DNA of 64,000 nt from the NCBI GenBank assembly GCA_032718475.1, contig JAUCBJ010005609.1, forward strand, positions 1-64,000. The letters run 5' to 3'. The stretch is from Nemertoderma westbladi. Its lineage: Eukaryota > Animalia > Xenacoelomorpha. The notes under the pieces are model-generated. The model worked only from the letters and a program-made list of their open reading frames with translations. It did no database searches and had not been told where the DNA came from. The position numbers and the translations under genes are program-made. Shown here in pieces: positions 1-64,000 of this stretch (position 1 is the stretch's first letter; every line of letters starts with the position of its first letter).

Positions 1-1204
1 ATATCTCAATGCTGACATACCGGTACTGATGTACCGATATACCTAACTGTTCAGTTGTTGTTTATACTGCTATTTACTGTCAGTTCTTCATAATATGGTT
101 GATGAATTATTATATTTGGAATAACGATAAATAACCCCGCAACCCAATATTCTTGATATACCGAAGGTAAGAGAGAAAGGTTACCAATAACGATTGTGAC
201 TTATGTTAAAGTGGTTTGAAGTGAATCTAATGTTATTTGATAGACCCTACATGAGTCAACCTGTGTTCCTTTTATATGTGACTAAAATCAGTGAAGATTG
301 GCAGATTAGTGTGCAGTATTGTGCAGCATTGTGTATGAGTGAGTCTGTTAAAGAAGCAATTCCTAAAGAATGCGCCATATATGTGAATTATAATTAAGCC
401 ATATCGTTGTGAGTAGTTTAAGTCATAACTCTGTTTATATAGATAAAGCGCCACGTCCTAAAGGAACTGTTAATATTACCGAAGGTGAATAATATTGTCA
501 GAGATTATATAATACTGTCAGTCGAATAATACATTAGGCTTACATAGCAATAAAATTAAACCGTCGAACCCAATCTCCCGGGAATATCCAGCGGGTGAAT
601 GGTCGCGCACGGATTGGTTTCGACTAGTGTAGTGAATCAAATACTTGTCATAGACTAAAAGCAGATTTAATATCTAGAAGACATCTTAATTTGGTGGGTT
701 AAACTGCCAAAGGTCTGAAAGCGCGAACAGGCACCATACAATTACTGTATAAATAAACTTGTTAGGATAACTCTAATCGCGCCTACAAGGCATTGATGTT
801 ATGATAAGGAATTCTAGTGAGATAATAATAGAAATAAAACATAGTTTATATATACTAGAATAAAAGTTTTATTATTTTTCATAGTATTATTTTGAATTCC
901 AAATTTAAGTTTTGAATTTTTTTCAATATTGGTACAACAAATTCAAGATTATTCCATAACTAACATTTGTACAAAGTGTATTAAGTATACATGTATTAAG
1001 TGGCATGTTAAAATGGTAAAACCTCTACTATTGGGCCGTGTTGCGTAACGTCCTTATGGATATTGTAGCCAGTATACACACTGTTGCTATAGCAAACATA
1101 TTGGGATATTGAAATAAAAAATATTTGCCTATTATATAGAGATTTATATGATTTTCTAAGTGTATTACAAAGTACAATACATATATTTTTATCAATTCTT
1201 AGAT

Positions 1205-1386
1205 AAAATACGATACGAAAAAAATACAAACATTTTTCGTATTTCGTATCGTATCTTGGATTGGATTTTTCGTATCGTATCGTATTTTCTCAGATTTACA
1301 TTCGTATCGTATCGTATCGTAAAAAATTTGTTCGTATCGTATCGTATCGTATTTTCGTATCGTATCGTATCGTATCCTGCCCCTGC
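1205..1386. repeat. (TCGTA)n microsatellite-like array ending in a probable hAT-type terminus (non-autonomous DNA transposon end)
   Basis: Repeated TCGTATCGTA blocks end in ...CGTATCCTGCCCCTG, whose reverse complement is CAGGGGCAGGATACGATACG. The matching other end was not found. Confidence 0.5.
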
Positions 1387-2392
1387 ATAAAAGTAGCCGC
1401 TAGCGTAATCAAAATATAATACTATATCACTTCTTACGGGTTATAGGCCTATGGGTGTAGGCCTACATGGTATGATGTTTATTTAGGCCATATAGGTGTC
1501 GCATTCTAGTATGTTAGGTAGAAGGGACAAACATACTGAAGATATTGGTCCTCGCCTCACGCATCCGTCACCCGACATGTACAAATTATACATAAATGCA
1601 TCCTTTTTAACGACGGAGTTGTATGAAATTTTGCCCTTCGATTTTTCGAATAAAATAACTTTTCAAATAATAGATGACTCCAGGTAGAACATGTTTTATA
1701 TGACTGTCCACTGGTCACTTTATGTGGCAGCTGAGATGATTTACAGTCAATATTATGTTATTATATGAGTGTAGTAGCGTCATATACAACATCAGTAAAT
1801 TATAAATACAATCGCTTAATCACAATTAACTTGTAACAATAGATGATATGACTCGACTAACCTTTTACAGTTGATTGTCTGAAAACAGAATTTCGAAGAA
1901 AATTATATTTAGCTGTTTGCAACTGAAGTATCGTCGATACTGCCCTAAAGTTGTACGTCTCTGTACATCAAAAAATCAGCATATTATTATAAGTTAACAT
2001 TTTGTAAGATATTATATTTTTATACTCAACAAGAACTATCATAAGAAAGAGGCCCGGTGGTTGCTTGAAGTTTTATCCAATCAAATTGCCCGTAGTTGTC
2101 GCTCATGAACTTTACCTCTATGAAAACCATTTAGTTTAATGGAGCTGCTGCAAAATACACAACATATAGAAAGTAGAATTTCCTACATGTACGAAGCCAC
2201 GAAAACAACATAGCAGTACTTCCTTAAGGAAGATAGGTTGCTTCGGAGAAATACTTGAGTTACGTTCCGGTTTACCTGAAAACTTCCTGCTTTGTTTAAT
2301 CATGTTTGTTTAATTATCATTATATATAAAATTTAATTAATCTATATTACGATAATTATAGGTTTAATTAGAAGGTATAAATATGTCAGTAT

Positions 2393-3074
2393 ATATTAAA
2401 TTCGGTAGGTAAGTATGAATAAAATAATTATATTTCAACTGCAGATCGCAGCAATTATCAATCACTGAATCGATGAATTGCTAACCGGTAGCGTTAAATT
2501 CTGTTGCCTAAATATAAATTCAATTGAATATTGCACAAAACAAACTAACTACAGTACAAAGTATTAATATTACACCAAATATACACGTGAATGAAATGAC
2601 CTAACACCACAATCCCCCCCACCACCACCACACACACACACACACACTATTCTCACATGGTCAATCATTAAATTGAATTTTATTAATTTTTTCCTGCGCT
2701 AAAGTTGTCTACCTCAACTGAAACCTGTTTGATTTATTGCTCGATGTCCTAAATTCTTTATATGTAAAGTCTCGAGAACTAAACGGGGGTACAACATACT
2801 TCCTCCTCCTATTACGTTGGCTTTATGGAATAACGGGACATGTTTCTCCTCTACTAAATGTGCCGCTAACTCTGTAGCTTTTTCAACCTCGTGTCTTAAG
2901 TCCCGATATCATGAGCTATTAATCTTATATCGAAGATTGGCCTACATACAGTTTATCGCACTCACACGGGATGGCGTAAACCGGTTAGCAATTCATTGAT
3001 TCAGTGATTGATAATGGATGCGATCTGCAGTTGAAATATATGACTTATTCATACTTACCTAGCGAATTTAATAT
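2393..3074. mobile_element. Foldback/MITE-like element with ~95-bp imperfect inverted arms
   Basis: 2393-2489 (ATATTAAATTCGGTAGGTAAGTATGAATAA...TTCAACTGCAGATCGCA...GAATTGCTAACCGGT) is the reverse complement of 2980-3074 (ACCGGTTAGCAATTC...TGCGATCTGCAGTTGAA...TTATTCATACTTACCTAGCGAATTTAATAT). Confidence 0.65.
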
Positions 3075-3114
3075 TACGATAATTTTGCCATTCATTAACT
3101 ATCATATTTGTATG

Positions 3115-6100
3115 GAGGTATGAGCGATATGATCGATATATGGATGATAGGATCGAGGTACGGCTGATAGGAACGGGGTAAGGCCGATAGGAACGAGATA
3201 CGGATGATAGGAACGAGGTGCGGCCAATAGGTGCGATGTACGGCTGATAGGATCGAGGTACGGCTGATAGGAACGGGGTAAGGCTGATAGGAACGAGATA
3301 CGGATGATAGGAACGAGATACGAATGATAGCAACGAGGTACGACCAATAGGTGCGAGGTACGGCTGATAGGATCGAGGTACGGCTGATAGGAACGGGGTA
3401 AGGCTGATAGGAACGAGATACGGATGATAGCAACGAGGTACGGATGATAGGATCGAGATAAGGCTGATAGGAACGAGATACGGGTGATAGGAACGAGATA
3501 CGGGTGATAGGAACGAGATACGGATGATAGGAACGAGGTATGGCTGATAGGATCGAGGTAAGGCCGATAGGAACGAGATACGGATGATAGCAACGAGGTA
3601 CGGCTGATAGGATCGAGGTACGGCTGATAGGAACAAGGTAAAGGCCGACTGTAACGAGGTACCGCCGATAGGATCGAGGGACGGCCGATAGGAGCGAGGT
3701 ACGGCTGATAGGAATGCGGTACGACTGATAGGAACGAGGTACAGCCAATAGGAACGAGGTACGGCCGATAGGAACGAGGTATGGCCAATAGGTACGAGGT
3801 ACAGCTGATAGGAACGAGATACGGATGATAGAACGAGGTATGGCTGATAGGATCGAGGTACGGCCGATTATGGCTGATAGGAACGAGGTACGGCTGATAG
3901 GAACAACGTATGGCCAATAGGAACGAGGTACGGCCAATAGGTACGAGGTATGGCTGATAGGATCGGGGTACGGCCGATTATGGCTGATAGGAACGAGGTA
4001 CGGCTGATAGGAACGAGGTACGGCCGATAGGAATGAGGTACGACCGATAGGTACGAGGTATGGCCAGTAGGAACGAGGTACGGCTGATAGGAACGAGGTA
4101 TGGCCAATAGGTACGAGGTACGGCTGATAGGAACGAGATACGGATGATAGAATGCGGTATGGCTGATAGGATCGAGGTACGGCCGAATATGGCTGATAGG
4201 AACGAGGTACGGCCGATAAGAACGAGGTACCGCCGATAGGATCGAGGTACGGCTGATAGGAACGAGGTACGGCCGATAGGAACGAGGTATGGCCAATAGG
4301 AACGAGGTACGGCCGATAGGAACGAGGTACGGCCGATAGGAACGAGGTACGGCCGATAGGTACGAGGTATGGCTGATAGGATCGGGGTACGGCCGATTAT
4401 GGTTGATAGGAACGAGGTACAGCTGATAGGAACGAGGTACGGCCGATAGGAACGAGGTACGGCCGATAGGTACGAGGTATGGCTGATAGGAACGAGTTAT
4501 GGCTGATAGGAACGAGGTACGGCCAATAGGAACGAGGTACAGCCGATAGGTACGAGGTATGGCTGATAGGAACGAGGTACGGCCGATAGGAACGAGGTAT
4601 GGCCAATAGGTACGAGGTACGGCTGATAGGAACGAGATACGGATGATAGAACGCGGTATGGCTGATAGGATCGAGGTACGGCCGAATATGGCTGATAGGA
4701 ACGAGGTGCCGCCGATAGGATCGAGGTACGGCCGATAGGAACGAGGTACGGCCGATAGGTACGAGGTATGGCTGATAGGAACGAGTTATGGCTGATAGGA
4801 ACGAGGTACGGCCAATAGGAACGAGGTACAGCCGATAGGTACGAGGTATGGCTGATAGGAACGAGGTACGGCCGATAGGAACGAGGTACGGCTGATAGGA
4901 ACGAGGTACGGCCGATAGGAACGAGGTACGGATGATAGAACGAGGTATGGCTGATAGGAACGAGGTACGGCCGATAGGAACGAGGTACGGCTGATAGGAA
5001 CGAGGTACGGCCGATAGGAACGAGGTACGGATGATAGAACGAGGTATGGCTGATAGGTTCGAGGTATGGCCGATTATGGCTGATAAGAACGAGGTACGGC
5101 TGATAGGAACGAGGTACGGCCAATAGGAACGAGGTACAGTCGATAGGTACGAGGTACGGCCGATTATGGCTGATAGGAACGAGGTACAGCTGATAGGAAC
5201 GAGGTACGGCTGATAGGTACGAGGTATGGCTGATAGGAACGAGTTATGGCTGATAGGAACGAGGTACGGCCAATAGGAACGAGGTACAGCCGATAGGTAC
5301 GAGGTATGGCTGATAGGAACGAGGTACGGCCGATAGGAACGAGGTACGGCTGATAGGAACGAGGTACGGCCGATAGGAACGAGGTACGGATGATAGAACG
5401 AGGTATGGCTGATAGGATCGAGGTATGGCCGATTATGGCTGATAGGAACGAGGTACGGCTGATAGGAACGAGGTACGGCCAATAGGAACGACGTACAGCC
5501 GATAGGTACGAGGTATGGCTGATAGGATCGAGGTACAGCCGATTATGGCTGATAGGAATGAGGTACGGCCGATAGGAACGAGGTACGGATGATAGAACGA
5601 GGTATGGCTGATAGGATCGAGGTATGGCTGATAGGATCGAGGTACGGCCGATAGGAATGAGGTACGGCCGATAGGAACGAGGTACGGATGATAGAACGAG
5701 GTATGGCTGATAGGATCGAGGTATGGCCGATTATGGCTGATAGGAACGAGGTACGGCTGATAGGAACGAGGTACGGCCAATAGGAACGACGTACAGCCGA
5801 TAGGTACGAGGTATGGCTGATAGGATCGAGGTACAGCCGATTATGGCTGATAGGAATGAGGTACGGCCGATAGGAACGAGGTACGGATGATAGAACGAGG
5901 TATGGCTGATAGGATCGAGGTATGGCTGATAGGATCGAGGTACGGCCGATAGGAATGAGGTACGGCCGATAGGAACGAGGTACGGATGATAGAACGAGGT
6001 ATGGCTGATAGGATCGAGGTATGGCCGATTATGGCTGATAGGAACGAGGTACGGCTGATAGGAACGAGGTACGGCCAATAGGAACGAGGTACAGCCGATA

Positions 6101-8464
6101 GGTACGAGGTATGGCTGATAGGATCGAGGTACAGCCGATTATGGCTGATAGGAATGAGGTACGGCCAATAGGAACGAGGTACAGCCGATAGGTACGAGGT
6201 ATGGCTGATAGGAACGAGGTATAGCCAATAGGTACGAGGTACGGCTGATAGGAACGAGATACGGATGATAGAACGCGGTATGGCTGATAGGATCGAGGTG
6301 CGGCCGAATATGGCTGATAGGAACGAGGTACGGCCGATAGGAACGAGGTACCGCCGATAGGATCGAGGTACGGCTGATAGGAACGAGGTACGGCCGATAG
6401 GAACGAGATACGGCCGATAGGAACGAGGTACGGATGATAGAACGAGGTATGGCTGATAGGATCGAGGTACGGCCGATTTATGGCCAATAGGTACGAGGTA
6501 CGGCTGATAGGAATGAGATACGGCCAATAGGAACGAGGTACGGCCGATAGGATCGAGGTACGGCTGATAGGAACGAGGTACGGCCAATAGGTACGCGGTA
6601 CGGCTGATAGGAACGAGATACGGATGATAGAACGCGGTATGGCTGATAGGATCGAGGTACGGCCGAATATGGCTGATAGGAACGAGGTACGGCCGATAGG
6701 AACGAGGTACCGCCGATAGGATCGAGTTACGGCTGATAGGAACGAGTTACGGCCGATAGGAACGAGGTACGGATGATAGAACGAGGTATGGCTGATAGGA
6801 TCGAGGTATGGCAGATTATGGCTGATAGGAACGTGGTACGGCTGATAGGAACGAGGTACGGCCAATAGGAACGAGGTACAGCCGATAGGTACGAGGTATG
6901 GCTGATAGGATCGAGGTACAGGCGATTATGGCTGATAGGAATGAGGTACGGCCGATAGGAACGAGGTACGGATGATAGAACGAGGTATGGCTGATAGGAT
7001 CGAGGTACAGCCGATTATGGCTGATAGGAATGAGGTACGGCCGATAGGAATGAGGTACGGATGATAGAACGAGGTATGGCTGATAGGATCGAGGTATGGC
7101 CGATTATGGCTGATAGGAACGAGGTACGGCTGATAGGAACGAGGTACGGCCAATAGGAACGAGGTACAGCCGATAGGTACGAGGTATGGCTGATAGGATC
7201 GAGGTACAGCCGATTATGGCTGATAGGAATGAGGTACAGCCGATAGGAACGAGGTACGGATGATAGAACGAGGTATGGCTGATAGGATCGAGGTATGGCA
7301 GATTATGGCTGATAGGAACGTGGTACGGCTGATAGGAACGAGGTACGGCCAATAGGAACGAGGTACAGCCGATAGGTACGAGGTATGGCTGATAGGATCG
7401 AGGTACAGGCGATTATGGCTGATAGGAATGAGGTACGGCTGATAGGAACGAGATACGGATGATAGAACGCGGTATGGCTGATAGGATCGAGGTACGGCCG
7501 AATATGGCTGATAGGAACGAGGTACGGCCGATAGGAACGACGAGGTACCGCCGATAGGATCGAGGTACAGCTGATAGGAACGAGGTACGGCCGATAGGAA
7601 CGAGATACGGCCGATAGGAACGAGGTACGGATGATAGAACGAGGTATGGCTGATAGGATCGAGGTACGGCCGATTTATGGCCAATAGGTACGAGGTACGG
7701 CTGATAGGAACGAGATACGGCCAATAGGAACGAGGTACGGCCGATAGGATCGAGGTACGGCTGATAGGAACGAGGTATGGCCAATAGGTACGAGGTACGG
7801 CTGATAGGAACGAGATACGGATGATAGAACGCGGTATGGCTGATAGGATCGAGGTACGGCCGAATATGGCTGATAGGAACGAGGTACGGCCGATAGGAAC
7901 GAGGTACCGCCGATAGGATCGAGGTACGGCTGATAGGAACGAGGTACGGCCGATAGGAACGAGGTACGGATGATAGAACGAGGTATGGCTGATAGGATCG
8001 AGGTATGGCAGATTATGGCTGATAGGAACGTGGTACGGCTGATAGGAACGAGGTACGGCCAATAGGAACGAGGTACAGCCGATAGGTACGAGGTATGGCT
8101 GATAGGATCGAGGTACAGCCGATTATGGCTGATAAGAATGAGGTACGGCCGATAGGAACGAGGTATGGCCAATAGGTACGAGGTACGGCTGATAGGAACG
8201 AGATACGGCCGATAGGAACGAGGTACGGATGATAGAACGAGGTATGGCTGATAGGATCGAGGTACGGCCGATTATGGCTGATAGGAACGAGGTACGGCCA
8301 ATAGGAACAAGGTACGGCTGGTAGGTACGAGGTACGGCTGATAGGAACGAGATACGGATGATAGAACGAGGTATGGCTGATAGGATCGAGGTACGGCGTG
8401 ATTATGGCTGATAGGAACGAGGTACGGCTGATAGGAACGAGGTACAGCCGATAGGTACGAGGTA
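3115..8464. repeat. ~5.3-kb satellite, ~20-bp unit GGTACGGCYGATAGGAACGA, with shorter variants and higher-order structure
   Basis: Direct tandem repetition. The ORFs at 5433-5780 and 5731-6078 translate identically, showing a 298-bp higher-order duplication. Confidence 0.97.
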
Positions 8465-8534
8465 ATCAAGCAGCTAAGTTAGACATATTATATGATTCAA
8501 GAAATATGGCTATGGCTAGTGATATGAATCATAT

Positions 8535-10194
8535 AGGTCAATGCCAACCATATTAACCAATGTCCATTAAATGTGATTTTTGAAATTTGTTGAATTTTGT
8601 AATTAACTTTGAGAATTTGCCATAGTGATGGTTAGAAATAGCGATAATTTCTGCATATGAAACCAGAAAGTGCCCCAACAATTTCTTGGCCGTTATTGAG
8701 AGAAACGTTCTGGAATGCAAAAATTGAGAAAATTTTTGTGTCATGTATGGGCAATTTATAAATATTTTTTTCGTACTTTGTGTCCATATTCTTGAAAATC
8801 GTCGTTTAATGGCGGTTTGAGGTTGAGGTGTCCGGCAAGAGATATCAGATCGAAGTGGAAAGTTTTCTGGTGAGAAAAAATGTAAAATTTCTGTCACTAA
8901 AAATACATTTTTATAGAGTGACAACACAAAGTTTCATTTTCTGGGAAACTTTGACATGAAATGTGGGGCTAATTGTTTTTTTTCCTGTTAATAACAATGT
9001 GATACACAAAACTGTTGCATTTGGTCAACTGAAAACCGTTCATTCATATTAAAAAATTAATTTGAAAATGTAAATAGACAGTTTTTTGATGTCATGTATG
9101 GGACATTGATATGGTATAGGAAGGAATTTACATGGAAACGATTATTATAAATTTTGACATTTATTTTCCACTCCTCCATACTAGAATTTAAATCCAGTTT
9201 ATCGTCCTTCCCACTGCCAACTCCTGTTCCATTCCCAACTTCCATCCCACTCTCAACTACTGTCTGGCCCAATCTCAAAACCCTTTCCACAAATAGTTAT
9301 TTTTGGTAATAAGTTAATTTGGTCTGTTGTCAATTAAGGGGAAGGCGCAGGTTACAGTTTATCTGTGACTGGTAAGCCCCCAACCTTTAATTAAATGTAA
9401 GTAATTAGTTGTTTAGACCATGATTAACTTCTGCCCTCAATACAATGTCAAGTATGGGACATCCTGTCACGTTATTAGACATGGCAGATTTTTAAACCTG
9501 GCCAAATAAATATTTATGTAGCAGTCTCACTGATACAACCCATTCATGGCGAAACTATCTGAGAAATGGATGTGGTGATCTAAATCTTTATGAGTTCGCT
9601 TTTTCTAATAAAAAGAACCTCCGTTAAGTATGGGACACATTTTTGGACCATTTTGGACACGCTCGCTCACGCAATTTATTCATATGATCTGCTAAACCAC
9701 CAAAAATTGGCAATCTAATTGAAACACATGGAAGAATATGAGTGGAAGTGTTAACACATCGGGTTACTGGCCCATATTTGACAATTTATATGCCATTAAA
9801 TTAATCATTTACCGAGTCGGACCACGTAATTTTTTTTTTTGTATTTTTGATATCTCAAATTTACTACGAAGCTACGTTTATTTGTTCACAGGAATTATAC
9901 TGTGCAGGGATATTAATCGTTTGGCACCTGGATTGTAATTTTAATGGCCAAAATGGACCCCTAATCACAATCATAACATTTGAAAAATGTCCCTTTAGTA
10001 ACGATTTTTTTAAAAATTCGATGTAGCTATTTCACAAACTGTGGTTAGAGTGTATCACAGTAGGAGGGGACGATTATAGTGTATCTGGCGATCAAATTAT
10101 CAAAGCCAACCGACAATTCATTCTCGAATGATTTTACATTTTTGTATATTTTTTGTCCTGTACGTGACTTGGTCAATATGGTTGGCATTGACCC
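8535..10194. mobile_element. Non-autonomous DNA transposon, ~26-bp TIRs, AT target duplication (ISL2EU/Harbinger-group-like)
   Basis: Left end AT|AGGTCAATGCCAACCATATTAACCAA; right end TTGGTCAATATGGTTGGCATTGACCC|AT. The right ~550 bp recurs at ~51380-51947 and ~56800-57361, also followed by AT. The superfamily is inferred from the TSD and termini only. Confidence 0.7.
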
Positions 10195-10974
10195 ATATTT
10201 AATGTTATACCAGTCAAAACATTTTCAATTTTTAAATGGAAAACGAGAATAAAAATGTCTTAACAATTTGTAGAAATTGTATATCTTGGAAAATCTAAAT
10301 AAAGTATATAATATAAATAATAACAATAATAACATACAATAAAAACAGTAACTAAAATAGTGTGTTAAAATTGTTATGTTTATAAAGAACTGATACTATT
10401 TGGGAGGGAGTTGGGGAGGGTGTTGGTAAAGGGCGGCGGGTGCATGTGCGCGCATGGATAGTAACACTGGAGGGGGTGGGAAACTCTGTGCGTTAAAGGG
10501 TAATTGACTTGATTCAATTGATAATCAATAGCAAATATATATGGCACCTTCCCAGGATATTAGTTTGTCAATAAGGGCGGGAAAAGTACAGTAGGCCTAT
10601 AGGGTGTCCTTAAGCGTGTCCTTGATCGTGCCCGCATGGTAGGTATGAATAAAAACGATGGGGATAATTTAGTATAAAGACATCATCATTATTGTGACAT
10701 TCGCGTGGAAATCAAATTTAGATAGTCCCAGATATTATGTATTCTGTGCAAAACACTGGCAAGTCATGTCCTATTCGAGGTGAATTTGTATGCTGGTATA
10801 GTTTGTCACATGATTACTCTATGCTCAAGGTATGCAAGATACCTATAGTGTTGGGTTCATCATGGTGATGCCCCTAAAGAATGTGCAAGTAGATTATTAT
10901 GCATTTTTAAGAGATAAATTGTGTGTCGTACTGAAGTTCAAAATGTTGAACTATTCTTTGTTGTAATAACGATT

Positions 10975-11109
10975 TACATACTTGTGTGTAAAGTAGCACT
11001 TTACAGTGTGATGATCCGAGTGCTTTGTTACACGAACGAACGTAGTGAGTGAGTGAAAATAAAGCCACGAGGATCAGAACACTGTAAAGTACTTTGTAAC
11101 AAGCATGTA
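10975..11109. repeat. ~135-bp palindromic (hairpin) element
   Basis: TACATACTTGT...ACTTTACAGTGT...TGATCC pairs with GGATCA...ACACTGTAAAGT...ACAAGCATGTA; the centre reads CGAACGAACGTAGTGAGTGAG. Confidence 0.6.
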
Positions 11110-11276
11110 TCTAGTTTTATTCCAAAATTGTAACATTACGAAATGACTGCATATATATTATAAGTGATAGAAACTGCACAAATTAAATTAGTTGCTGTAT
11201 AAATAAATGTAAAAATGACATAAATTATGTTTATAAAAAAGTTAGCTTATATTTATGGTGGCGTTTGGATTCATGT

Positions 11277-13495
11277 TAATAGTAAGCTACTGGTTATTAA
11301 TAATAGTATAGCTACTGGTTATTAATAATAGTATAGCTACTGGTTATTAATAATAGTATAGCTACTGGTTATTAATAATAGTATAGCTACTGGTTATTAA
11401 TAATAGTATAGCTACTGGTTATTAATAATAGTATAGATACTGGTTATTAATAATAGCATAGCTACTGGTTATTAATAATAGTATAGCTACTGGTTATTAA
11501 TAATAGAATAGCTACTGGTTATTAATAATAGTATAGATACTGGTTATTAATAATAGAATAGCTACTGGTTATTAATAATAGTATAGATACTGGTTATTAA
11601 TAATGGTATAGCTACTGGTTATTAATAATAGTATAGCTACTACTGGTTATTAATAATAGGATAGCTACTGGTTATTAATAATAGTATAGCTACTGGTTAT
11701 TAATAATAGTATAGCTACTACTGGTTATTAATAATAGTATAGCTACTGGTTATTAATAATAGTATAGCTACTGGTTATTAATAATAGTATAGCTACTGGT
11801 TATTAATAATAGAATAGCTACTGGTTATTAATAATAGTATAGCTACTACTGGTTATTAATAATAGGATAGCTACTGGTTATTAATAATAGTATAGCTACT
11901 GGTTATTAATAATAGTATAGCTACTACTGGTTATTAATAATAGTATAGCTACTGGTTATTAATAATAGTATAGCTACTGGTTATTAATAATAGTATAGCT
12001 ACTGGTTATTAATAATAGAATAGCTACTGGTTATTAATAATAGTATAGATACTGGTTATTAATAATAGAATAGCTACTGGTTATTAATAATAGTATAGAT
12101 ACTGGTTATTAATAATAGTATAGCTACTGGTTATTAATAATAGTATAGCTACTACTGGTTATTAATAATAGGATAGCTACTGGTTTGGTTATTAATAATA
12201 GTATAGCTACTACTGGTTATTAATAATAGTATAGCTACTGGTTATTAATAATAGTATAGCTACTGGTTATTAATAATAGTATAGCTACTGGTTATTAATA
12301 ATAGTATAGCTACTGGTTATTAATAATAGTATAGCTACTGGTTATTAATAATAGAATAGCTACTGGTTATTAATAATAGTATAGCTACTGGTTATTAATA
12401 ATAGTATAGCTACTGGTTATTAATAATGGTATAGCTACTGGTTATTAATAATAGTATAGCTACTACTGGTTATTAATAATAGTATAGCTACTGGTTATTA
12501 ATAATAGTATAGCTACTGGTTATTAATAATAGTATAGCTACTGGTTATTAATAATAGTATAGCTACTGGTTATTAATAATAGTATAGCTACTGGTTATTA
12601 ATAATAGTATAGCTACTGGTTATTAATAATAGTATAGCTACTGGTTATTAATAATAGTATAGCTACTACTGGTTATTAATAATAGGATAGCTACTGGTTT
12701 GGTTATTAATAATAGTATAGCTACTACTGGTTATTAATAATAGTATAGCTACTGGTTATTAATAATAGTATAGCTACTGGTTATTAATAATAGTATAGCT
12801 ACTGGTTATTAATAATAGTATAGCTACTGGTTATTAATAATAGTATAGCTACTGGTTATTAATAATAGTATAGATACTGGTTATTAATAATAGTATAGCT
12901 ACTGGTTATTAATAATAGTATAGCTACTACTGGTTATTAATAATAGTATAGCTACTGGTTATTAATAATAGAATAGCTACTGGTTATTAATAATAGTATA
13001 GATACTGGTTATTAATAATAGAATAGCTACTGGTTATTAATAATAGTATAGATACTGGTTATTAATAATAGTATAGCTACTGGTTATTAATAATAGTATA
13101 GCTACTACTGGTTATTAATAATAGGATAGCTACTGGTTATTAATAATAGTATAGCTACTGGTTATTAATAATAGTATAGCTACTGGTTATTAATAATAGT
13201 ATAGCTACTGGTTATTAATAATAGTATAGCTACTGGTTATTAATAATAGTATAGCTACTGGTTATTAATAATAGTATAGCTACTGGTTATTAATAATAGC
13301 ATAGCTACTGGTTATTAATAATAGTATAGCTACTGGTTATTAATAATAGTACAGCTACTGGTTATTAATAATAGTATAGCTACTGGTTATTAATAATAGT
13401 ATAGCTACTGGTTATTAATAATAGAATAGCTACTGGTTATTAATAATAGTATAGCTACTGGTTATTAATAATAGTATAGCTACTGGTTATTAATA
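11277..13495. repeat. ~2.2-kb minisatellite, 25-bp unit TGGTTATTAATAATAGTATAGCTAC, with 28-bp (+TAC) variants
   Basis: Highly homogeneous tandem array read directly from the sequence. Confidence 0.97.
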
Positions 13496-14534
13496 TTTAC
13501 CGGTAGGTAATAGAGTATGCCTCTACCTGGCTCAGCAATTAATAAAATTCCAATTATTGTTTATGTGGTAACCACGGTGATCCCAAGTTTAAGGTTCACT
13601 TGCATTGAACGGATGCACTGTAAAGTCGCTCTGTTGGGACATTACAAAATAATAATATATCACTAAATGTACAAGCTGTAATGTCTTCTAAAGTTGTATA
13701 AAGTTGCTAAATAACAACTCGCTGTTAATATTAATGGCATTGAGTAATGTTACAATTGTGCAATAAAAATATATAACACATTTCACAGGTGGACACTTAA
13801 TATGTGGAGTTACACTACGATGAACTGCCTGGCGCATCTTCAGGTTACCATAGCAACAGTTCTTATTACCGTTTCGCAACACCTCACAAACTATATTGAG
13901 TATGGCTTTTCATATGATTAGCCCTATATTAACTTAACAATGGGTGTTACTACTTGTTATTATTTAGAGAGCATTCAGTCGAGACTTTCGACGAGATGGT
14001 TCATAACAGTCAAAGCACAAGGGGACATAGAAAACCCGTCAATCAATTAAACAAACAACAAACGTTTAGAGAATTTGAAAATTATATATTTATTGCGATA
14101 AAGACGTATTTATTATATAATAAGGAATTTTCCAGCTTTGCACCGTGAGTGGGACTTACTAAATTTGAAACTTGTTAGGTCCACTTGCTCAGAGGGATCC
14201 TGCTTTCAGCTTTTGGAATTTAGTTCGATTTTAGTTGAAAGTCAAATTATTTTTAAAAACCCGTTAACTAACTAAATTCGCAGTGAATATATTAAATAAA
14301 ACCACTTTAACTAAATAACATCAATATGACAACTTAACTAGTTGAACTTTCAACTAGTTGAACAGCAGTGTCTACACCGACACACGTCTATTATAGGAAG
14401 AGTTCTAGGGGTCTTAACCTCGAATGATATGTTTATTTTACCGAAAATAACCTATCTTTTATTGGCGCAATTGTAGGACTAATCCCATCACATGCGTACT
14501 TTTTTACCGTAATTAATATCTCATATCTCTCCAA

Positions 14535-14577
14535 ACCACGTACGCGTTTCGACCTTACTAGGTCTCTTCAGCGTGGT
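14535..14577 (-). ncRNA. Minimal type I hammerhead ribozyme
   Basis: Minus strand reads ACCACG-CUGAAGA-GACC-UAGUAA-GGUC-GAAA-CGCG-UA-CGUGGU: complete core (CUGANGA, GAAA, GUA triplet), 6-bp helix I, 4-bp helix II and a palindromic ACGCGU minimal helix III. Confidence 0.85.
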
Positions 14578-14613
14578 GTCGGATTCGAACCTGGGACAAC
14601 AACCATTAGGTCA

Positions 14614-15110
14614 TCGGAAACTTAAGGTCCGATTATTTAGAGCAGCAGTAGTTCCAGTACTCCTCTATGGGAGTCCATGCTGGGCTCTAACTGCTGAGGA
14701 CACCAAATCTCTGGATGGCACATTCACAAGAATGCTACGCCGGGTACATTGTGTCAAGTACAATGCACACATCTCCAACCAGACACTATATAACATTGGA
14801 GGTGTCTCATTGGTTCCCCCAAGCTTGACACTAGAACAAAATCGCCTCCGCTTTGCAGGACATTGCTTTCGCCGTGAGGACCAGCCAGTGCATAATCTTG
14901 TACTTTGGCAGCCTCATGGAGTGAATAAGCATGGTGGACAGCCCATGACTTTCTTGAGACGCATCTTAAATGACACTGGCCTTGAAGATGCGGATGATCT
15001 AGCAAATGTCATGGGTGATAGGGAGTTGTGGCGGCGCAATTTTGTCGACAAGCCGGCACAGCATTCTTAAAAATGCAGCTGCAATGCAGCATGCCGATAC
15101 TAGTAGTAGT
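14614..15110 (+). mobile_element. 5'-truncated RTE-clade-like LINE 3' end
   Basis: ORF 14573-15070 has the C-terminal signature LKVRLFRAAVVPVLLYGS..W....RLRFAGHCFR..LVLWQP.G....G.P. There is a (TAG)n tail and a 9-bp TSD ATTAGGTCA (14605-14613 and 15111-15119). Confidence 0.85.
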
Positions 15111-15639
15111 ATTAGGTCACATGTTCTTGAGATATGGAGTATTAATTTCAAAGCCAGGTGCCATTTTATTAGCCCCTGATTTTTAATATTGATAGTAACA
15201 ATGTGTTGGCAAGCTGTGTTTTTCGAGGTGTTTGTTAATACACATTTCTAGGAAGGGATCTAGGGGTCTCAACCTCGAATGATAAGTTTATTTTACCGAA
15301 AATAACTTATCTTTTACTTGGGTGGAATTCCTTGACTTCTGGAGCCAGTAGGTGGATTTACCATCACCCCATCCCACCTCCAAGGACATGCATAGAACAT
15401 AGTAAACCACAATTATGAATAAGAATGGTGCAAGTGCGTCTCCCTGGAGGACTCCCCATAACATTTGGAATGGATCTGTGCCACCATCGAGATAACTAGA
15501 GACGGCGTCAAGACGCCATTAAGCAAGTCGTAAGTCACATAAAATCCTACCGTAAAGAAGTACTCCTCCTTTCCCTCAATTGGTAAACAAATCTTTTATT
15601 ATGTAGCACACATGTGTATGGGGCGCCATTGCCGCCAAA

Positions 15640-16263
15640 AAGAAGTCAGAATATAGAAATTGAAGTCAGAAAACGGAAGCCAGAAAACGGAATTCAGAAA
15701 ATGTAACTCAGAAAAAAGAAATGGAAGTCAGAAAAAAAATTGAAGACAGAAAAAATAAATGGAAGTGAGAAAACGGAAGTAAGAAAATGGAACTCAGGAA
15801 ATGTAAGTCAGAAAAAAGAAATGGAAGCCAGAAAACGGAAGCGAGAAAACGAAAGTCAGAAAATGGAACTCAGGAAAAAAATAAATGGAAGTCAGAAAAA
15901 AGAAATGGAAGTCAGAAAAGGAAATTGAAGCCAGAAAAAAGAAATTGAAGTCAGAAAAAAGAAATGGAAGTAAGAAAATGGAACTCAGAAAATGGAAGTC
16001 AGAAAAAAGAAATGGATGTCAGAAGAAAGAAATGGAAGCCAGAAAAATAAAATTGAAGTCAGAAAAAAGAAATGGAAGTGAGAAAACGGAAGTAAGAATT
16101 TGGAACTCAGAAAATGGAACTCAGAAAACGGAAGTCGGAAAATGGAAGTTAGAAGATGGAAGTCGGAAAATGGAAGTTAGAAGATGGAAGACAGAAAATG
16201 GAAATCAGAAAACGGAAGTCAGAAAATGGAACTCAGAAAACGGAAGTCAGAAATTGGAAGTCA
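15640..16263 (+). repeat. Array of ~14-bp AAATGGAAGTCAGA units (left subterminal repeats of a DNA transposon)
   Basis: Tandem degenerate units; the same unit occurs inverted at 18221-18408. Confidence 0.85.
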
Positions 16264-17119
16264 GGCTTTCAGTCAGTAGCTTATTATCACATTCAGCATT
16301 TCAATCCCAGGCTGCCTGCCAGGTGATGTTCAGTCAGGCTTATGTTTAGGAACCGAGCTAGGCCTTGGCAAGCGCCTCTATCTCTAGGCCTATGGATCTA
16401 CTTCTTTATGTTCACATTTCAGTATTTCTATTTTACAGTACTGCAGTACCGGTACCGGTACCGGTACCAGTACGTACTCCTACTCCAGTACAGCAGTAGT
16501 TCCTGTACATTACAGCTGTTTCATACCAGCACTCAGACTGATTGGTATATCTTTACCAAACCTATGTCACCTGCTGACCTCTACTGCTGTAGTACTGGTC
16601 TGTGGGTAGTGCTGTAAGTGTAAGTGTGGTAAAGGACCCCACTAATCCCAGCATAATCATAACACAATTAATTTCAGGAATTAACGACGAACTATATATA
16701 TCGTACCTTTAGGCCTTCGGGGCTTGGAATGTTTTGGGGTTGGGTTTAAAAATCCAATAGCGCGGGTATTTAATTATCCCATAGTGCGGACCAAATACCA
16801 GGATTATGATATTACTACCGATAGTTGGTCCGCTCCTATAGGCTTCCATTACAAATTTTACATTGAAAAGCATTAGGCCGGACCAAATACCAGTAGTACT
16901 GTATATATATAGGCAATCACTTATTTCTAAATCATTTAGCAACAGTGTTGTGTTTGTTCTGGGGGTGCATTGTCCAAAGTTATTGTCCTCATGCAGTGGG
17001 TTTATCTGACTGAGAGCGTTTGATATTACATCTGAAATCAATAGGGGCAACAACAATAATGCCACTGTTGATAACGCCAGTGTCTCTGTCTGCACATATT
17101 TTAATCGGCATAGTGTGCG

Positions 17120-18060
17120 TCAATGAGATTCCCTGGATGAAAAGTCCCTGCTCTGTATCCACAACTGTGTAGGGGAATAGTTGCCCATAGAACTTAAGCA
17201 ATGTGCATTAAATTGGTTCTTAAACTCAGATAGAGATCTCTTAATATGTGGCATATACACAAAGTGTAATGAATACATGGGAATGTCATTATTAACGTCC
17301 AGTTGATCTTGATTTTCAATGCCCAAAAAATTGATTTGTAGAAAGAGATTACAACGCGATTAACCTCGCCCCAGAGCCTTTCGATCCTTTGGTTATGGAC
17401 ACTTGTCCCTGCTATAAAACTTCCTTTATTTAATCCACAATTGAACAACATAAATCTAGCGATTCCATAATTTTCCACACCTTTAGCACCGCGAACGCAA
17501 CTGGGAAAGCCAAAGCCATCAACAGCATTTATAATAAAGCCGAGCACTGTATCGGATCGGTTATTGTCAGTAACTTCAAGAGAAACAATTAACCGGTTGT
17601 ATATCAACCTGCTGTTTATCAATTTATGGTTCGTATAAACAGATTCGTTTACACATGCTTGTTGGCCTGTGTAATGTTAGAAGTGTGGCCGAATCGCAGT
17701 ATAATGACACATTGATCACCCAATAGGATCGATTCTATCGAACCGAGATGACTACGTGGGACATGGATGCTGCGGGACCTTTACACGAACCTGTCAGGTA
17801 AACCTCTCCTATGTTAGGGGTTAACTCCAACACCTCTTGTATATTTATATCCAAATTATCATCTGTGATGTGGGTGAAACGAGTTCCCGCAAGGCCAAAC
17901 TCAGAGCTCCTTCTTTCAATAGTTCTCAAACTGACTGAAAGCTTTCTACTAATATCGGGATTTGTATATCGCAATTGCCGTAAGTTTCTTAGAAGATTCA
18001 CATCTACATCTACTCTGGAACGTCCTTATGATGCCATCATTATACTGGTAGAGTCTATGT
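17120..18060 (-). pseudogene. Degenerate DDE/rve-type transposase (IS3EU-like): HTH plus integrase core
   Basis: Frameshifted fragments: ISRKLSVSLRTIERR..EFGL...F..ITDDNLD...TPNIGE (HTH), then NNRSDTVL...[22 protein letters not shown]...[21 protein letters not shown], then [23 protein letters not shown]. The family name is from recall. Confidence 0.75.
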
Positions 18061-18220
18061 ATTTAGGATTAACAATTTAGTAGAGGTTTACCCCAAGGTA
18101 TTGCATGCCTATATAAAATATTTATGATCACTTTTAAATTTAACCCTATTTTTCTATACCTCTTACTATTTTGGGCGTTGCCAGAGCATTGCTCAGCTGG
18201 ATATAGATGGGATATATTGC

Positions 18221-18408
18221 ATTTCTGACTTCCATATTCTGACTTCCATTTTCTGACTTCCATTTTCTGACTTCCACTTTCTGACTTCCATTTTCTAACT
18301 CCATTTTCAGACTTATGTTTTCTGACTTCCACTTTCTGACTTCCATTTTCTGAGTTCCACTTTTTGGCTCCCATTTTCTGACTTCCATTTATTTTTACTG
18401 ACTTCCAA
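18221..18408 (-). repeat. Inverted array of TCTGACTTCCATTT units (right subterminal repeats of the same transposon)
   Basis: Reverse complement of the 15640-16263 unit; the two arrays flank the transposase remnant. Confidence 0.85.
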
Positions 18409-18692
18409 TTTCTATTTAATATTTTTATTTATTAGCACACATATGGTTCGTATTTGGCAGAAAGATTCAGCGCCTCAAATAATATTTTAGAGAATGACTG
18501 CAACGCATCAATTTATTATCTTCTGCGAATCCAATGGTCTATGAATGCCAATACTTAATGTGTGGGGTGAGCCACGAAGTGAGCAAAGTCTTAGCATAGT
18601 GGTTCCAATATCGAGCTGTCCGTAGCCATCATCATCTAAGATTTGATCCCTATTATCTCGGTCAATCGTTGAAGAAATTAAACCATACTTGG

Positions 18693-19229
18693 TGTTAGCT
18701 TATTCAATCCCGCTAACACCCCATAAAGTTATAAGCCGATAAGCAATATTGGGAGCCACGAGATTGGGTAATTAACCAACTCGTGCCATCCCAATGAGAA
18801 TGGGAAGGAGAAGCACACAATGAGGGTCAGGGGCCAAACCCCTAACCCAGAGAGAATAGGTGGAGTGAACGGGAACACTCCAAAGGGCGCCAACAAGGGT
18901 ATCAACCAATCAGAGGGGGGAAAGGCATCGATTAGGTAGAGCAACAAGGCCAACCGTGCAATATAGCCACTTGGCAGTAATAATACCAATTCAGTTATCT
19001 CAGTGCAATACCGGTGCTAGATTAGGTTACATAGTTTTAGATAGGGAAGGACCGGGACTTTAGTTACCGTATCCCGCCTTCCGTATACGACAATATATCT
19101 ATATCTATATCTATACCTGCATATCATATTATATACGACAAACAGCACGAACTCATTTACTCTTTATACACGGCGGGGACGCGTGAACTAAAACCGGATA
19201 AACCGGGATCCCTCTTGGATCCCGTCACA
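18693..19229 (+). repeat. 5' LTR (537 bp)
   Basis: TGTTAGCTT...CCCGTCACA; no differences from 32376-32912 seen by eye. Contains CCAAT (~18906), a TATA-like AATATAG (~18960) and an Inr-like TCAGTT (~18991). Confidence 0.98.
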
Positions 19230-19298
19230 GTAACTAAATCAGCTGCCGCCCTAGATAAACTCTGTAACCATCAGCGACCAATCTAGAGATAAGGAAAG

Positions 19299-21728
19299 AT
19301 GAGTCAGTCGGGAGAAATAACACCGACGCGGACCCCGGACGAAGAACAAACGATCCGCGAGGCCGCGACCAGGCGGTATAGGCCCACGACGCCGGAGCCA
19401 TCAATAACGGGCGACCCGGAAGTTCAAGACGAGGGAGACCGTCTGGAGTCAGAAGCCGAGTCGAGAGGAGGGGGAGTCGAGTCGGAAGATAGAGAGAGCG
19501 GGCTCGAGGGAGAAGGAGACGAGTCGACACGGGACGAGGGTCGACGCACCGATGTCGCCGGCCAGCCACAGGCCGAGAGCGACGAACGGCCCACCGAGAC
19601 GACGACGGAAGGGCCGACGGTACGAGGAAGGACCCGGAGAGACGACGGAAGTGCCGATACCGATGTCGCCGGCCAGCCACAGGCCGAGGGCGACGGACGG
19701 CCCGCCGAAACGGCGACGGTGGGGCCGCCGGTACGACGTCGAACCCGGAGAGACGGACGAAGGGTCGGCGACGAGGACGTCGGGGTTTCTGAGCGACTTC
19801 GACGGGCCTACAACGCGACCCGGAGACTACTAGAGGAGGCCAGAAAGGGGAAAACGATAGACGAGGTAAAACTGAAGTCAGGACTAGGTAAGTCGGACAG
19901 ACATTTATACTATCTAATGCGTTTCGGGCAGAGAGAATTGGCCGAGGAGAGAGCGAGAAAGGTTGCCGAGGAACTGTATGACTCATGGCGGCATGGGGGT
20001 ATACAACCTAATGTAGTGTACATAGGGCCATATTTAATCGATGCCCGGGGTATAAAATTAATGGGTTGGAACAGACCTGAAGGGGGCGAATCCGAGGTTA
20101 ACCCCGAGGATTCGGCCTCGTCGGTCGGAGGGAGTTCCGGGAGGAGGGGGAAAGCTAGTAGATCGGGAAGGCGGAGGGAGTCCGTCGTAACCGATAAGTC
20201 TGCTACATCCTCCGCGAAAGAAAGACGGGTGAGAGAGGCAAGTGCCGCGTACCGTCTCGAGCTGATAGAGCAAGGTCAGAGGGAAATGGATAAACGGCTA
20301 GAGGAGGGGAGAATGCGGCTAGAGAGGGAAGCGGCATTGATTAGAGAAACCGGAGAGAGGGCCGAAAGGGCTTTGAGGGGCCTTAGGGAGTGTGAGGAAA
20401 AGGAGGAAAAGGAGTGTAGGGAACGTGAGGCGAGAGAGGAAAGGGAACGCAAAGAGCGTGAGGCAAGGGAAGAAAGGGAACGCAAAGAGCGTGAGGCGGA
20501 ACGCAAGGAGTATGAGGCGAGAAAGGAAAGTGAACGTAAGGAGCGTGAAGCGAGGCGAAGGGAGAGTGCTAGGAAAGTAGTAGAGTTGGCTGAGCGGGAC
20601 ACGCGGGAGTGTGAGAGGAGAATGACAGGAGCCGAGCGAGACCAGGAGGAATTAAAGAGACGCCAAAGTGAGCTTGGGGAACATAGGGTTAGACGCGCGC
20701 ACGAGCTGCAACTGGTGCGGGCGGGGGCGTCTGAGAGCGAGACAGGCTCGAGTATTTTAGAGGAGCCAGGGGCCGTGGATACATTTATTAATACCCCACT
20801 TACAGGGACCGCACGACAGACCCAAAACTGGTGTGACCGTACGGGCGGGGGGGGTAATAATGATAATGGTACAGTAGATGTGGTTAATATTAATAGTACC
20901 GTATGGGATAATTCTAATCAAACCTTTATTGCAGGAAATACTTTGCCTAGTGGTAGTAATTTAAATTTAAATCAGAACAATCTTAATATTAATGTAGAAA
21001 ATAATCCTAATATTAATGTAGCTAAGCAAAATAATCCAAATAACCAAAATAATAATAATTCAAATAATTTAATTAATGAGCCAAGCCCGAATTTACAAGA
21101 TAATTCAAATGATTTTATTTCGAACGAACGGGTTGATTCCGTTCCCAATACGGGTGCTATTAATGTAAACACGTCGGGCGTGTATGACCAGACAGATGGG
21201 GCCCAGGTAGGCCGCGTAGTTGGTAGGCAGGGAGTGGCTGGGTTAGGTAGACCCGGCGAGGGCCTGGTAGGCCACATAGTTGGTAGGCAGGGAGTGGCTG
21301 GGTTGGATGGACCCAGCGAGGGCCTGGTAGGCCACGTAGTTGGTAGGCAGGGAGTGGCTGGGTTGGATGGACCCAGCGAGGGCCTGGTAGGCCGCATAGT
21401 CGGTAGGCAGGGAGCAGAGGGCCTGGTAGGCCACGCAATAGCAGAGGGAGAGGCGGGGGTGAATAGACCCGACCGCGGTAGGGTTGATGTGTCGACTAGA
21501 GAGGGATATAGTAGCGGGATGAGAGATAGCGAAGTTAGATGTGGCGAGTGGGGGGGGGGGGGGGGGGGGGCTACGGGAGCCCCACAACAGCGAGTTAGCG
21601 GCGAACGGGAGGGGGCAGAGAGTGTCCCACAGCCGTCAGCGGATAATGCGAGGGCCGAAATAGGTAAACCGCAACAACCGGCGACGGAAAGTAATAGGGG
21701 GATTGCGAGTATCCCCAGCGGCGTGTGA
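19299..21728 (+). CDS. gag: N-terminal part of an extended Gag (charged coiled-coil, Asn-rich block, internal repeats)
   Basis: 809-aa ORF starting 69 nt after the 5' LTR. It ends at TGA 21726-21728, but the same frame stays open to 22538. Confidence 0.75.
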   Translation: MSQSGEITPTRTPDEEQTIREAATRRYRPTTPEPSITGDPEVQDEGDRLESEAESRGGGVESEDRESGLEGEGDESTRDEGRRTDVAGQPQAESDERPTETTTEGPTVRGRTRRDDGSADTDVAGQPQAEGDGRPAETATVGPPVRRRTRRDGRRVGDEDVGVSERLRRAYNATRRLLEEARKGKTIDEVKLKSGLGKSDRHLYYLMRFGQRELAEERARKVAEELYDSWRHGGIQPNVVYIGPYLIDARGIKLMGWNRPEGGESEVNPEDSASSVGGSSGRRGKASRSGRRRESVVTDKSATSSAKERRVREASAAYRLELIEQGQREMDKRLEEGRMRLEREAALIRETGERAERALRGLRECEEKEEKECREREAREERERKEREAREERERKEREAERKEYEARKESERKEREARRRESARKVVELAERDTRECERRMTGAERDQEELKRRQSELGEHRVRRAHELQLVRAGASESETGSSILEEPGAVDTFINTPLTGTARQTQNWCDRTGGGGNNDNGTVDVVNINSTVWDNSNQTFIAGNTLPSGSNLNLNQNNLNINVENNPNINVAKQNNPNNQNNNNSNNLINEPSPNLQDNSNDFISNERVDSVPNTGAINVNTSGVYDQTDGAQVGRVVGRQGVAGLGRPGEGLVGHIVGRQGVAGLDGPSEGLVGHVVGRQGVAGLDGPSEGLVGRIVGRQGAEGLVGHAIAEGEAGVNRPDRGRVDVSTREGYSSGMRDSEVRCGEWGGGGGGATGAPQQRVSGEREGAESVPQPSADNARAEIGKPQQPATESNRGIASIPSGV

Positions 21729-22492
21729 CCGAGCAGAGAGAGACAGGTTGACGTCGTAAGAGGGCGGACGAAGCGTCGAGCCCGATCAGAAGAGGGAAGA
21801 AGAACAGTGGGGTTTAACCGGGAGGTCGACGAGAGATCTCACGGGCGGGAATACTCCACTGAAAGGAGAAGAAGAGAAGACAGTAGTAGAAGTATCGCCG
21901 CGAACGATAGAAGAGCGAGGACGGATAGCGAGCCGTCGGTAGTCGAGATGAGAACAGAGAGTCAGTGGGGTCGGACTCCGGGAGATTGCCGTCGCCCCGG
22001 AGAGATGCGACCCGGCGAGGCGCACTACGCGCCGAGAGAGGGGTACGCGATGTACCGGTACGAAGACGAGAACAGTAGAGAGGGGGGTCGAAGAGAAACT
22101 TTCCGACGGAATACACCTATCGATCGAGAATACGGTAGCCGCGGGGAGGATTATTCGAGAAGAATAAACTTCGATCCCGAACAACACATGCAGACTGTAG
22201 GACATACTGTAGGCCTTACTGCACATACTGTAGGCCATACTGAGAGAGGCAATGTAGGCGATAGGATAGCGTGGACAACGGGATTAAACCCGGAAGTCGC
22301 GGAATACATACCGGCGGGTAGGCCAGAAGCTGATAGGCCTATACCGGTACCAGCACAGCAGTATGACTACAGCATGCAGGGACATAACATATACCCAGGG
22401 GAGGGGGGAATTATTGCGGATAGGTGCATGGGCCCCAACATATTAACATCAACCCCAGTACCAAACATACTGGTGGGGGGGGGGGGGGGGGG
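21729..22492 (+). CDS. gag: In-frame continuation of Gag after the TGA, up to the poly-G run
   Basis: Same frame as 19299 and stop-free from 21729 (PSRERQVDVVRG...) through ORF 21807-22538. It overlaps the Gag-core frame at the G run near 22475-22492. Confidence 0.6.
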
Positions 22493-23890
22493 CAGGGTGA
22501 CATTCCCCCATCACAATATCAACAATATACCCCGATAGGAGCGAGAACAACGAGACCCTTGGATGAGAATAGGTCGTGTGACACAGAAATATGGAGGGGG
22601 CCGCTACCCCCGATGACATACCCAAGTCAGAGAAAGTCAAGAAATAGGACAGACGGAACGCACCAGACAGGAGAAACTATACAGCACCCATCGAATCCAT
22701 TGGAAGCACAGGCGATGGGGATGGCCACGTTGATCGATGCGTTGAAAACGAGGATCGAGTTACCACCCGTGGAACCATTCAAATTCGATGGGAGTAGGCC
22801 GGAAGAATATCTACAGTTTCGGCGCATGTATAGTAACGAAATACTAACAAAAAACTTGACGCAGGCGGAGTGCCTAAAGTATCTACAAGTGTACACGGGA
22901 GGCCCAGCATACGACATCGTGAGGCAATATCAAGGGATAGAGGGCGGCTTCACGACAGCATGGCGGGCACTGGATAGGGAATACGGGCACCCGGCCAAGA
23001 TCATCAGGCAGACACTGAGAGGCATAACATCGGGTGGCCTACAGGATAATCCCGTTAGCATTAAGACGTTCGCTAACAAAGTCGAAAAGGCGCTGATCGT
23101 GCTGAAGACGCTAGACGCGCCATACGAGCTCAATGCGTCCAACAACATCACCACGATAGCGCAGGCACTACCAAACTGGCTGCGCAACAAGTGGAGAAAA
23201 ATCGCCTTCTCCACTCGAGATAAGAAGGGTGCGGAACCGGGTTTAGAAGAAATGTCAAACTTCTTAAACTACGAGGCTGAACTAATAACTGACCCAGTCT
23301 ATAGCGAAGATAGCCTGGGAAAGGGACCAAAGACAGACTACCATAGACCGAAACCAGAGCATAACACATCAAACGCATTACCGAGACTCAGGCAATCATT
23401 GCCATATGCAGCGACGCAGGGGACTGCAAGTCCACAGCTAGCCGAGGATAAGACAACACCATGGAGCGGACAGGGAAACAATAACAACACGAATAAACAT
23501 AACCCCAGTACGTCCAGTAGGCTAAATCCAAACAATAAGAATAGTAGGGACTTTGGTACAAACGCAACTGAGATACGCAATGCACTGTATAAAGAGGGCT
23601 ACGACCCAAAGAGCAAATGCCAGCTACACGCAAATGCGCTTCATCAAACCATGAACTGCAGGTACTGGCAGGCGCTACCTAGGCAGGATCAGATAGATTA
23701 TGCGTTCAGCAATAAAATCTGCTCGCGATGTGTAATGAGTGGACATAGAGCAAGGGAGTGCAAGGAGAAGCCGATAAAATTTGGTCAAAGGAGAGGCCAA
23801 ACGATGGCGACGAGCACAGTAGGAGCGAAGAAGAGAGGAACGGTGCTACTTGGAGTAGTACCCGTGCGAGTGATTGGGGAAGGCAATTGA
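22424..23890 (+). CDS. gag: BEL Gag core (DUF1759-like capsid region) with two Zn knuckles and the start of the protease
   Basis: LPPVEPFKFDG..EEYLQF...LKYLQVYTGGPA..IV...AW.AL.REYG; knuckles CQLHANALHQTMNC and CSRCVMSGHRAREC; VLLGVVPVRV. Confidence 0.9.
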   Translation: MHGPQHININPSTKHTGGGGGGGQGDIPPSQYQQYTPIGARTTRPLDENRSCDTEIWRGPLPPMTYPSQRKSRNRTDGTHQTGETIQHPSNPLEAQAMGMATLIDALKTRIELPPVEPFKFDGSRPEEYLQFRRMYSNEILTKNLTQAECLKYLQVYTGGPAYDIVRQYQGIEGGFTTAWRALDREYGHPAKIIRQTLRGITSGGLQDNPVSIKTFANKVEKALIVLKTLDAPYELNASNNITTIAQALPNWLRNKWRKIAFSTRDKKGAEPGLEEMSNFLNYEAELITDPVYSEDSLGKGPKTDYHRPKPEHNTSNALPRLRQSLPYAATQGTASPQLAEDKTTPWSGQGNNNNTNKHNPSTSSRLNPNNKNSRDFGTNATEIRNALYKEGYDPKSKCQLHANALHQTMNCRYWQALPRQDQIDYAFSNKICSRCVMSGHRARECKEKPIKFGQRRGQTMATSTVGAKKRGTVLLGVVPVRVIGEGN

Positions 23891-26800
23891 TCAGTAACAA
23901 CGCTAATGCTGGTTGATAGTGGAGCTGCCTTCACATTAGTCGAGGAATGGGTGGCCGAGGAGATAGGATTGAGAACGAGGCCAAGCAGGATGGCGGTAAC
24001 AACCATCTCTAGCAAAGATGAGATCCTGGAGATGAGAACAGGACGGTGCGCAATTGCAGCAATGGCACCAGGATGCGACTATGGGGCAACCATCGACCCC
24101 ATCCAAGTGATAGAGTCAATTAATATTAATGCCAGGCGACCAACCAACATCGAGGTCGAGCAGTATAAATTCCTGGACGACATTGACTTCTCAATCCCAG
24201 ACGTGGACGTTAGGAAGGTGTCCATCATAGTAGGCATGGACTGCCCAACGGCCCACGAAAGAATGCAAACGGTCTTCGGCGAAGACAAGCAGAGTGACCC
24301 GGTGGCCATATTAACACCATTCGGGTGGACGCTGAGTGGTCCAATTAAGAGCAAGATACCATTTAGGATGTCGGAGACATCAGGATGCATGTTCGCGGGA
24401 ACAATGCAGGAAATGGGTGACGAGGGAGCAGAGGAGCAGCTTAAAAGACTGCTCAGACAGGATTTCGAGGGACTGAAAGAAACCGGAGTCGGGACCTCAG
24501 TAGAAGACAAGCAGGCTTTACAAAGCGTGGAGGAATCAATGACATGCAATGAGGGACGGTATACTATAGGAATGGTATGGAAACTACCGAAGATACCGCT
24601 GCCCGACAATAGGGGGATGGTACTCACGAGACTCCGCAAACTGAAACAAACACTAAAACGGAGCCCCGAGAAGAATGAGTACATCCACAGAACAATTAAG
24701 AAGTACGTCGAGAAAGGATGGGCCGTGGAGTTACCGGTCGACGAGCCGAACACGGATAGAACATATTACCTGCCACTGCACGTGGCTTTAGATCCAAAGA
24801 AAGGTAAACTAAGGATGGTAGTCGACGCATCGGCAAAGACCGACGGAAAGTGCTTAAACGACTACCTGTTAGAAGGCCCAAACATATACAATTCGGGCAT
24901 AGAGGTGTTACTTAGATTTAGAAATGGGAAACACGCCTTCACGTGTGACATAGAAGGCATGTTCAACCAAGTCTGTGTAACGGAGGAAGATAGCGACAGT
25001 CAGCGCTTCTTATGGTATAACGGCGAGGAAGAACCGTCGATAATACCGGCATATAAGATGGTAGTACAGAACATGGGGGCCAAGTCGTCTTCATTTACGA
25101 CGACTATGGCAGTGAGAGACACAGTAAAGGGGAAGGAAGATAGATACAGCAGTAGGGCCGTCGATATGATTCGACGCGGCTTCTACGTAGACGACGGAAT
25201 GGAGTCTGGAAATACGGTTAAGGAGATACTGGATACAGGGCGCGAGGTTCGCGACATCCTAAAAGGATCCGGCTTTAACCTGACCAAATTCCAATCCAGT
25301 TCGGAAGAATTTATCAAAGCCATAGAGGACAGGAAACCAGAATCGACCATGGATAATCCCACAACAGCCAAAGGGCAGGACATGGCGATTAAGAGAACGG
25401 AGTCCCAGCAGAAGGCATTGGGAATCATGTGGGATAGAGAGACAGACGAACTGAAGTATCAGCTGAGCCAGGAGGGCGCAGACATCCACACGAAGAGGGG
25501 TTATGTATCGTATATAGCAAGGATATACGATCCCCTAGGCCTAGCATCCCCATTATTAGTCACGGGGCAACAGATACTCAAGAGAGTATACAAATTGAAA
25601 GATGAGTGGGACGTAGAGGTACCAGAGGAAATCAAGAAACAGTGGAGCAAGTGGACAGGAGACTTGGAGAAGATGGGAACATACAACATGCCACGGGTGT
25701 ATTTCCCGGATGGGAACATGACGAATCTGGACCTACACATGTTCTCCGACGCGTCGTTGGAAGCGTACGGAGCGGCACTCTACTTAGTACAACGAGAGGG
25801 GGCTCATAAGCCAAGACTAGCCTTTAGTAAAGCAAAGTCAACGCCACCAGATTCAGCATCAGTTCCCAAGTTAGAATTAACAGCTGCGAGACTAGGAGTA
25901 AGAGCCACAGCCTACCTAGTGGATACTATTCCCAACATAGTGGAGACACACTACTGGACGGACTCCATGGTAGTGCTTGGTTGGCTACATAACGAAAGGA
26001 CGAGATACCTGATATTCGTCGCGAATAGAGTGGACGAAATAAGGGCGAGCACAGAACTGGAAAGGTGGCACTACTGCCCAACAGACGAGAACCCAGCGGA
26101 CTTGCTGTCGAGGGGGGTGGAACGCCACACTTTCCTGAAGAAAGAATTATTGTGGCAACATGGGCCACAATTTCTGAGCGATAAGGAAGCCTGGCCGCCG
26201 ATGAGGAAGGTGGACCCGGGCTCGGAAGTAATATCAGAAGGAGAAGAGGGAGATTCAGAGGGAGAAGAGATATACTCCCAGATGGTGAGGGAGATTAGGG
26301 ACGTGCAACCAGGATGGGAACTGTGCGATAACCCGACGGATAAACTCCTCAGCTACAGTTCTAGTTGGTATAAGACCAAGAAACTAGTGGCGTACTGGAG
26401 AGCCTTCGGAAATTTCCTTGCGGGAGTTGGCAAGGACAAGAAGATCAGGACAACCATAGATCTGGAAGGAGCGGCCAAGGCAGTGATCCGCTATGAACAA
26501 CGGAAGAACTACGGCGACGAGGTGGAACGCGTCGGTAACCAACAGCACCTCCGACGGGACAGCGAGCTGATTACGCTGTCGCCACAACTCAATGACGACG
26601 GGATTCTAGTAATGAATTCTAGGGTGGGATATAACAACAGCATAGTCGTACCACCGAAACCCATCATCATTCCTACAGGATCGCCAATAGTCCACCAGAT
26701 TATATGGGACTCCCACAAATCGATATTACATGGGGGCACCAACCGAACCCTCACAGAGATAAGGAGGACCTATTGGGTCAAACAACTGAGGAAGAAGGTA

Positions 26801-27823
26801 AAAGCGGTAGTGGGGCAGTGCCAGACCTGCCGACGAGCGAAGAAGGAGCGAGCCGTACAGGAGATGGCGCCACTACCGGCAAGTAGGGTAAGACAGCACG
26901 ACCCGCCATTTACGCATTGCGGTGTGGACATGTTCGGGCCGATCAAGATCAAAGTGATGCGACACACGGAGAAACGCTATGGCATTATCTTCGTATGCAA
27001 CAATACGCGGGCGGTAGGGATAGAACTCGCCCAAGATGCAACCGCATCAGCGTTCATTAACGCCTTAGAAAGGTTTAGGGACCGCAAAGGTGGGACGATC
27101 GCAGTGATATACAGCGACAACAGCACCAACTTTGTGGGCGCAGAGAGTGAGATGGCAGAGGCCTTGGACATCTTGGAGGGAGAAGAAGTCAGGGCAGCCA
27201 TGAGACGACGACAAGTAAAGTGGGAGAGAAGGACGCCGTATGCACCACATACACTAGGATGCGTCGAGAGACTGGTGGGCAGTTCAAAGCGTCTAATGAC
27301 GAAGCTAATGAACACCCACATGGTCACTGAGGACGTCTTACGGACAGTACTTGCGAAGTGCGAGGGGATCATTAATAGCAGACCGCTATATCCGGAGAAT
27401 GATGACCCTGAGTCATTAGACGTGCTGACGCCTAGCCATTTCCTGATGGAAAGGCCAGCGACCATCGATATGCGGGGTGTAGACCCAGATGACATATACT
27501 CCCGCCAAAGTTGGAAAGTCGCAAAGGCAATAAGCGCAGAGTATTGGAGGAGGTGGGTCGAGGAATACCTACCCACGCTCCATAAGCGAAGCAAGTGGAG
27601 GAAGCCAAACAGGGAGTTAAGAGTAGGAGATCTCGTAATCGTTACGGATGATACTATCATCAACAACCAATGGCGGTTGGCGAGAGTTGTAGGCACCTAC
27701 TCCGACGAGGACGGAAGAGTCCGATCGGTAGAAGTGCGGATAGGTGGAAAGATAGGTGCGAAGGACAGGAAAACCTACAGGAGAGCAGTAGGCAAATGCT
27801 GTCTGCTAGAAGGGGCACCTTAA
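23891..27823 (+). CDS. pol: BEL Pol: aspartic protease, RT, RNase H, integrase, DUF5641-like C-terminus
   Basis: LVDSGA (PR); YLPLH..KLRMVVDAS..CLND.LLEGP, CDIEGMF, FYVDD (RT); LHMFSDAS..AYG, PKLEL, WTDS, NPADLLSRG (RH); H-x3-H..CxxC, VDMFGP, SDNSTNF, VERLV (IN); WRRWVEEYL..VGDLVIV..W.LARV. In frame with Gag across TGA 23888-23890. Confidence 0.97.
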   Translation, partial: SVTTLMLVDSGAAFTLVEEWVAEEIGLRTRPSRMAVTTISSKDEILEMRTGRCAIAAMAPGCDYGATIDPIQVIESININARRPTNIEVEQYKFLDDIDFSIPDVDVRKVSIIVGMDCPTAHERMQTVFGEDKQSDPVAILTPFGWTLSGPIKSKIPFRMSETSGCMFAGTMQEMGDEGAEEQLKRLLRQDFEGLKETGVGTSVEDKQALQSVEESMTCNEGRYTIGMVWKLPKIPLPDNRGMVLTRLRKLKQTLKRSPEKNEYIHRTIKKYVEKGWAVELPVDEPNTDRTYYLPLHVALDPKKGKLRMVVDASAKTDGKCLNDYLLEGPNIYNSGIEVLLRFRNGKHAFTCDIEGMFNQVCVTEEDSDSQRFLWYNGEEEPSIIPAYKMVVQNMGAKSSSFTTTMAVRDTVKGKEDRYSSRAVDMIRRGFYVDDGMESGNTVKEILDTGREVRDILKGSGFNLTKFQSSSEEFIKAIEDRKPESTMDNPTTAKGQDMAIKRTESQQKALGIMWDRETDELKYQLSQEGADIHTKRGYVSYIARIYDPLGLASPLLVTGQQILKRVYKLKDEWDVEVPEEIKKQWSKWTGDLEKMGTYNMPRVYFPDGNMTNLDLHMFSDASLEAYGAALYLVQREGAHKPRLAFSKAKSTPPDSASVPKLELTAARLGVRATAYLVDTIPNIVETHYWTDSMVVLGWLHNERTRYLIFVANRVDEIRASTELERWHYCPTDENPADLLSRGVERHTFLKKELLWQHGPQFLSDKEAWPPMRKVDPGSEVISEGEEGDSEGEEIYSQMVREIRDVQPGWELCDNPTDKLLSYSSSWYKTKKLVAYWRAFGNFLAGVGKDKKIRTTIDLEGAAKAVIRYEQRKNYGDEVERVGNQQHLRRDSELITLSPQLNDDGILVMNSRVGYNNSIVVPPKPIIIPTGSPIVHQIIWDSHKSILHGGTNRTLTEIRRTYWVKQLRKKVKAVVGQCQTCRRAKKERAVQEMAPLPASRVRQHDPPFTHCGVDMFGPIKIKVMRHTEKRYGIIFVCNNTRAVGIELAQDATASAFINALERFRDRKGGTIAVIYSDNSTNFVGAESEMAEALDILEGEEVRAAMRRRQVKWERRTPYAPHTLGCVERLVGSSKRLMTKLMNTHMVTEDVLRTVLAKCEGIINSRPLYPENDDPESLDVLTPSHFLMERPATIDMRGVDPDDIYSRQSWKVAKAISAEYWRRWVEEYLPTLHKRSKWRKPNRELRVGDLVIVTDDTIINNQWRLARVVGTYSDEDGRVRSVEVRIGGKIGAKDRKTYRRAVGKCCLLEGAP

Positions 27824-27959
27824 CTTGGAGTTAGAGTTGAGTTTAGTCGTCCAAGTTTTGGACTGAGGGGGGTGGGATTGAGGGCGAGACGCCCTTCCCA
27901 CAAACAAAATAGAAAAAATAAAATAAAATAAATAATAGTACATGCTAGGTACGCAGTTA

Positions 27960-28610
27960 GTAGGCAGAAGTTAGTTAAGAGGTACGTAGTACCTGGTCAG
28001 TTAGTTAGTTAGAAGGTACGTAGTACCTAGTCAGTTAGTTAGTTAGAAGGTACGTAGTACCTAGTTAGTTAGTTAGTTAGAAGGTACGTAGTACCTAGTT
28101 AGTTAGAGAGTTAGAGGGTACGTAGTACCGATAATTAGTCAGAGAGTTAGAGGGTACGTAGTACCGATAGTTAGTTAGAGAGTTAGAGGGTACGTAGTAC
28201 CGATAATTAGTCAGAGAGTTAGAGGGTACGTAGTACCGATAGTTAGTTAGAGAGTTAGAGGGTATGTAGTACCGATAGTTAGTTAGAGAGTTAGAGGGTA
28301 CGTAGTACCGATAGTTAGTTAGAGAGTTAGAGGGTACGTAGTACCGATAGTTAGTTAGAGAGTTAGAGGGTACGTAGTACCGATAGTTAGTTAGAGAGTT
28401 AGAGGGTACGTAGTACTGATAGTTAGTTAGAGAGTTAGAGGGTACGTAGTACCGATAGTTAGTCAGAGAGTTAGAGGGTACGTAGTACCGATAGTTAGTT
28501 AGAGAGTTAGAGGGTACGTAGTACCGATAGTTAGTTGGAGAGTTAGAGGGTATGTAAGTACCGTTAGTTAGAAGAGTTAGAGTTAGAGGGTACGTAGTAC
28601 CGTTTGTTAG
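27960..28610 (+). repeat. Internal tandem array, ~18 units of ~36 bp (AGTTAGTTAGAGAGTTAGAGGGTACGTAGTACCGAT)
   Basis: Direct repetition between pol and ORF3; each unit contains the hairpin GGTAC-GTA-GTACC. Confidence 0.93.
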
Positions 28611-29107
28611 AAGAGAGAGAGTAAGAGGTAAAAGGAGATATAGATATAGATATTAGTTAGCAGTTAGTAGCGTTAGTAGCGAGAGGGGGGCATATGAGTA
28701 CAGCTGGGTAAGTCGTGTGGCCACACGACGCATACTGCTGTACTGCATAGACCCACAGAGTAGGCCAGAATGTGGATTAGAGAATAGAATAATCCATAGG
28801 CAGTAGTAAGTAGTAGGACAGTAGAATCAAATTAAAATAGATAAATAAATAGAATAGGGCTGAAAGTTGTAAAATAGTGGCAACACAAGGGAAGTTATTC
28901 TAGAACATAATAAAAGTAACGGACAGAAATTGTAAATTACGCTCATTTACTAGCTTCAAAATTAATTAGGAATAATTTAGGTTAAAAGGCGCAGTTAAGT
29001 AGGAAATAGGCCATTACCGAACCGTACAGAACATCTTAGATACATCACTCATCTGTATTGCGCCTTGGTAAGGCACCACCTTGCAGGTGAGCGAGTGAAC
29101 GTTCGGA

Positions 29108-31657
29108 ATGGCGAGTAAGTTAATCAGAAAGAGAAAAGCGGAGTCAGGAGGAAAGGAGATACTGGTGGATTTCACCGAGAGGCATCCGGAAGAGAAGACG
29201 AGAGGATACTACGAGAGGTTGGAAAGGGGTCACGCGGCGCGAGCGCTGCAGGATCACTTCAGGGAGATGCACGAACAGCGGCTGGTCGGGACCTACGGGA
29301 TGCCGTCGCTGGACAACGCGATCTTCCAACACTTCCACTACGTGGTGAAAGGGGACGAGGCGAAGTTCGGGATTCCGAAGTACCCGAGGGAATCACCGAG
29401 GAAGGACTGGAAGAGATTCATAGAGTCCGTCAACAGAGGAGGATATATGATCCTGGATGATGAGGGAACCGTGGAAGACGAGGCGGGTTCGAGACGAGGA
29501 ACAGCGGGGTCAGCCAGGACCATACTCCTACATTTGGCCGCGCCAAATGGGGACATCTTCTTATTCGACCTAGGGACGTATGGGAAGAAGGACGGGCCAA
29601 AATTAGACCGGTTACCGAAAGCGGTACAAGTCTTAGTGAGAGAGAAGTCGACGACGAAAGTGGGATCGGCGATTCGCGAGGACGCGGAGAGGATCATCGG
29701 TCCGGACGCCACCAACCTCCTGGATATGCAGAAAGTCTTTATGGCTATGACGGCACCGGATGGGTTGGGGGTAGTCGAAAACACAGGCCAATGCGGGGCG
29801 GTGGCGATGGGCCAATTATTGGGGCTCGTATGCCACAAACCGATGGACTGGGGGAAGTTTAGGGAAGAATACGGAGCAGAACTAGCGAACTCGCTAAAGT
29901 GGGGAGCGAGACCGGGAAAGCAGGAGGTATATCAGTTCCGCAGGGGAGCGATAAAGGTATATCAGAAGCGATATATCCTGCAGGAGGACTGGATGATGAT
30001 AAGTTTGCTTAACTTATTCATGACCGTGATTATCGAGAGGGAACCAGGGGCATTTCTGTTATCGGGATCACCCCTAAGCTACAGGAGAGCCTTTAAAGTG
30101 GCCTTTGACGGTCTGGTAGACCACCCGGGGCTGAAGGGCGAGTCGGTGTACTACAACAGCCGACATCTGGTAGACGGGGAGACAGATACACCGTATCAGA
30201 GATGGGAGCAGCTAGAGACGGATAGACGAGAAGCAAAGCGACTGGAAGAAGTCGCTAGACGGGAGAGGATAGAAGCAGAGGAGAGGGAAGAGGAGGCCAG
30301 GACACAGAGTTACGGCTTCGAGGAACAGGCAGGCCTGGACGAGCTTCATTGGACTTCATCAGGGAGTTCGGGGGAGTCTCTAGGGCGAGAATTGGGATGG
30401 ACGGTGGGATCGCCGAAACAGTCGACGTCGGGGTTGCAAACGATGCCCATACCAGCGGGCGCCGAGGGCGACCAACCGCCAAGGAAGTTAAGGGAGCTAG
30501 AGGGATGGAGAGCTACGGGCGGGAGCCAAGGCGGGAAGGGACGTAGTGGATCCATCGGGATACCGGGATTGGAGACACTACCAGAAGAGGAGGACGACGA
30601 CGGCGAGTTCGGAGAGATGCCGCCCATCGAGAGGATAGGCCACTCGGACACAGACTGGGTTGGCGGAAGGGTGGTGACGGCCAGTGGGGCGAGGGCCTTC
30701 TGGAACAGATCCGGCAAGCGGACCTGGGTGCACGAGGAGCCGGCGATGGATTTCGCGGGGAGCACCATCAGGTTGGGCGAACAACCGGGGACTGCACCAC
30801 GGGTAGTATTCGGGGAGACGATGCCCGAGAGGGGTGGAGAGATCGACGTAGATAGAGAGACCAACGTAGAGAAGTTCGCCTACCAGCGACTCCACAGACC
30901 GCGGAGATCACTTGGGACGAAAGACGAGGTGGGACGGGAGACATTGGTACTCGGCTGCGACTACTGTGGGAGACAGACCCATCGGGAAAGCAGCTGCCTA
31001 TACCGGTTCCAAAAGGGAACCTTTTGTCTCTACTGCAGAGAACCAAGCCACAGGATGGGGGCGTGTCCACGGTTGCATAACCAATGTCCAAAGTGCCACT
31101 TTCGGGGACACTACGGACGCGAGTGCGACTGGATGAACGACGAGGAGAAGTTCACAAGATTCGAGGAGTGGGCCGACGTCGGGGCCATGACGCGCCAGCG
31201 CATGAAGGCCCAGGAGTTCAAGTGGGGTTTCTTCCTTATCAATCAGGAGACTCACATGGAAATCATAAAGCGGAGGCTACCGTTTACCTACCAAGAGGTA
31301 GCAACGGCGGGGTCGTACGCCGGAGTGATGAACACGCAAAGGTATTTGGACAGGTGGACGCCAGAGAACCGAAGGGAGTTTAGGGATTTCTTGGCGGAGC
31401 ACGTACCAAAGGCAATGAAAATGATCCTATGGGACGCCACCAGAGGGAGACAACTGGGCCACTCTGAGGGGCCACCGGCGAAGCGATATCGGGCACTAAT
31501 AACACCAGCGCCCAAGGAGCCAACGACCGGGATCAGCAGGGAGGTGGCGGCGAAGGTCCGAAAGCAGAAAGCGGATGATGCCAGAGGAACGGTGATAACC
31601 AAGAAACGGCCCAGGGAAGAGGACGCCAGGGGGAACTATCCCCAGAGGAACAGATAG
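29108..31657 (+). CDS. Accessory ORF3 of the BEL element: DEDDy (RNase D/WRN-exo/EXD-like) 3'-5' exonuclease, coiled-coil, and three CCHC zinc knuckles
   Basis: Intact 849-aa ORF. ExoI ILDDEG (D117/E119), LLHLA..GDIFLFDL, LP.AVQ.LV.E..T.KVG..IRED (ExoII D192), NLLDMQ, QKRYILQED (ExoIII Y289, E293/D294). Knuckles CDYCGRQTHRESSC, CLYCREPSHRMGAC and CPKCHFRGHYGREC. Confidence 0.85.
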   Translation: MASKLIRKRKAESGGKEILVDFTERHPEEKTRGYYERLERGHAARALQDHFREMHEQRLVGTYGMPSLDNAIFQHFHYVVKGDEAKFGIPKYPRESPRKDWKRFIESVNRGGYMILDDEGTVEDEAGSRRGTAGSARTILLHLAAPNGDIFLFDLGTYGKKDGPKLDRLPKAVQVLVREKSTTKVGSAIREDAERIIGPDATNLLDMQKVFMAMTAPDGLGVVENTGQCGAVAMGQLLGLVCHKPMDWGKFREEYGAELANSLKWGARPGKQEVYQFRRGAIKVYQKRYILQEDWMMISLLNLFMTVIIEREPGAFLLSGSPLSYRRAFKVAFDGLVDHPGLKGESVYYNSRHLVDGETDTPYQRWEQLETDRREAKRLEEVARRERIEAEEREEEARTQSYGFEEQAGLDELHWTSSGSSGESLGRELGWTVGSPKQSTSGLQTMPIPAGAEGDQPPRKLRELEGWRATGGSQGGKGRSGSIGIPGLETLPEEEDDDGEFGEMPPIERIGHSDTDWVGGRVVTASGARAFWNRSGKRTWVHEEPAMDFAGSTIRLGEQPGTAPRVVFGETMPERGGEIDVDRETNVEKFAYQRLHRPRRSLGTKDEVGRETLVLGCDYCGRQTHRESSCLYRFQKGTFCLYCREPSHRMGACPRLHNQCPKCHFRGHYGRECDWMNDEEKFTRFEEWADVGAMTRQRMKAQEFKWGFFLINQETHMEIIKRRLPFTYQEVATAGSYAGVMNTQRYLDRWTPENRREFRDFLAEHVPKAMKMILWDATRGRQLGHSEGPPAKRYRALITPAPKEPTTGISREVAAKVRKQKADDARGTVITKKRPREEDARGNYPQRNR

Positions 31658-32366
31658 GTTCCCAGAGTCGAGGGATAGAGACTGAGACTGGGACGTGGTG
31701 CGCCTGGAAGGCGCTGCGTGGGACGTACGAACTATTAAGTACAAATTTAATTAATGCAAATAATCATATAAGTGCAATTTGTATGTAAGTATGTAGTAAT
31801 TAGTAATCTACGAATATATACGCTGGGAGTAAGTACTATAGTCATACAACCTTTCTCAATTAGCTACTGGGACTGGGGGATAACTGACTATGGCACTATG
31901 GACGAGACACCAGACAATTTCACACTTCTTGAGTGCGACGGCACAAGAGGGGGGGGGGGGGGGAGATTCGTCAGAAGGGATGAGGTAGTCAGAATAGGGT
32001 TGAGGGACAGAGTAGTAGGTGCGAAGTGCGAAGAGAGTGCGGACGCAATTCTAGTGTGGGGGGGGGGAGAATAAGAGACTGAGTAAGGGATGAGGAGGTC
32101 CGAGTGTATGAGAGAGTTAGGATGAGAGTGAAGAAGAGATAGGGCGGAAGTGTTGGGGAAACAAAAGTTGCGTGAGAGGTGAGCGCGATCGGCCCGACAT
32201 GAGACGCCAGGCACACGGGGTAGCGTTATCATACCCATCGGGGGCGGCCTGGAAAGCCGGCTCCGAGAGAAAAGAATTCCACCCCACACCCGATACTAGA
32301 TCGGGATCCAGCGGGATTGTAGCGCACTTTTTGGTTGATGCTATCTTCTTACCGGGAAGATAGCAT

Positions 32367-32375
32367 GGGGGGGAG
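32367..32375 (+). other. Polypurine tract (GGGGGGGAG), preceded by an 11-bp hairpin at 32338-32366
   Basis: Abuts the TG of the 3' LTR; upstream sequence is ATGCTATCTTC-TTACCGG-GAAGATAGCAT. Confidence 0.85.
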
Positions 32376-32912
32376 TGTTAGCTTATTCAATCCCGCTAAC
32401 ACCCCATAAAGTTATAAGCCGATAAGCAATATTGGGAGCCACGAGATTGGGTAATTAACCAACTCGTGCCATCCCAATGAGAATGGGAAGGAGAAGCACA
32501 CAATGAGGGTCAGGGGCCAAACCCCTAACCCAGAGAGAATAGGTGGAGTGAACGGGAACACTCCAAAGGGCGCCAACAAGGGTATCAACCAATCAGAGGG
32601 GGGAAAGGCATCGATTAGGTAGAGCAACAAGGCCAACCGTGCAATATAGCCACTTGGCAGTAATAATACCAATTCAGTTATCTCAGTGCAATACCGGTGC
32701 TAGATTAGGTTACATAGTTTTAGATAGGGAAGGACCGGGACTTTAGTTACCGTATCCCGCCTTCCGTATACGACAATATATCTATATCTATATCTATACC
32801 TGCATATCATATTATATACGACAAACAGCACGAACTCATTTACTCTTTATACACGGCGGGGACGCGTGAACTAAAACCGGATAAACCGGGATCCCTCTTG
32901 GATCCCGTCACA
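32376..32912 (+). repeat. 3' LTR (537 bp)
   Basis: Matches 18693-19229 and is followed by the TSD CTTGG. Confidence 0.98.
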
Positions 32913-33417
32913 CTTGGTACGTAGTCATTTAATAGTTTAATAATTTTACAAATTAAATTTCGCTGGCCTTCGCACACTACATTGGTTAGTTGATAAGAGT
33001 TGGATAAGAACTTTACAAACAAGCATATACAATACAAGGCTAAAATCATGAGGAAATTATTGTTCCACCATTCAAAGGATAAGGAGTCAAGTGGAAACTT
33101 TTTGTTCTGTCCAATAAATTAGTCTGAGTGTAGCCTGGTGTATGTGGAATATTATACACAGCTTCAAACTATGACCATTCTGTTGTAATGATCTGATGAA
33201 TTATAATAGCTGTTGTGATGACAGCTGATAGAGAGCTGTTAGCGAAATGATTATTTTGTTCTGTGAGAAAGAGTAGTCGGAGAGGAGTCGAGGTATCAAT
33301 AGATTAATAATAACAGCTGTTGTCATGAATTCAATTCAATCGCACCAAAGAAGAAATATGATGAATCATTCTTATATTTGTAAATAAAATGTTTAGTTAT
33401 TGAGATGTTGGGATGTT

Positions 33418-33604
33418 AAACCGCGATTTAAACAAATCCCTTTAGAAATCTATTTTATGCATTTTTTATTTAAGGCGCATTCAAAATTTTACCCAAATCG
33501 TTAGAGCCGTTTTTGCTCTGGCTCAGTAGTCAGCAGTCCGTAGTCAGCAGTAATCAGCAGCCTTTTTTCTCACAGTAACCGAGTCTACGACGTGCTAATA
33601 ACTA
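33418..33604. mobile_element. Short dispersed repeat, copy 1 (possibly a non-autonomous Helitron/Helentron-type element)
   Basis: AAACCGCGATTT...GAGCCGTTTT...AGTCAGCAG microsatellite...CAGTAACCGAGTCTACGACGTGCTAATAACT; a diverged copy lies at ~35842-36006. Confidence 0.5.
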
Positions 33605-33683
33605 TACAAATCATTCGGCTTCTCCTCTATCAACAATAACCTACAGTAATAGGATATTCGCTTTATTTGATTCTAGCTGTTGT

Positions 33684-34961
33684 ATGTTTCTTATGGCTTT
33701 ATCAGTATCAATGCAGGAAACTATAAATGTAATAGGCAACACAACGTTTGAGAGTACGGGCGGTGTAGGACAGGGTAAGCCTTCCAGCTGTCCACTATTT
33801 TGTACACACATAGACCCTACGATTACAAAAATGGATCGTTTAGGAAAGGACAGTTGGCTAGGTTCTCTTCATGGAACATTATTAATGGATGACACATGTG
33901 TATTGGCTACCTCCCGAGCAAAGTTAACTGATAAACTTAACATCCTTAAAGATGTATGCGATGAAATTGGAATGACTTTACATCCTAAAAAGTCGAAATT
34001 TCTGACCTCATCCACTCTCGATAGCGACAGAATCCCCATCTTGATAGGGAACATCACAATCTCAATTGTATCCTCATATGTCTATTTGGGATCTTTAATA
34101 TCAATTCACCCTGTAGCGGTTCAAATTGATGACGAAATTAAGATGCGTATTGGTAACTGCCACAAATTCACTTCATTCCTCGGCAAAAACTGTGACGCTC
34201 CCTTTACCGTGAAGAAGTCAGTATGGCAGGCTGCTCTCCAATCTTCGCTATTATACGGATGCGAAACATGGTTATGTAATAACATCAAACCAATTGTTTC
34301 AGTGTTTTACAGAACGCTTAAACAACTACTCTCAGTTCGATTAACAACACCAAATGATCTCGTCCTTATTGAAACTGGCACTGAACATGTCAAGAGTATT
34401 ATTAAGAATCGGCAGTTAAAGTTCCTGAGGTCATTGTCCTCACGGCCTGGATATAAAGACAGTTATCATAACTACATTATGAACGAAGCTACATCAGTAA
34501 ACTCACCAATGGGAAAATACGCCAAAGAGCTGTTAGATACGGGTCATGTCATGTCGGAACTCCAAGCTGCAAAAGATCGAACTCTTACAGCCATAACGAC
34601 AAGGTGTGTGAATTATGTGGCATACAACCCAACTCAGAAACCCCACGAATTATACTCTGATCCTAATGTACCCGAGTGGGAGAGAATCTCATTTTCAAGG
34701 ATCAGATTGAGTTCCCATCGGCTACCAATGGAGATACTCCGATGGTCTCGGATTCCGAGAGAGAATCGTAAATGCTTATGTGGTTCTACCCAATCAGATC
34801 ATCACATATTCTTTGTCTGCCCACTAACCGAAAGTATTCGCTTGGATTTCGACTTTCCACCACCATCGTCATCCCTATCCAGAGTATTTGATAACCTCGG
34901 AACCCGATCCGCATCAATTTGCCATAAAATTATTAAAGTATTAGAGCCCGCACAAGTATAA
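33684..34961 (+). mobile_element. 5'-truncated non-LTR retrotransposon ORF2 (RT C-half plus C-terminal Zn motif)
   Basis: GVGQGKPSSCPLF, LLMDDT (YADD equivalent), YVYLG, LLYGCETW, RIRLSSHRLP.E..RW.RIPRENRKCLCG...HHIFFVC; 425 aa without stops. Confidence 0.88.
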
Positions 34962-35841
34962 ATTAATAACAAGGAAGGGATTAAAATAACCGTAAATTAA
35001 TAATAAATCAAATAATTAAGTATACATCTCATTAAGTATAGCCCATTTCACGAACACGAACAAAAACGAGCGTTATGTACATATATTGAATTTTTCTTTT
35101 TTTTTTCGCATTTTTGCATTACGAAGCGGCGTATAATTGGACTTAATTTTAAGTGTGTATTGGTGGAGGGTATTATTGCATTAAACGTATGTTGCCAATG
35201 TATCAATGTGTGTGTCTCTATTGGTGAAGGGTTTGAATTACATGCGAGTTTCCATCTCAAAAATTATGTCAATAAACAACTAACTAACTAACCTATATAA
35301 TTATTATTGCTAAAATTCAGCACAGATTCCCTCTCTCTGGGTTGATTTGAGAAGGTGAATCTCCCATTATTTGAAAAGTGCATTATACTGGAAATGGAAA
35401 TATCTTGCAATGTCAAGTCTTATTATGCAAGGGATGATGTACAGTAGTATCTATATGGGGTTTGAATGACTGGTAGATGTTTATCCAGATGTTATCAAAT
35501 TTTAATTACCAGATTTCTAGCATTTGTAATTAACCTACACATTTGCTCAAAATCATCCAGCAGAACGACACAGAACAAATTAAAACTAATTTACTTTGGC
35601 TTGACTGAATCATGTATTTAATGTTTGCCAAGATATAAGTCATTAACCTCTTCCAAGGTTTTTAAAAACAACAATTATATTATTATTATAGCAGAGTACA
35701 TTTCAGTACACTTATTATCCGATTGTCAACATAAGTACTAACTAAACGTCATGCAGCTCGCATGCCGCTTAACATAGCACAGTGGGTAACCTTGTAGATA
35801 TTCCCATTTGTTGAACGTTGATGTTTGCTTACAGTCTATTG

Positions 35842-36006
35842 AAACCGCGATTTCACAAGTACCCATGGAAATATATTTTCATGGTTTATGCAGAATTTCA
35901 ACAAAATCTTTGAGCCGTTTTGCTCAAGATCAGCAATAGTCAGTCAGTCAGTAGTCATTCAGACTTTTTTCTTACAGTAACCAAGTCTTACGACTTGCTA
36001 ATAACT
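35842..36006. mobile_element. Short dispersed repeat, copy 2
   Basis: Similar to 33418-33604, with (CAGT)n and CAGTAACCAAGTCTTACGACTTGCTAATAACT. Confidence 0.5.
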
Positions 36007-37099
36007 GCTAGATATGAAATTTTGATTTAGTTCTTCCCTAAATCTATGTACTGTAATATAGTATTTGGATCAAAAATATTTGGATGTCGAATTTAAATAG
36101 TTTTAATTATTGTTTTTTTCACCTATTAAATTATGAGCTAGCGTAGAGGAGGTAGAACTATGTAAATCCAACATTTTCTTAATAAATACTGACTTAATCT
36201 TATCTATATGTTATAAATTTTCCAATCTTTTAAAGTTTCCAATGCATTAAACGATATGAATAGGAGATACAACCTTTACTGCGATTGGACACTCGTTTTA
36301 GTGACACTACAGTGTGCTAATTATTTAGTATAAAAGATTTAAATGTCCGTTTTAGTAGTGATTAATTTGTAGTTTAATTCGTTAGTTAAATACCGTATTC
36401 AAATTTGCCCTGGACCCTGGACACCATGTCCTGGAATATAGTGTCGTAATTCAATGACACGGACCCCCTCAAATTTTTATTACAAATCTTGATGAGATTG
36501 CATGAAATTTGAAACAGAAATAGTTTCATCTACCTCCTCCTTACTGGGTGAGCCAGAAGTTTTATTTTCGCTTTCAATCATTCGCTAAAAGCTTTTGAAT
36601 AAAGTGACTCCATCGATATAGCGCCAGTCGTACTGCAGAAATTCTTCAATGTTATGTAATTTGTTGGTAGCAATGGAATGGAAAGCTGACCGTGCAAATA
36701 TCCCAAATATGTAAAAATATTTGAATTTATATAATATTTGAAGTTATGGGCATTTGAATGTTGCATATATTTGCTTCCGTGTATTTGATTCTCAATTAAA
36801 TTATATTTCCTATCTCTCGTTTATTGTTTTGGTTCCTTTAAACCCGCCTCTGTAACCCGCTTCTCTACTAACCTGCCTGTAAGTAGGAGCAAGTGTAAGT
36901 GTAGGCGTGTGTAAGTATAGGCGTAGTGTTTACCACATGTCTTCAATGCGGAATTAGAAATCTTATCTTAATCTTAAAAAAAAGTTAGCAAACCTTTGTC
37001 TAATGACAGTTCCTTACTATCATAAACGCCGTATCTAACGTCACTCAATGAAATGCGTCAATCATATTGGATTCCTTAAGGACAGGACGAAAATTAGTT

Positions 37100-37345
37100 T
37101 CTCGATGTCTACGAACTGTAAACGAGGTCATATACATACACCTCCTGTACAACCCATGGTGGCCGCTTTACCAGCATCTCGTTTGACACCAATCAGGTAT
37201 CCCTTTTGTAATATTGGAATTTATTTTTTTAGTCCTTTATACGTAATTCAGAACCGAAAAACACAAGACTTGTTTACTCGTTCCGTGCATATAGAGATTA
37301 CCCACTTAATGGATACCGATTCCTTCCTAATGGCATTGCCTTGCT
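37100..37345 (+). pseudogene. Old BEL/Pao integrase remnant
   Basis: QPMVAALPASRL....PF.NIGI.FFSPLYV...TRSVHIEITHLMDTDSFLMAL matches the BEL integrase pattern, with an internal deletion. Confidence 0.7.
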
Positions 37346-39169
37346 AATTTGAATCAGCAGCTGTGATGCCTTATGTGGACATTCAAGATGACCCCCCGAG
37401 TTTAATGGGGATATTCTATACTATATGACACCAACTTTGCATTGTCACTAATTGTACGGCAGTTGATAGGTTGAGCAAAATGCGAGTTGCTAAGTTGCCG
37501 AGGTGACTCACCACTGGGAAAGTAGTAGAATTCTACAAACGGGATGATTTTTCAAAAATGAAAAGGAGGTATGGAAAGGTTGATGTAGATTCAATCTAGG
37601 ATAAAATCGTGTCTGATCATCAGAGTTATCTGTCATCTGACCAAAATAAAGTTGCTCCCATTTGGGAGTTAGTGTGGCACCTTCCCTGCCTTATTTAGGT
37701 ACAGCCAAGAAAGAGGAGCCTTCGGGTGTTTCGTGTCACACACATTTACCGCTTGCTTGCTTGTTCCTTTTAGTACTTTCCTACCCCAGTTTCTCGATCA
37801 GCAAAAGTAACTTTGCCAAATAGCGACCCTAAAAATTGTGTTTTTTGTGAAACACACTGCAATGTTTTTGGTTGAGTTTGTCATGTAAATATGATTTTAA
37901 AGGCGATATAGTAAATCAACCTACTCTATCTCAAGCTGTGATCTGTGCAAGCTCAAATATATTTCAAAATATTCTGAGGTCCTAGTGACATTTTCTACAC
38001 TAGAATGTCCCATCCTGGTGATGTTAGTGGTTGCATTGAATTCACATCTCTTTTTACTTTGAGGTGGAAATATAGCAACTTTTCAAGCCCATTGGTTGGT
38101 GTGCAGCTGGTTAAAGAATAAAGAAAGTAACGATATAGTTGAGGAAAATAAAATCCAGGGAACTGTTTCGTTACATTTTTAAGCATTATTAAACTGCGTG
38201 TATTAACCAGTGTGTACCATGCTGCTAAGGTCACTGCCAGATAGGAAATAATTCTAAATGAGTACTTCCGCTTGAGATGGATTTTCAGATAATTTCGCTT
38301 GTATGTACAAGATGAATGTATCAAGATAAATTGGATTACGCATTGGGTCACTTTATTCATGGTGTATATATGGTACAAGGATGATTGATATAATTAATAG
38401 GTTATAGCTAGCGTTGTGAAAAAACATGAATAAAATAAGAAAACAAGACTAAAATTGTACCATTATCACTGCATGTGCTCAGGAATGGAAACAATGTCAA
38501 AAAACATATGGTTAGGTCCTCCGAGCTAGTTAAAAAACAGGTTCATATTTGCATTGTTGTTTTTTGTTTTCACTTAGGATATCCCATGTTTGAGGTGATG
38601 TAACTAGGAACTATTTAAATTGAAAGGGTTTAGTAGACGGCATCGGCGGTACATTTAAATGGATTGTTATGCGATCGATTCTTTAAAGGATAAATAATAA
38701 TATTCTAAATTATCTTAAACTTGTGTGAGCAGTTTCAGGATTTAAGATTGCTCTTAAATGCCAGAGGGAGAAAACGGGCTATACACCAAGAAAGACATAA
38801 GAAAGAGAGAGAGAGAGAGAGAGCCATTCATAAGAAAGCCATATATCTATGAAAAATAAAGTTGCGTTTCGGTGCCTGAGACCCAGTATGCGGTAATGTA
38901 TGTATGAGTCTTCCCCACCTCCCCAACCCCTGGGGAATGATTTATTTCTTTCGTTTTTAATTATTTTGCCAGGAAGGTAATGATTACTGATAATATATCC
39001 AAATATTATTTTAATTCTATATGATTTTAATTCTAATCTCTCCCATTATAAACCTAGCCAACTGGTGAATTTTGTTTTTCTTTCATATATAAAATAAGAA
39101 AATTAAATTGCACTGTATGCAATAAAACATACCATTCTCAGTGCGGTACACATTAAAATAAATGTGATA

Positions 39170-40200
39170 TACCATATAGAGAAATACCATAATAGCTTAA
39201 TATGTACTTTCTGTTATGATGAGATTTTCCTAATTAGTTCAGTTCCTGAAAACGACACTAACAATTTTCATTCGAATAATATAGATACAGACGAATACTT
39301 ACTTCCAAAAAATTTTGCTGACATAAATAGTACATTCCAAAATATATAGACCCAGATCACAATCTATACATCAAATAACACAGACCGCGGTTACTTCTCT
39401 CAATCTAAAGTTAATAATCTACCAAAAAAATAAAACTTGTTTTTCAGTATTTAATATAAACTGTAGAAGTCTAAATAAAAACCTTGAAGCAACTACCGAC
39501 TACTTAAATTCACTTGATAGGCAATTTGATATCAGAACTTTTACCGAAACCTTTTTTTACAACAGATACTAATTAAATAATGAAATGAGTAAACTAGATT
39601 TATGGTTAACAGACAACCGGCTATCACTAAATTAAAAAAAAACAGAATTCTTATATTTCACCAAAAAACAGATAACACAGATAAAATAATTAAAATAAAA
39701 TAAATGAAGTAACACAAACAAGGTCTGTGGATTGTGATAATCAACTGTCATGGAAAAACCATTGCGCTTACGTACTGAAGAAAATTTCAAAATTGGTGGG
39801 CATTTTCTTCAAATGACGTCACGTTCTGCCTCAACAACTTTATTACACACTGATCCACCCGTACATTACATATGGAATCATACTGTGGGTTAATTCTTTT
39901 CCAAAATATATAAATCCATTTAAAATTAAAGCGAACAAAATAATAATCCGAGCAATTACATTTAAGCACTATCGTGAACCAGCACCCCCTATTTAGAGAC
40001 AACTAAACATACTACACTACTTATATATCAAATGTACTTAATAGAAACTGCAAAACTAATGTGGGAAATACATCACAATAGGAAACAAAACTATATAACC
40101 CTAAAGTAACACGGCTCAAAAACCTGGAATTCACTGTCAGCAAGATTAAAAAAATCTAAATCAAAGAACTCAATAGCAACCATTATAAGATTAAACTTGT
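39170..40200 (+). pseudogene. Highly decayed CR1/L2-group LINE (endonuclease and RT fragments)
   Basis: Readable motifs: ILNINCRSLNKN, FDI..FTET, NNEMSKLDLWLTDNRLSLN.KKTEFL.F, DNQLSWKNH..YV.KKISKLVGI. Confidence 0.65.
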
Positions 40201-41499
40201 CAACGAACTAATTTAATTAACAAATTAATAAAAATTGCATTTATAAACCTTCTCATAAAAAATAAAATTAAAAATAAATTAAAACAAAGTAAAACTGATA
40301 ATTTAAATTATAGTTAAATGAGTTGACTGGCTAACAACCAACCCCACCCCCCCCTCTCAACCCTTTAATTACCCCCCCCCCCCCCCACTTCAAATTACAT
40401 ATTATAATTCAAAAGTGACTGGCAACACTAGCCAAGTACTGCCGGTCACGTATTGTCTATACAAAATTAATCAGACTAACATTAAAAGATAATAAAAAGA
40501 AAAAATGCTTACTAACAGTAGGTCTACTAGTGTTAGTAAAAATGAAATGGTGATGGTGTCCCGTTCTAATCTTAAATAAAACATACGAGCCTTCGTGGCT
40601 CAATAGATTGATTAAACCCCCACCCCCCCCCCCCCCCCCCCCCCCCGCCAGTGATTTAAGCGCAATCTTAAATCTTGCACATTTCACCTGAAGAGCTAGA
40701 GAGAAAAATGAAATTTGAAGAGGGAAACTAAACATGAAAAAATATGGGTGACTTTAATACAGCTCAACGCATGATATAATATCTCACAAACACTAATGTT
40801 AACAATTATTTTAGAAATTGATTAACTAAAATCCAGGCAAACAAGTTATATTGAATGTAATCATGTATGTATTTCAACAATATCATATTTATACATTATA
40901 TATATTGAATATTTTCTAAGCTTCAATTAATATCCGTCTACACACTGTCCAAGAGTCCAGCAGGGTACTTTTTCATACGAATTTGAGGTCCAGTATCATT
41001 TGCTACACCTGAGTGATGTCTCTATTACCATTGAATCATTTCCAGCAAAATTGGTCAGACTGGAAGCACTGTGTAACTCACTGTCACTCAATGTAAGTTT
41101 CCACTTGGGTGATCTTATTAACTATAGTAGTATTCGACATGGAATATCCATGATAGTTAGTTAAGGTAAGAAAATTAATCCCGCCTACAAGGGTGGGGCT
41201 CATAACATCGGATCGGATAATTATCATGTAAGTGCGAGTCTAAAGATTATTCATGATAATTAAGTTATATTAGCACAAATACATTATGAATAAACTTCAT
41301 GTTTATTAATGTTATTATGTTGTTTTAGAAGTTGCAACTGTAAATGTTATCATTGACGTGCATTTCCCAAATACTTCTGCATTGAAATTCAGCCTTGCAG
41401 GTTAACTGATGGTGTCTGATAGGCTCTACAATCTCAACTTTTGGTTGGTAAAATTAATGCTCACAAATTTTCAGCTCAATGGCATTAAATCAGACAAAG

Positions 41500-42330
41500 T
41501 TATAACATGTCAAAATCATAATGACAACAATGACGATTGCAAAAAATTGACCCACCCACTAACAGTGTCAGTTCACCAAGTCCCCACCAACTTCATGGAT
41601 CGACCCACTGACCCACAATAATTGCCTCGAATTTGACCAATTTTGCAGAGATCATCCTCCTCCGAAATAATACTACCTTCCTTGGATTCATCGGATTCAC
41701 TGGCGTCACTATCAATATCTCGAACTCCTAGTGCTTTCCCAGCCATCATACTCAATCTTTGGGGTTTGTTAGGATGTTCAGTACAAGGTTTCTTTTTGAT
41801 TGCTCTAATCTCGGAGGTAGCTAATAAGATGGTTATTCAGAGACTGTTGAACCTCCTCTTCCATTTGAACTCAGGGCAATTTGCAAAATGCCTGGTCTTA
41901 TTAAGAGGATATTTACCAAAATTAGCATTCATTGATTCCTGAGTTGTTGTCAGTAAGAAGTCTGAGAGAGGTCACCTTTACTCATTGAATCACTCACTTA
42001 ATTATCATGACTACGCCTTGTAACTTTCCTTTGATAGGTATTCATCAAGAATTGCATATCATACCTCTTGCTCTTAAGTGGGGTAAAAAAGCACACATCA
42101 AGTTGCGTCAATATATGTGTTGCATTTGGTGGCAACACAGCAAATGATATGTCAATCTCCTCACACTTCTTTACAACCACAGGTTCACCACAAGGTGGAT
42201 CACCTTCGATCCAGGTTGGGTAAAGACATTAATGCAGTCTTGGAGATAACAAATGGTGGAATTATAGTTCCGTCAGCAGCACCACAGCACATAACACTAA
42301 ATTTTATTTTGGAAGAGTGGGTGATCCATA
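41500..42330 (-). pseudogene. pogo-type DDE_1 transposase remnant
   Basis: FSVMCCGAADGTIIPPFVI and CEE.DI.F..LPPNATH.L.QLDVCFF.PLK, followed by an acidic SDASESDES linker. Confidence 0.7.
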
Positions 42331-42717
42331 GGGATACTTCACTCCATGGCAAAACATCAACCCATGATGGTTTAGGTCGAAAGCGGCACCGCTTCCATCG
42401 CAATGACTAGGCACTCCAATGATGGGTCGGACCTATCACACTGACAATCCATCATGGAACTCCAGAAGGGAAAGAGTTCGTAGTGGAGATCCGTTAAGGG
42501 GAGTGCTGATATCCAACTATCCAATCCTGTTCAATGTTAGAGAACACCTGTTTCCTACCAACCTTCTGAAATGATACTGGATTGCTTGATGATTCACTTG
42601 GATCCAATTTTCAGTACCGTGAAACTGTAGATTTGTCTACACCAGCATTAATGATATGTTCCTCTTTGCCATACTGACGGCTTGTTGAAGATCCAAACTG
42701 ATTGTCAGTAATATGTC

Positions 42718-42922
42718 ATTTTTTAACGTTAAACATACAATATATTTTGACGATCCAAATCACTACCGTTTAAAATTAACGTTAATTTGCGTTAATTTTT
42801 AACGTTAAAAGGGCGGCCAAACTAACGTTATTTATATGTATTTTTTACGTTAATAATTAACGTTGGCATTGTCAGAAAATAACGTATATTAATGCATTAT
42901 TAACGTTAAATTGTTTGCAGGG
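42718..42922. repeat. TTAACGTTA subterminal-repeat cluster ending in GTTTGCAGGG (non-autonomous DNA transposon end)
   Basis: Multiple AACGTT palindromes followed by a CCCTGCAAAC-type terminus on the minus strand. Confidence 0.45.
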
Positions 42923-43339
42923 GTACTTGTACTACACTTGTACCCTGTACTGTACCTATTCTTACACTCGAATACATTATCCCTGGAAAGGAAGCAGCTA
43001 ATTGAAAGGTCAAATATGTGCCATTTGTTCTAGCTAGATAAACACAGTAATTGGCTGATATTAGATTACTTTACGGCTCGGCGGCAATATAGTACTTTTT
43101 GAAAGGTCAAATATGTGCTATGTACCAAGTACTGTGTACTGTACCTACATATTCTTGGTTGAATATACTGTATTTATCAATTAAGATTATTGCGCAGTTA
43201 CAAACAGCTTTGATTGATATGAACTATTTTGTTCTTGCTAAATCACAAGTGTTTTTTTCCACTGTTTTCGATTACCAGATATGAATCTCTCTTGATAATG
43301 TGTCGGAGATGGGGTAGCTCGAAAATATGTATGTAGCAA

Positions 43340-45750
43340 AAATGTTTTGACATCGTGTAAATTTTGCATTTCCCACGCCAAACTTAACCTAAGCCCATTC
43401 CCTTACACGTTGAGCCCAGTTAGCCCAACCCCTGCTGCTGGCTGAAGTACCTATGGTGGTAAGCATGTCATTGTACATGAGTCTTGTAAGCCTGTTGTTA
43501 GAAAGAGACAATATCCTAACCCAGAATTTTAACATCGAGAGCTTCCTCCAGAGAGCCAATGGAAGTACGCCAGATTCTCCATATACTGTAAAGTTGGGTG
43601 AGTTCGTTTAATGTCAATTATGTGCTTTAAAAAAACCTAACTGGACTCTCTACTGCTAGGGTGTCATGGAACCCCCAGATATCCGACCCGTAGTTCAAAA
43701 TAGGAGGGGAAATTAAGGGCGAAAATGACATGTTTGGGAAACATGCCATGTACTTATAGAGCGAGAAAAGAGCTTTACCTGCCTTTTGAGCAAGTATACA
43801 TTGTCCGCATGTGAATTTACCTGTAAAGGAGATTCCAAGATAGTTATACTGAGATACTACTTTAACTTTGTTTCCTTTATAGTACCATTCATCACTGCTG
43901 GCTACTGCACCACCTTTCCTAAATATTACCACATTTGTCTTCATATATTCGCAATATGCACCTTGATTATCAAAAGATTTATCAAGATCAACCCTAGAAG
44001 ATGAAACCAGAATGAGATCATCCGCATACAGCAGTGAAAATAGTTTAATGTGGGTTACTAGTGTTATACCTTGCACCCCACCCAGTCGCAACTCTCCCCA
44101 GATAGACACTCTCCATGCAAAACATAGTAAGTAGTCATAGACATCTGAATTCTCACCAGCCCATTTGACATCCTTTACCACACTAAATATTCTGCCGTGA
44201 AACCCAAACAAATCAACTTAACCCACAGAGTACTACGCTCTACACTATCGAATGCCTTTTGAAAGTCTACAAAACCACTAAACACCTTATCGCCATTCAC
44301 TAATTATTGGTTTATAAGCCCACTTAAGACAAACAAATGGTCAGTGGTTCTGTAACCAAATCTAAAACCAGCTTGAGCATATGTAATTGCATTGAAAGCC
44401 TCGGCCCACCATGCAATTCTAGAATTTAAGATGGAAGATAACTTCCCCAAACAACTTAAAAGCGAAATACCCCTAAAGTTATTTGTACCCGAACTGTCCT
44501 TATTCTTATAAATAGGAGTCACCAGTGCCACTGACCATTGTTTGGGAAAATGACCACTAAATATAACAGCATTGAACATGGGCGTAATTAGTGGTACTAA
44601 AGCTGATCTTCCCTCAATGAAGAATTCATTTAACAAGAGGTCCTCCCCAGGCGGGTGCCTTGTGACGTTTTAGCCTATAAATTGCGATATTAACCTTATC
44701 CTCTGTGATTGGCTGCAATAACTCATTTTCCATTAGACTTTTACTGTCTTCACAATTAATGTAAACTGGAGGGTCTATCCCTACATCTGAAAATTCCAGT
44801 GTCATAGAACAAAGATCCTGGAAGTGTTTTTCGAAATCTTCTGCAGTTAGTGTAGTTGATGGGCTGTTCGATATTTTCCCGAAACATTTTTTAATAGAGT
44901 TCAGAATTTCTATGATTCAGTTACATTTAACATTTCTAGACGCATTTAATTTTTATCACCGATATTACCCTTGTTAGTCCTACTCTTATTATTGGTCAAA
45001 TTGTTGTGAATATCCCAGGCCAGTGTGGCACTTGGTAGGCAATGTTTCGTTGGTAACATGCTGGGCTCATCCACCTTGAATTTCACACAATTCCGTAATA
45101 ATTTTACGTCCACCAACATTATTAGATCAATATTAGATTTCCCCACAACCGTTTTCGTAGCTGCATAGTAGGTGAACTTTCCATAAGGGGCGTCCTCTTC
45201 AACACATCCATTCATAATTTTCATGCCTGTCGATCAGCATAACTGTAATAAGCGTCTTCCATATGTGTTAACTACAGTGTCACAATTATTACGCGTCCTC
45301 GTTACCCCTCCCCATATAGGTAGTCTGAATCATACTCATAGTCATCTGGGAGAATGTCATCAAGGCAGCTTGTGTCGGCCTCATCGTCTTCTATATAGTC
45401 TTTTTCTAGTCCTGTTCTAGAGTTGAGATCTCAAATGAGTATAACGTCATGTGTGTTACCCAATAGTACAATACCCTCCTCAATTTTATCAAAAATTGCA
45501 ATGGTATCGGCTATCTGGGCTCTCTGTCCATCAGCCCCAACATAAACTGCACAAATAAGGATATCTTTAATCAACACCAATTTTTTACCACCTATTTCTA
45601 ACTAAACTAAGTCCTCATGTTCAGGCGCTTTAAAATGTTGTGTTGAGTTCTCTCTCAACTGCATAAATATTTTTGAAATAAACAGTTACCCCACCACTAA
45701 AGCGCCCAGCACCTGTCGATTTAGCTATCCTGTAACTGTATGTATATATT
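43340..45750 (-). pseudogene. Decayed non-LTR retrotransposon (APE endonuclease plus RT)
   Basis: GKFTY...KSNIDL (EN); FP.QW...VTPIYK...NNFRGISLLSCLGKL...QAGFR.GYRTTDHLFVL; LLYADDLIL; YNYLGI; ILNYGSDIWG. Multiple frameshifts. Confidence 0.85.
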
Positions 45751-47563
45751 GTAGGTTGTATACTTAAATACATACAGTGGGCCTAGCTTTCATTTATCTC
45801 TTATTAGGATTGCAATTTCATTGTTCAATCTCAAATGAGGGGAAATTCATGGAAACTGATTCCATATTAAAGACAGTAGTCAAACTTAAAACTATAAAAT
45901 CTTTATCCTCATAAAAATTGTTTTAAACAAAAATATAGCGATAATATGTATAAAAAATAATATCATAATTTCGAGAATCATGTCAAAGTGGAATGCAAAA
46001 AATTCTTATAGATTTAGAATCCTTAAAATGTATGAAAAATTTTTATAGATTTTTGATGGGATGATACAATATTATAAATATTCAATCCAGGTGAATTATA
46101 CCTAATGAAGTACAGGAATGGTTACAGATCATTATTTTAATTAGTTTTAATTGGGTTTCTTTATTTATTTGGCTATAGGAACCACTTGAAGTTTATTTTG
46201 AATTTGCCTCAAATTAGGCTGAATGACTGCACCAGAGGTTATGCTGCCCAAATATGTAAAGTATTAAATTACCTACCATTGTTTCGATCTCCCCGTTTTC
46301 GAAAAAGGTGTAGAAGTAAACATTGCAAAGGTTTTTATTTGTATATATTGGGTGGCAGATGATGATGGCTGCTCATTCAATTGCAGTGCCCTTAACAGTT
46401 AACAATATGGCCCGAAGGTTTGCTTTCACTGAGCAGCGGTTAGCAGTGCAAATATAGACAGGTATGTGGTTTGTCTGATATGTGCTAACCATTCTGTACA
46501 AATCCAACATCTGATACTACTTTAAATGATTCTTCACTTACTAATAGTAACCATGTCAACTTAAGATTTTTTATTACCTTTATGATAGTATGGTTGATTA
46601 ACCAATTATATTGCAATTATTTCCCATTAAGCCATTTTCATTAGTATAGTGTTCTACATTTGTGTTGTAGTTCCATGACAGGGATGGAAGACAATTGTTC
46701 AATAAAGGCAATTCCAAGTAACAAACAACAATTTCCAGCTATACCTACTATAATATCAGCAGCTTATTCAAGCATTTTATCTACACAATGGTTTAGCACA
46801 ACGGTCAGTATAATATTGAATGTCATTTTCTAAGCTACGTTATAGCAACTTCCTATCTTAAAGTGGGTGAAATCAGTTGAGTGGGTCGATAATTGCATTA
46901 TTTGTCCAATATTTTTATAACTTTACAAAAGTTGCATTTAGGTAATCAACTTACATGAAAAAATTTAGGGACCCGTGGGTCATTGGAACATGCGGTTCCA
47001 GGTTTCTGAATATTGGCCCTTCTAAACGCTATAATGTGGACTTATACATACTTAACCTGCATTTTGGAAATGACCAACTTATTATATTCCTATTGTGCTC
47101 CTGATGTTATGCTCAGCTCATTCGAACCACCATCATCAATTGAGTGGGTTTTGACACCATCAAAGCAAAGAGAAGAGTAATTAGTTCTCGAGATATTCCA
47201 CAGAATGTGTAGGCATGCTAAATACAAAATTAAAAAGTCAAATTCAACATCAATTCCGTATTAGCAATTACCTAAAAACAATACTTCCAATGATCTTAAT
47301 TAATCAAGAATAGGCGGCTTCGCCTATTATAAAAATAAAATTTTGCAACTTTTTTGAAATTGGTAAAATTCTAGAACTAGAAAATATTAATTTTTGAACA
47401 GCGATGTTTGGGGTTTCGAAACATGAATAGGCTGGAAGAGGACATTGAATTAAGTTGAAAAATAAAAACCCCATCGAATTTGGACCAAGCGTTCCGGAGT
47501 TATAGCGGATTGAAAAAAATTTCGAATGTCCGAGCGAATAAACCATTTTGAATGCCCCAGTGC

Positions 47564-47983
47564 TACTTCTACTACTAGGATCGGCATGCTCCATTGCAGC
47601 TGCATTTTAAGAATGCTGTGCCGGCTTGTCGACAAAATTGCGCCGCCACAACTCCCTATCACCCATGACATTTGCTAGATCATCCGCATCTTCAAGGCCA
47701 GTGTCCTTTAAGATGCGTCTCAAGAATGTCATGGGCTGTCCACCATGCATATTCACTCCATGCGGCTGCCAAAGCAAAAGATTATGTACTGGCTAGTCCT
47801 CACGGCGAAAGCAATGTCCTGGCAAGCGGAGGCGGCTTTGTTCTAGTGTCAAGCTTGGGGGAAACAATGAGACACCTCCAATGCTATGTAGTGTCTGGTT
47901 GGAGATGTGTGCATTGTAATTGACATAGTGAACCCGGCGTAGCATTCTTGTGAATGTGCCATCCAGAGATTTAGTGTCCTCAG
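47564..47983 (-). mobile_element. Second 5'-truncated copy of the RTE-like LINE at 14614-15110
   Basis: Near-identical sequence on the minus strand (EDTKSLDGTFTRMLRRVH...), (CTA)n tail on the + strand, and CAGTGC at both flanks. Confidence 0.85.
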
Positions 47984-48230
47984 TGCAGTGAACTGATAAA
48001 GAACTGAGAAGACTAATCAATTAACTGAGAAGACTAATCAGCTAATTTTTACATTTCAAACTGAAATGTTAGCTTATGGAGAATCATATGAGAGTGAGTA
48101 AACAACATACAGCCTTATAATCTTGGCAAGGTAACTCATCTCCACAGTAATGTTGGCGCAAAGATTTCTAAATACAAATATCAGCCGCTTTCCGTAAATG
48201 CATTATAGAGACGCAACACATGCAGCTTGG

Positions 48231-48467
48231 TGTTAGACAGGGGTAATTACCGCGGTCGAGGGTGGGGTGTGTTTATCAGGGGCTATAAGAGGAAGGTACT
48301 GTGGTGTAGTCGCCAAGTATACCGTCTGTAGTGTACGTTCGATTGTCTTGTCGTAGCGTTGGGGGGTCTCAACTGGTACTACTGGTACCAGCATATAGTC
48401 GCACAGATAAAGCACTTTACTATTGCTATAGTTAAATAAATTGTATATTGTAGTGGCGAATCTAACA
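48231..48467 (+). mobile_element. Candidate solo LTR (237 bp)
   Basis: TGTTAGA...TCTAACA 7-bp inverted termini, internal TATAAG (~48284) and AATAAA (~48435), GC-richer than its flanks. The flanks CTTGG/CTAGC are only a partial TSD match. Confidence 0.5.
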
Positions 48468-49165
48468 CTAGCACTGCAGGGGTCACCGAGAAGGGTTTTA
48501 CTAGCGTTTCTTATTTTCTATTTATTCAGTTTTTACTGAAAGACCGCCCACGACTTCAATAAGGATTGACTTTATGCACAATATCACGACTTTCTCATGC
48601 ATTTGCAATCGATGCAATTTTTACAACGACAAAATGTATTCCTGCGGTTCCGAAATACTGAACGCTAAATGTTGAACAAATGTATGCTGAACTATAATAA
48701 AAAAATAATAAATAATAAATAATTTATAAATAATAATAAATAATAAATTAATAAATGCTGAACATTAAATGTTATTTGTGTTTTATCATTTTAAATATAC
48801 TAGAAGAGGCTAATTCTGTGTTAAAATGACTGGCCGGCCGGTGTATTGAAATATTGGGATTATTAATCTACATACAACATGTCGTAGTATAATATTAGTA
48901 AATGTTTTATGATACAGATATGCAGCTTTTGAAATCTGCAACTGCAAGGCAAGGTCATTAATATATAATTATTACATTTTGATATACAGAACAGAAATCA
49001 TTACAATAATCTTAGTTCATAAAGTTCAAAGTTCAATCAGAAGTGCTATATAAATTATTTGAATTAAATGAATCTCATTTTTATATTTTGTTAGGTAATC
49101 ACGATAAGAACCATCGTATTTGGTTAAACTTATAATATTATATTACCGGATAGATTTATCCTATA

Positions 49166-49373
49166 ATGAAAATAGAGTTATTAGTTTTGTTTTGGGCATT
49201 CGTTTTGTTTACATCATTCCACTTCGTTGTATCTCGCGACTGCAATTTAGGGTCATACTATAGAGATTCCTTAGAAAATTGTTTGTCTACAGAAATATGC
49301 AAGGCGACCGGAGACCAAGTGCAATGTTTGGCTCAGATGGGGAAACCACACCTCAAAAAGGAATGTGCTGCTG
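49166..49373 (+). CDS. Host gene, coding exon 1: signal peptide plus first Cys-rich repeat
   Basis: MKIELLVLFWAFVLFTSFHFVVS-RDCNLGSYYRDSLENCLSTEIC...KECAA; phase-1 donor G|GTTAGT; TATATAAA at ~49047. Confidence 0.7.
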
Positions 49374-50729
49374 GTTAGTTGTGCGTCGTGCTAACATAAA
49401 ATACCAAAGTCTTAGCCTCCAGGCACTATATACTGACTGTCTGATAGTCAGAGTGTAAAGCAATTTCAAATGACCTTCATTCTCTTAACTAAAAATGTGG
49501 TAGACATGAAAATAAACCCAAACATGTACAGATTCATATAAGATGACTGTCTGAAGGACAAGTTCAATGATAAGGTAGGGGATATATTTCTGGATGTCAA
49601 ATGATTGCTTATGTATGAATTACTATTCAATTAAGTAAATGTTCAGCGTTGTAGCTTTCAACTATAAAAAAGCTCTATTCATGTTGTCACAAAATTCAGT
49701 TGGAGGACTTAAAATAGCCAATAATTAGTACAATTGGAAAAATAATATTAAATAAATAACAAAATAATTATCCAAACATTTGCTTTTTAATTTGAAAATG
49801 AACTAATATTTAATGGAAATGTCTGGGATAATTATTAAATAGATTTTTAGCTCTCTATTATTATATATTATTAAGTAGAAGAACATCACCACAAGGTTGG
49901 CGTTCTACTAACTACAGTTTTAGTAACTGCTTTCATAAAGATGGACTAATCTACGAGATCGATAGGGGGCGTTAATAAGTTGGGAATGATGGAAAGTTGT
50001 TCAACAATTGTGTTGATGACGGATCACTGTTTTGTAGTTCACCATTTTGTATGGCACTGTGTAGTATATCACTATATATGCCCAGGGCGTGAAGATATTC
50101 GCAATCTGGGTGCGTTATGGGCTTCCGTAAGTAATGTATAATATTACATCCTTTATGTTATTAAGTGTGAAGTGAAGATGACACCCTATTCCTCATCGCC
50201 ATTGGGGATGTTAATATACATACAAACGATATCGGCTCTGGTTGGTGTGACCACAGTGCTGTCCAAGCTGCAGTGCACCAGTGGTTTTGTGGTGTGGTAT
50301 GATTCCCATAAAAGGAATTATTCCGTCTACCGTGATTTCTACTTCCTTTTGCCATTCTTGCATTCTATAAAACAACATCAATTAACATTATAAATCTATA
50401 TACTGTAATTACTGTATAATATCTTAAATACATGAATTCAGTGCATGAATTACACAGAAAGATAAATGGTGAACAAATTATAAAATAATCCATTTCAGCC
50501 CAGTTTATTAAACTTTATACTAATAAATAATTTCATCATTTAATTTATTTAAAATAATGTAAGCTGTATTATGTATGTATATATCATGTGCTGTGTATTA
50601 TGCTAGAAGTAGCAATTATGTAATGTTTCTCCTATTATTATTAGTCGAAATTAGTCATTAATTTTAAATCACTTGTTAAAGTGTACAAATTCCAATATTT
50701 CTAGTTTTTAATAATATTATTTCTTATAG

Positions 50730-50923
50730 ATGAAGTTTATGATAAAGTGCTTAGGGAATGTGTAGGCATTGATCTGTGTCTCATAGACCCCACTATATCA
50801 AAGGAATGTAAAGGGTTATTAAGTTGGCTCTATCAACCTCCATCTGGTAACAAGGGTTGTGCAAGGGACGAGTTCTACGATCGCCAGTTAGATATGTGCA
50901 TTAACCATATGATGTGCTTAGAG
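50730..50923 (+). CDS. Host gene, coding exon 2: two more Cys-rich repeats
   Basis: Acceptor TTTCTTATAG| and donor GAG|GTAAGC. The phase matches exon 1, giving CAADEVYDKVLRECVGIDLC...CARDEFYDRQLDMCINHMMCLE. Confidence 0.72.
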
Positions 50924-52725
50924 GTAAGCTGTCTATTTATATTTTATGTAAGTTCTAGAACATTTTATTTATTCTAAAAAATCTAGTAGTCTTAAAAACG
51001 TAAAATAACAATTTTAAGATGTGCATCAATTGTAGCCTTATATACTTCAAATCGATCGACAAGAAAAAATTACATTTTCGGAGAACCCTTCGATTTCACT
51101 CTCAGCGTTTCAAAATTGATTGGTTTTGGCTATAATTTGGAATATAGGTGCCTAATATGCTATTCTACATGACAGGACAGAAAATTTTATTTTTATTTTA
51201 TTTAAATTATTATATTTATTTTATTTTTTTAATTATGTATTTAATATTAGTTAATGCTAGTTAACAATAAAAAAACTTGGTTCCGCTTAAAACCCTGAGG
51301 CTTTATCTAGATCTGATCTAGATGCGGTGATCTAAATCTGCAACAGTTCCCATTTTCAGATAAAAAAACCTCAGTTACTTTTTTTTGGACCATTTTGGTC
51401 ACGCTCACGCAAATGATTCATATGCACTGATGAACCACCCAAAATTACCAATCTAACTGAAATACATAGAAGAATATGAGTGGAAGTGGGAACACATCGG
51501 GTTAACGGCCCACATTTGCCAATTTATATGCCATTAAATTAATCGTTTACCGAGTGTCACGTATGCGACAAAAAATCGGACCACGTAATTGTTTTTTTGT
51601 ATTTCTGATATCTCCAATTTATTACAAAGCTACGTTTATATGTTCACAGGAATTATACAAATCAGGGATATTAATCGTTTAGCACCCGAATTGTAATTTT
51701 AATGGCCAAAATAAGACCGTGATCACAATCATAAAATTTGAAATTTGTCGCTTAATTGACGATTTTTTTTTATAGCTTTTTCTATAACAAACTGTGGTTG
51801 GAGTGTATCACAAGCAGGAGGGGACCGATCATTGGTATTCGGCAATCAAATTATCAAAGCCATCCGACCATTTATTCTCGAATGATTTACATTTTTGCAT
51901 ATTTTTAGTCCCGTACGTGACTTGGTCAATATGGTTGGCATTGACCCATTGTAATAGGACAAGCAACACTACTCTAGCAATTCTTAACCCATTTTTTGTT
52001 ATTTTCGCTCCATACCCTATGATATGCCTATGTAATTTCATAAGCTCGATAAATTTCAGGCAGTTTTTTTCTATTTCATAATATTATTAATATAATTTTG
52101 TGTTTATTCAAAAATATTATTAGGTTATTTACAAATTAAAAAACCACATGGGGGGGGGGGGGGGGGGTGGGTTGTGCCCCCACCCCCCTTAATGAGTGCA
52201 CTAAATGTACACAATGCAAAAACACCGCAACTGACAGACTTGAGGTGTTTTGCCATTGTGACATTTGTTTTTGCATTGTATCGAATGTATTGACATACAG
52301 ATTGTACAATGCGAAAACACCGTAAGTACAAAAAATAATCCCGAAGTCAAAATATTAATGGAAAGCGAAAAATAATCAAGTGGAAAAATTTCCCACCCCA
52401 AATTGCGTAGGGTTATATAGTAAGTAATTAGTAATTTACGGACATTTTAAACCAACAATCTTAAAGCAAACAGTATTTTGCGTTTTACTCGAAATTACTT
52501 TTCGTGACTTGCGGTTGTTTCCCATTGCACGGCGGATATGGGCGGCATGCAGTACGTGTACTAATTTACTGTATAATGTATATTAAGCGTTAGTGAGGCT
52601 GAGCCCAACCAATTACTAATATTATTGGCAAAAAGTAGTCCGTTAGCTCAGCATGTACAGTAGACATACTGTAGTCATAAAATGATAGTTCTCCTTTAGA
52701 CTTTATCATATTCTTAATATTAATG

Positions 52726-54482
52726 CCCGATAAAAACCGAACAACCAACAAACGAAAACATTAACAAGGTTGAGAAAGCTAAGGACGATCTTAAATTTGC
52801 CTGCCAGGAGAAGTACATACAGGATAAAACTGAAGCAATTACAACAGCTCACATACAACAACAATCAAGACTTACCTGGCAAACTGTGAATGAGGTATCT
52901 GGTCGGAAAAGTTGTGCAAAGGGGCGCCTCAAAGCCGATAGTCCTGAAGAATGTGTTGGGAAGTGGAAAAATCACTTCAGCAACTTGCTTGGCAGCCACC
53001 AAACATCGAGGTCAGCCCTACAAGGAAAATATATGACAAGACACTACCAATAGAAACAGGGGACTTCACACCTGCCTAACTCCAAAGAAGCATTAAAAGC
53101 ATGTCCAATAATAAAGCGAGTGGATTAGATGAAATCCCAGTGGAGGTATGGAAAACCGGAGTGCTAAACAGACCATTATTGAATGTTTGCAACCGGATGT
53201 TAAAAGGGGAAAAGCCACCACCAATTTGGACTAAAGGTCAACTAAAGCCTCTCCCCAAGAAAGGAGACCTCGCCTTACCAACAAACTATCGTGGGATCTG
53301 TCTGCTTGTGGTAGCTGCCAAAATATACAATAAAATGATTCTATATAGGATTAGAGAAACACATAGAGAAACTACTGCGTAAGAGCGAAAATGGATTTCG
53401 ACCAAGTAGATCAACAATAGCTCAGATACTTTGCACTACGGAGACTACGGAGAGGTAAAATGCTTGAAATCCTAAGGAATACCAGAAGTTTGTTGCTGGC
53501 ATAGGACTGTTATATTGTGACACAGAAGCGCAGGTACTCTCACCAAATGGTGAAACTGAGTTTTTCTCAATCCTGGCTGACGTACTGCAAGGTGACACAT
53601 TAGCACCATTACTATTTGTAATTGTGTTGGATTACGCAATGAGGACGGCCACAAAGGGTGAAGATCTGGGATTCACATTTCAAGAACGCAGAAGTAGTAG
53701 ATATCCGGCAACTACAGTCACAGACACAGACTTTTGCGGATGGCATCGCCCTGCTCTCTAATACGCTAGCAGATGCACAGCATCTACTAAATAAAGTGGA
53801 GAGGGCTGCTAAGGAGGTTGGATTGCATATAAATGCTACAAAGACCGAATTCATGACCTTTAATGCTGATGGAAACTTGACAACCATTGATAATAATCAA
53901 CTAAGGAAGGTCGATGACTTCCAGTACCTTGGATCATGGATAGAGAGTAGCAAAAAGGACATAGAAGTTAGGAAAGCAAAGGCTTATGTAGCTCTTCCAA
54001 AAATGGATACCATCTGGAAATCAGATCTCTCCAGGCACCTGAAGACTAAGTTCTTTCGAGCCACAGTGGAAAGTGTATTTTTATATGGGGGTGAGACCTG
54101 GATACTGACTAAATCACTTGAACAACGAATTGATGGTTGCTACACAAGACTACTAAGGGCATCCCTAAACATCAGCTGGAGACAACACGTGACAAACGCC
54201 GAGCTTTATGGTACAATACCACCTGTATCAACCACCCTCCGTGAACGCAGATTAAGATTCAGTGGGCACTGCTGGCGAAGTAAAGACGAGGTCATACCAG
54301 ATCTACTTTTCTGGCAACCAACTCATGGAAAGCGTAGTCGTGGACGACCGGCCATAACATATATAGATCAACTTGAAAGAGATACTGAACTTGGGAGAAA
54401 CGAAATTGCGACAACTATGGAGAATCGGGATGCCTGGAAGGATCTCATTTCCACTGTCTGAGTTCGCTCGACCTAGTAGTAG
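52726..54482 (+). mobile_element. 5'-truncated RTE-clade LINE (RT pseudogene), copy 1
   Basis: KASGLDEIP.EVWK, PLPKKGDL...NYRGICL, LQGDTLAP, FQYLGS, RLRFSGHCWR; (TAG)n tail; 11-bp TSD TAATATTAATG (52715-52725 and 54483-54493). Confidence 0.92.
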
Positions 54483-54537
54483 TAATATTAATGAATATGA
54501 TACAAACTATGAAAACATTGTATTGTATTCCATTGTA

Positions 54538-55245
54538 CAGTACAGGCCACCAGAAAAAGCAGATTTCATCCAATGTGATCACATGTGAACACATTTGTTC
54601 AAGTCATCTGATTGGCAGGTTATGGCAAGTTATCCTCTAGATCACACAGCAGGAGGCTAACTTGCTGGGACCGACAAAGGCTTTGTGTGTGGTGCGCCTG
54701 TATGTCTGATATCAGGTAGATGAGAGAGCCCCCAGGGCGTAACATTGCGGACATGGGCTGTATTGGTAGAGAGAGAACTACATACAAGTCCACATGGAGG
54801 TTCATGGAGTGTATGGGAGTGGATGGGTATATGTATGGAGGAGCCTAGACCATTGAATAATTAATTTAGTGCAGGGAGATGTCGCGCCATTAGTCTGACA
54901 CCGAGAGGGCACAGAGAAACACCAGAAGATGCCTTAACATCTCTAACTATAGGCCTGCCTACTAGACACTATTAACCGCACACTATAAAGGTAAACAATA
55001 TCCTTATCGCATTTCCAGCTGCAGTGAGTGACAGTTAGCGGCAAACTACAGAGAGTTTCCAGGTTACTAAGTGTTCCAAAAGTATTCAATTGTATCCTTT
55101 GGCGAAAAAATTTTGGTTGTTGCCAATTCAATTATGTTCAATTATGTTCAATTGTCCCGTTCAACAACATTGCATTACACTGGTACACATTTGATAAAAT
55201 GTGTTCACAATTGTACAAATCTGCGTTTTCTGGTGGCCTGTACTG
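54538..55245. mobile_element. Tc1/mariner-type MITE (708 bp), ~29-bp TIRs, TA TSD
   Basis: TA|CAGTACAGGCCACCAGAAAAAGCAGATTT ... AAATCTGCGTTTTCTGGTGGCCTGTACTG|TA. The empty site CATTGTATTTGCTT is present in duplication copy 2 at ~60030. Confidence 0.92.
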
Positions 55246-56508
55246 TATTTGCTTACGTTTCAATTTGCTTGAATTAAAAGAAAATTTATTTTGATGTTTT
55301 TTTTTGAAAATTTACATTTATTATAAATTTTGTCAACAATTCGTTGAAATGGAAATCCGGCCAAAAATTGAAATCCGGCTGGAACCTGATTTTTTCTCAA
55401 AATCCGGCCGGAATTCCGGCCCGGCGGGTTATCCGGCACACCCATAATTATTTGTATGTATTTAATTTCGCCAACAATTCTTCGATTTATCACACCCAGC
55501 GTTTCCAAATTGTTGGTTTTGGCTATTTTGGAAAAAAGTATCTAAGATGCTATTCTACTTGATAGGTCAGAAAAATTTTATTTTTCGCTATTTAGTATTA
55601 GTTAATACTAGTTAACAATAAAAAAAACTTGGTTGCGCTTAAAACCCTAAGGCTTTTACAGTTTTGAATCTAATCATATAAGTTTTTTATATGATAGATC
55701 AAAGATGGGGCAACATATCAATCAGGAGAAATTTTATGAAAATAATTCTGCACCGCTAGGTGGCGCTGCAAATTTATGCTATTATTTTAGGTTTGTTATA
55801 AATAGTATTAAATCTCGTAATTTGATGCAGGATAGCTATGTAGACACCCACAGCAATTTTTAGACTAATTGGTCAAAAATTGTAGAACAAGTAGGATTTT
55901 GAATTTGACAATTTCATAAAAAAAATATTTGGAGATAATCGACATTTCATTATACATTGTAATAGTAATTTCAATAGGAATCCCTAAATGGAAAATGTTA
56001 TAACTTGAAAACTAAAAGAACTATTAAATCGCGGTTCTCAGATTTGGAAACACTTAAATCGTGCATTATAATAGATCATAAAAAAATTATACATATTTTG
56101 GACCATAATGGTGTACCCCCCCCCCCCCCCCCCCCCGTAAACTGTTGGAGCTTTGGTAGTGCCATAGTGCCAACAGGCTAAAGGAAAATATTAGCAGTGT
56201 TACTGTTACACGATTATACAGGTTAGTAAAGGAACATGTTACAAAAACGGATGGATGGAACCTTACTCTTAAATAATTCATTTTAAAGGATTATTCCAAT
56301 AAATTTTTATTAGCGTGGGCGATTACGTTCATTAAAATCGAACAGTCTGAAGTGTGCTCGGTGTGCACAGTGTGGTCAGTGATTGATTAACACAATCATC
56401 TCACATAATTAATTTATCGGATGCATGACTGAAGAAGTGCTGAACGAGGTAAGACAGTAATAAGTATTAAGACATTAAGTATTAAGTATTAAGACAATAA
56501 GACAGTAA

Positions 56509-59500
56509 TTTCACTCTCAGCGTTTCAAAATTGATTGGTTTTGCTATAATTTGGAATATAGGTGCCTAAGATGCTATTCTACATGACAGGACAGAAAATT
56601 TTATTTTTATTTTATTTAAATTATTATATTTATTTTATTTTTTTAATTATGTATTTAATATTAGTTAATGCTAGTTAACAATAAAAAAAACTTGGTTCCG
56701 CTTAAAACCCTGAGGCTTTGTCTAGATCTGATCTAGATGCGGTGATCTAAATCTGCAACAGTTCCCATTTTCAGATAAAAAAACCTCAGTTACTTTTTTT
56801 TGGACCATTTTGGTCACGCTCACGCAAATGATTCATATGCACTGATGAACCACCCAAAATTGCCAATCTAACTGAAATACATAGAAGAATATGAGTGGAA
56901 GTGGGAACACATCGGGTTAACGGCCCACATTTGCCAATTTATATGCCATTCAATTAATCATTTACCGAGTGTCACATATGCGACAAAAAATCGGACCACG
57001 TAATTGTTTTTTTGTATTTCTGATATCTCCAATTTATTACAAAGCTACGTTTATATGTTCACAGGAATTATACAAATCAGGGATATTAATCGTTTAGCAC
57101 CCGAATTGTAATTTTAATGGCCAAAATAAGACCGTGATCACAATCATAAAATTTGAAATTTGTCGCTTAATTGACGATTTTTTTTATAGCTTTTTCTATA
57201 ACAAACTGTGGTTGGAGTGTATCACAAGCAGGAGGGGACCGATCATTGGTATTTGGCAATCAAATTATCAAAGCCATCCGACCATTTATTATCGAATGAT
57301 TTACATTTTTGTATATTTTTAGTCCCGTACGTGACTTGGTCAATATGGTTGGCATTGACCCATTGTAATAGGACAAGCAACACTACTCTAGCAATTCTTA
57401 ACCCATTTTTTGTTATTTTCGCTCCATACCCTATGATATGCCTATGTAATTTCATAAGCTCGATAAATTTCAGGCGGTTTTTTTCTATTTCATAATATTA
57501 TTAATATAATTTTGTGTTTATTCAAAAATATTATTAGGTTATTTACAAATTAAAAAACCACATGGGGGGGGGGGGGGGGGTGGGTTGTGCCCCCACCCCC
57601 CTTAATGAGTGCACTAAATGTACACAATGCAAAAACATCGCAACTGACAGACTTGCGGTGTTTCGCCATTGTGACATTTGTTTTTGCATTTTATCGAATG
57701 TATTTACATGCAGGTTGTACATTGTACAATGCGAAAACACCGTAAGTACAAAAAATAATCCTGAAGTCAAAATATTAATGGATAGTGAAAAATAATCACG
57801 TGGAAAAATTTCCCACCCCAAATTGCGTAGGGTTATATAGTAAGTAATTAGTAATTTACGGACATTTTAAACCAACAATCTTAAAGCAAACAGTATTTTG
57901 CGTTTTACTCGAAATTACTTTTCGTGACTTGCGGTTGTTTCCCATTGCACGGCGGATATGGGCGGCATGCAGTACGTGTACTAATTTACTGTATAATGTA
58001 TATTAAGCGTTAGTGAGGCTGAGCCCAACCAATTACTAATATTATTGGCAAAAAGTAGTCCGTTAGCTCAACATGTACAGTAGATATACTGTAGTCATAA
58101 AATGATCTCCTTTAGACTTTATCATATTCATAATATTAATGCCCGATAAAAACCGAACAACCAACAACCGAAAACATTAACAAGATTGAGAAAGCTAAGG
58201 ACGATCTTAAATTGGCCTACAACATCAGCCATGAGAAGTACATACAGGATAAAACTGAAGCAATTACAACTGCTCACATACAGCAACAATCAAGACTTAC
58301 CTGGCAAACTGTAAATGAGGCATCTGGTCGGAAAAGTTGTGCAAAGGGGCGCCTCAAAGCCGATAGTCCTGAAGAACGTGTTGGGAAGTGGAAAAATCAC
58401 TTCAGCAACTTGCTTGGGCAGCCACCAAACATCGAGGTCGGCCCTACAAGGAAAATATATGACAAGACACTACCAATAGAAACAGGGGACTTCACACCTG
58501 CCGAACTCCAAAGAAGCATTAAAAGCATATCCAATAATAAAGCGAGTGGATTAGATGAAATCCCAGCGGAGGTATGGAAAACCGGAGTGCTAAACAGACC
58601 ATTATTGAATGTTTGCAACCGGATGTTAAAAGGGGAAAAGCCACCACCAATTTGGACTAAAGGTCAACTAAAGCCTCTCCCCAAGAAAGGAGACCTCGTC
58701 TTACCAACAAACTATCGTGGGATCTGTCTGCTTGTGGTAGCTGCCAAAATATACAATAAAATGATTCTATATAGGATTAGGCCTCACATAGAGAAACTAC
58801 TGCGTAAGAGCCAAAACGGATTTCGACCAAGTAGATCAACAATAGCTCAGATACTTGCACTACGGAGACGATTGAAGGAATTAAGTCAAAGAATCTCCCC
58901 GCAGTCATGACTTTTGTGGACTTCAAGAAAGCATTCGACTCCATCCATAGAGGTAAATGTTTGAAATCCTAAGGAATACCAGAAGTAATTGTTGCTGGCA
59001 TTGGATTGTTATATTGCGACACAGAAGCGCAGGTACTCTCACCAGATGGTGAAACTGAGTTTTTATCAATCCTGGCTGGCGTACTGCAAGGTGACACATT
59101 AGCACCATTACTATTTGTAATTGTGCTGGATTACGTAATGAGGACGGCCACAAAGGGTGAAGATCTGGGATTCACACTTCAAGAACGCAGAAGTAGTAGA
59201 TATCCGGCAACTACAGTCACAGACACCGACTTTTGTGGATGACATCGCCCTGCTCTCTAATAAGCTAGCAGATGCACAGCTTCTACTAAATAAAGTGGAG
59301 AGGGCTGCTAAGGAGGTTGGATTGCATATAAATGCTACAAAGACCGAATTCATGACCTTTAATGTTGATGGAAACTTGACAACCATTGATAATAATCAAC
59401 TAAGGAAGGTCGATGACTTCCAGTACCTTGGATCATGGATAGAGAGTAGCAAAAAGGACATAGAAGTTAGGAAAGCAAAGGCTTATGTAGCTCTATCAAA

Positions 59501-61215
59501 AATGGATACCATCTGGAAATCAGATCTCTCCATGCACCTGAAGACTAAGTTCTTTCGAGCCACAGTGGAAAGTGTATTTTTATATGGGGGTGAGACCTGG
59601 ATACTGACTAAATCACTTGAACAACGAATTGATGGTTGCTACACAAGACTACTAAGGGCAGCCCTAAACATCAGCTGGAGACAACACATGACAAACGCCG
59701 AGCTTTATGGTACAATACCACCTGTATCAACCACCCTCTGTGAACGCAGATTAAGATTCAGTGGGCACTGCTGGCGAAGTAAAGACGAGGTCATACCAGA
59801 TCTACTTCTCTGGCAATCAACTCATGGAAAGCGTAGTCGTGGACGACCGGCCATAACATATATAGATCAACTTGAAAGGGATACTGAACTTGGGAGAAAC
59901 GAAATTGCGACAACTATGGAGAATCGGGAAGCCTGGAAGGATCTCATTTCCACTGTCCGAGTTCGCTCGACCTAGTAGTAGTAATATTAATGAATATGAT
60001 ACAAACTATGAAAACATTGTATTGTATTCCATTGTATTTGCTTTGAAAATTTACATTCATTATAAATTTTGTAAATAATTCGTTGAAATAGAAATCTGGC
60101 CAAAAATTGAAATCCGGCCTGAACCTGATTTTTTCTCAAAATCCGGCCGGAATTCCGGCCCGGCGGGTTATCTGGCACACCCATAATTATTTGTATGTAT
60201 TTAATTTCGTCAACAATTCTTCGATTTATCACACCCAGCTTTTCCAAATTGTTGGTTTTGGCTATAATTTGGAAAAAAGTATCTAAGATGCTATTCTACT
60301 AGATCACTAGGTCTACTAGGTCAGAAAAATTTTATTTTTCGCTATTTAATATTAGTTAATACTAGTTAATAATAAAAAAACTTGGTTGCGCTTATAACCT
60401 TAAGACTTTTACAGTTTTGAATCTAATCATATAAGTTTTTTTATATGATAGATCAAAGATGGGGCAACATAACTTTCATGCGAAATTTTGTGAAAATAAT
60501 TCTGCACCGCTAGGTGGCGCTGCAAATTTATGCTATTATTTTAGGTTTGTTATAAATAGTATTAAATTTTATTTGATGCAGGATAGCTATGTAGACACCC
60601 ACAGCAATTTTCAGACTAATTGGTCAAAAATTGTAGAACAAGTAGGATTTTGAATTTGACAATTTCATAAAAAAAATATTTGGAGATAATCGACATTTCA
60701 TTATACATAGTAATAGTAATTTCAATAGGTCTCCCTAAATGGAAAATGTTATAACTTGAAAACTAAAAGAAATATTAAATAGCGGTTTTCAGATTTGGAA
60801 ACACCATTAAATCGTGCATTATAATAGATCATAAAAAATTATACATATTTTGGACCATAATGGTGTACCCCCCCCCCCCCCCCCCGTAAACTGTTGGAGC
60901 TCTGGTAGTGCCATAGTGCCAACAGGCTAACGGAAAATATTAGGAGTGTTACTGTTACACGATTATACAGGTTAGTAAAGGAACATGTTACAGAAACGGA
61001 TGGATGGAACCTTACTCTTAAATAATTCATGTTAAAGTATTATTCCAATAAATTTTTATTAGCGTGGGCGATTACGTTCATTAAAATCGAACAGTCTGAA
61101 GTGTGCTCGGTGTGCACAGTGTGCTCGGTGATTCATTAACACAATCATCTCACATAATTAATTTATCGGATGCATGACTGAAGAAGTGCTGAACGAGGTA
61201 AGACAGTAATAAGTA
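56509..61215 (+). repeat. Tandem segmental duplication, copy 2
   Basis: Collinear with copy 1 but lacks the MITE. Confidence 0.95.
58142..59981 (+). mobile_element. 5'-truncated RTE-clade LINE, copy 2
   Basis: Same element and TSD (58131-58141 and 59982-59992). It keeps the FVDFKKAFDS segment deleted in copy 1 and shares the frameshift at the FxDD motif. Confidence 0.92.
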
Positions 61216-63059
61216 GGGATTTCTCAAGACAAAAGTTTCTGATGGCATCAGCTGAGGGCTATGACGTGGGCTGCATCGATCTTTGACTTTGATAAGTGAT
61301 GATTTGATAAGCCAAGTGGCCATTAATCTCCACACATACGAACTGATCTCGTTATCTGGGCGAAAGTTTTCTCAAGGGGTGAAAGTTTGCCAGTTTGTTT
61401 TATTTAATGACCTATAATATTATAATAGGCCTACGTGTTTGGGAGGTTGTTAGCTCCACAACTAATGCGCAACACTCGTCTCCTCTTTAACCAATGTTGC
61501 GTTCATCCTGGATAACTGGTCACCACATATATAGCTTACAACAGCATTCCACTACTGGTACTATACAACGTCTTCAAGAGATACGTTTTCATTACAACCC
61601 TCGTTGCGCTCATCCTAAACACCGGTCAACTAAATATATAGCATATAACATTCAACTACCGCTATTGAAAAAAAAATTATCGCCCAATATGGTAAACCAT
61701 GTGGTTTAGTAGTATAGTCAACACAGACTCGTCTACATTACAACACTCGTTGCACTCGCCCTGTACATTTGGTCACCTAATATATACCTTACATTATTAT
61801 GTGGTTTACTATGTGGTTTATAGGAGTTTACAGGTGGTTTACGAAGTACTTGTCTTCATTATAAGTCTCGTTGCGCTCGTCCTGTTCTGTTTTAAAATAG
61901 TTTAGTTTCCAAAACGCAGACTGACCATCTTTATAAACTATGCAAAGTATCGAAACTCTGCGAGTAACTGCTGATCCCATTATGTTCTAGAACCTCTGTA
62001 ATCTCTGTTGACTAATCTGTCTGAAATTGAAAATGTCGAAGGGAGGTTTCTGATTTTAAGATGTGATAGGTGAGTGAATGCGATAAAATCTATCAAAATA
62101 TACGACAAATGTATATGTTTACAATCCCATTGTCATGGTAATGATAATAATGACAAATTTAAATTATGTGAAATGTAAATCTGATTAAAGGCAAGGTTTG
62201 GGTGACAACTATTAAACACTATTATTAATGACTTCAATTATTAAATATCAGCTCTTATATTAAAGTTCAAACACTGAGGCAGAGAGTCAAACTGCCAAAA
62301 CCTATTTGGCTTGGCCCGTAATGAACTGCATCCGTAGCTTAAGGCTTACATAAATTCATATCGCGACCTCACTCTCACACATACTTACCATTTCAACTTC
62401 CGATGGTCAAACTTCGTCGCAACAGTTATAATTACCGGTATAGCCAGTATCAGAGACGCAAATATATCATCCCAACGAATAAATATCTCTTCCCAGCGAA
62501 TTAACAGTGTTAATTATGAGAAAGGAGCAGGTTACAGTGTCACGATAAGTTAACCAAATCAATAACGACAGTCAATAAATAACACAGGTTATGGTTTAAT
62601 TTTTATGGTAATCAGCTGCTATTTCCGTCGATTCTCTCCCTGGAGAGGGATGATAATTTATCTGCGAATTTGATAACATAGCTGCTATGTATAACCAAAC
62701 ACGCCCCGTTTTCTTCATACGGTCATACTGATTTTGGGACTGTCATACAGTTAATTTCACAATTCCTGTGGTAAAATATTCAAACTTTGATGATTCCTGG
62801 ACTGTCAGATAGTCTATTTCCTTTATTTAACAATACAGGGAACTGAGGAAATGTGGTTTTATAATAAAAATTTTAATAGTTCGGGATTTTATTGTTAATA
62901 TACTGTATATAATATTAAACCAGGATAAAGTTTATTTACGACCAAAGGAAGGCCCAAGCTGTTACGGCATATCTAATTATGAGCAAAATCCAATATTATT
63001 TACTCTTCAATATGAATATGTTATTCTTCAATATCCATATACTATCGATAATATTACAT

Positions 63060-64000
63060 CATCATGCAATATTAGTACACGTTAATTCAATATATTGAAA
63101 ATTCAAAAATAAACAGAAATTCAATCAATATTGTGCAAATGTTGATTCAATAAACAACATATTGAATTAATATTCGCAAATATTGAATCAATATGTTGAC
63201 ATGTTGGCAACATTTTATTGAATAAATATTATCAAATCAATATATAGGCCTAGGCTTTTTTTTTTAAATAAGACATCGCATTTTCCATTTTAATAGACTA
63301 AATCTAAATAGTGGTGTAATGCATATTTTATATAATGTGTACATTATTATTGTTTTATATTATTTTCATGTTGCCTATTATATATAGGCAACAAATTTAA
63401 TCAATATGCTGGCAACATTTTGAATCAATGCGTTAACAAGATGGTGGCAAATTTATAATATCATCTGTTTATCTGACTTGCAGTTTCCCATAGTTTGTTC
63501 TGAAGTGACGTCCAGCACTGCGATACAGTTGTCCTACAGTACCGGTACCATCGGTAGTTGTGTTGATACTGTGTTGTATGGCTTCTGACAACTATTTACG
63601 CGGAGGGGCTCGCTGTTAGTGGCTGGGATAGAAGATTATGATGAAGGATTCCATCGTACCAACCAAACTGGCTAACATTTATGGGCATCATCCTCTTGTA
63701 ACCGGTACTGTACACACCCAATACAAAAAATTAATTACATTTTGTGTGTCACTACACTGCAATACTGTATTTCAGAATCAGTAAGGCATTCTGTAAGCCA
63801 GATACCCCAATGATTATTAAATTTGGTGCCAACATTTCAACATATTGATTCCATATGTTGCTAGCATGTTGACATATTGATTCAATATGTGCCAATATTG
63901 AATCAGCATGTGCGAATATTGATCCAAAATGTTTGATTATTGAATCAAATTTTGCGCTTTATTGAATGAATATCTGTAGATTATTTAATATTCAATATAT
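63060..64000. mobile_element. Probable non-autonomous DNA transposon with inverted AT-rich subterminal repeat arrays (runs off the window)
   Basis: ATATTGAATCAATATGTTGACATGTTGGCA (~63180-63210) is mirrored by TGCCAACATTTCAACATATTGATTC (~63827 onward). Confidence 0.5.

Follow-up and report, generated by a model that had tools for sequence, protein, structure and literature searches.

Probable self-priming of reverse transcription in a BEL/Pao retrotransposon from Nemertoderma westbladi

The 64,000-nucleotide stretch of Nemertoderma westbladi DNA analyzed here (the window) carries a BEL/Pao retrotransposon whose reverse transcription is probably primed by a piece of its own RNA, independently of tRNA. 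The mechanism is a known one, in a family that is not described as using it. The initial annotation had suggested tRNA-independent self-priming in a BEL element, and the suggestion is supported by complementarity between leader and own LTR in distant relatives and by sibling copies free of TGG.

The element and its coding content

The element is 14.2 kb long, with 13.1 kb between its LTRs. Its main parts are as follows.

18688-18692, with a second copy at 32913-32917, no strand: target-site duplication, 5 bp
18693-19229, + strand: 5' LTR, 537 nt, TG...CA, the same letters throughout as the 3' LTR
19299-23890, + strand: long gag region in three pieces, with stops at 21726-28 and 23888-90 and a frame change near 22424-22538
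23891-27823, + strand: pol of the BEL/Pao type (protease, RT, Peptidase_A17, integrase, DUF5641)
29099-31657, + strand: ORF3, 852 aa, downstream of pol, with a possible exonuclease likeness at its N terminus (a lead only)
32354-32375, + strand: polypurine tract
32376-32912, + strand: 3' LTR, 537 nt, which repeats the primer arm at 32742-50

The TG...CA LTRs, target duplication, and polypurine tract are features of BEL/Pao elements, as is a pol with the order PR-RT-RH-IN and Pao-type domains, for which the top matches in the protein search were all to PF05380. Pfam domains recognized on the element are DUF1759, which falls in the last gag piece, aspartyl protease, Peptidase_A17, an integrase zinc finger, and DUF5641; the families found in the test of pol were PF05380 (1.5e-39), PF18701, PF17921, and PF03564. 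The closest database proteins are 32-42% identical to pol; the protein libraries contained no close relative (best, 42%), and none was found in a search of viral contigs. Membership in the Tf1/sushi group was considered and ruled out, since pol is of the BEL/Pao type and not that of a Ty3/gypsy chromovirus.

The N-terminal gag region (19299-22538, 811 + 269 aa) is unusually long, charged, and of low complexity, without a Pfam match, and it is repetitive internally and interrupted by an in-frame TGA at 21726-28. Despite its identical LTRs, this copy is perhaps defective, since gag is split in three and a stop is present at the start of the protease region.

The N-terminal part of ORF3 may resemble a 3'-5' exonuclease, a lead that comes from an Atlas match (0.93) to a cluster with PF01612 in 50% of its members and partly from what we take to be exonuclease motifs. 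ORF3 had no Pfam match, no PDB match, and no homologue within the length range searched, and its single-sequence fold (pLDDT 31) was unusable. Several Cys/His motifs resembling knuckles lie near its end. Between pol and ORF3 (27988-28671) there is a tandem array of 36-bp units in about 14 or more copies.

The element sits among other repeats. Just left of the insertion, two arrays of 14-bp units in opposite orientation, about 2 kb apart (15637-16274 and 18194-18415), resemble the arms of a foldback element, and to the right there is an ORF fragment of a non-LTR (LINE-type) reverse transcriptase (RVT_1, 33579-34961). Units of 20 bp (higher-order) and 25 bp make up long satellite arrays at 3038-8400 and from 11116 on, and a tandem duplication of about 5.4 kb (51269-55526 and 56684-60265, 95-99% identity) has ORFs of 250-280 aa; part of it also matches 9664-10011.

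The primer-binding site and its complement in the LTR

The features of the LTR and leader that bear on priming are the following.

19059-19067, + strand: 3' arm of the primer, fully complementary to 19230-38; the primer is predicted to end at C19067
19068-19078, + strand: 5' strand of the R/U5 helix, stacked on the primer helix; predicted cut at 19067/19068
19172-19181, + strand: 3' strand of the R/U5 helix
19183-19228, + strand: U5 stem (19183-86/19225-28) and 8-bp hairpin (19204-24)
19186-19202, + strand: variable A-rich stretch including the AACTAAA competitor (19186-92)
19230-19298, + strand: leader, followed by ATG at 19299
19230-19238, + strand: predicted non-tRNA primer-binding site (PBS), adjoining the LTR

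As the initial annotation had noted, the leader contains no TGG. The 18-nt host-tRNA PBS in the ICTV description of the family, which is a description and not a taxonomic criterion, is lacking from the element, and a search of the element for RNA families gave no credible family. Two other sources of primer were examined and rejected: a tRNA encoded by the element itself, there being no tRNA gene in the element or the window, and a primer built by splicing, since no GT..AG removal of at least 30 nt within 18900-19229 gives a match of at least 10 nt to the start of the leader.

The first nine letters of the leader are instead the exact reverse complement of 19059-67, with the perfect match ending at 9 nt. 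The element has in this respect a feature of Tf1-type priming, a PBS beside the LTR that is complementary to that LTR, and no tRNA site. The chance of such a match, put at about 0.002 in the annotation, came to 0.00195 among 20,000 dinucleotide shuffles of the LTR; it rises to 0.0063 when offsets of 0-3 are allowed, again by dinucleotide shuffles, and to p = 0.025 with offsets of 0-9 and one G.U pair. The 9-mer alone is modest evidence, so the weight of the argument rests on relatives.

The neighboring structural features proposed in the annotation were all recovered. The U5 hairpin is in its place, TCAGTT at 18991 and TTAGTT at 19060 are both there, and the CCCGCC/GGCGGG stem (19073-78/19172-77) is present but belongs to a longer helix than described, 19068-78/19172-81. 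The second AACTAAA also exists, but the idea that it acts as a conserved switch did not hold up, because no part of U5 varies more among siblings than 19184-94. AATAAA and ATTAAA are absent from the LTR, and the hexamers closest to the LTR end that resemble a poly(A) signal are ACTAAA and GATAAA, within 19186-19202. An AT-rich (TATATC)n microsatellite at 19090-19135 falls in the large loop that the predicted R/U5 helix encloses.

RNA folding

Folding of 19059-19240 gave a three-way junction as the minimum-energy structure (z -2.4; 3 of 200 shuffles were as good), in which the 9-bp helix stacks directly on 19068-78/19172-81 and the U5 stem bears the hairpin. The primer helix is favored in the short fold, with a probability of 0.62, and disfavored in longer folds, where a competitor helix of 19186-97 with 19052-65 is preferred in ViennaRNA by 2.0 kcal/mol when the fold begins at 19059 and by 5.2 kcal/mol when it begins at 18993. 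With a longer leader the primer helix has a probability of 0.00-0.10, and after a cut made in silico one of 0.11, which speaks against self-priming. The folding model ignores coaxial stacking and chaperoning by nucleocapsid. The competitor stretch is not conserved among sibling copies.

Sibling copies in the same organism

The family is abundant and diverse among contigs from sequencing runs of the same organism. Three contigs (X4 record 17, X5 record 27, and X5 record 18) span the junction of LTR and leader with at least 31 letters on each side, and they carry gaps of only 0, 6, and 9 letters, so none of them has an extra 18-nt site. Sibling copies with a normal TGG PBS, which would have pointed to a deletion in this copy, were not seen among these three.

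Variation was tabulated for the LTR outside 19030-19125, the 5' arm region. The full table of substitutions at a frequency of at least 6% in four runs has 10 rows. There are none in 19168-84, and the only one in 19230-38 is 19234 C>T (8%, 7%, 0%, and 42% in runs X1, X3, X4, and X5), which would still pair, as G.U with 19063. The PBS is nearly fixed, whereas the second AACTAAA region, 19184-94, has many substitutions and indels (the indel tables have 16 and 98 rows beyond those considered here). In another table of variants, none of the 30 listed rows, out of 300, falls in either 9-mer, a result of little weight. In the U5 hairpin the loop and inner letters vary and the outer arms are kept, and one contig has an altered inner hairpin with pairing retained. 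Many diverged contigs can be aligned only from 19168 to 19231-40, with flanks that cannot be aligned, which marks the R/U5 3' arm, the U5 hairpin, and the first bases of the leader as a conserved core. Some subfamilies diverge directly after 19231, so that their PBS is different.

Distant BEL relatives

An alignment-driven scan yielded 79 metagenome loci of BEL elements with 30-37% pol identity. In thirteen of these relatives the LTR end was set by a direct repeat, and with the element in the window they make a set of 14. Two loci (L038 and L074), with repeats that do not end at an LTR end of the TG...CA type, were excluded from the leader/LTR tests and L059 was added; the LTR ends of L064 and L067 were shifted by eye to the last shared ACA/ATA, and L018, the two LTR copies of which are 88% alike, has the arm in its 3' LTR copy only.

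A TGG site opens the leader in 3 of the 13 relatives, and there is no match there to the own LTR. The other ten have helices with their own LTR, of 9-12 bp in six and 6-8 bp in four (L029, L048, L061, and L067). When leaders and LTRs were exchanged among the 14 elements, the mean helix was 7.71 nt for own pairs and 5.43 nt for cross pairs (permutation p 1e-5, without the use of labels). The ten non-TGG relatives alone gave 8.6 against 5.56 nt, and the three TGG elements 4.3 against 5.0 nt. Six of the 14 own pairs had helices of at least 9 nt, as against 7 of the 182 cross pairs, and a control with 3' flanks gave 0 of 14 at p <= 0.05. A blind scan that does not depend on repeats reached p <= 0.05 in 8 of 46 scannable relatives, with about 2.3 expected (33 of 80 records were not scannable, and L011 and L013 are near-identical); a looser scan, a count without a null model, brought in L047 and L050. 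All sets together contain ten distinct PBS sequences with own-LTR helices of 9-12 bp, so the covariation between arm and PBS by which the annotation proposed to judge the pairing is seen across distant families, each matching itself in different letters. A search of metagenomes with a two-motif pattern gave 0 matches.

The arrangement of the arm is also shared. Pairing begins 0-9 nt, mostly 0-4 nt, past the LTR end; the arm almost always ends in AC, and in nine relatives it begins at the A of AGT, mostly in TCAGT, TTAGT, or TATAGT, which we take to be Inr-like. Of 14 relatives, 12 have a poly(A) hexamer downstream of the arm, which places the arm toward the 5' side of the RNA. Short folds, which run from the start of the arm to slightly beyond the PBS, form the primer helix in 11 of 13 relatives, with P of 0.93-1.0 over most pairs, and the addition of 25 nt of leader lowers its P to at most 0.43 in 5 of those 11. 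Three of the four relatives with only 6-8 bp have an Inr-like AGT at the arm start and a mismatch or bulge near the arm 5' end; these four may use very short or splice-built primers.

Our trees are quick searches, of 67 rows, 39 rows, and 29 rows (with ten rows dropped). All 11 of the rows labeled as self-type fall in one clade of 51 rows (99%), which excludes L029 and the three TGG elements. The self-type side also has named proteins, known for pol only, that belong to fish, crustaceans, a cnidarian, an echinoderm, and a nemertean. The element in the window is a long branch, outside the self-type clade under the mixture model (67-row and 29-row trees) and on the side of that clade under LG+G4 (39-row tree); its grouping with a 4-row TGG clade, a group named after the trees had been inspected, was rejected (p-AU 0.018). 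Because its placement shifts between trees, the relatives are firmer evidence of analogy than of shared ancestry.

The upstream arm and the length of the primer

Upstream of the 9-mer, three further features concern the start of the RNA and its pairing.

18960-18996, + strand: TATA-like box (18960-66) and Inr-like TCAGTT (18991-96)
18995-19058, + strand: upstream arm, with predicted imperfect pairing to leader 19239-19292
19239-19292, + strand: remaining leader, the partner of the upstream arm, with 6 nt between its end and the ATG at 19299

The RNA likely starts at A18993, a position suggested by presumed TATA-like and Inr-like consensus motifs and by the point where pairing begins: the TATA-like box is about 30 nt upstream, and pairing begins two bases past A18993. 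The upstream arm and leader form a duplex of -36.9 kcal/mol, which 24 of 5000 shuffles equal (p ~0.005), the window of the arm having been picked after the pairing had been noticed. Windows of the LTR that pair best with the leader begin at 18984-18996, and 12 of 1300 internal windows pair with it equally well. The initial annotation had counted it as a difficulty that the best Inr lies some 65 nt too far upstream of the complementary site. That objection falls away, since those 65 nt likewise pair with the leader, and the start site turns into support. The primer is probably a 5' fragment of about 75 nt, as judged from this pairing. Between it and a short, Tf1-like primer starting at 19059-62, which would work by the same mechanism, we lean modestly toward the longer one; its length would be no hindrance, as only the paired 3' end matters.

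The extension was also compared with cross pairs. The element in the window ranks 0 of 32, and across 16 relatives the extension gives p 0.005. It is strongest where the arm has no Inr start (L015 and L058 rank 0 of 32, and L063 ranks 3); L018 and L064 rank 5, L050 ranks 7, and L047, at 19, has no extension. Most arms that start at an Inr are without it, the exceptions being L029 (rank 4) and L067 (rank 5). These ranks suggest two architectures, a short arm starting at the Inr and an arm with an upstream extension, of which the element in the window would be the long extreme.

Alternative explanations

It is unlikely, in our estimation, that the pairing of LTR and leader is a conserved RNA structure that serves a different function, such as concealing the 5' poly(A) signal, packaging, or regulating gag translation, and that the primer is an unrecognized host RNA, for example a tRNA half. 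Priming by half-tRNAs without TGG is known from Copia lineages in the excerpts available of PMC6317226, and the extended pairing stops 6 nt short of the ATG. A host primer would fix the sequence of the PBS, and against this the ten PBS sequences each follow their own LTR and the TGG-type elements lack the pairing; moreover, pairing always begins 0-9 nt past the LTR end, where the 3' end of a primer must sit.

A primer derived from the 3' end of the RNA is less probable still. The same arm is present in the 3' LTR, of which 32742-50 would be the partner of the PBS, and the RNA beyond it could be lost through polyadenylation cleavage or through trimming by ORF3, a weak exonuclease look-alike. 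Within a short distance 5' of 19067 there is no poly(A) hexamer, and 12 of 14 relatives have theirs past the arm; trimming of the 3' end would, we infer, delete the strand-transfer acceptor. The link between priming and the ORF3 exonuclease that the annotation had raised can be dropped, for in all 12 self-type relatives checked the gap from pol to the 3' LTR is only 60-523 nt, which leaves no room for ORF3, and ORF3 is thus not required for priming.

That the 9-mer arose by chance (p 0.002-0.025, by the freedom allowed), or that a normal TGG site was deleted in this copy, which does have stops in gag and at the gag-pol border, is most improbable, since siblings that span the junction have no insertion, diverged subfamilies retain the block 19168-19231/40, and the pattern returns in other letters in relatives (p 1e-5).

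Proposed mechanism

Self-priming, the reading that we prefer, would proceed as follows. The RNA would start at A18993, and its first 75 nt would fold back onto the leader and close a multi-way junction that also involves the R/U5 helix and the hairpin of U5; in an alternative version a shorter, Tf1-like primer would begin at 19059-62. The RNase H of the element would cut between 19067 and 19068, a position predicted by analogy with Tf1. Base-paired with G19230, the freed 3' end, C19067, would next prime synthesis across U5. The product, minus-strand strong-stop DNA, would be transferred to the 3' R.

The primer of a retroelement is copied back into the PBS in every cycle, so self-priming would itself keep arm and PBS matched. 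The same copying might also have produced the long leader complement. A broader picture, to which we give slightly less than even weight, combines these points: much of the aquatic BEL/Pao radiation would be self-primed, with two architectures, and the present element would have a separate or basal origin and a capped 75-nt primer covering the whole leader, the leader complement being a trace of plus-strand synthesis copying that primer into the PBS.

If self-priming holds, BEL/Pao would be the third LTR superfamily to use it, the mechanism would be common in animals, and many BEL elements without an annotatable PBS would be accounted for. The proposal names exact RNA ends that can be tested, a start near 18993 and a cut at 19067/68, and the long-primer forms, unlike the 11-nt Tf1 model, would probe what RNase H recognizes.

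Comparison with known systems

The ICTV profile of the Belpaoviridae (PMC8742986) describes a PBS of 18 nt for host tRNA-Arg or tRNA-Gly, a genome of 4.2-10 kb, and replication that it calls poorly understood. Priming by host tRNA is the only kind it gives, in agreement with the remark in the annotation that BEL elements are generally described with tRNA sites. No report of self-priming in BEL/Pao elements was found among freely accessible papers, and term searches of the accessible text of five BEL papers (PMC3118150, PMC554778, PMC6238403, PMC8556966, and PMC8220671) found no discussion of priming. The present element shares with the Belpaoviridae (Semotivirus) the LTRs, polypurine tract, DUF1759 gag, PR-RT-RH-IN order, Peptidase_A17, and DUF5641; it differs from the profile (PMC8742986) in having no tRNA PBS, a length of 14.2 kb, and an ORF3 that is not env. 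An extra ORF past pol with an exonuclease likeness is also found in the bdelloid Juno and Vesta LTR elements, the ORF3s of which are described as DEDDy in the available portion of PMC5408684; that portion has nothing on priming, and "PBS" occurs in it 0 times.

Self-priming is described for the Tf1/sushi and Tcn1 elements and for the TAR copia lineage, according to excerpts of PMC6317226, and for Tf1, Tj1, and chromoviruses it is treated in the accessible parts of PMC7175516, PMC4600332, PMC5443660, and PMC3601003. Tf1/Tf2 of Schizosaccharomyces pombe, Tj1, and the other Tf1/sushi chromoviruses of the Ty3/gypsy type resemble the present element, as far as the available sections of PMC7175516 and PMC4600332 go, in the lack of a tRNA site, in a PBS beside the LTR that is complementary to the 5' RNA of the element itself, in flanking RNA structure, and in an RNase H cut at the primer 3' end, which is predicted here. 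They belong to a different superfamily, and self-priming in the present element is predicted from sequence. The Tf1 primer consists of the first 11 nt; that of the present element is probably about 75 nt, with a perfect end of 9 bp and a long imperfect extension. The TAR group of plant Ty1/copia elements and the Tcn1 clade belong to other superfamilies, with plant or fungal hosts, but they offer a close parallel in the available text of PMC6317226: there too, self-priming is predicted from sequence in a lineage that is otherwise primed by tRNA.

Follow-up and report, generated by a model that had tools for sequence, protein, structure and literature searches.

The BEL/Pao Element and Its Third Gene

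The window, namely the whole 64,000-nt stretch of Nemertoderma westbladi DNA analyzed here, contains a 14,220 bp LTR retrotransposon at 18693-32912, and a further gene, ORF3, lies inside it. The features of the element are as follows.

18688..18692 (left copy) and 32913-32917 (right copy), + strand: target-site duplication, 5 bp, CTTGG
18693..19229, + strand: 5′ LTR, 537 bp, TG..CA, 100% identical to the 3′ LTR
19230..19238, + strand: primer-site position, no TGG start, 9 nt complementary to LTR bases 19059-19067
19299..23890, + strand: gag region with a long low-complexity N-terminal part, DUF1759 and a weak CCHC, interrupted in this copy
23891..27823, + strand: pol, with protease, RT, RNase H (Peptidase_A17 region), integrase and DUF5641
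27973..28602, + strand: 36-bp tandem array, 17.6 copies, between pol and ORF3
29108..31657, + strand: ORF3, 849 aa, with an exonuclease domain, a long helix, a disordered linker, three CCHC knuckles and a conserved C-terminal domain
32367..32375, + strand: polypurine tract, directly before the 3′ LTR
32376..32912, + strand: 3′ LTR, 537 bp

Pfam models matched pol with Peptidase_A17 (E 1.5e-39) and DUF5641, and a gag piece with DUF1759. Judged by these three families and the pol order PR-RT-RH-IN, the element is a BEL/Pao retrotransposon, and the LTRs and target duplication agree with this originally predicted class. The 537-bp LTRs fall within the range of 0.2–1.2 kb given for the Belpaoviridae (PMC8742986). 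Among the matches listed, the RT region shared 32–38% identity with 120 pol relatives, all of which carried Peptidase_A17. Because the two LTRs are identical and flanked by a 5-bp duplication, the insertion must be very recent; an empty site, seen as a joint from 18686 to 32912, was present in contigs of runs X1 and X3, both from one sample.

In this copy, gag is interrupted by two stop codons (21726-21728 and 23888-23890) and a frame change within 22424-22538. Both stops were absent from most other copies in the sequencing runs of the host, and relatives in other assemblies have a single open gag-pol frame of about 2,000–2,400 codons. ORF3 is open over all 849 aa, so the earlier observation of an intact ORF3 below broken upstream frames holds, with the interruptions located in gag. 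From run X1, 47,472 contig records mapped on the element, and 30 of 30 bins, those of ORF3 included, were covered in all four runs, a coverage that is only a sign of many copies and whose depth gives no copy number. The nine bases at the primer-site position may serve as a self-priming site or a splice donor.

Domain Organization of ORF3

Between the pol stop (27823) and the ORF3 start lie 1,284 bases, and 718 bases separate the ORF3 end from the 3′ LTR. Four regions were delineated in ORF3.

29282..30130, + strand: DEDDy-fold 3′-5′ exonuclease domain (predicted), about aa 59-341, with D117, E119, D192, Y289 and E293
30191..30310, + strand: long charged helix (predicted), aa 362-401
30956..31126, + strand: three CX2CX4HX4C zinc knuckles, aa 617-673
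31127..31402, + strand: conserved helical domain C-terminal to the knuckles, about aa 674-765, without a match to any known family

The residues D117, E119, D192, Y289, E293 and D294 and the three knuckles (CX2CX4HX4C at 617-630, 640-653 and 660-673) were located as claimed. For the ExoIII acid, which had been proposed as E293 or D294, E293 was found in register, whereas the D294 column is mostly A/V/S/T in 88 aligned domains. Likewise, a helix was predicted where a coiled coil had been claimed, but it is a single long helix. The NLS-like patches sit in termini with pLDDT <50. No TM segment was found in ORF3, with a highest 19-residue Kyte-Doolittle mean of 1.32, in agreement with the earlier exclusion of an Env protein; a hydropathy of 1.9 was exceeded by two of 44 long family ORFs. 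The domain at about 674-765, which the original prediction had overlooked, has conserved positions F685, G692, T695, R698 and G707 in the family alignments.

The N-Terminal Domain Is Predicted to Adopt a DEDDy Fold

No Pfam family matched ORF3 alone at E up to 1, and therefore the DEDDy assignment rests on family profiles and fold. Pfam was nearly as silent on the relatives, with DNA_pol_A_exo1 near the cut-off in one of 36 relatives and in none of 44 exonuclease stretches, and word-indexed protein searches with the exonuclease region or alignment A2 returned no matches. The AlphaFold model of ORF3, built from 21 sequences, had a mean pLDDT of 61, with 80–90 over much of both domains. In structural comparison (VIA), Nibbler ranked first with Z 13.7, rmsd 3.3 and 202 aligned residues, followed by NrnC (13.2), Egalitarian (12.8), TbRND (12.6) and WRN (12.2), rows within 1 Z unit being counted as tied. 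The top Foldseek and VIA matches were DEDDy nucleases only, which is the outcome that the original prediction had expected of AlphaFold and Foldseek. In the Atlas, a score of 0.94 was reached with a cluster in which 34% of the members carry PF01612. In the predicted model, one strand carries D117 and E119, a helix carries D192, and the domain's long C-terminal helix carries Y289 and E293; these acidic residues thereby occupy the strand and helices expected of a DEDD core.

In the profile comparisons, the human EXD2 exonuclease came first among solved structures with three alignment profiles (E 2.4e-12, 1.5e-11 and 9.8e-14), ten orders of magnitude above WRN and TbRND (TbRND E 0.003), although the ExoIII stretch alone matched EXD2 below significance. 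Together, the Nibbler match and the family-profile match to EXD2 bear out the claimed fold, and the N-terminal domain of ORF3 is predicted to have the DEDDy (RNase H-like DnaQ) fold. The fourth acid is Glu (E293) in this copy, likewise in five other intact members, and a Glu in place of Asp may reduce activity in this copy.

The knuckle plus C-terminal module was modeled with confidence from 78 sequences (pLDDT 79, pTM 0.70). No structural match above Z 3.9 was found for it among 48,161 chains, Foldseek gave none at E 0.001, and Atlas matches stayed under 0.9; these missing matches do not show that the fold is novel. In profile comparison, the ORF3 knuckles resembled those of nucleocapsid and Lin28.

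ORF3 Is a Family Trait of a Group of BEL/Pao Elements

A search of 1.84 billion protein representatives with ORF3 gave 69 matches, nearly all at the knuckle region, and all ten matches that were looked up were unnamed. The aligned relatives have an N-terminal exonuclease-like domain, three CCHC knuckles and the further conserved domain, and sequences of different lineages are only about 20% identical. Searching with a DNA motif that covers knuckles 2-3 then provided at least 120 loci from metagenome-type contigs (about 300 estimated), and the flanks of 80 of them were examined. Host sampling is narrow, as 97 of the 120 listed loci come from eight assemblies with neighboring accession prefixes, and since the loci were picked via ORF3, losses of ORF3 cannot show among them. 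One entry, P0039, was excluded as a repeat artefact.

The knuckle-module profile matched in 77 of the 80 flanked loci, which had been selected by knuckles, the exonuclease profile in 56, and both in one frame in 46; in three loci (L047, L059 and L061) the knuckle module was present and the exonuclease was not detected. Where at least 5 kb upstream was available, 30 of 32 listed loci had pol on the same strand and 28 had the exonuclease domain. The ORF3 start lay -444 to +1,697 bases from the pol end (41 listed loci with pol). Markers of BEL/Pao were found in all 32 pol ORFs scanned out of these 41, the nine shortest being left out: Peptidase_A17 in 26 and DUF5641 in the other six. Viral contigs gave no relatives by ORF3, pol or motif.

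ORF3 Is Co-inherited With pol and Under Purifying Selection

Trees of the exonuclease and the integrase, inferred from 29 elements with both, shared 17 of 26 splits, and the two sets of distances were correlated with a Mantel rho of 0.86, a value that none of 2000 permutations reached. A tree of RT sequences that also included 32 other BEL pols put 23 ORF3 carriers on one side with a support of 98, while the pol of the window was placed at an open fork and a single clade was not rejected (p-AU 0.20); these RT trees were quick ones with no mixture model, and long branches were flagged.

Among the copies in the sequencing runs of the host, 34 of the best-supported 40 of 68 exonuclease-region variants were synonymous, compared with one third expected (p 2e-11), and these 40 left the catalytic residues untouched. 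Between elements, pairwise dN/dS was 0.09–0.19 in ten of 11 intact exonuclease pairs, one pair being saturated, and 0.04–0.29 in nine of nine dead pairs. In total, dN/dS was well under 1 in 22 of 22 exonuclease pairs and 37 of 37 knuckle-module pairs (pairs of >60% identity, which are not independent). The presence of a constrained ORF3 in other family members, on which the original prediction depended, was thus observed, and the claim that the gene is element-encoded and under selection is supported by the low dN/dS, the synonymous excess and the co-inheritance with pol. As far as these sequence comparisons reach, ORF3 is an old, inherited accessory gene in a group of BEL/Pao retrotransposons, and its product is almost certainly a selected accessory protein of DEDDy fold.

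Such constraint bears directly on the idea that ORF3 is a recently captured host gene carried as a useless passenger. Its likeness to the host EXD2 in sequence would fit a capture; however, purifying selection within and between families and the tree congruence with integrase contradict it, and the gene lacks introns and is only about 20% identical from one lineage to another, so that this explanation is hardly credible.

A Constrained Clade Has Lost the Catalytic Residues

The strict D-E-D/E-Y-D/E set was found in 42 of 88 aligned domains. When the 82 domains with ExoI covered were scored, some rows of which are near duplicates, 45 were intact (His allowed for Tyr), 24 lacked both ExoI residues and 13 were partial. 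Twelve dead domains formed one clade in both trees, with supports of 100 and 99. The catalytic states can be explained by two changes, whereas 500 shuffles required 9.7 on average; this difference is a sign of kinship and does not test co-evolution. Elements with a dead ORF3 nonetheless have long intact gag-pol frames.

A TGG(C/T)GCC primer site, which we take to be of the tRNA-Lys type, was present in 17 of 26 loci checked, namely those with a visible junction: seven with an intact, eight with a dead and two with an unscored ORF3. The possibility that the primer type tracks the catalytic state was rejected, as elements with intact and dead ORF3 have the same site. Since the dead clade is constrained and uses this same site, cutting is not essential in every lineage, and selection that persists despite the lost cutting residues makes gripping of RNA the likely job. 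RNA binding is thus quite probably the core function of ORF3, and dead and active lineages may have different jobs. The simplest reading of the analysis would be an RNA-binding protein with an optional nuclease.

Possible Functions of ORF3

The interpretation that we ranked first, tentatively and at somewhat below an even chance, is that ORF3 attaches to the 3′ ends of RNA and either shortens or retains small RNAs of the host, which would weaken silencing of the element, a role that the original prediction had also raised. It was placed first on account of the parts shared with TbRND, of the host DEDD proteins in small-RNA pathways, and of the gain to the element. The ORF3 message would be a sub-genomic RNA produced by splicing. 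The knuckles, together with the C-terminal domain, would hold on to single-stranded RNA and guide the 3′ end of that RNA into the exonuclease pocket, much as in TbRND, whose CCHC domain is required for binding of RNA and stimulates cleavage (PMC7797062). Where the catalytic residues are intact, as in this copy, the bound RNA would be cut shorter; the dead lineage would only retain it, in the manner of EXD1 and Maelstrom, two host pseudo-nucleases that PMC5408684 lists as inactive DEDD proteins of the piRNA pathway. The same paper places host DEDD proteins in small-RNA pathways. The target would be the host piRNA/siRNA pathway rather than a step of reverse transcription, although small-RNA silencing as the target is itself a tentative choice that we would not yet favor over all others combined. 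Against counter-silencing, copy number in rotifers was not found to be clearly linked to the presence of a DEDDy ORF3 (PMC5408684).

As a more specific and more doubtful scenario, an unnamed ancient BEL/Pao lineage may have acquired an EXD2-like nuclease, joined it to the triple knuckle and to a new domain, and put the fusion to use specifically against small RNAs; in one branch, the protein would then have become a pseudo-nuclease decoy like EXD1 or Maelstrom. EXD2 itself is, to our knowledge, not a small-RNA factor.

Part of the same evidence would fit a cis-acting RNP factor, that is, an ORF3 that binds the element's own RNA for export, localization, packaging or shielding, like the dead nuclease domain of Egalitarian that reads RNA localization signals. 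Egalitarian belongs to the tied group of fold matches (Z 12.8), the knuckles are like those of nucleocapsid and Lin28, catalysis is dispensable in a constrained subclade, and strict co-inheritance with pol is consistent with such a role. We rank it second but nevertheless consider it unlikely, as gag already has its own knuckle (a weak match), and the full catalytic set kept in 45 of 82 domains over deep divergence would be left unexplained. If ORF3 acted on mRNAs or tRNAs of the host, or on some other RNA-decay route there, instead of small-RNA silencing, this would suit a fold family whose members Rrp6, RNase D, NrnC and EXD2 have varied substrates, but with no positive evidence and an unclear benefit to the element, this is very improbable.

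Help in reverse transcription or integration, by trimming of primer or cDNA 3′ ends or by proofreading, was put forward for the DEDDy domains of rotifer elements and of Dada in PMC5408684 and PMC3706591, respectively, and was among the roles suggested by the original prediction. This copy combines an intact motif with an unusual primer site without TGG start, and the tied fold matches include the exonucleases of WRN and of polymerases. As a core job, however, the role is weakened by the results above: the TGG(C/T)GCC site does not track catalysis among the 17 loci that show it, the dead clade is constrained, gag-pol frames are long and open in elements with a dead ORF3, and ORF3 is a separate frame outside pol. 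It is therefore improbable, if a little less so than a host-RNA target.

It is an open question how LTR retrotransposons manage to persist in the face of piRNA/siRNA silencing, and in animals few counter-measures encoded by the elements themselves are known. If counter-silencing is true, the element would encode its own suppressor of piRNA silencing, one that occurs naturally in both active and dead forms open to comparison. These forms, which stand on sister clades with the same primer type, amount to a natural experiment.

Comparison With Known Systems

Nematode Cer elements with extra ORFs have an env-like gene, and an RNase D-like domain has reportedly been noted in a Cer (BEL/Pao) element, which makes a BEL precedent for the nuclease alone possible. 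The ICTV profile of the Belpaoviridae gives third genes as env-like only (PMC8742986). The word exonuclease is absent from the main text of a BEL/Pao survey in 62 genomes, and the term was not found in the available parts of PMC3118150 and PMC6086898. In the literature covered, which included the accessible text of PMC11662393 and to which the nematode Cer and Repbase/GyDB literature did not belong, no description of this architecture or of a BEL clade carrying it was found. DEDDy ORF3s are known from rotifer LTR elements. The exonuclease plus triple-CCHC gene of this BEL/Pao group adds a third-gene class to the Belpaoviridae and a protein domain without a match in Pfam or PDB.

ORF3 shares some features with cellular nucleases. 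TbRND (PDB 7C42-7C4C), the best Foldseek match of the whole model (E 1.4e-5), also joins a DEDDy exonuclease to a C-terminal CCHC run, a combination called very unusual among solved structures in PMC7797062. TbRND works in mitochondria as an enzyme of the cell and has four knuckles and a linker of 28 residues (PMC7797062). In ORF3, the knuckles number three, the linker is about 270 residues long, an extra domain is present, and identity to TbRND is 15–18%. Assignment of ORF3 to the ZFD-containing RNase D of the TbRND type was rejected on the three knuckles, the long linker and the low identity, and the likeness, weak in sequence (E 0.003), is likely due to convergence. Human EXD2 (PDB 6K17) is the best family-profile match, in which ExoI and ExoII align and the first 125 residues are covered; by structure, it is not above Nibbler or others, so the EXD2 likeness is one of profile ranking. 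EXD2 has a membrane anchor, which ORF3 lacks.

Among mobile elements, Dada DNA transposons also encode a DEDDy exonuclease with intact residues, inserted within the DDE transposase (PMC3706591), whereas ORF3 is a separate gene. The closest parallels are the DEDDy (RNase D-like) ORF3s of the bdelloid rotifer LTR retrotransposons Juno1/2 and Vesta2/5, with related genes also in Terminons, as given in PMC5408684, PMC6431247 and PMC5718144; that such accessory ORFs exist in rotifer LTR elements, as the original prediction stated, is described in PMC5408684. Similar to the element in the window, Juno and Vesta in this account carry the DEDDy gene in the ORF3 slot downstream of pol, without a TM segment, and have an altered motif too, theirs being DEED. 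Different from it, PMC5408684 describes no triple-CCHC module and only a Cys-His-Cys motif in Vesta2/5, reports near-neutral intragenomic variation in the resequenced env-like and GDSL-like ORF3s, and argues for a recent gain of ORF3, as opposed to the long co-inheritance observed here. In that text, the rotifer DEDDy ORF3s were left as a curiosity without sign of benefit, while in the BEL/Pao group the gene is old, vertically inherited and constrained.

Sequence features around and within the element

Outside the BEL/Pao element (18693-32912), the window carries the following repeats and remnants:

3145-8464, 11277-13495, 15637-16274 and 18194-18415: satellite arrays, with units of 20, 25 and 14-20 bp
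33579-34961: RT fragment of a non-LTR retrotransposon
51093-61215: duplicated block, roughly 5.4 kb long, that contains remnants resembling RT

The 14-bp satellite arrays lie in opposite orientations immediately left of the insertion.

Two features were found inside the element between pol and ORF3, the 849-aa exonuclease and CCHC-knuckle frame:

27973-28602: 36-bp tandem array, each unit containing a small hairpin
29050-29087: tract rich in pyrimidines whose final CAG lies about 20 bases upstream of the ORF3 start

The tandem array is also covered by other element copies in the host sequencing runs, among which its length differs. The pyrimidine-rich tract with its terminal CAG may serve as a splice acceptor for ORF3. 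In runs X1, X2 and X3, a minor variant lacks 31120-31680, a loss that takes away the last portion of knuckle 3 together with the entire C-terminal part of ORF3.

ORF3 relatives with an altered or undetected exonuclease

Three ORF3s from metagenome-type contigs (L047:3341-6529, L059:6880-9648, and L061:2-2425) carry the knuckles and C-terminal domain, while no exonuclease was detected in them; in the RT tree, L047 and L059 form a long branch of their own. In the aligned exonuclease domains, the ExoIII Tyr is replaced by His in the sub-lineages L010/L077/L079 and L008/L016/L032/L072, and in the second of these groups two acidic positions are additionally Asn. At another locus, L022, only a DUF5641 remnant is left upstream of ORF3 and the flanking repeats are about 5 kb apart; this locus is possibly a deleted element that has retained ORF3.

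A candidate self-priming site

No TGG primer site is present directly 3′ of the 5′ LTR of the window element. Instead, the first 9 bases past the LTR (19230-19238) are the exact complement of the LTR-internal 19059-19067, the single place across the whole element where their complement occurs. Such complementarity arose in 39 of 20,000 shuffles, in a test devised after the match had been noticed. Folds containing this pairing lay 1.3-2.4 kcal/mol above the best fold, and its pairing probability was 0.02-0.13. Alternatively, the sequence at 19230-19238 could be a splice donor rather than a self-priming site. As a self-priming site, the two complementary segments would be a candidate for a Tf1-like one in a BEL element.
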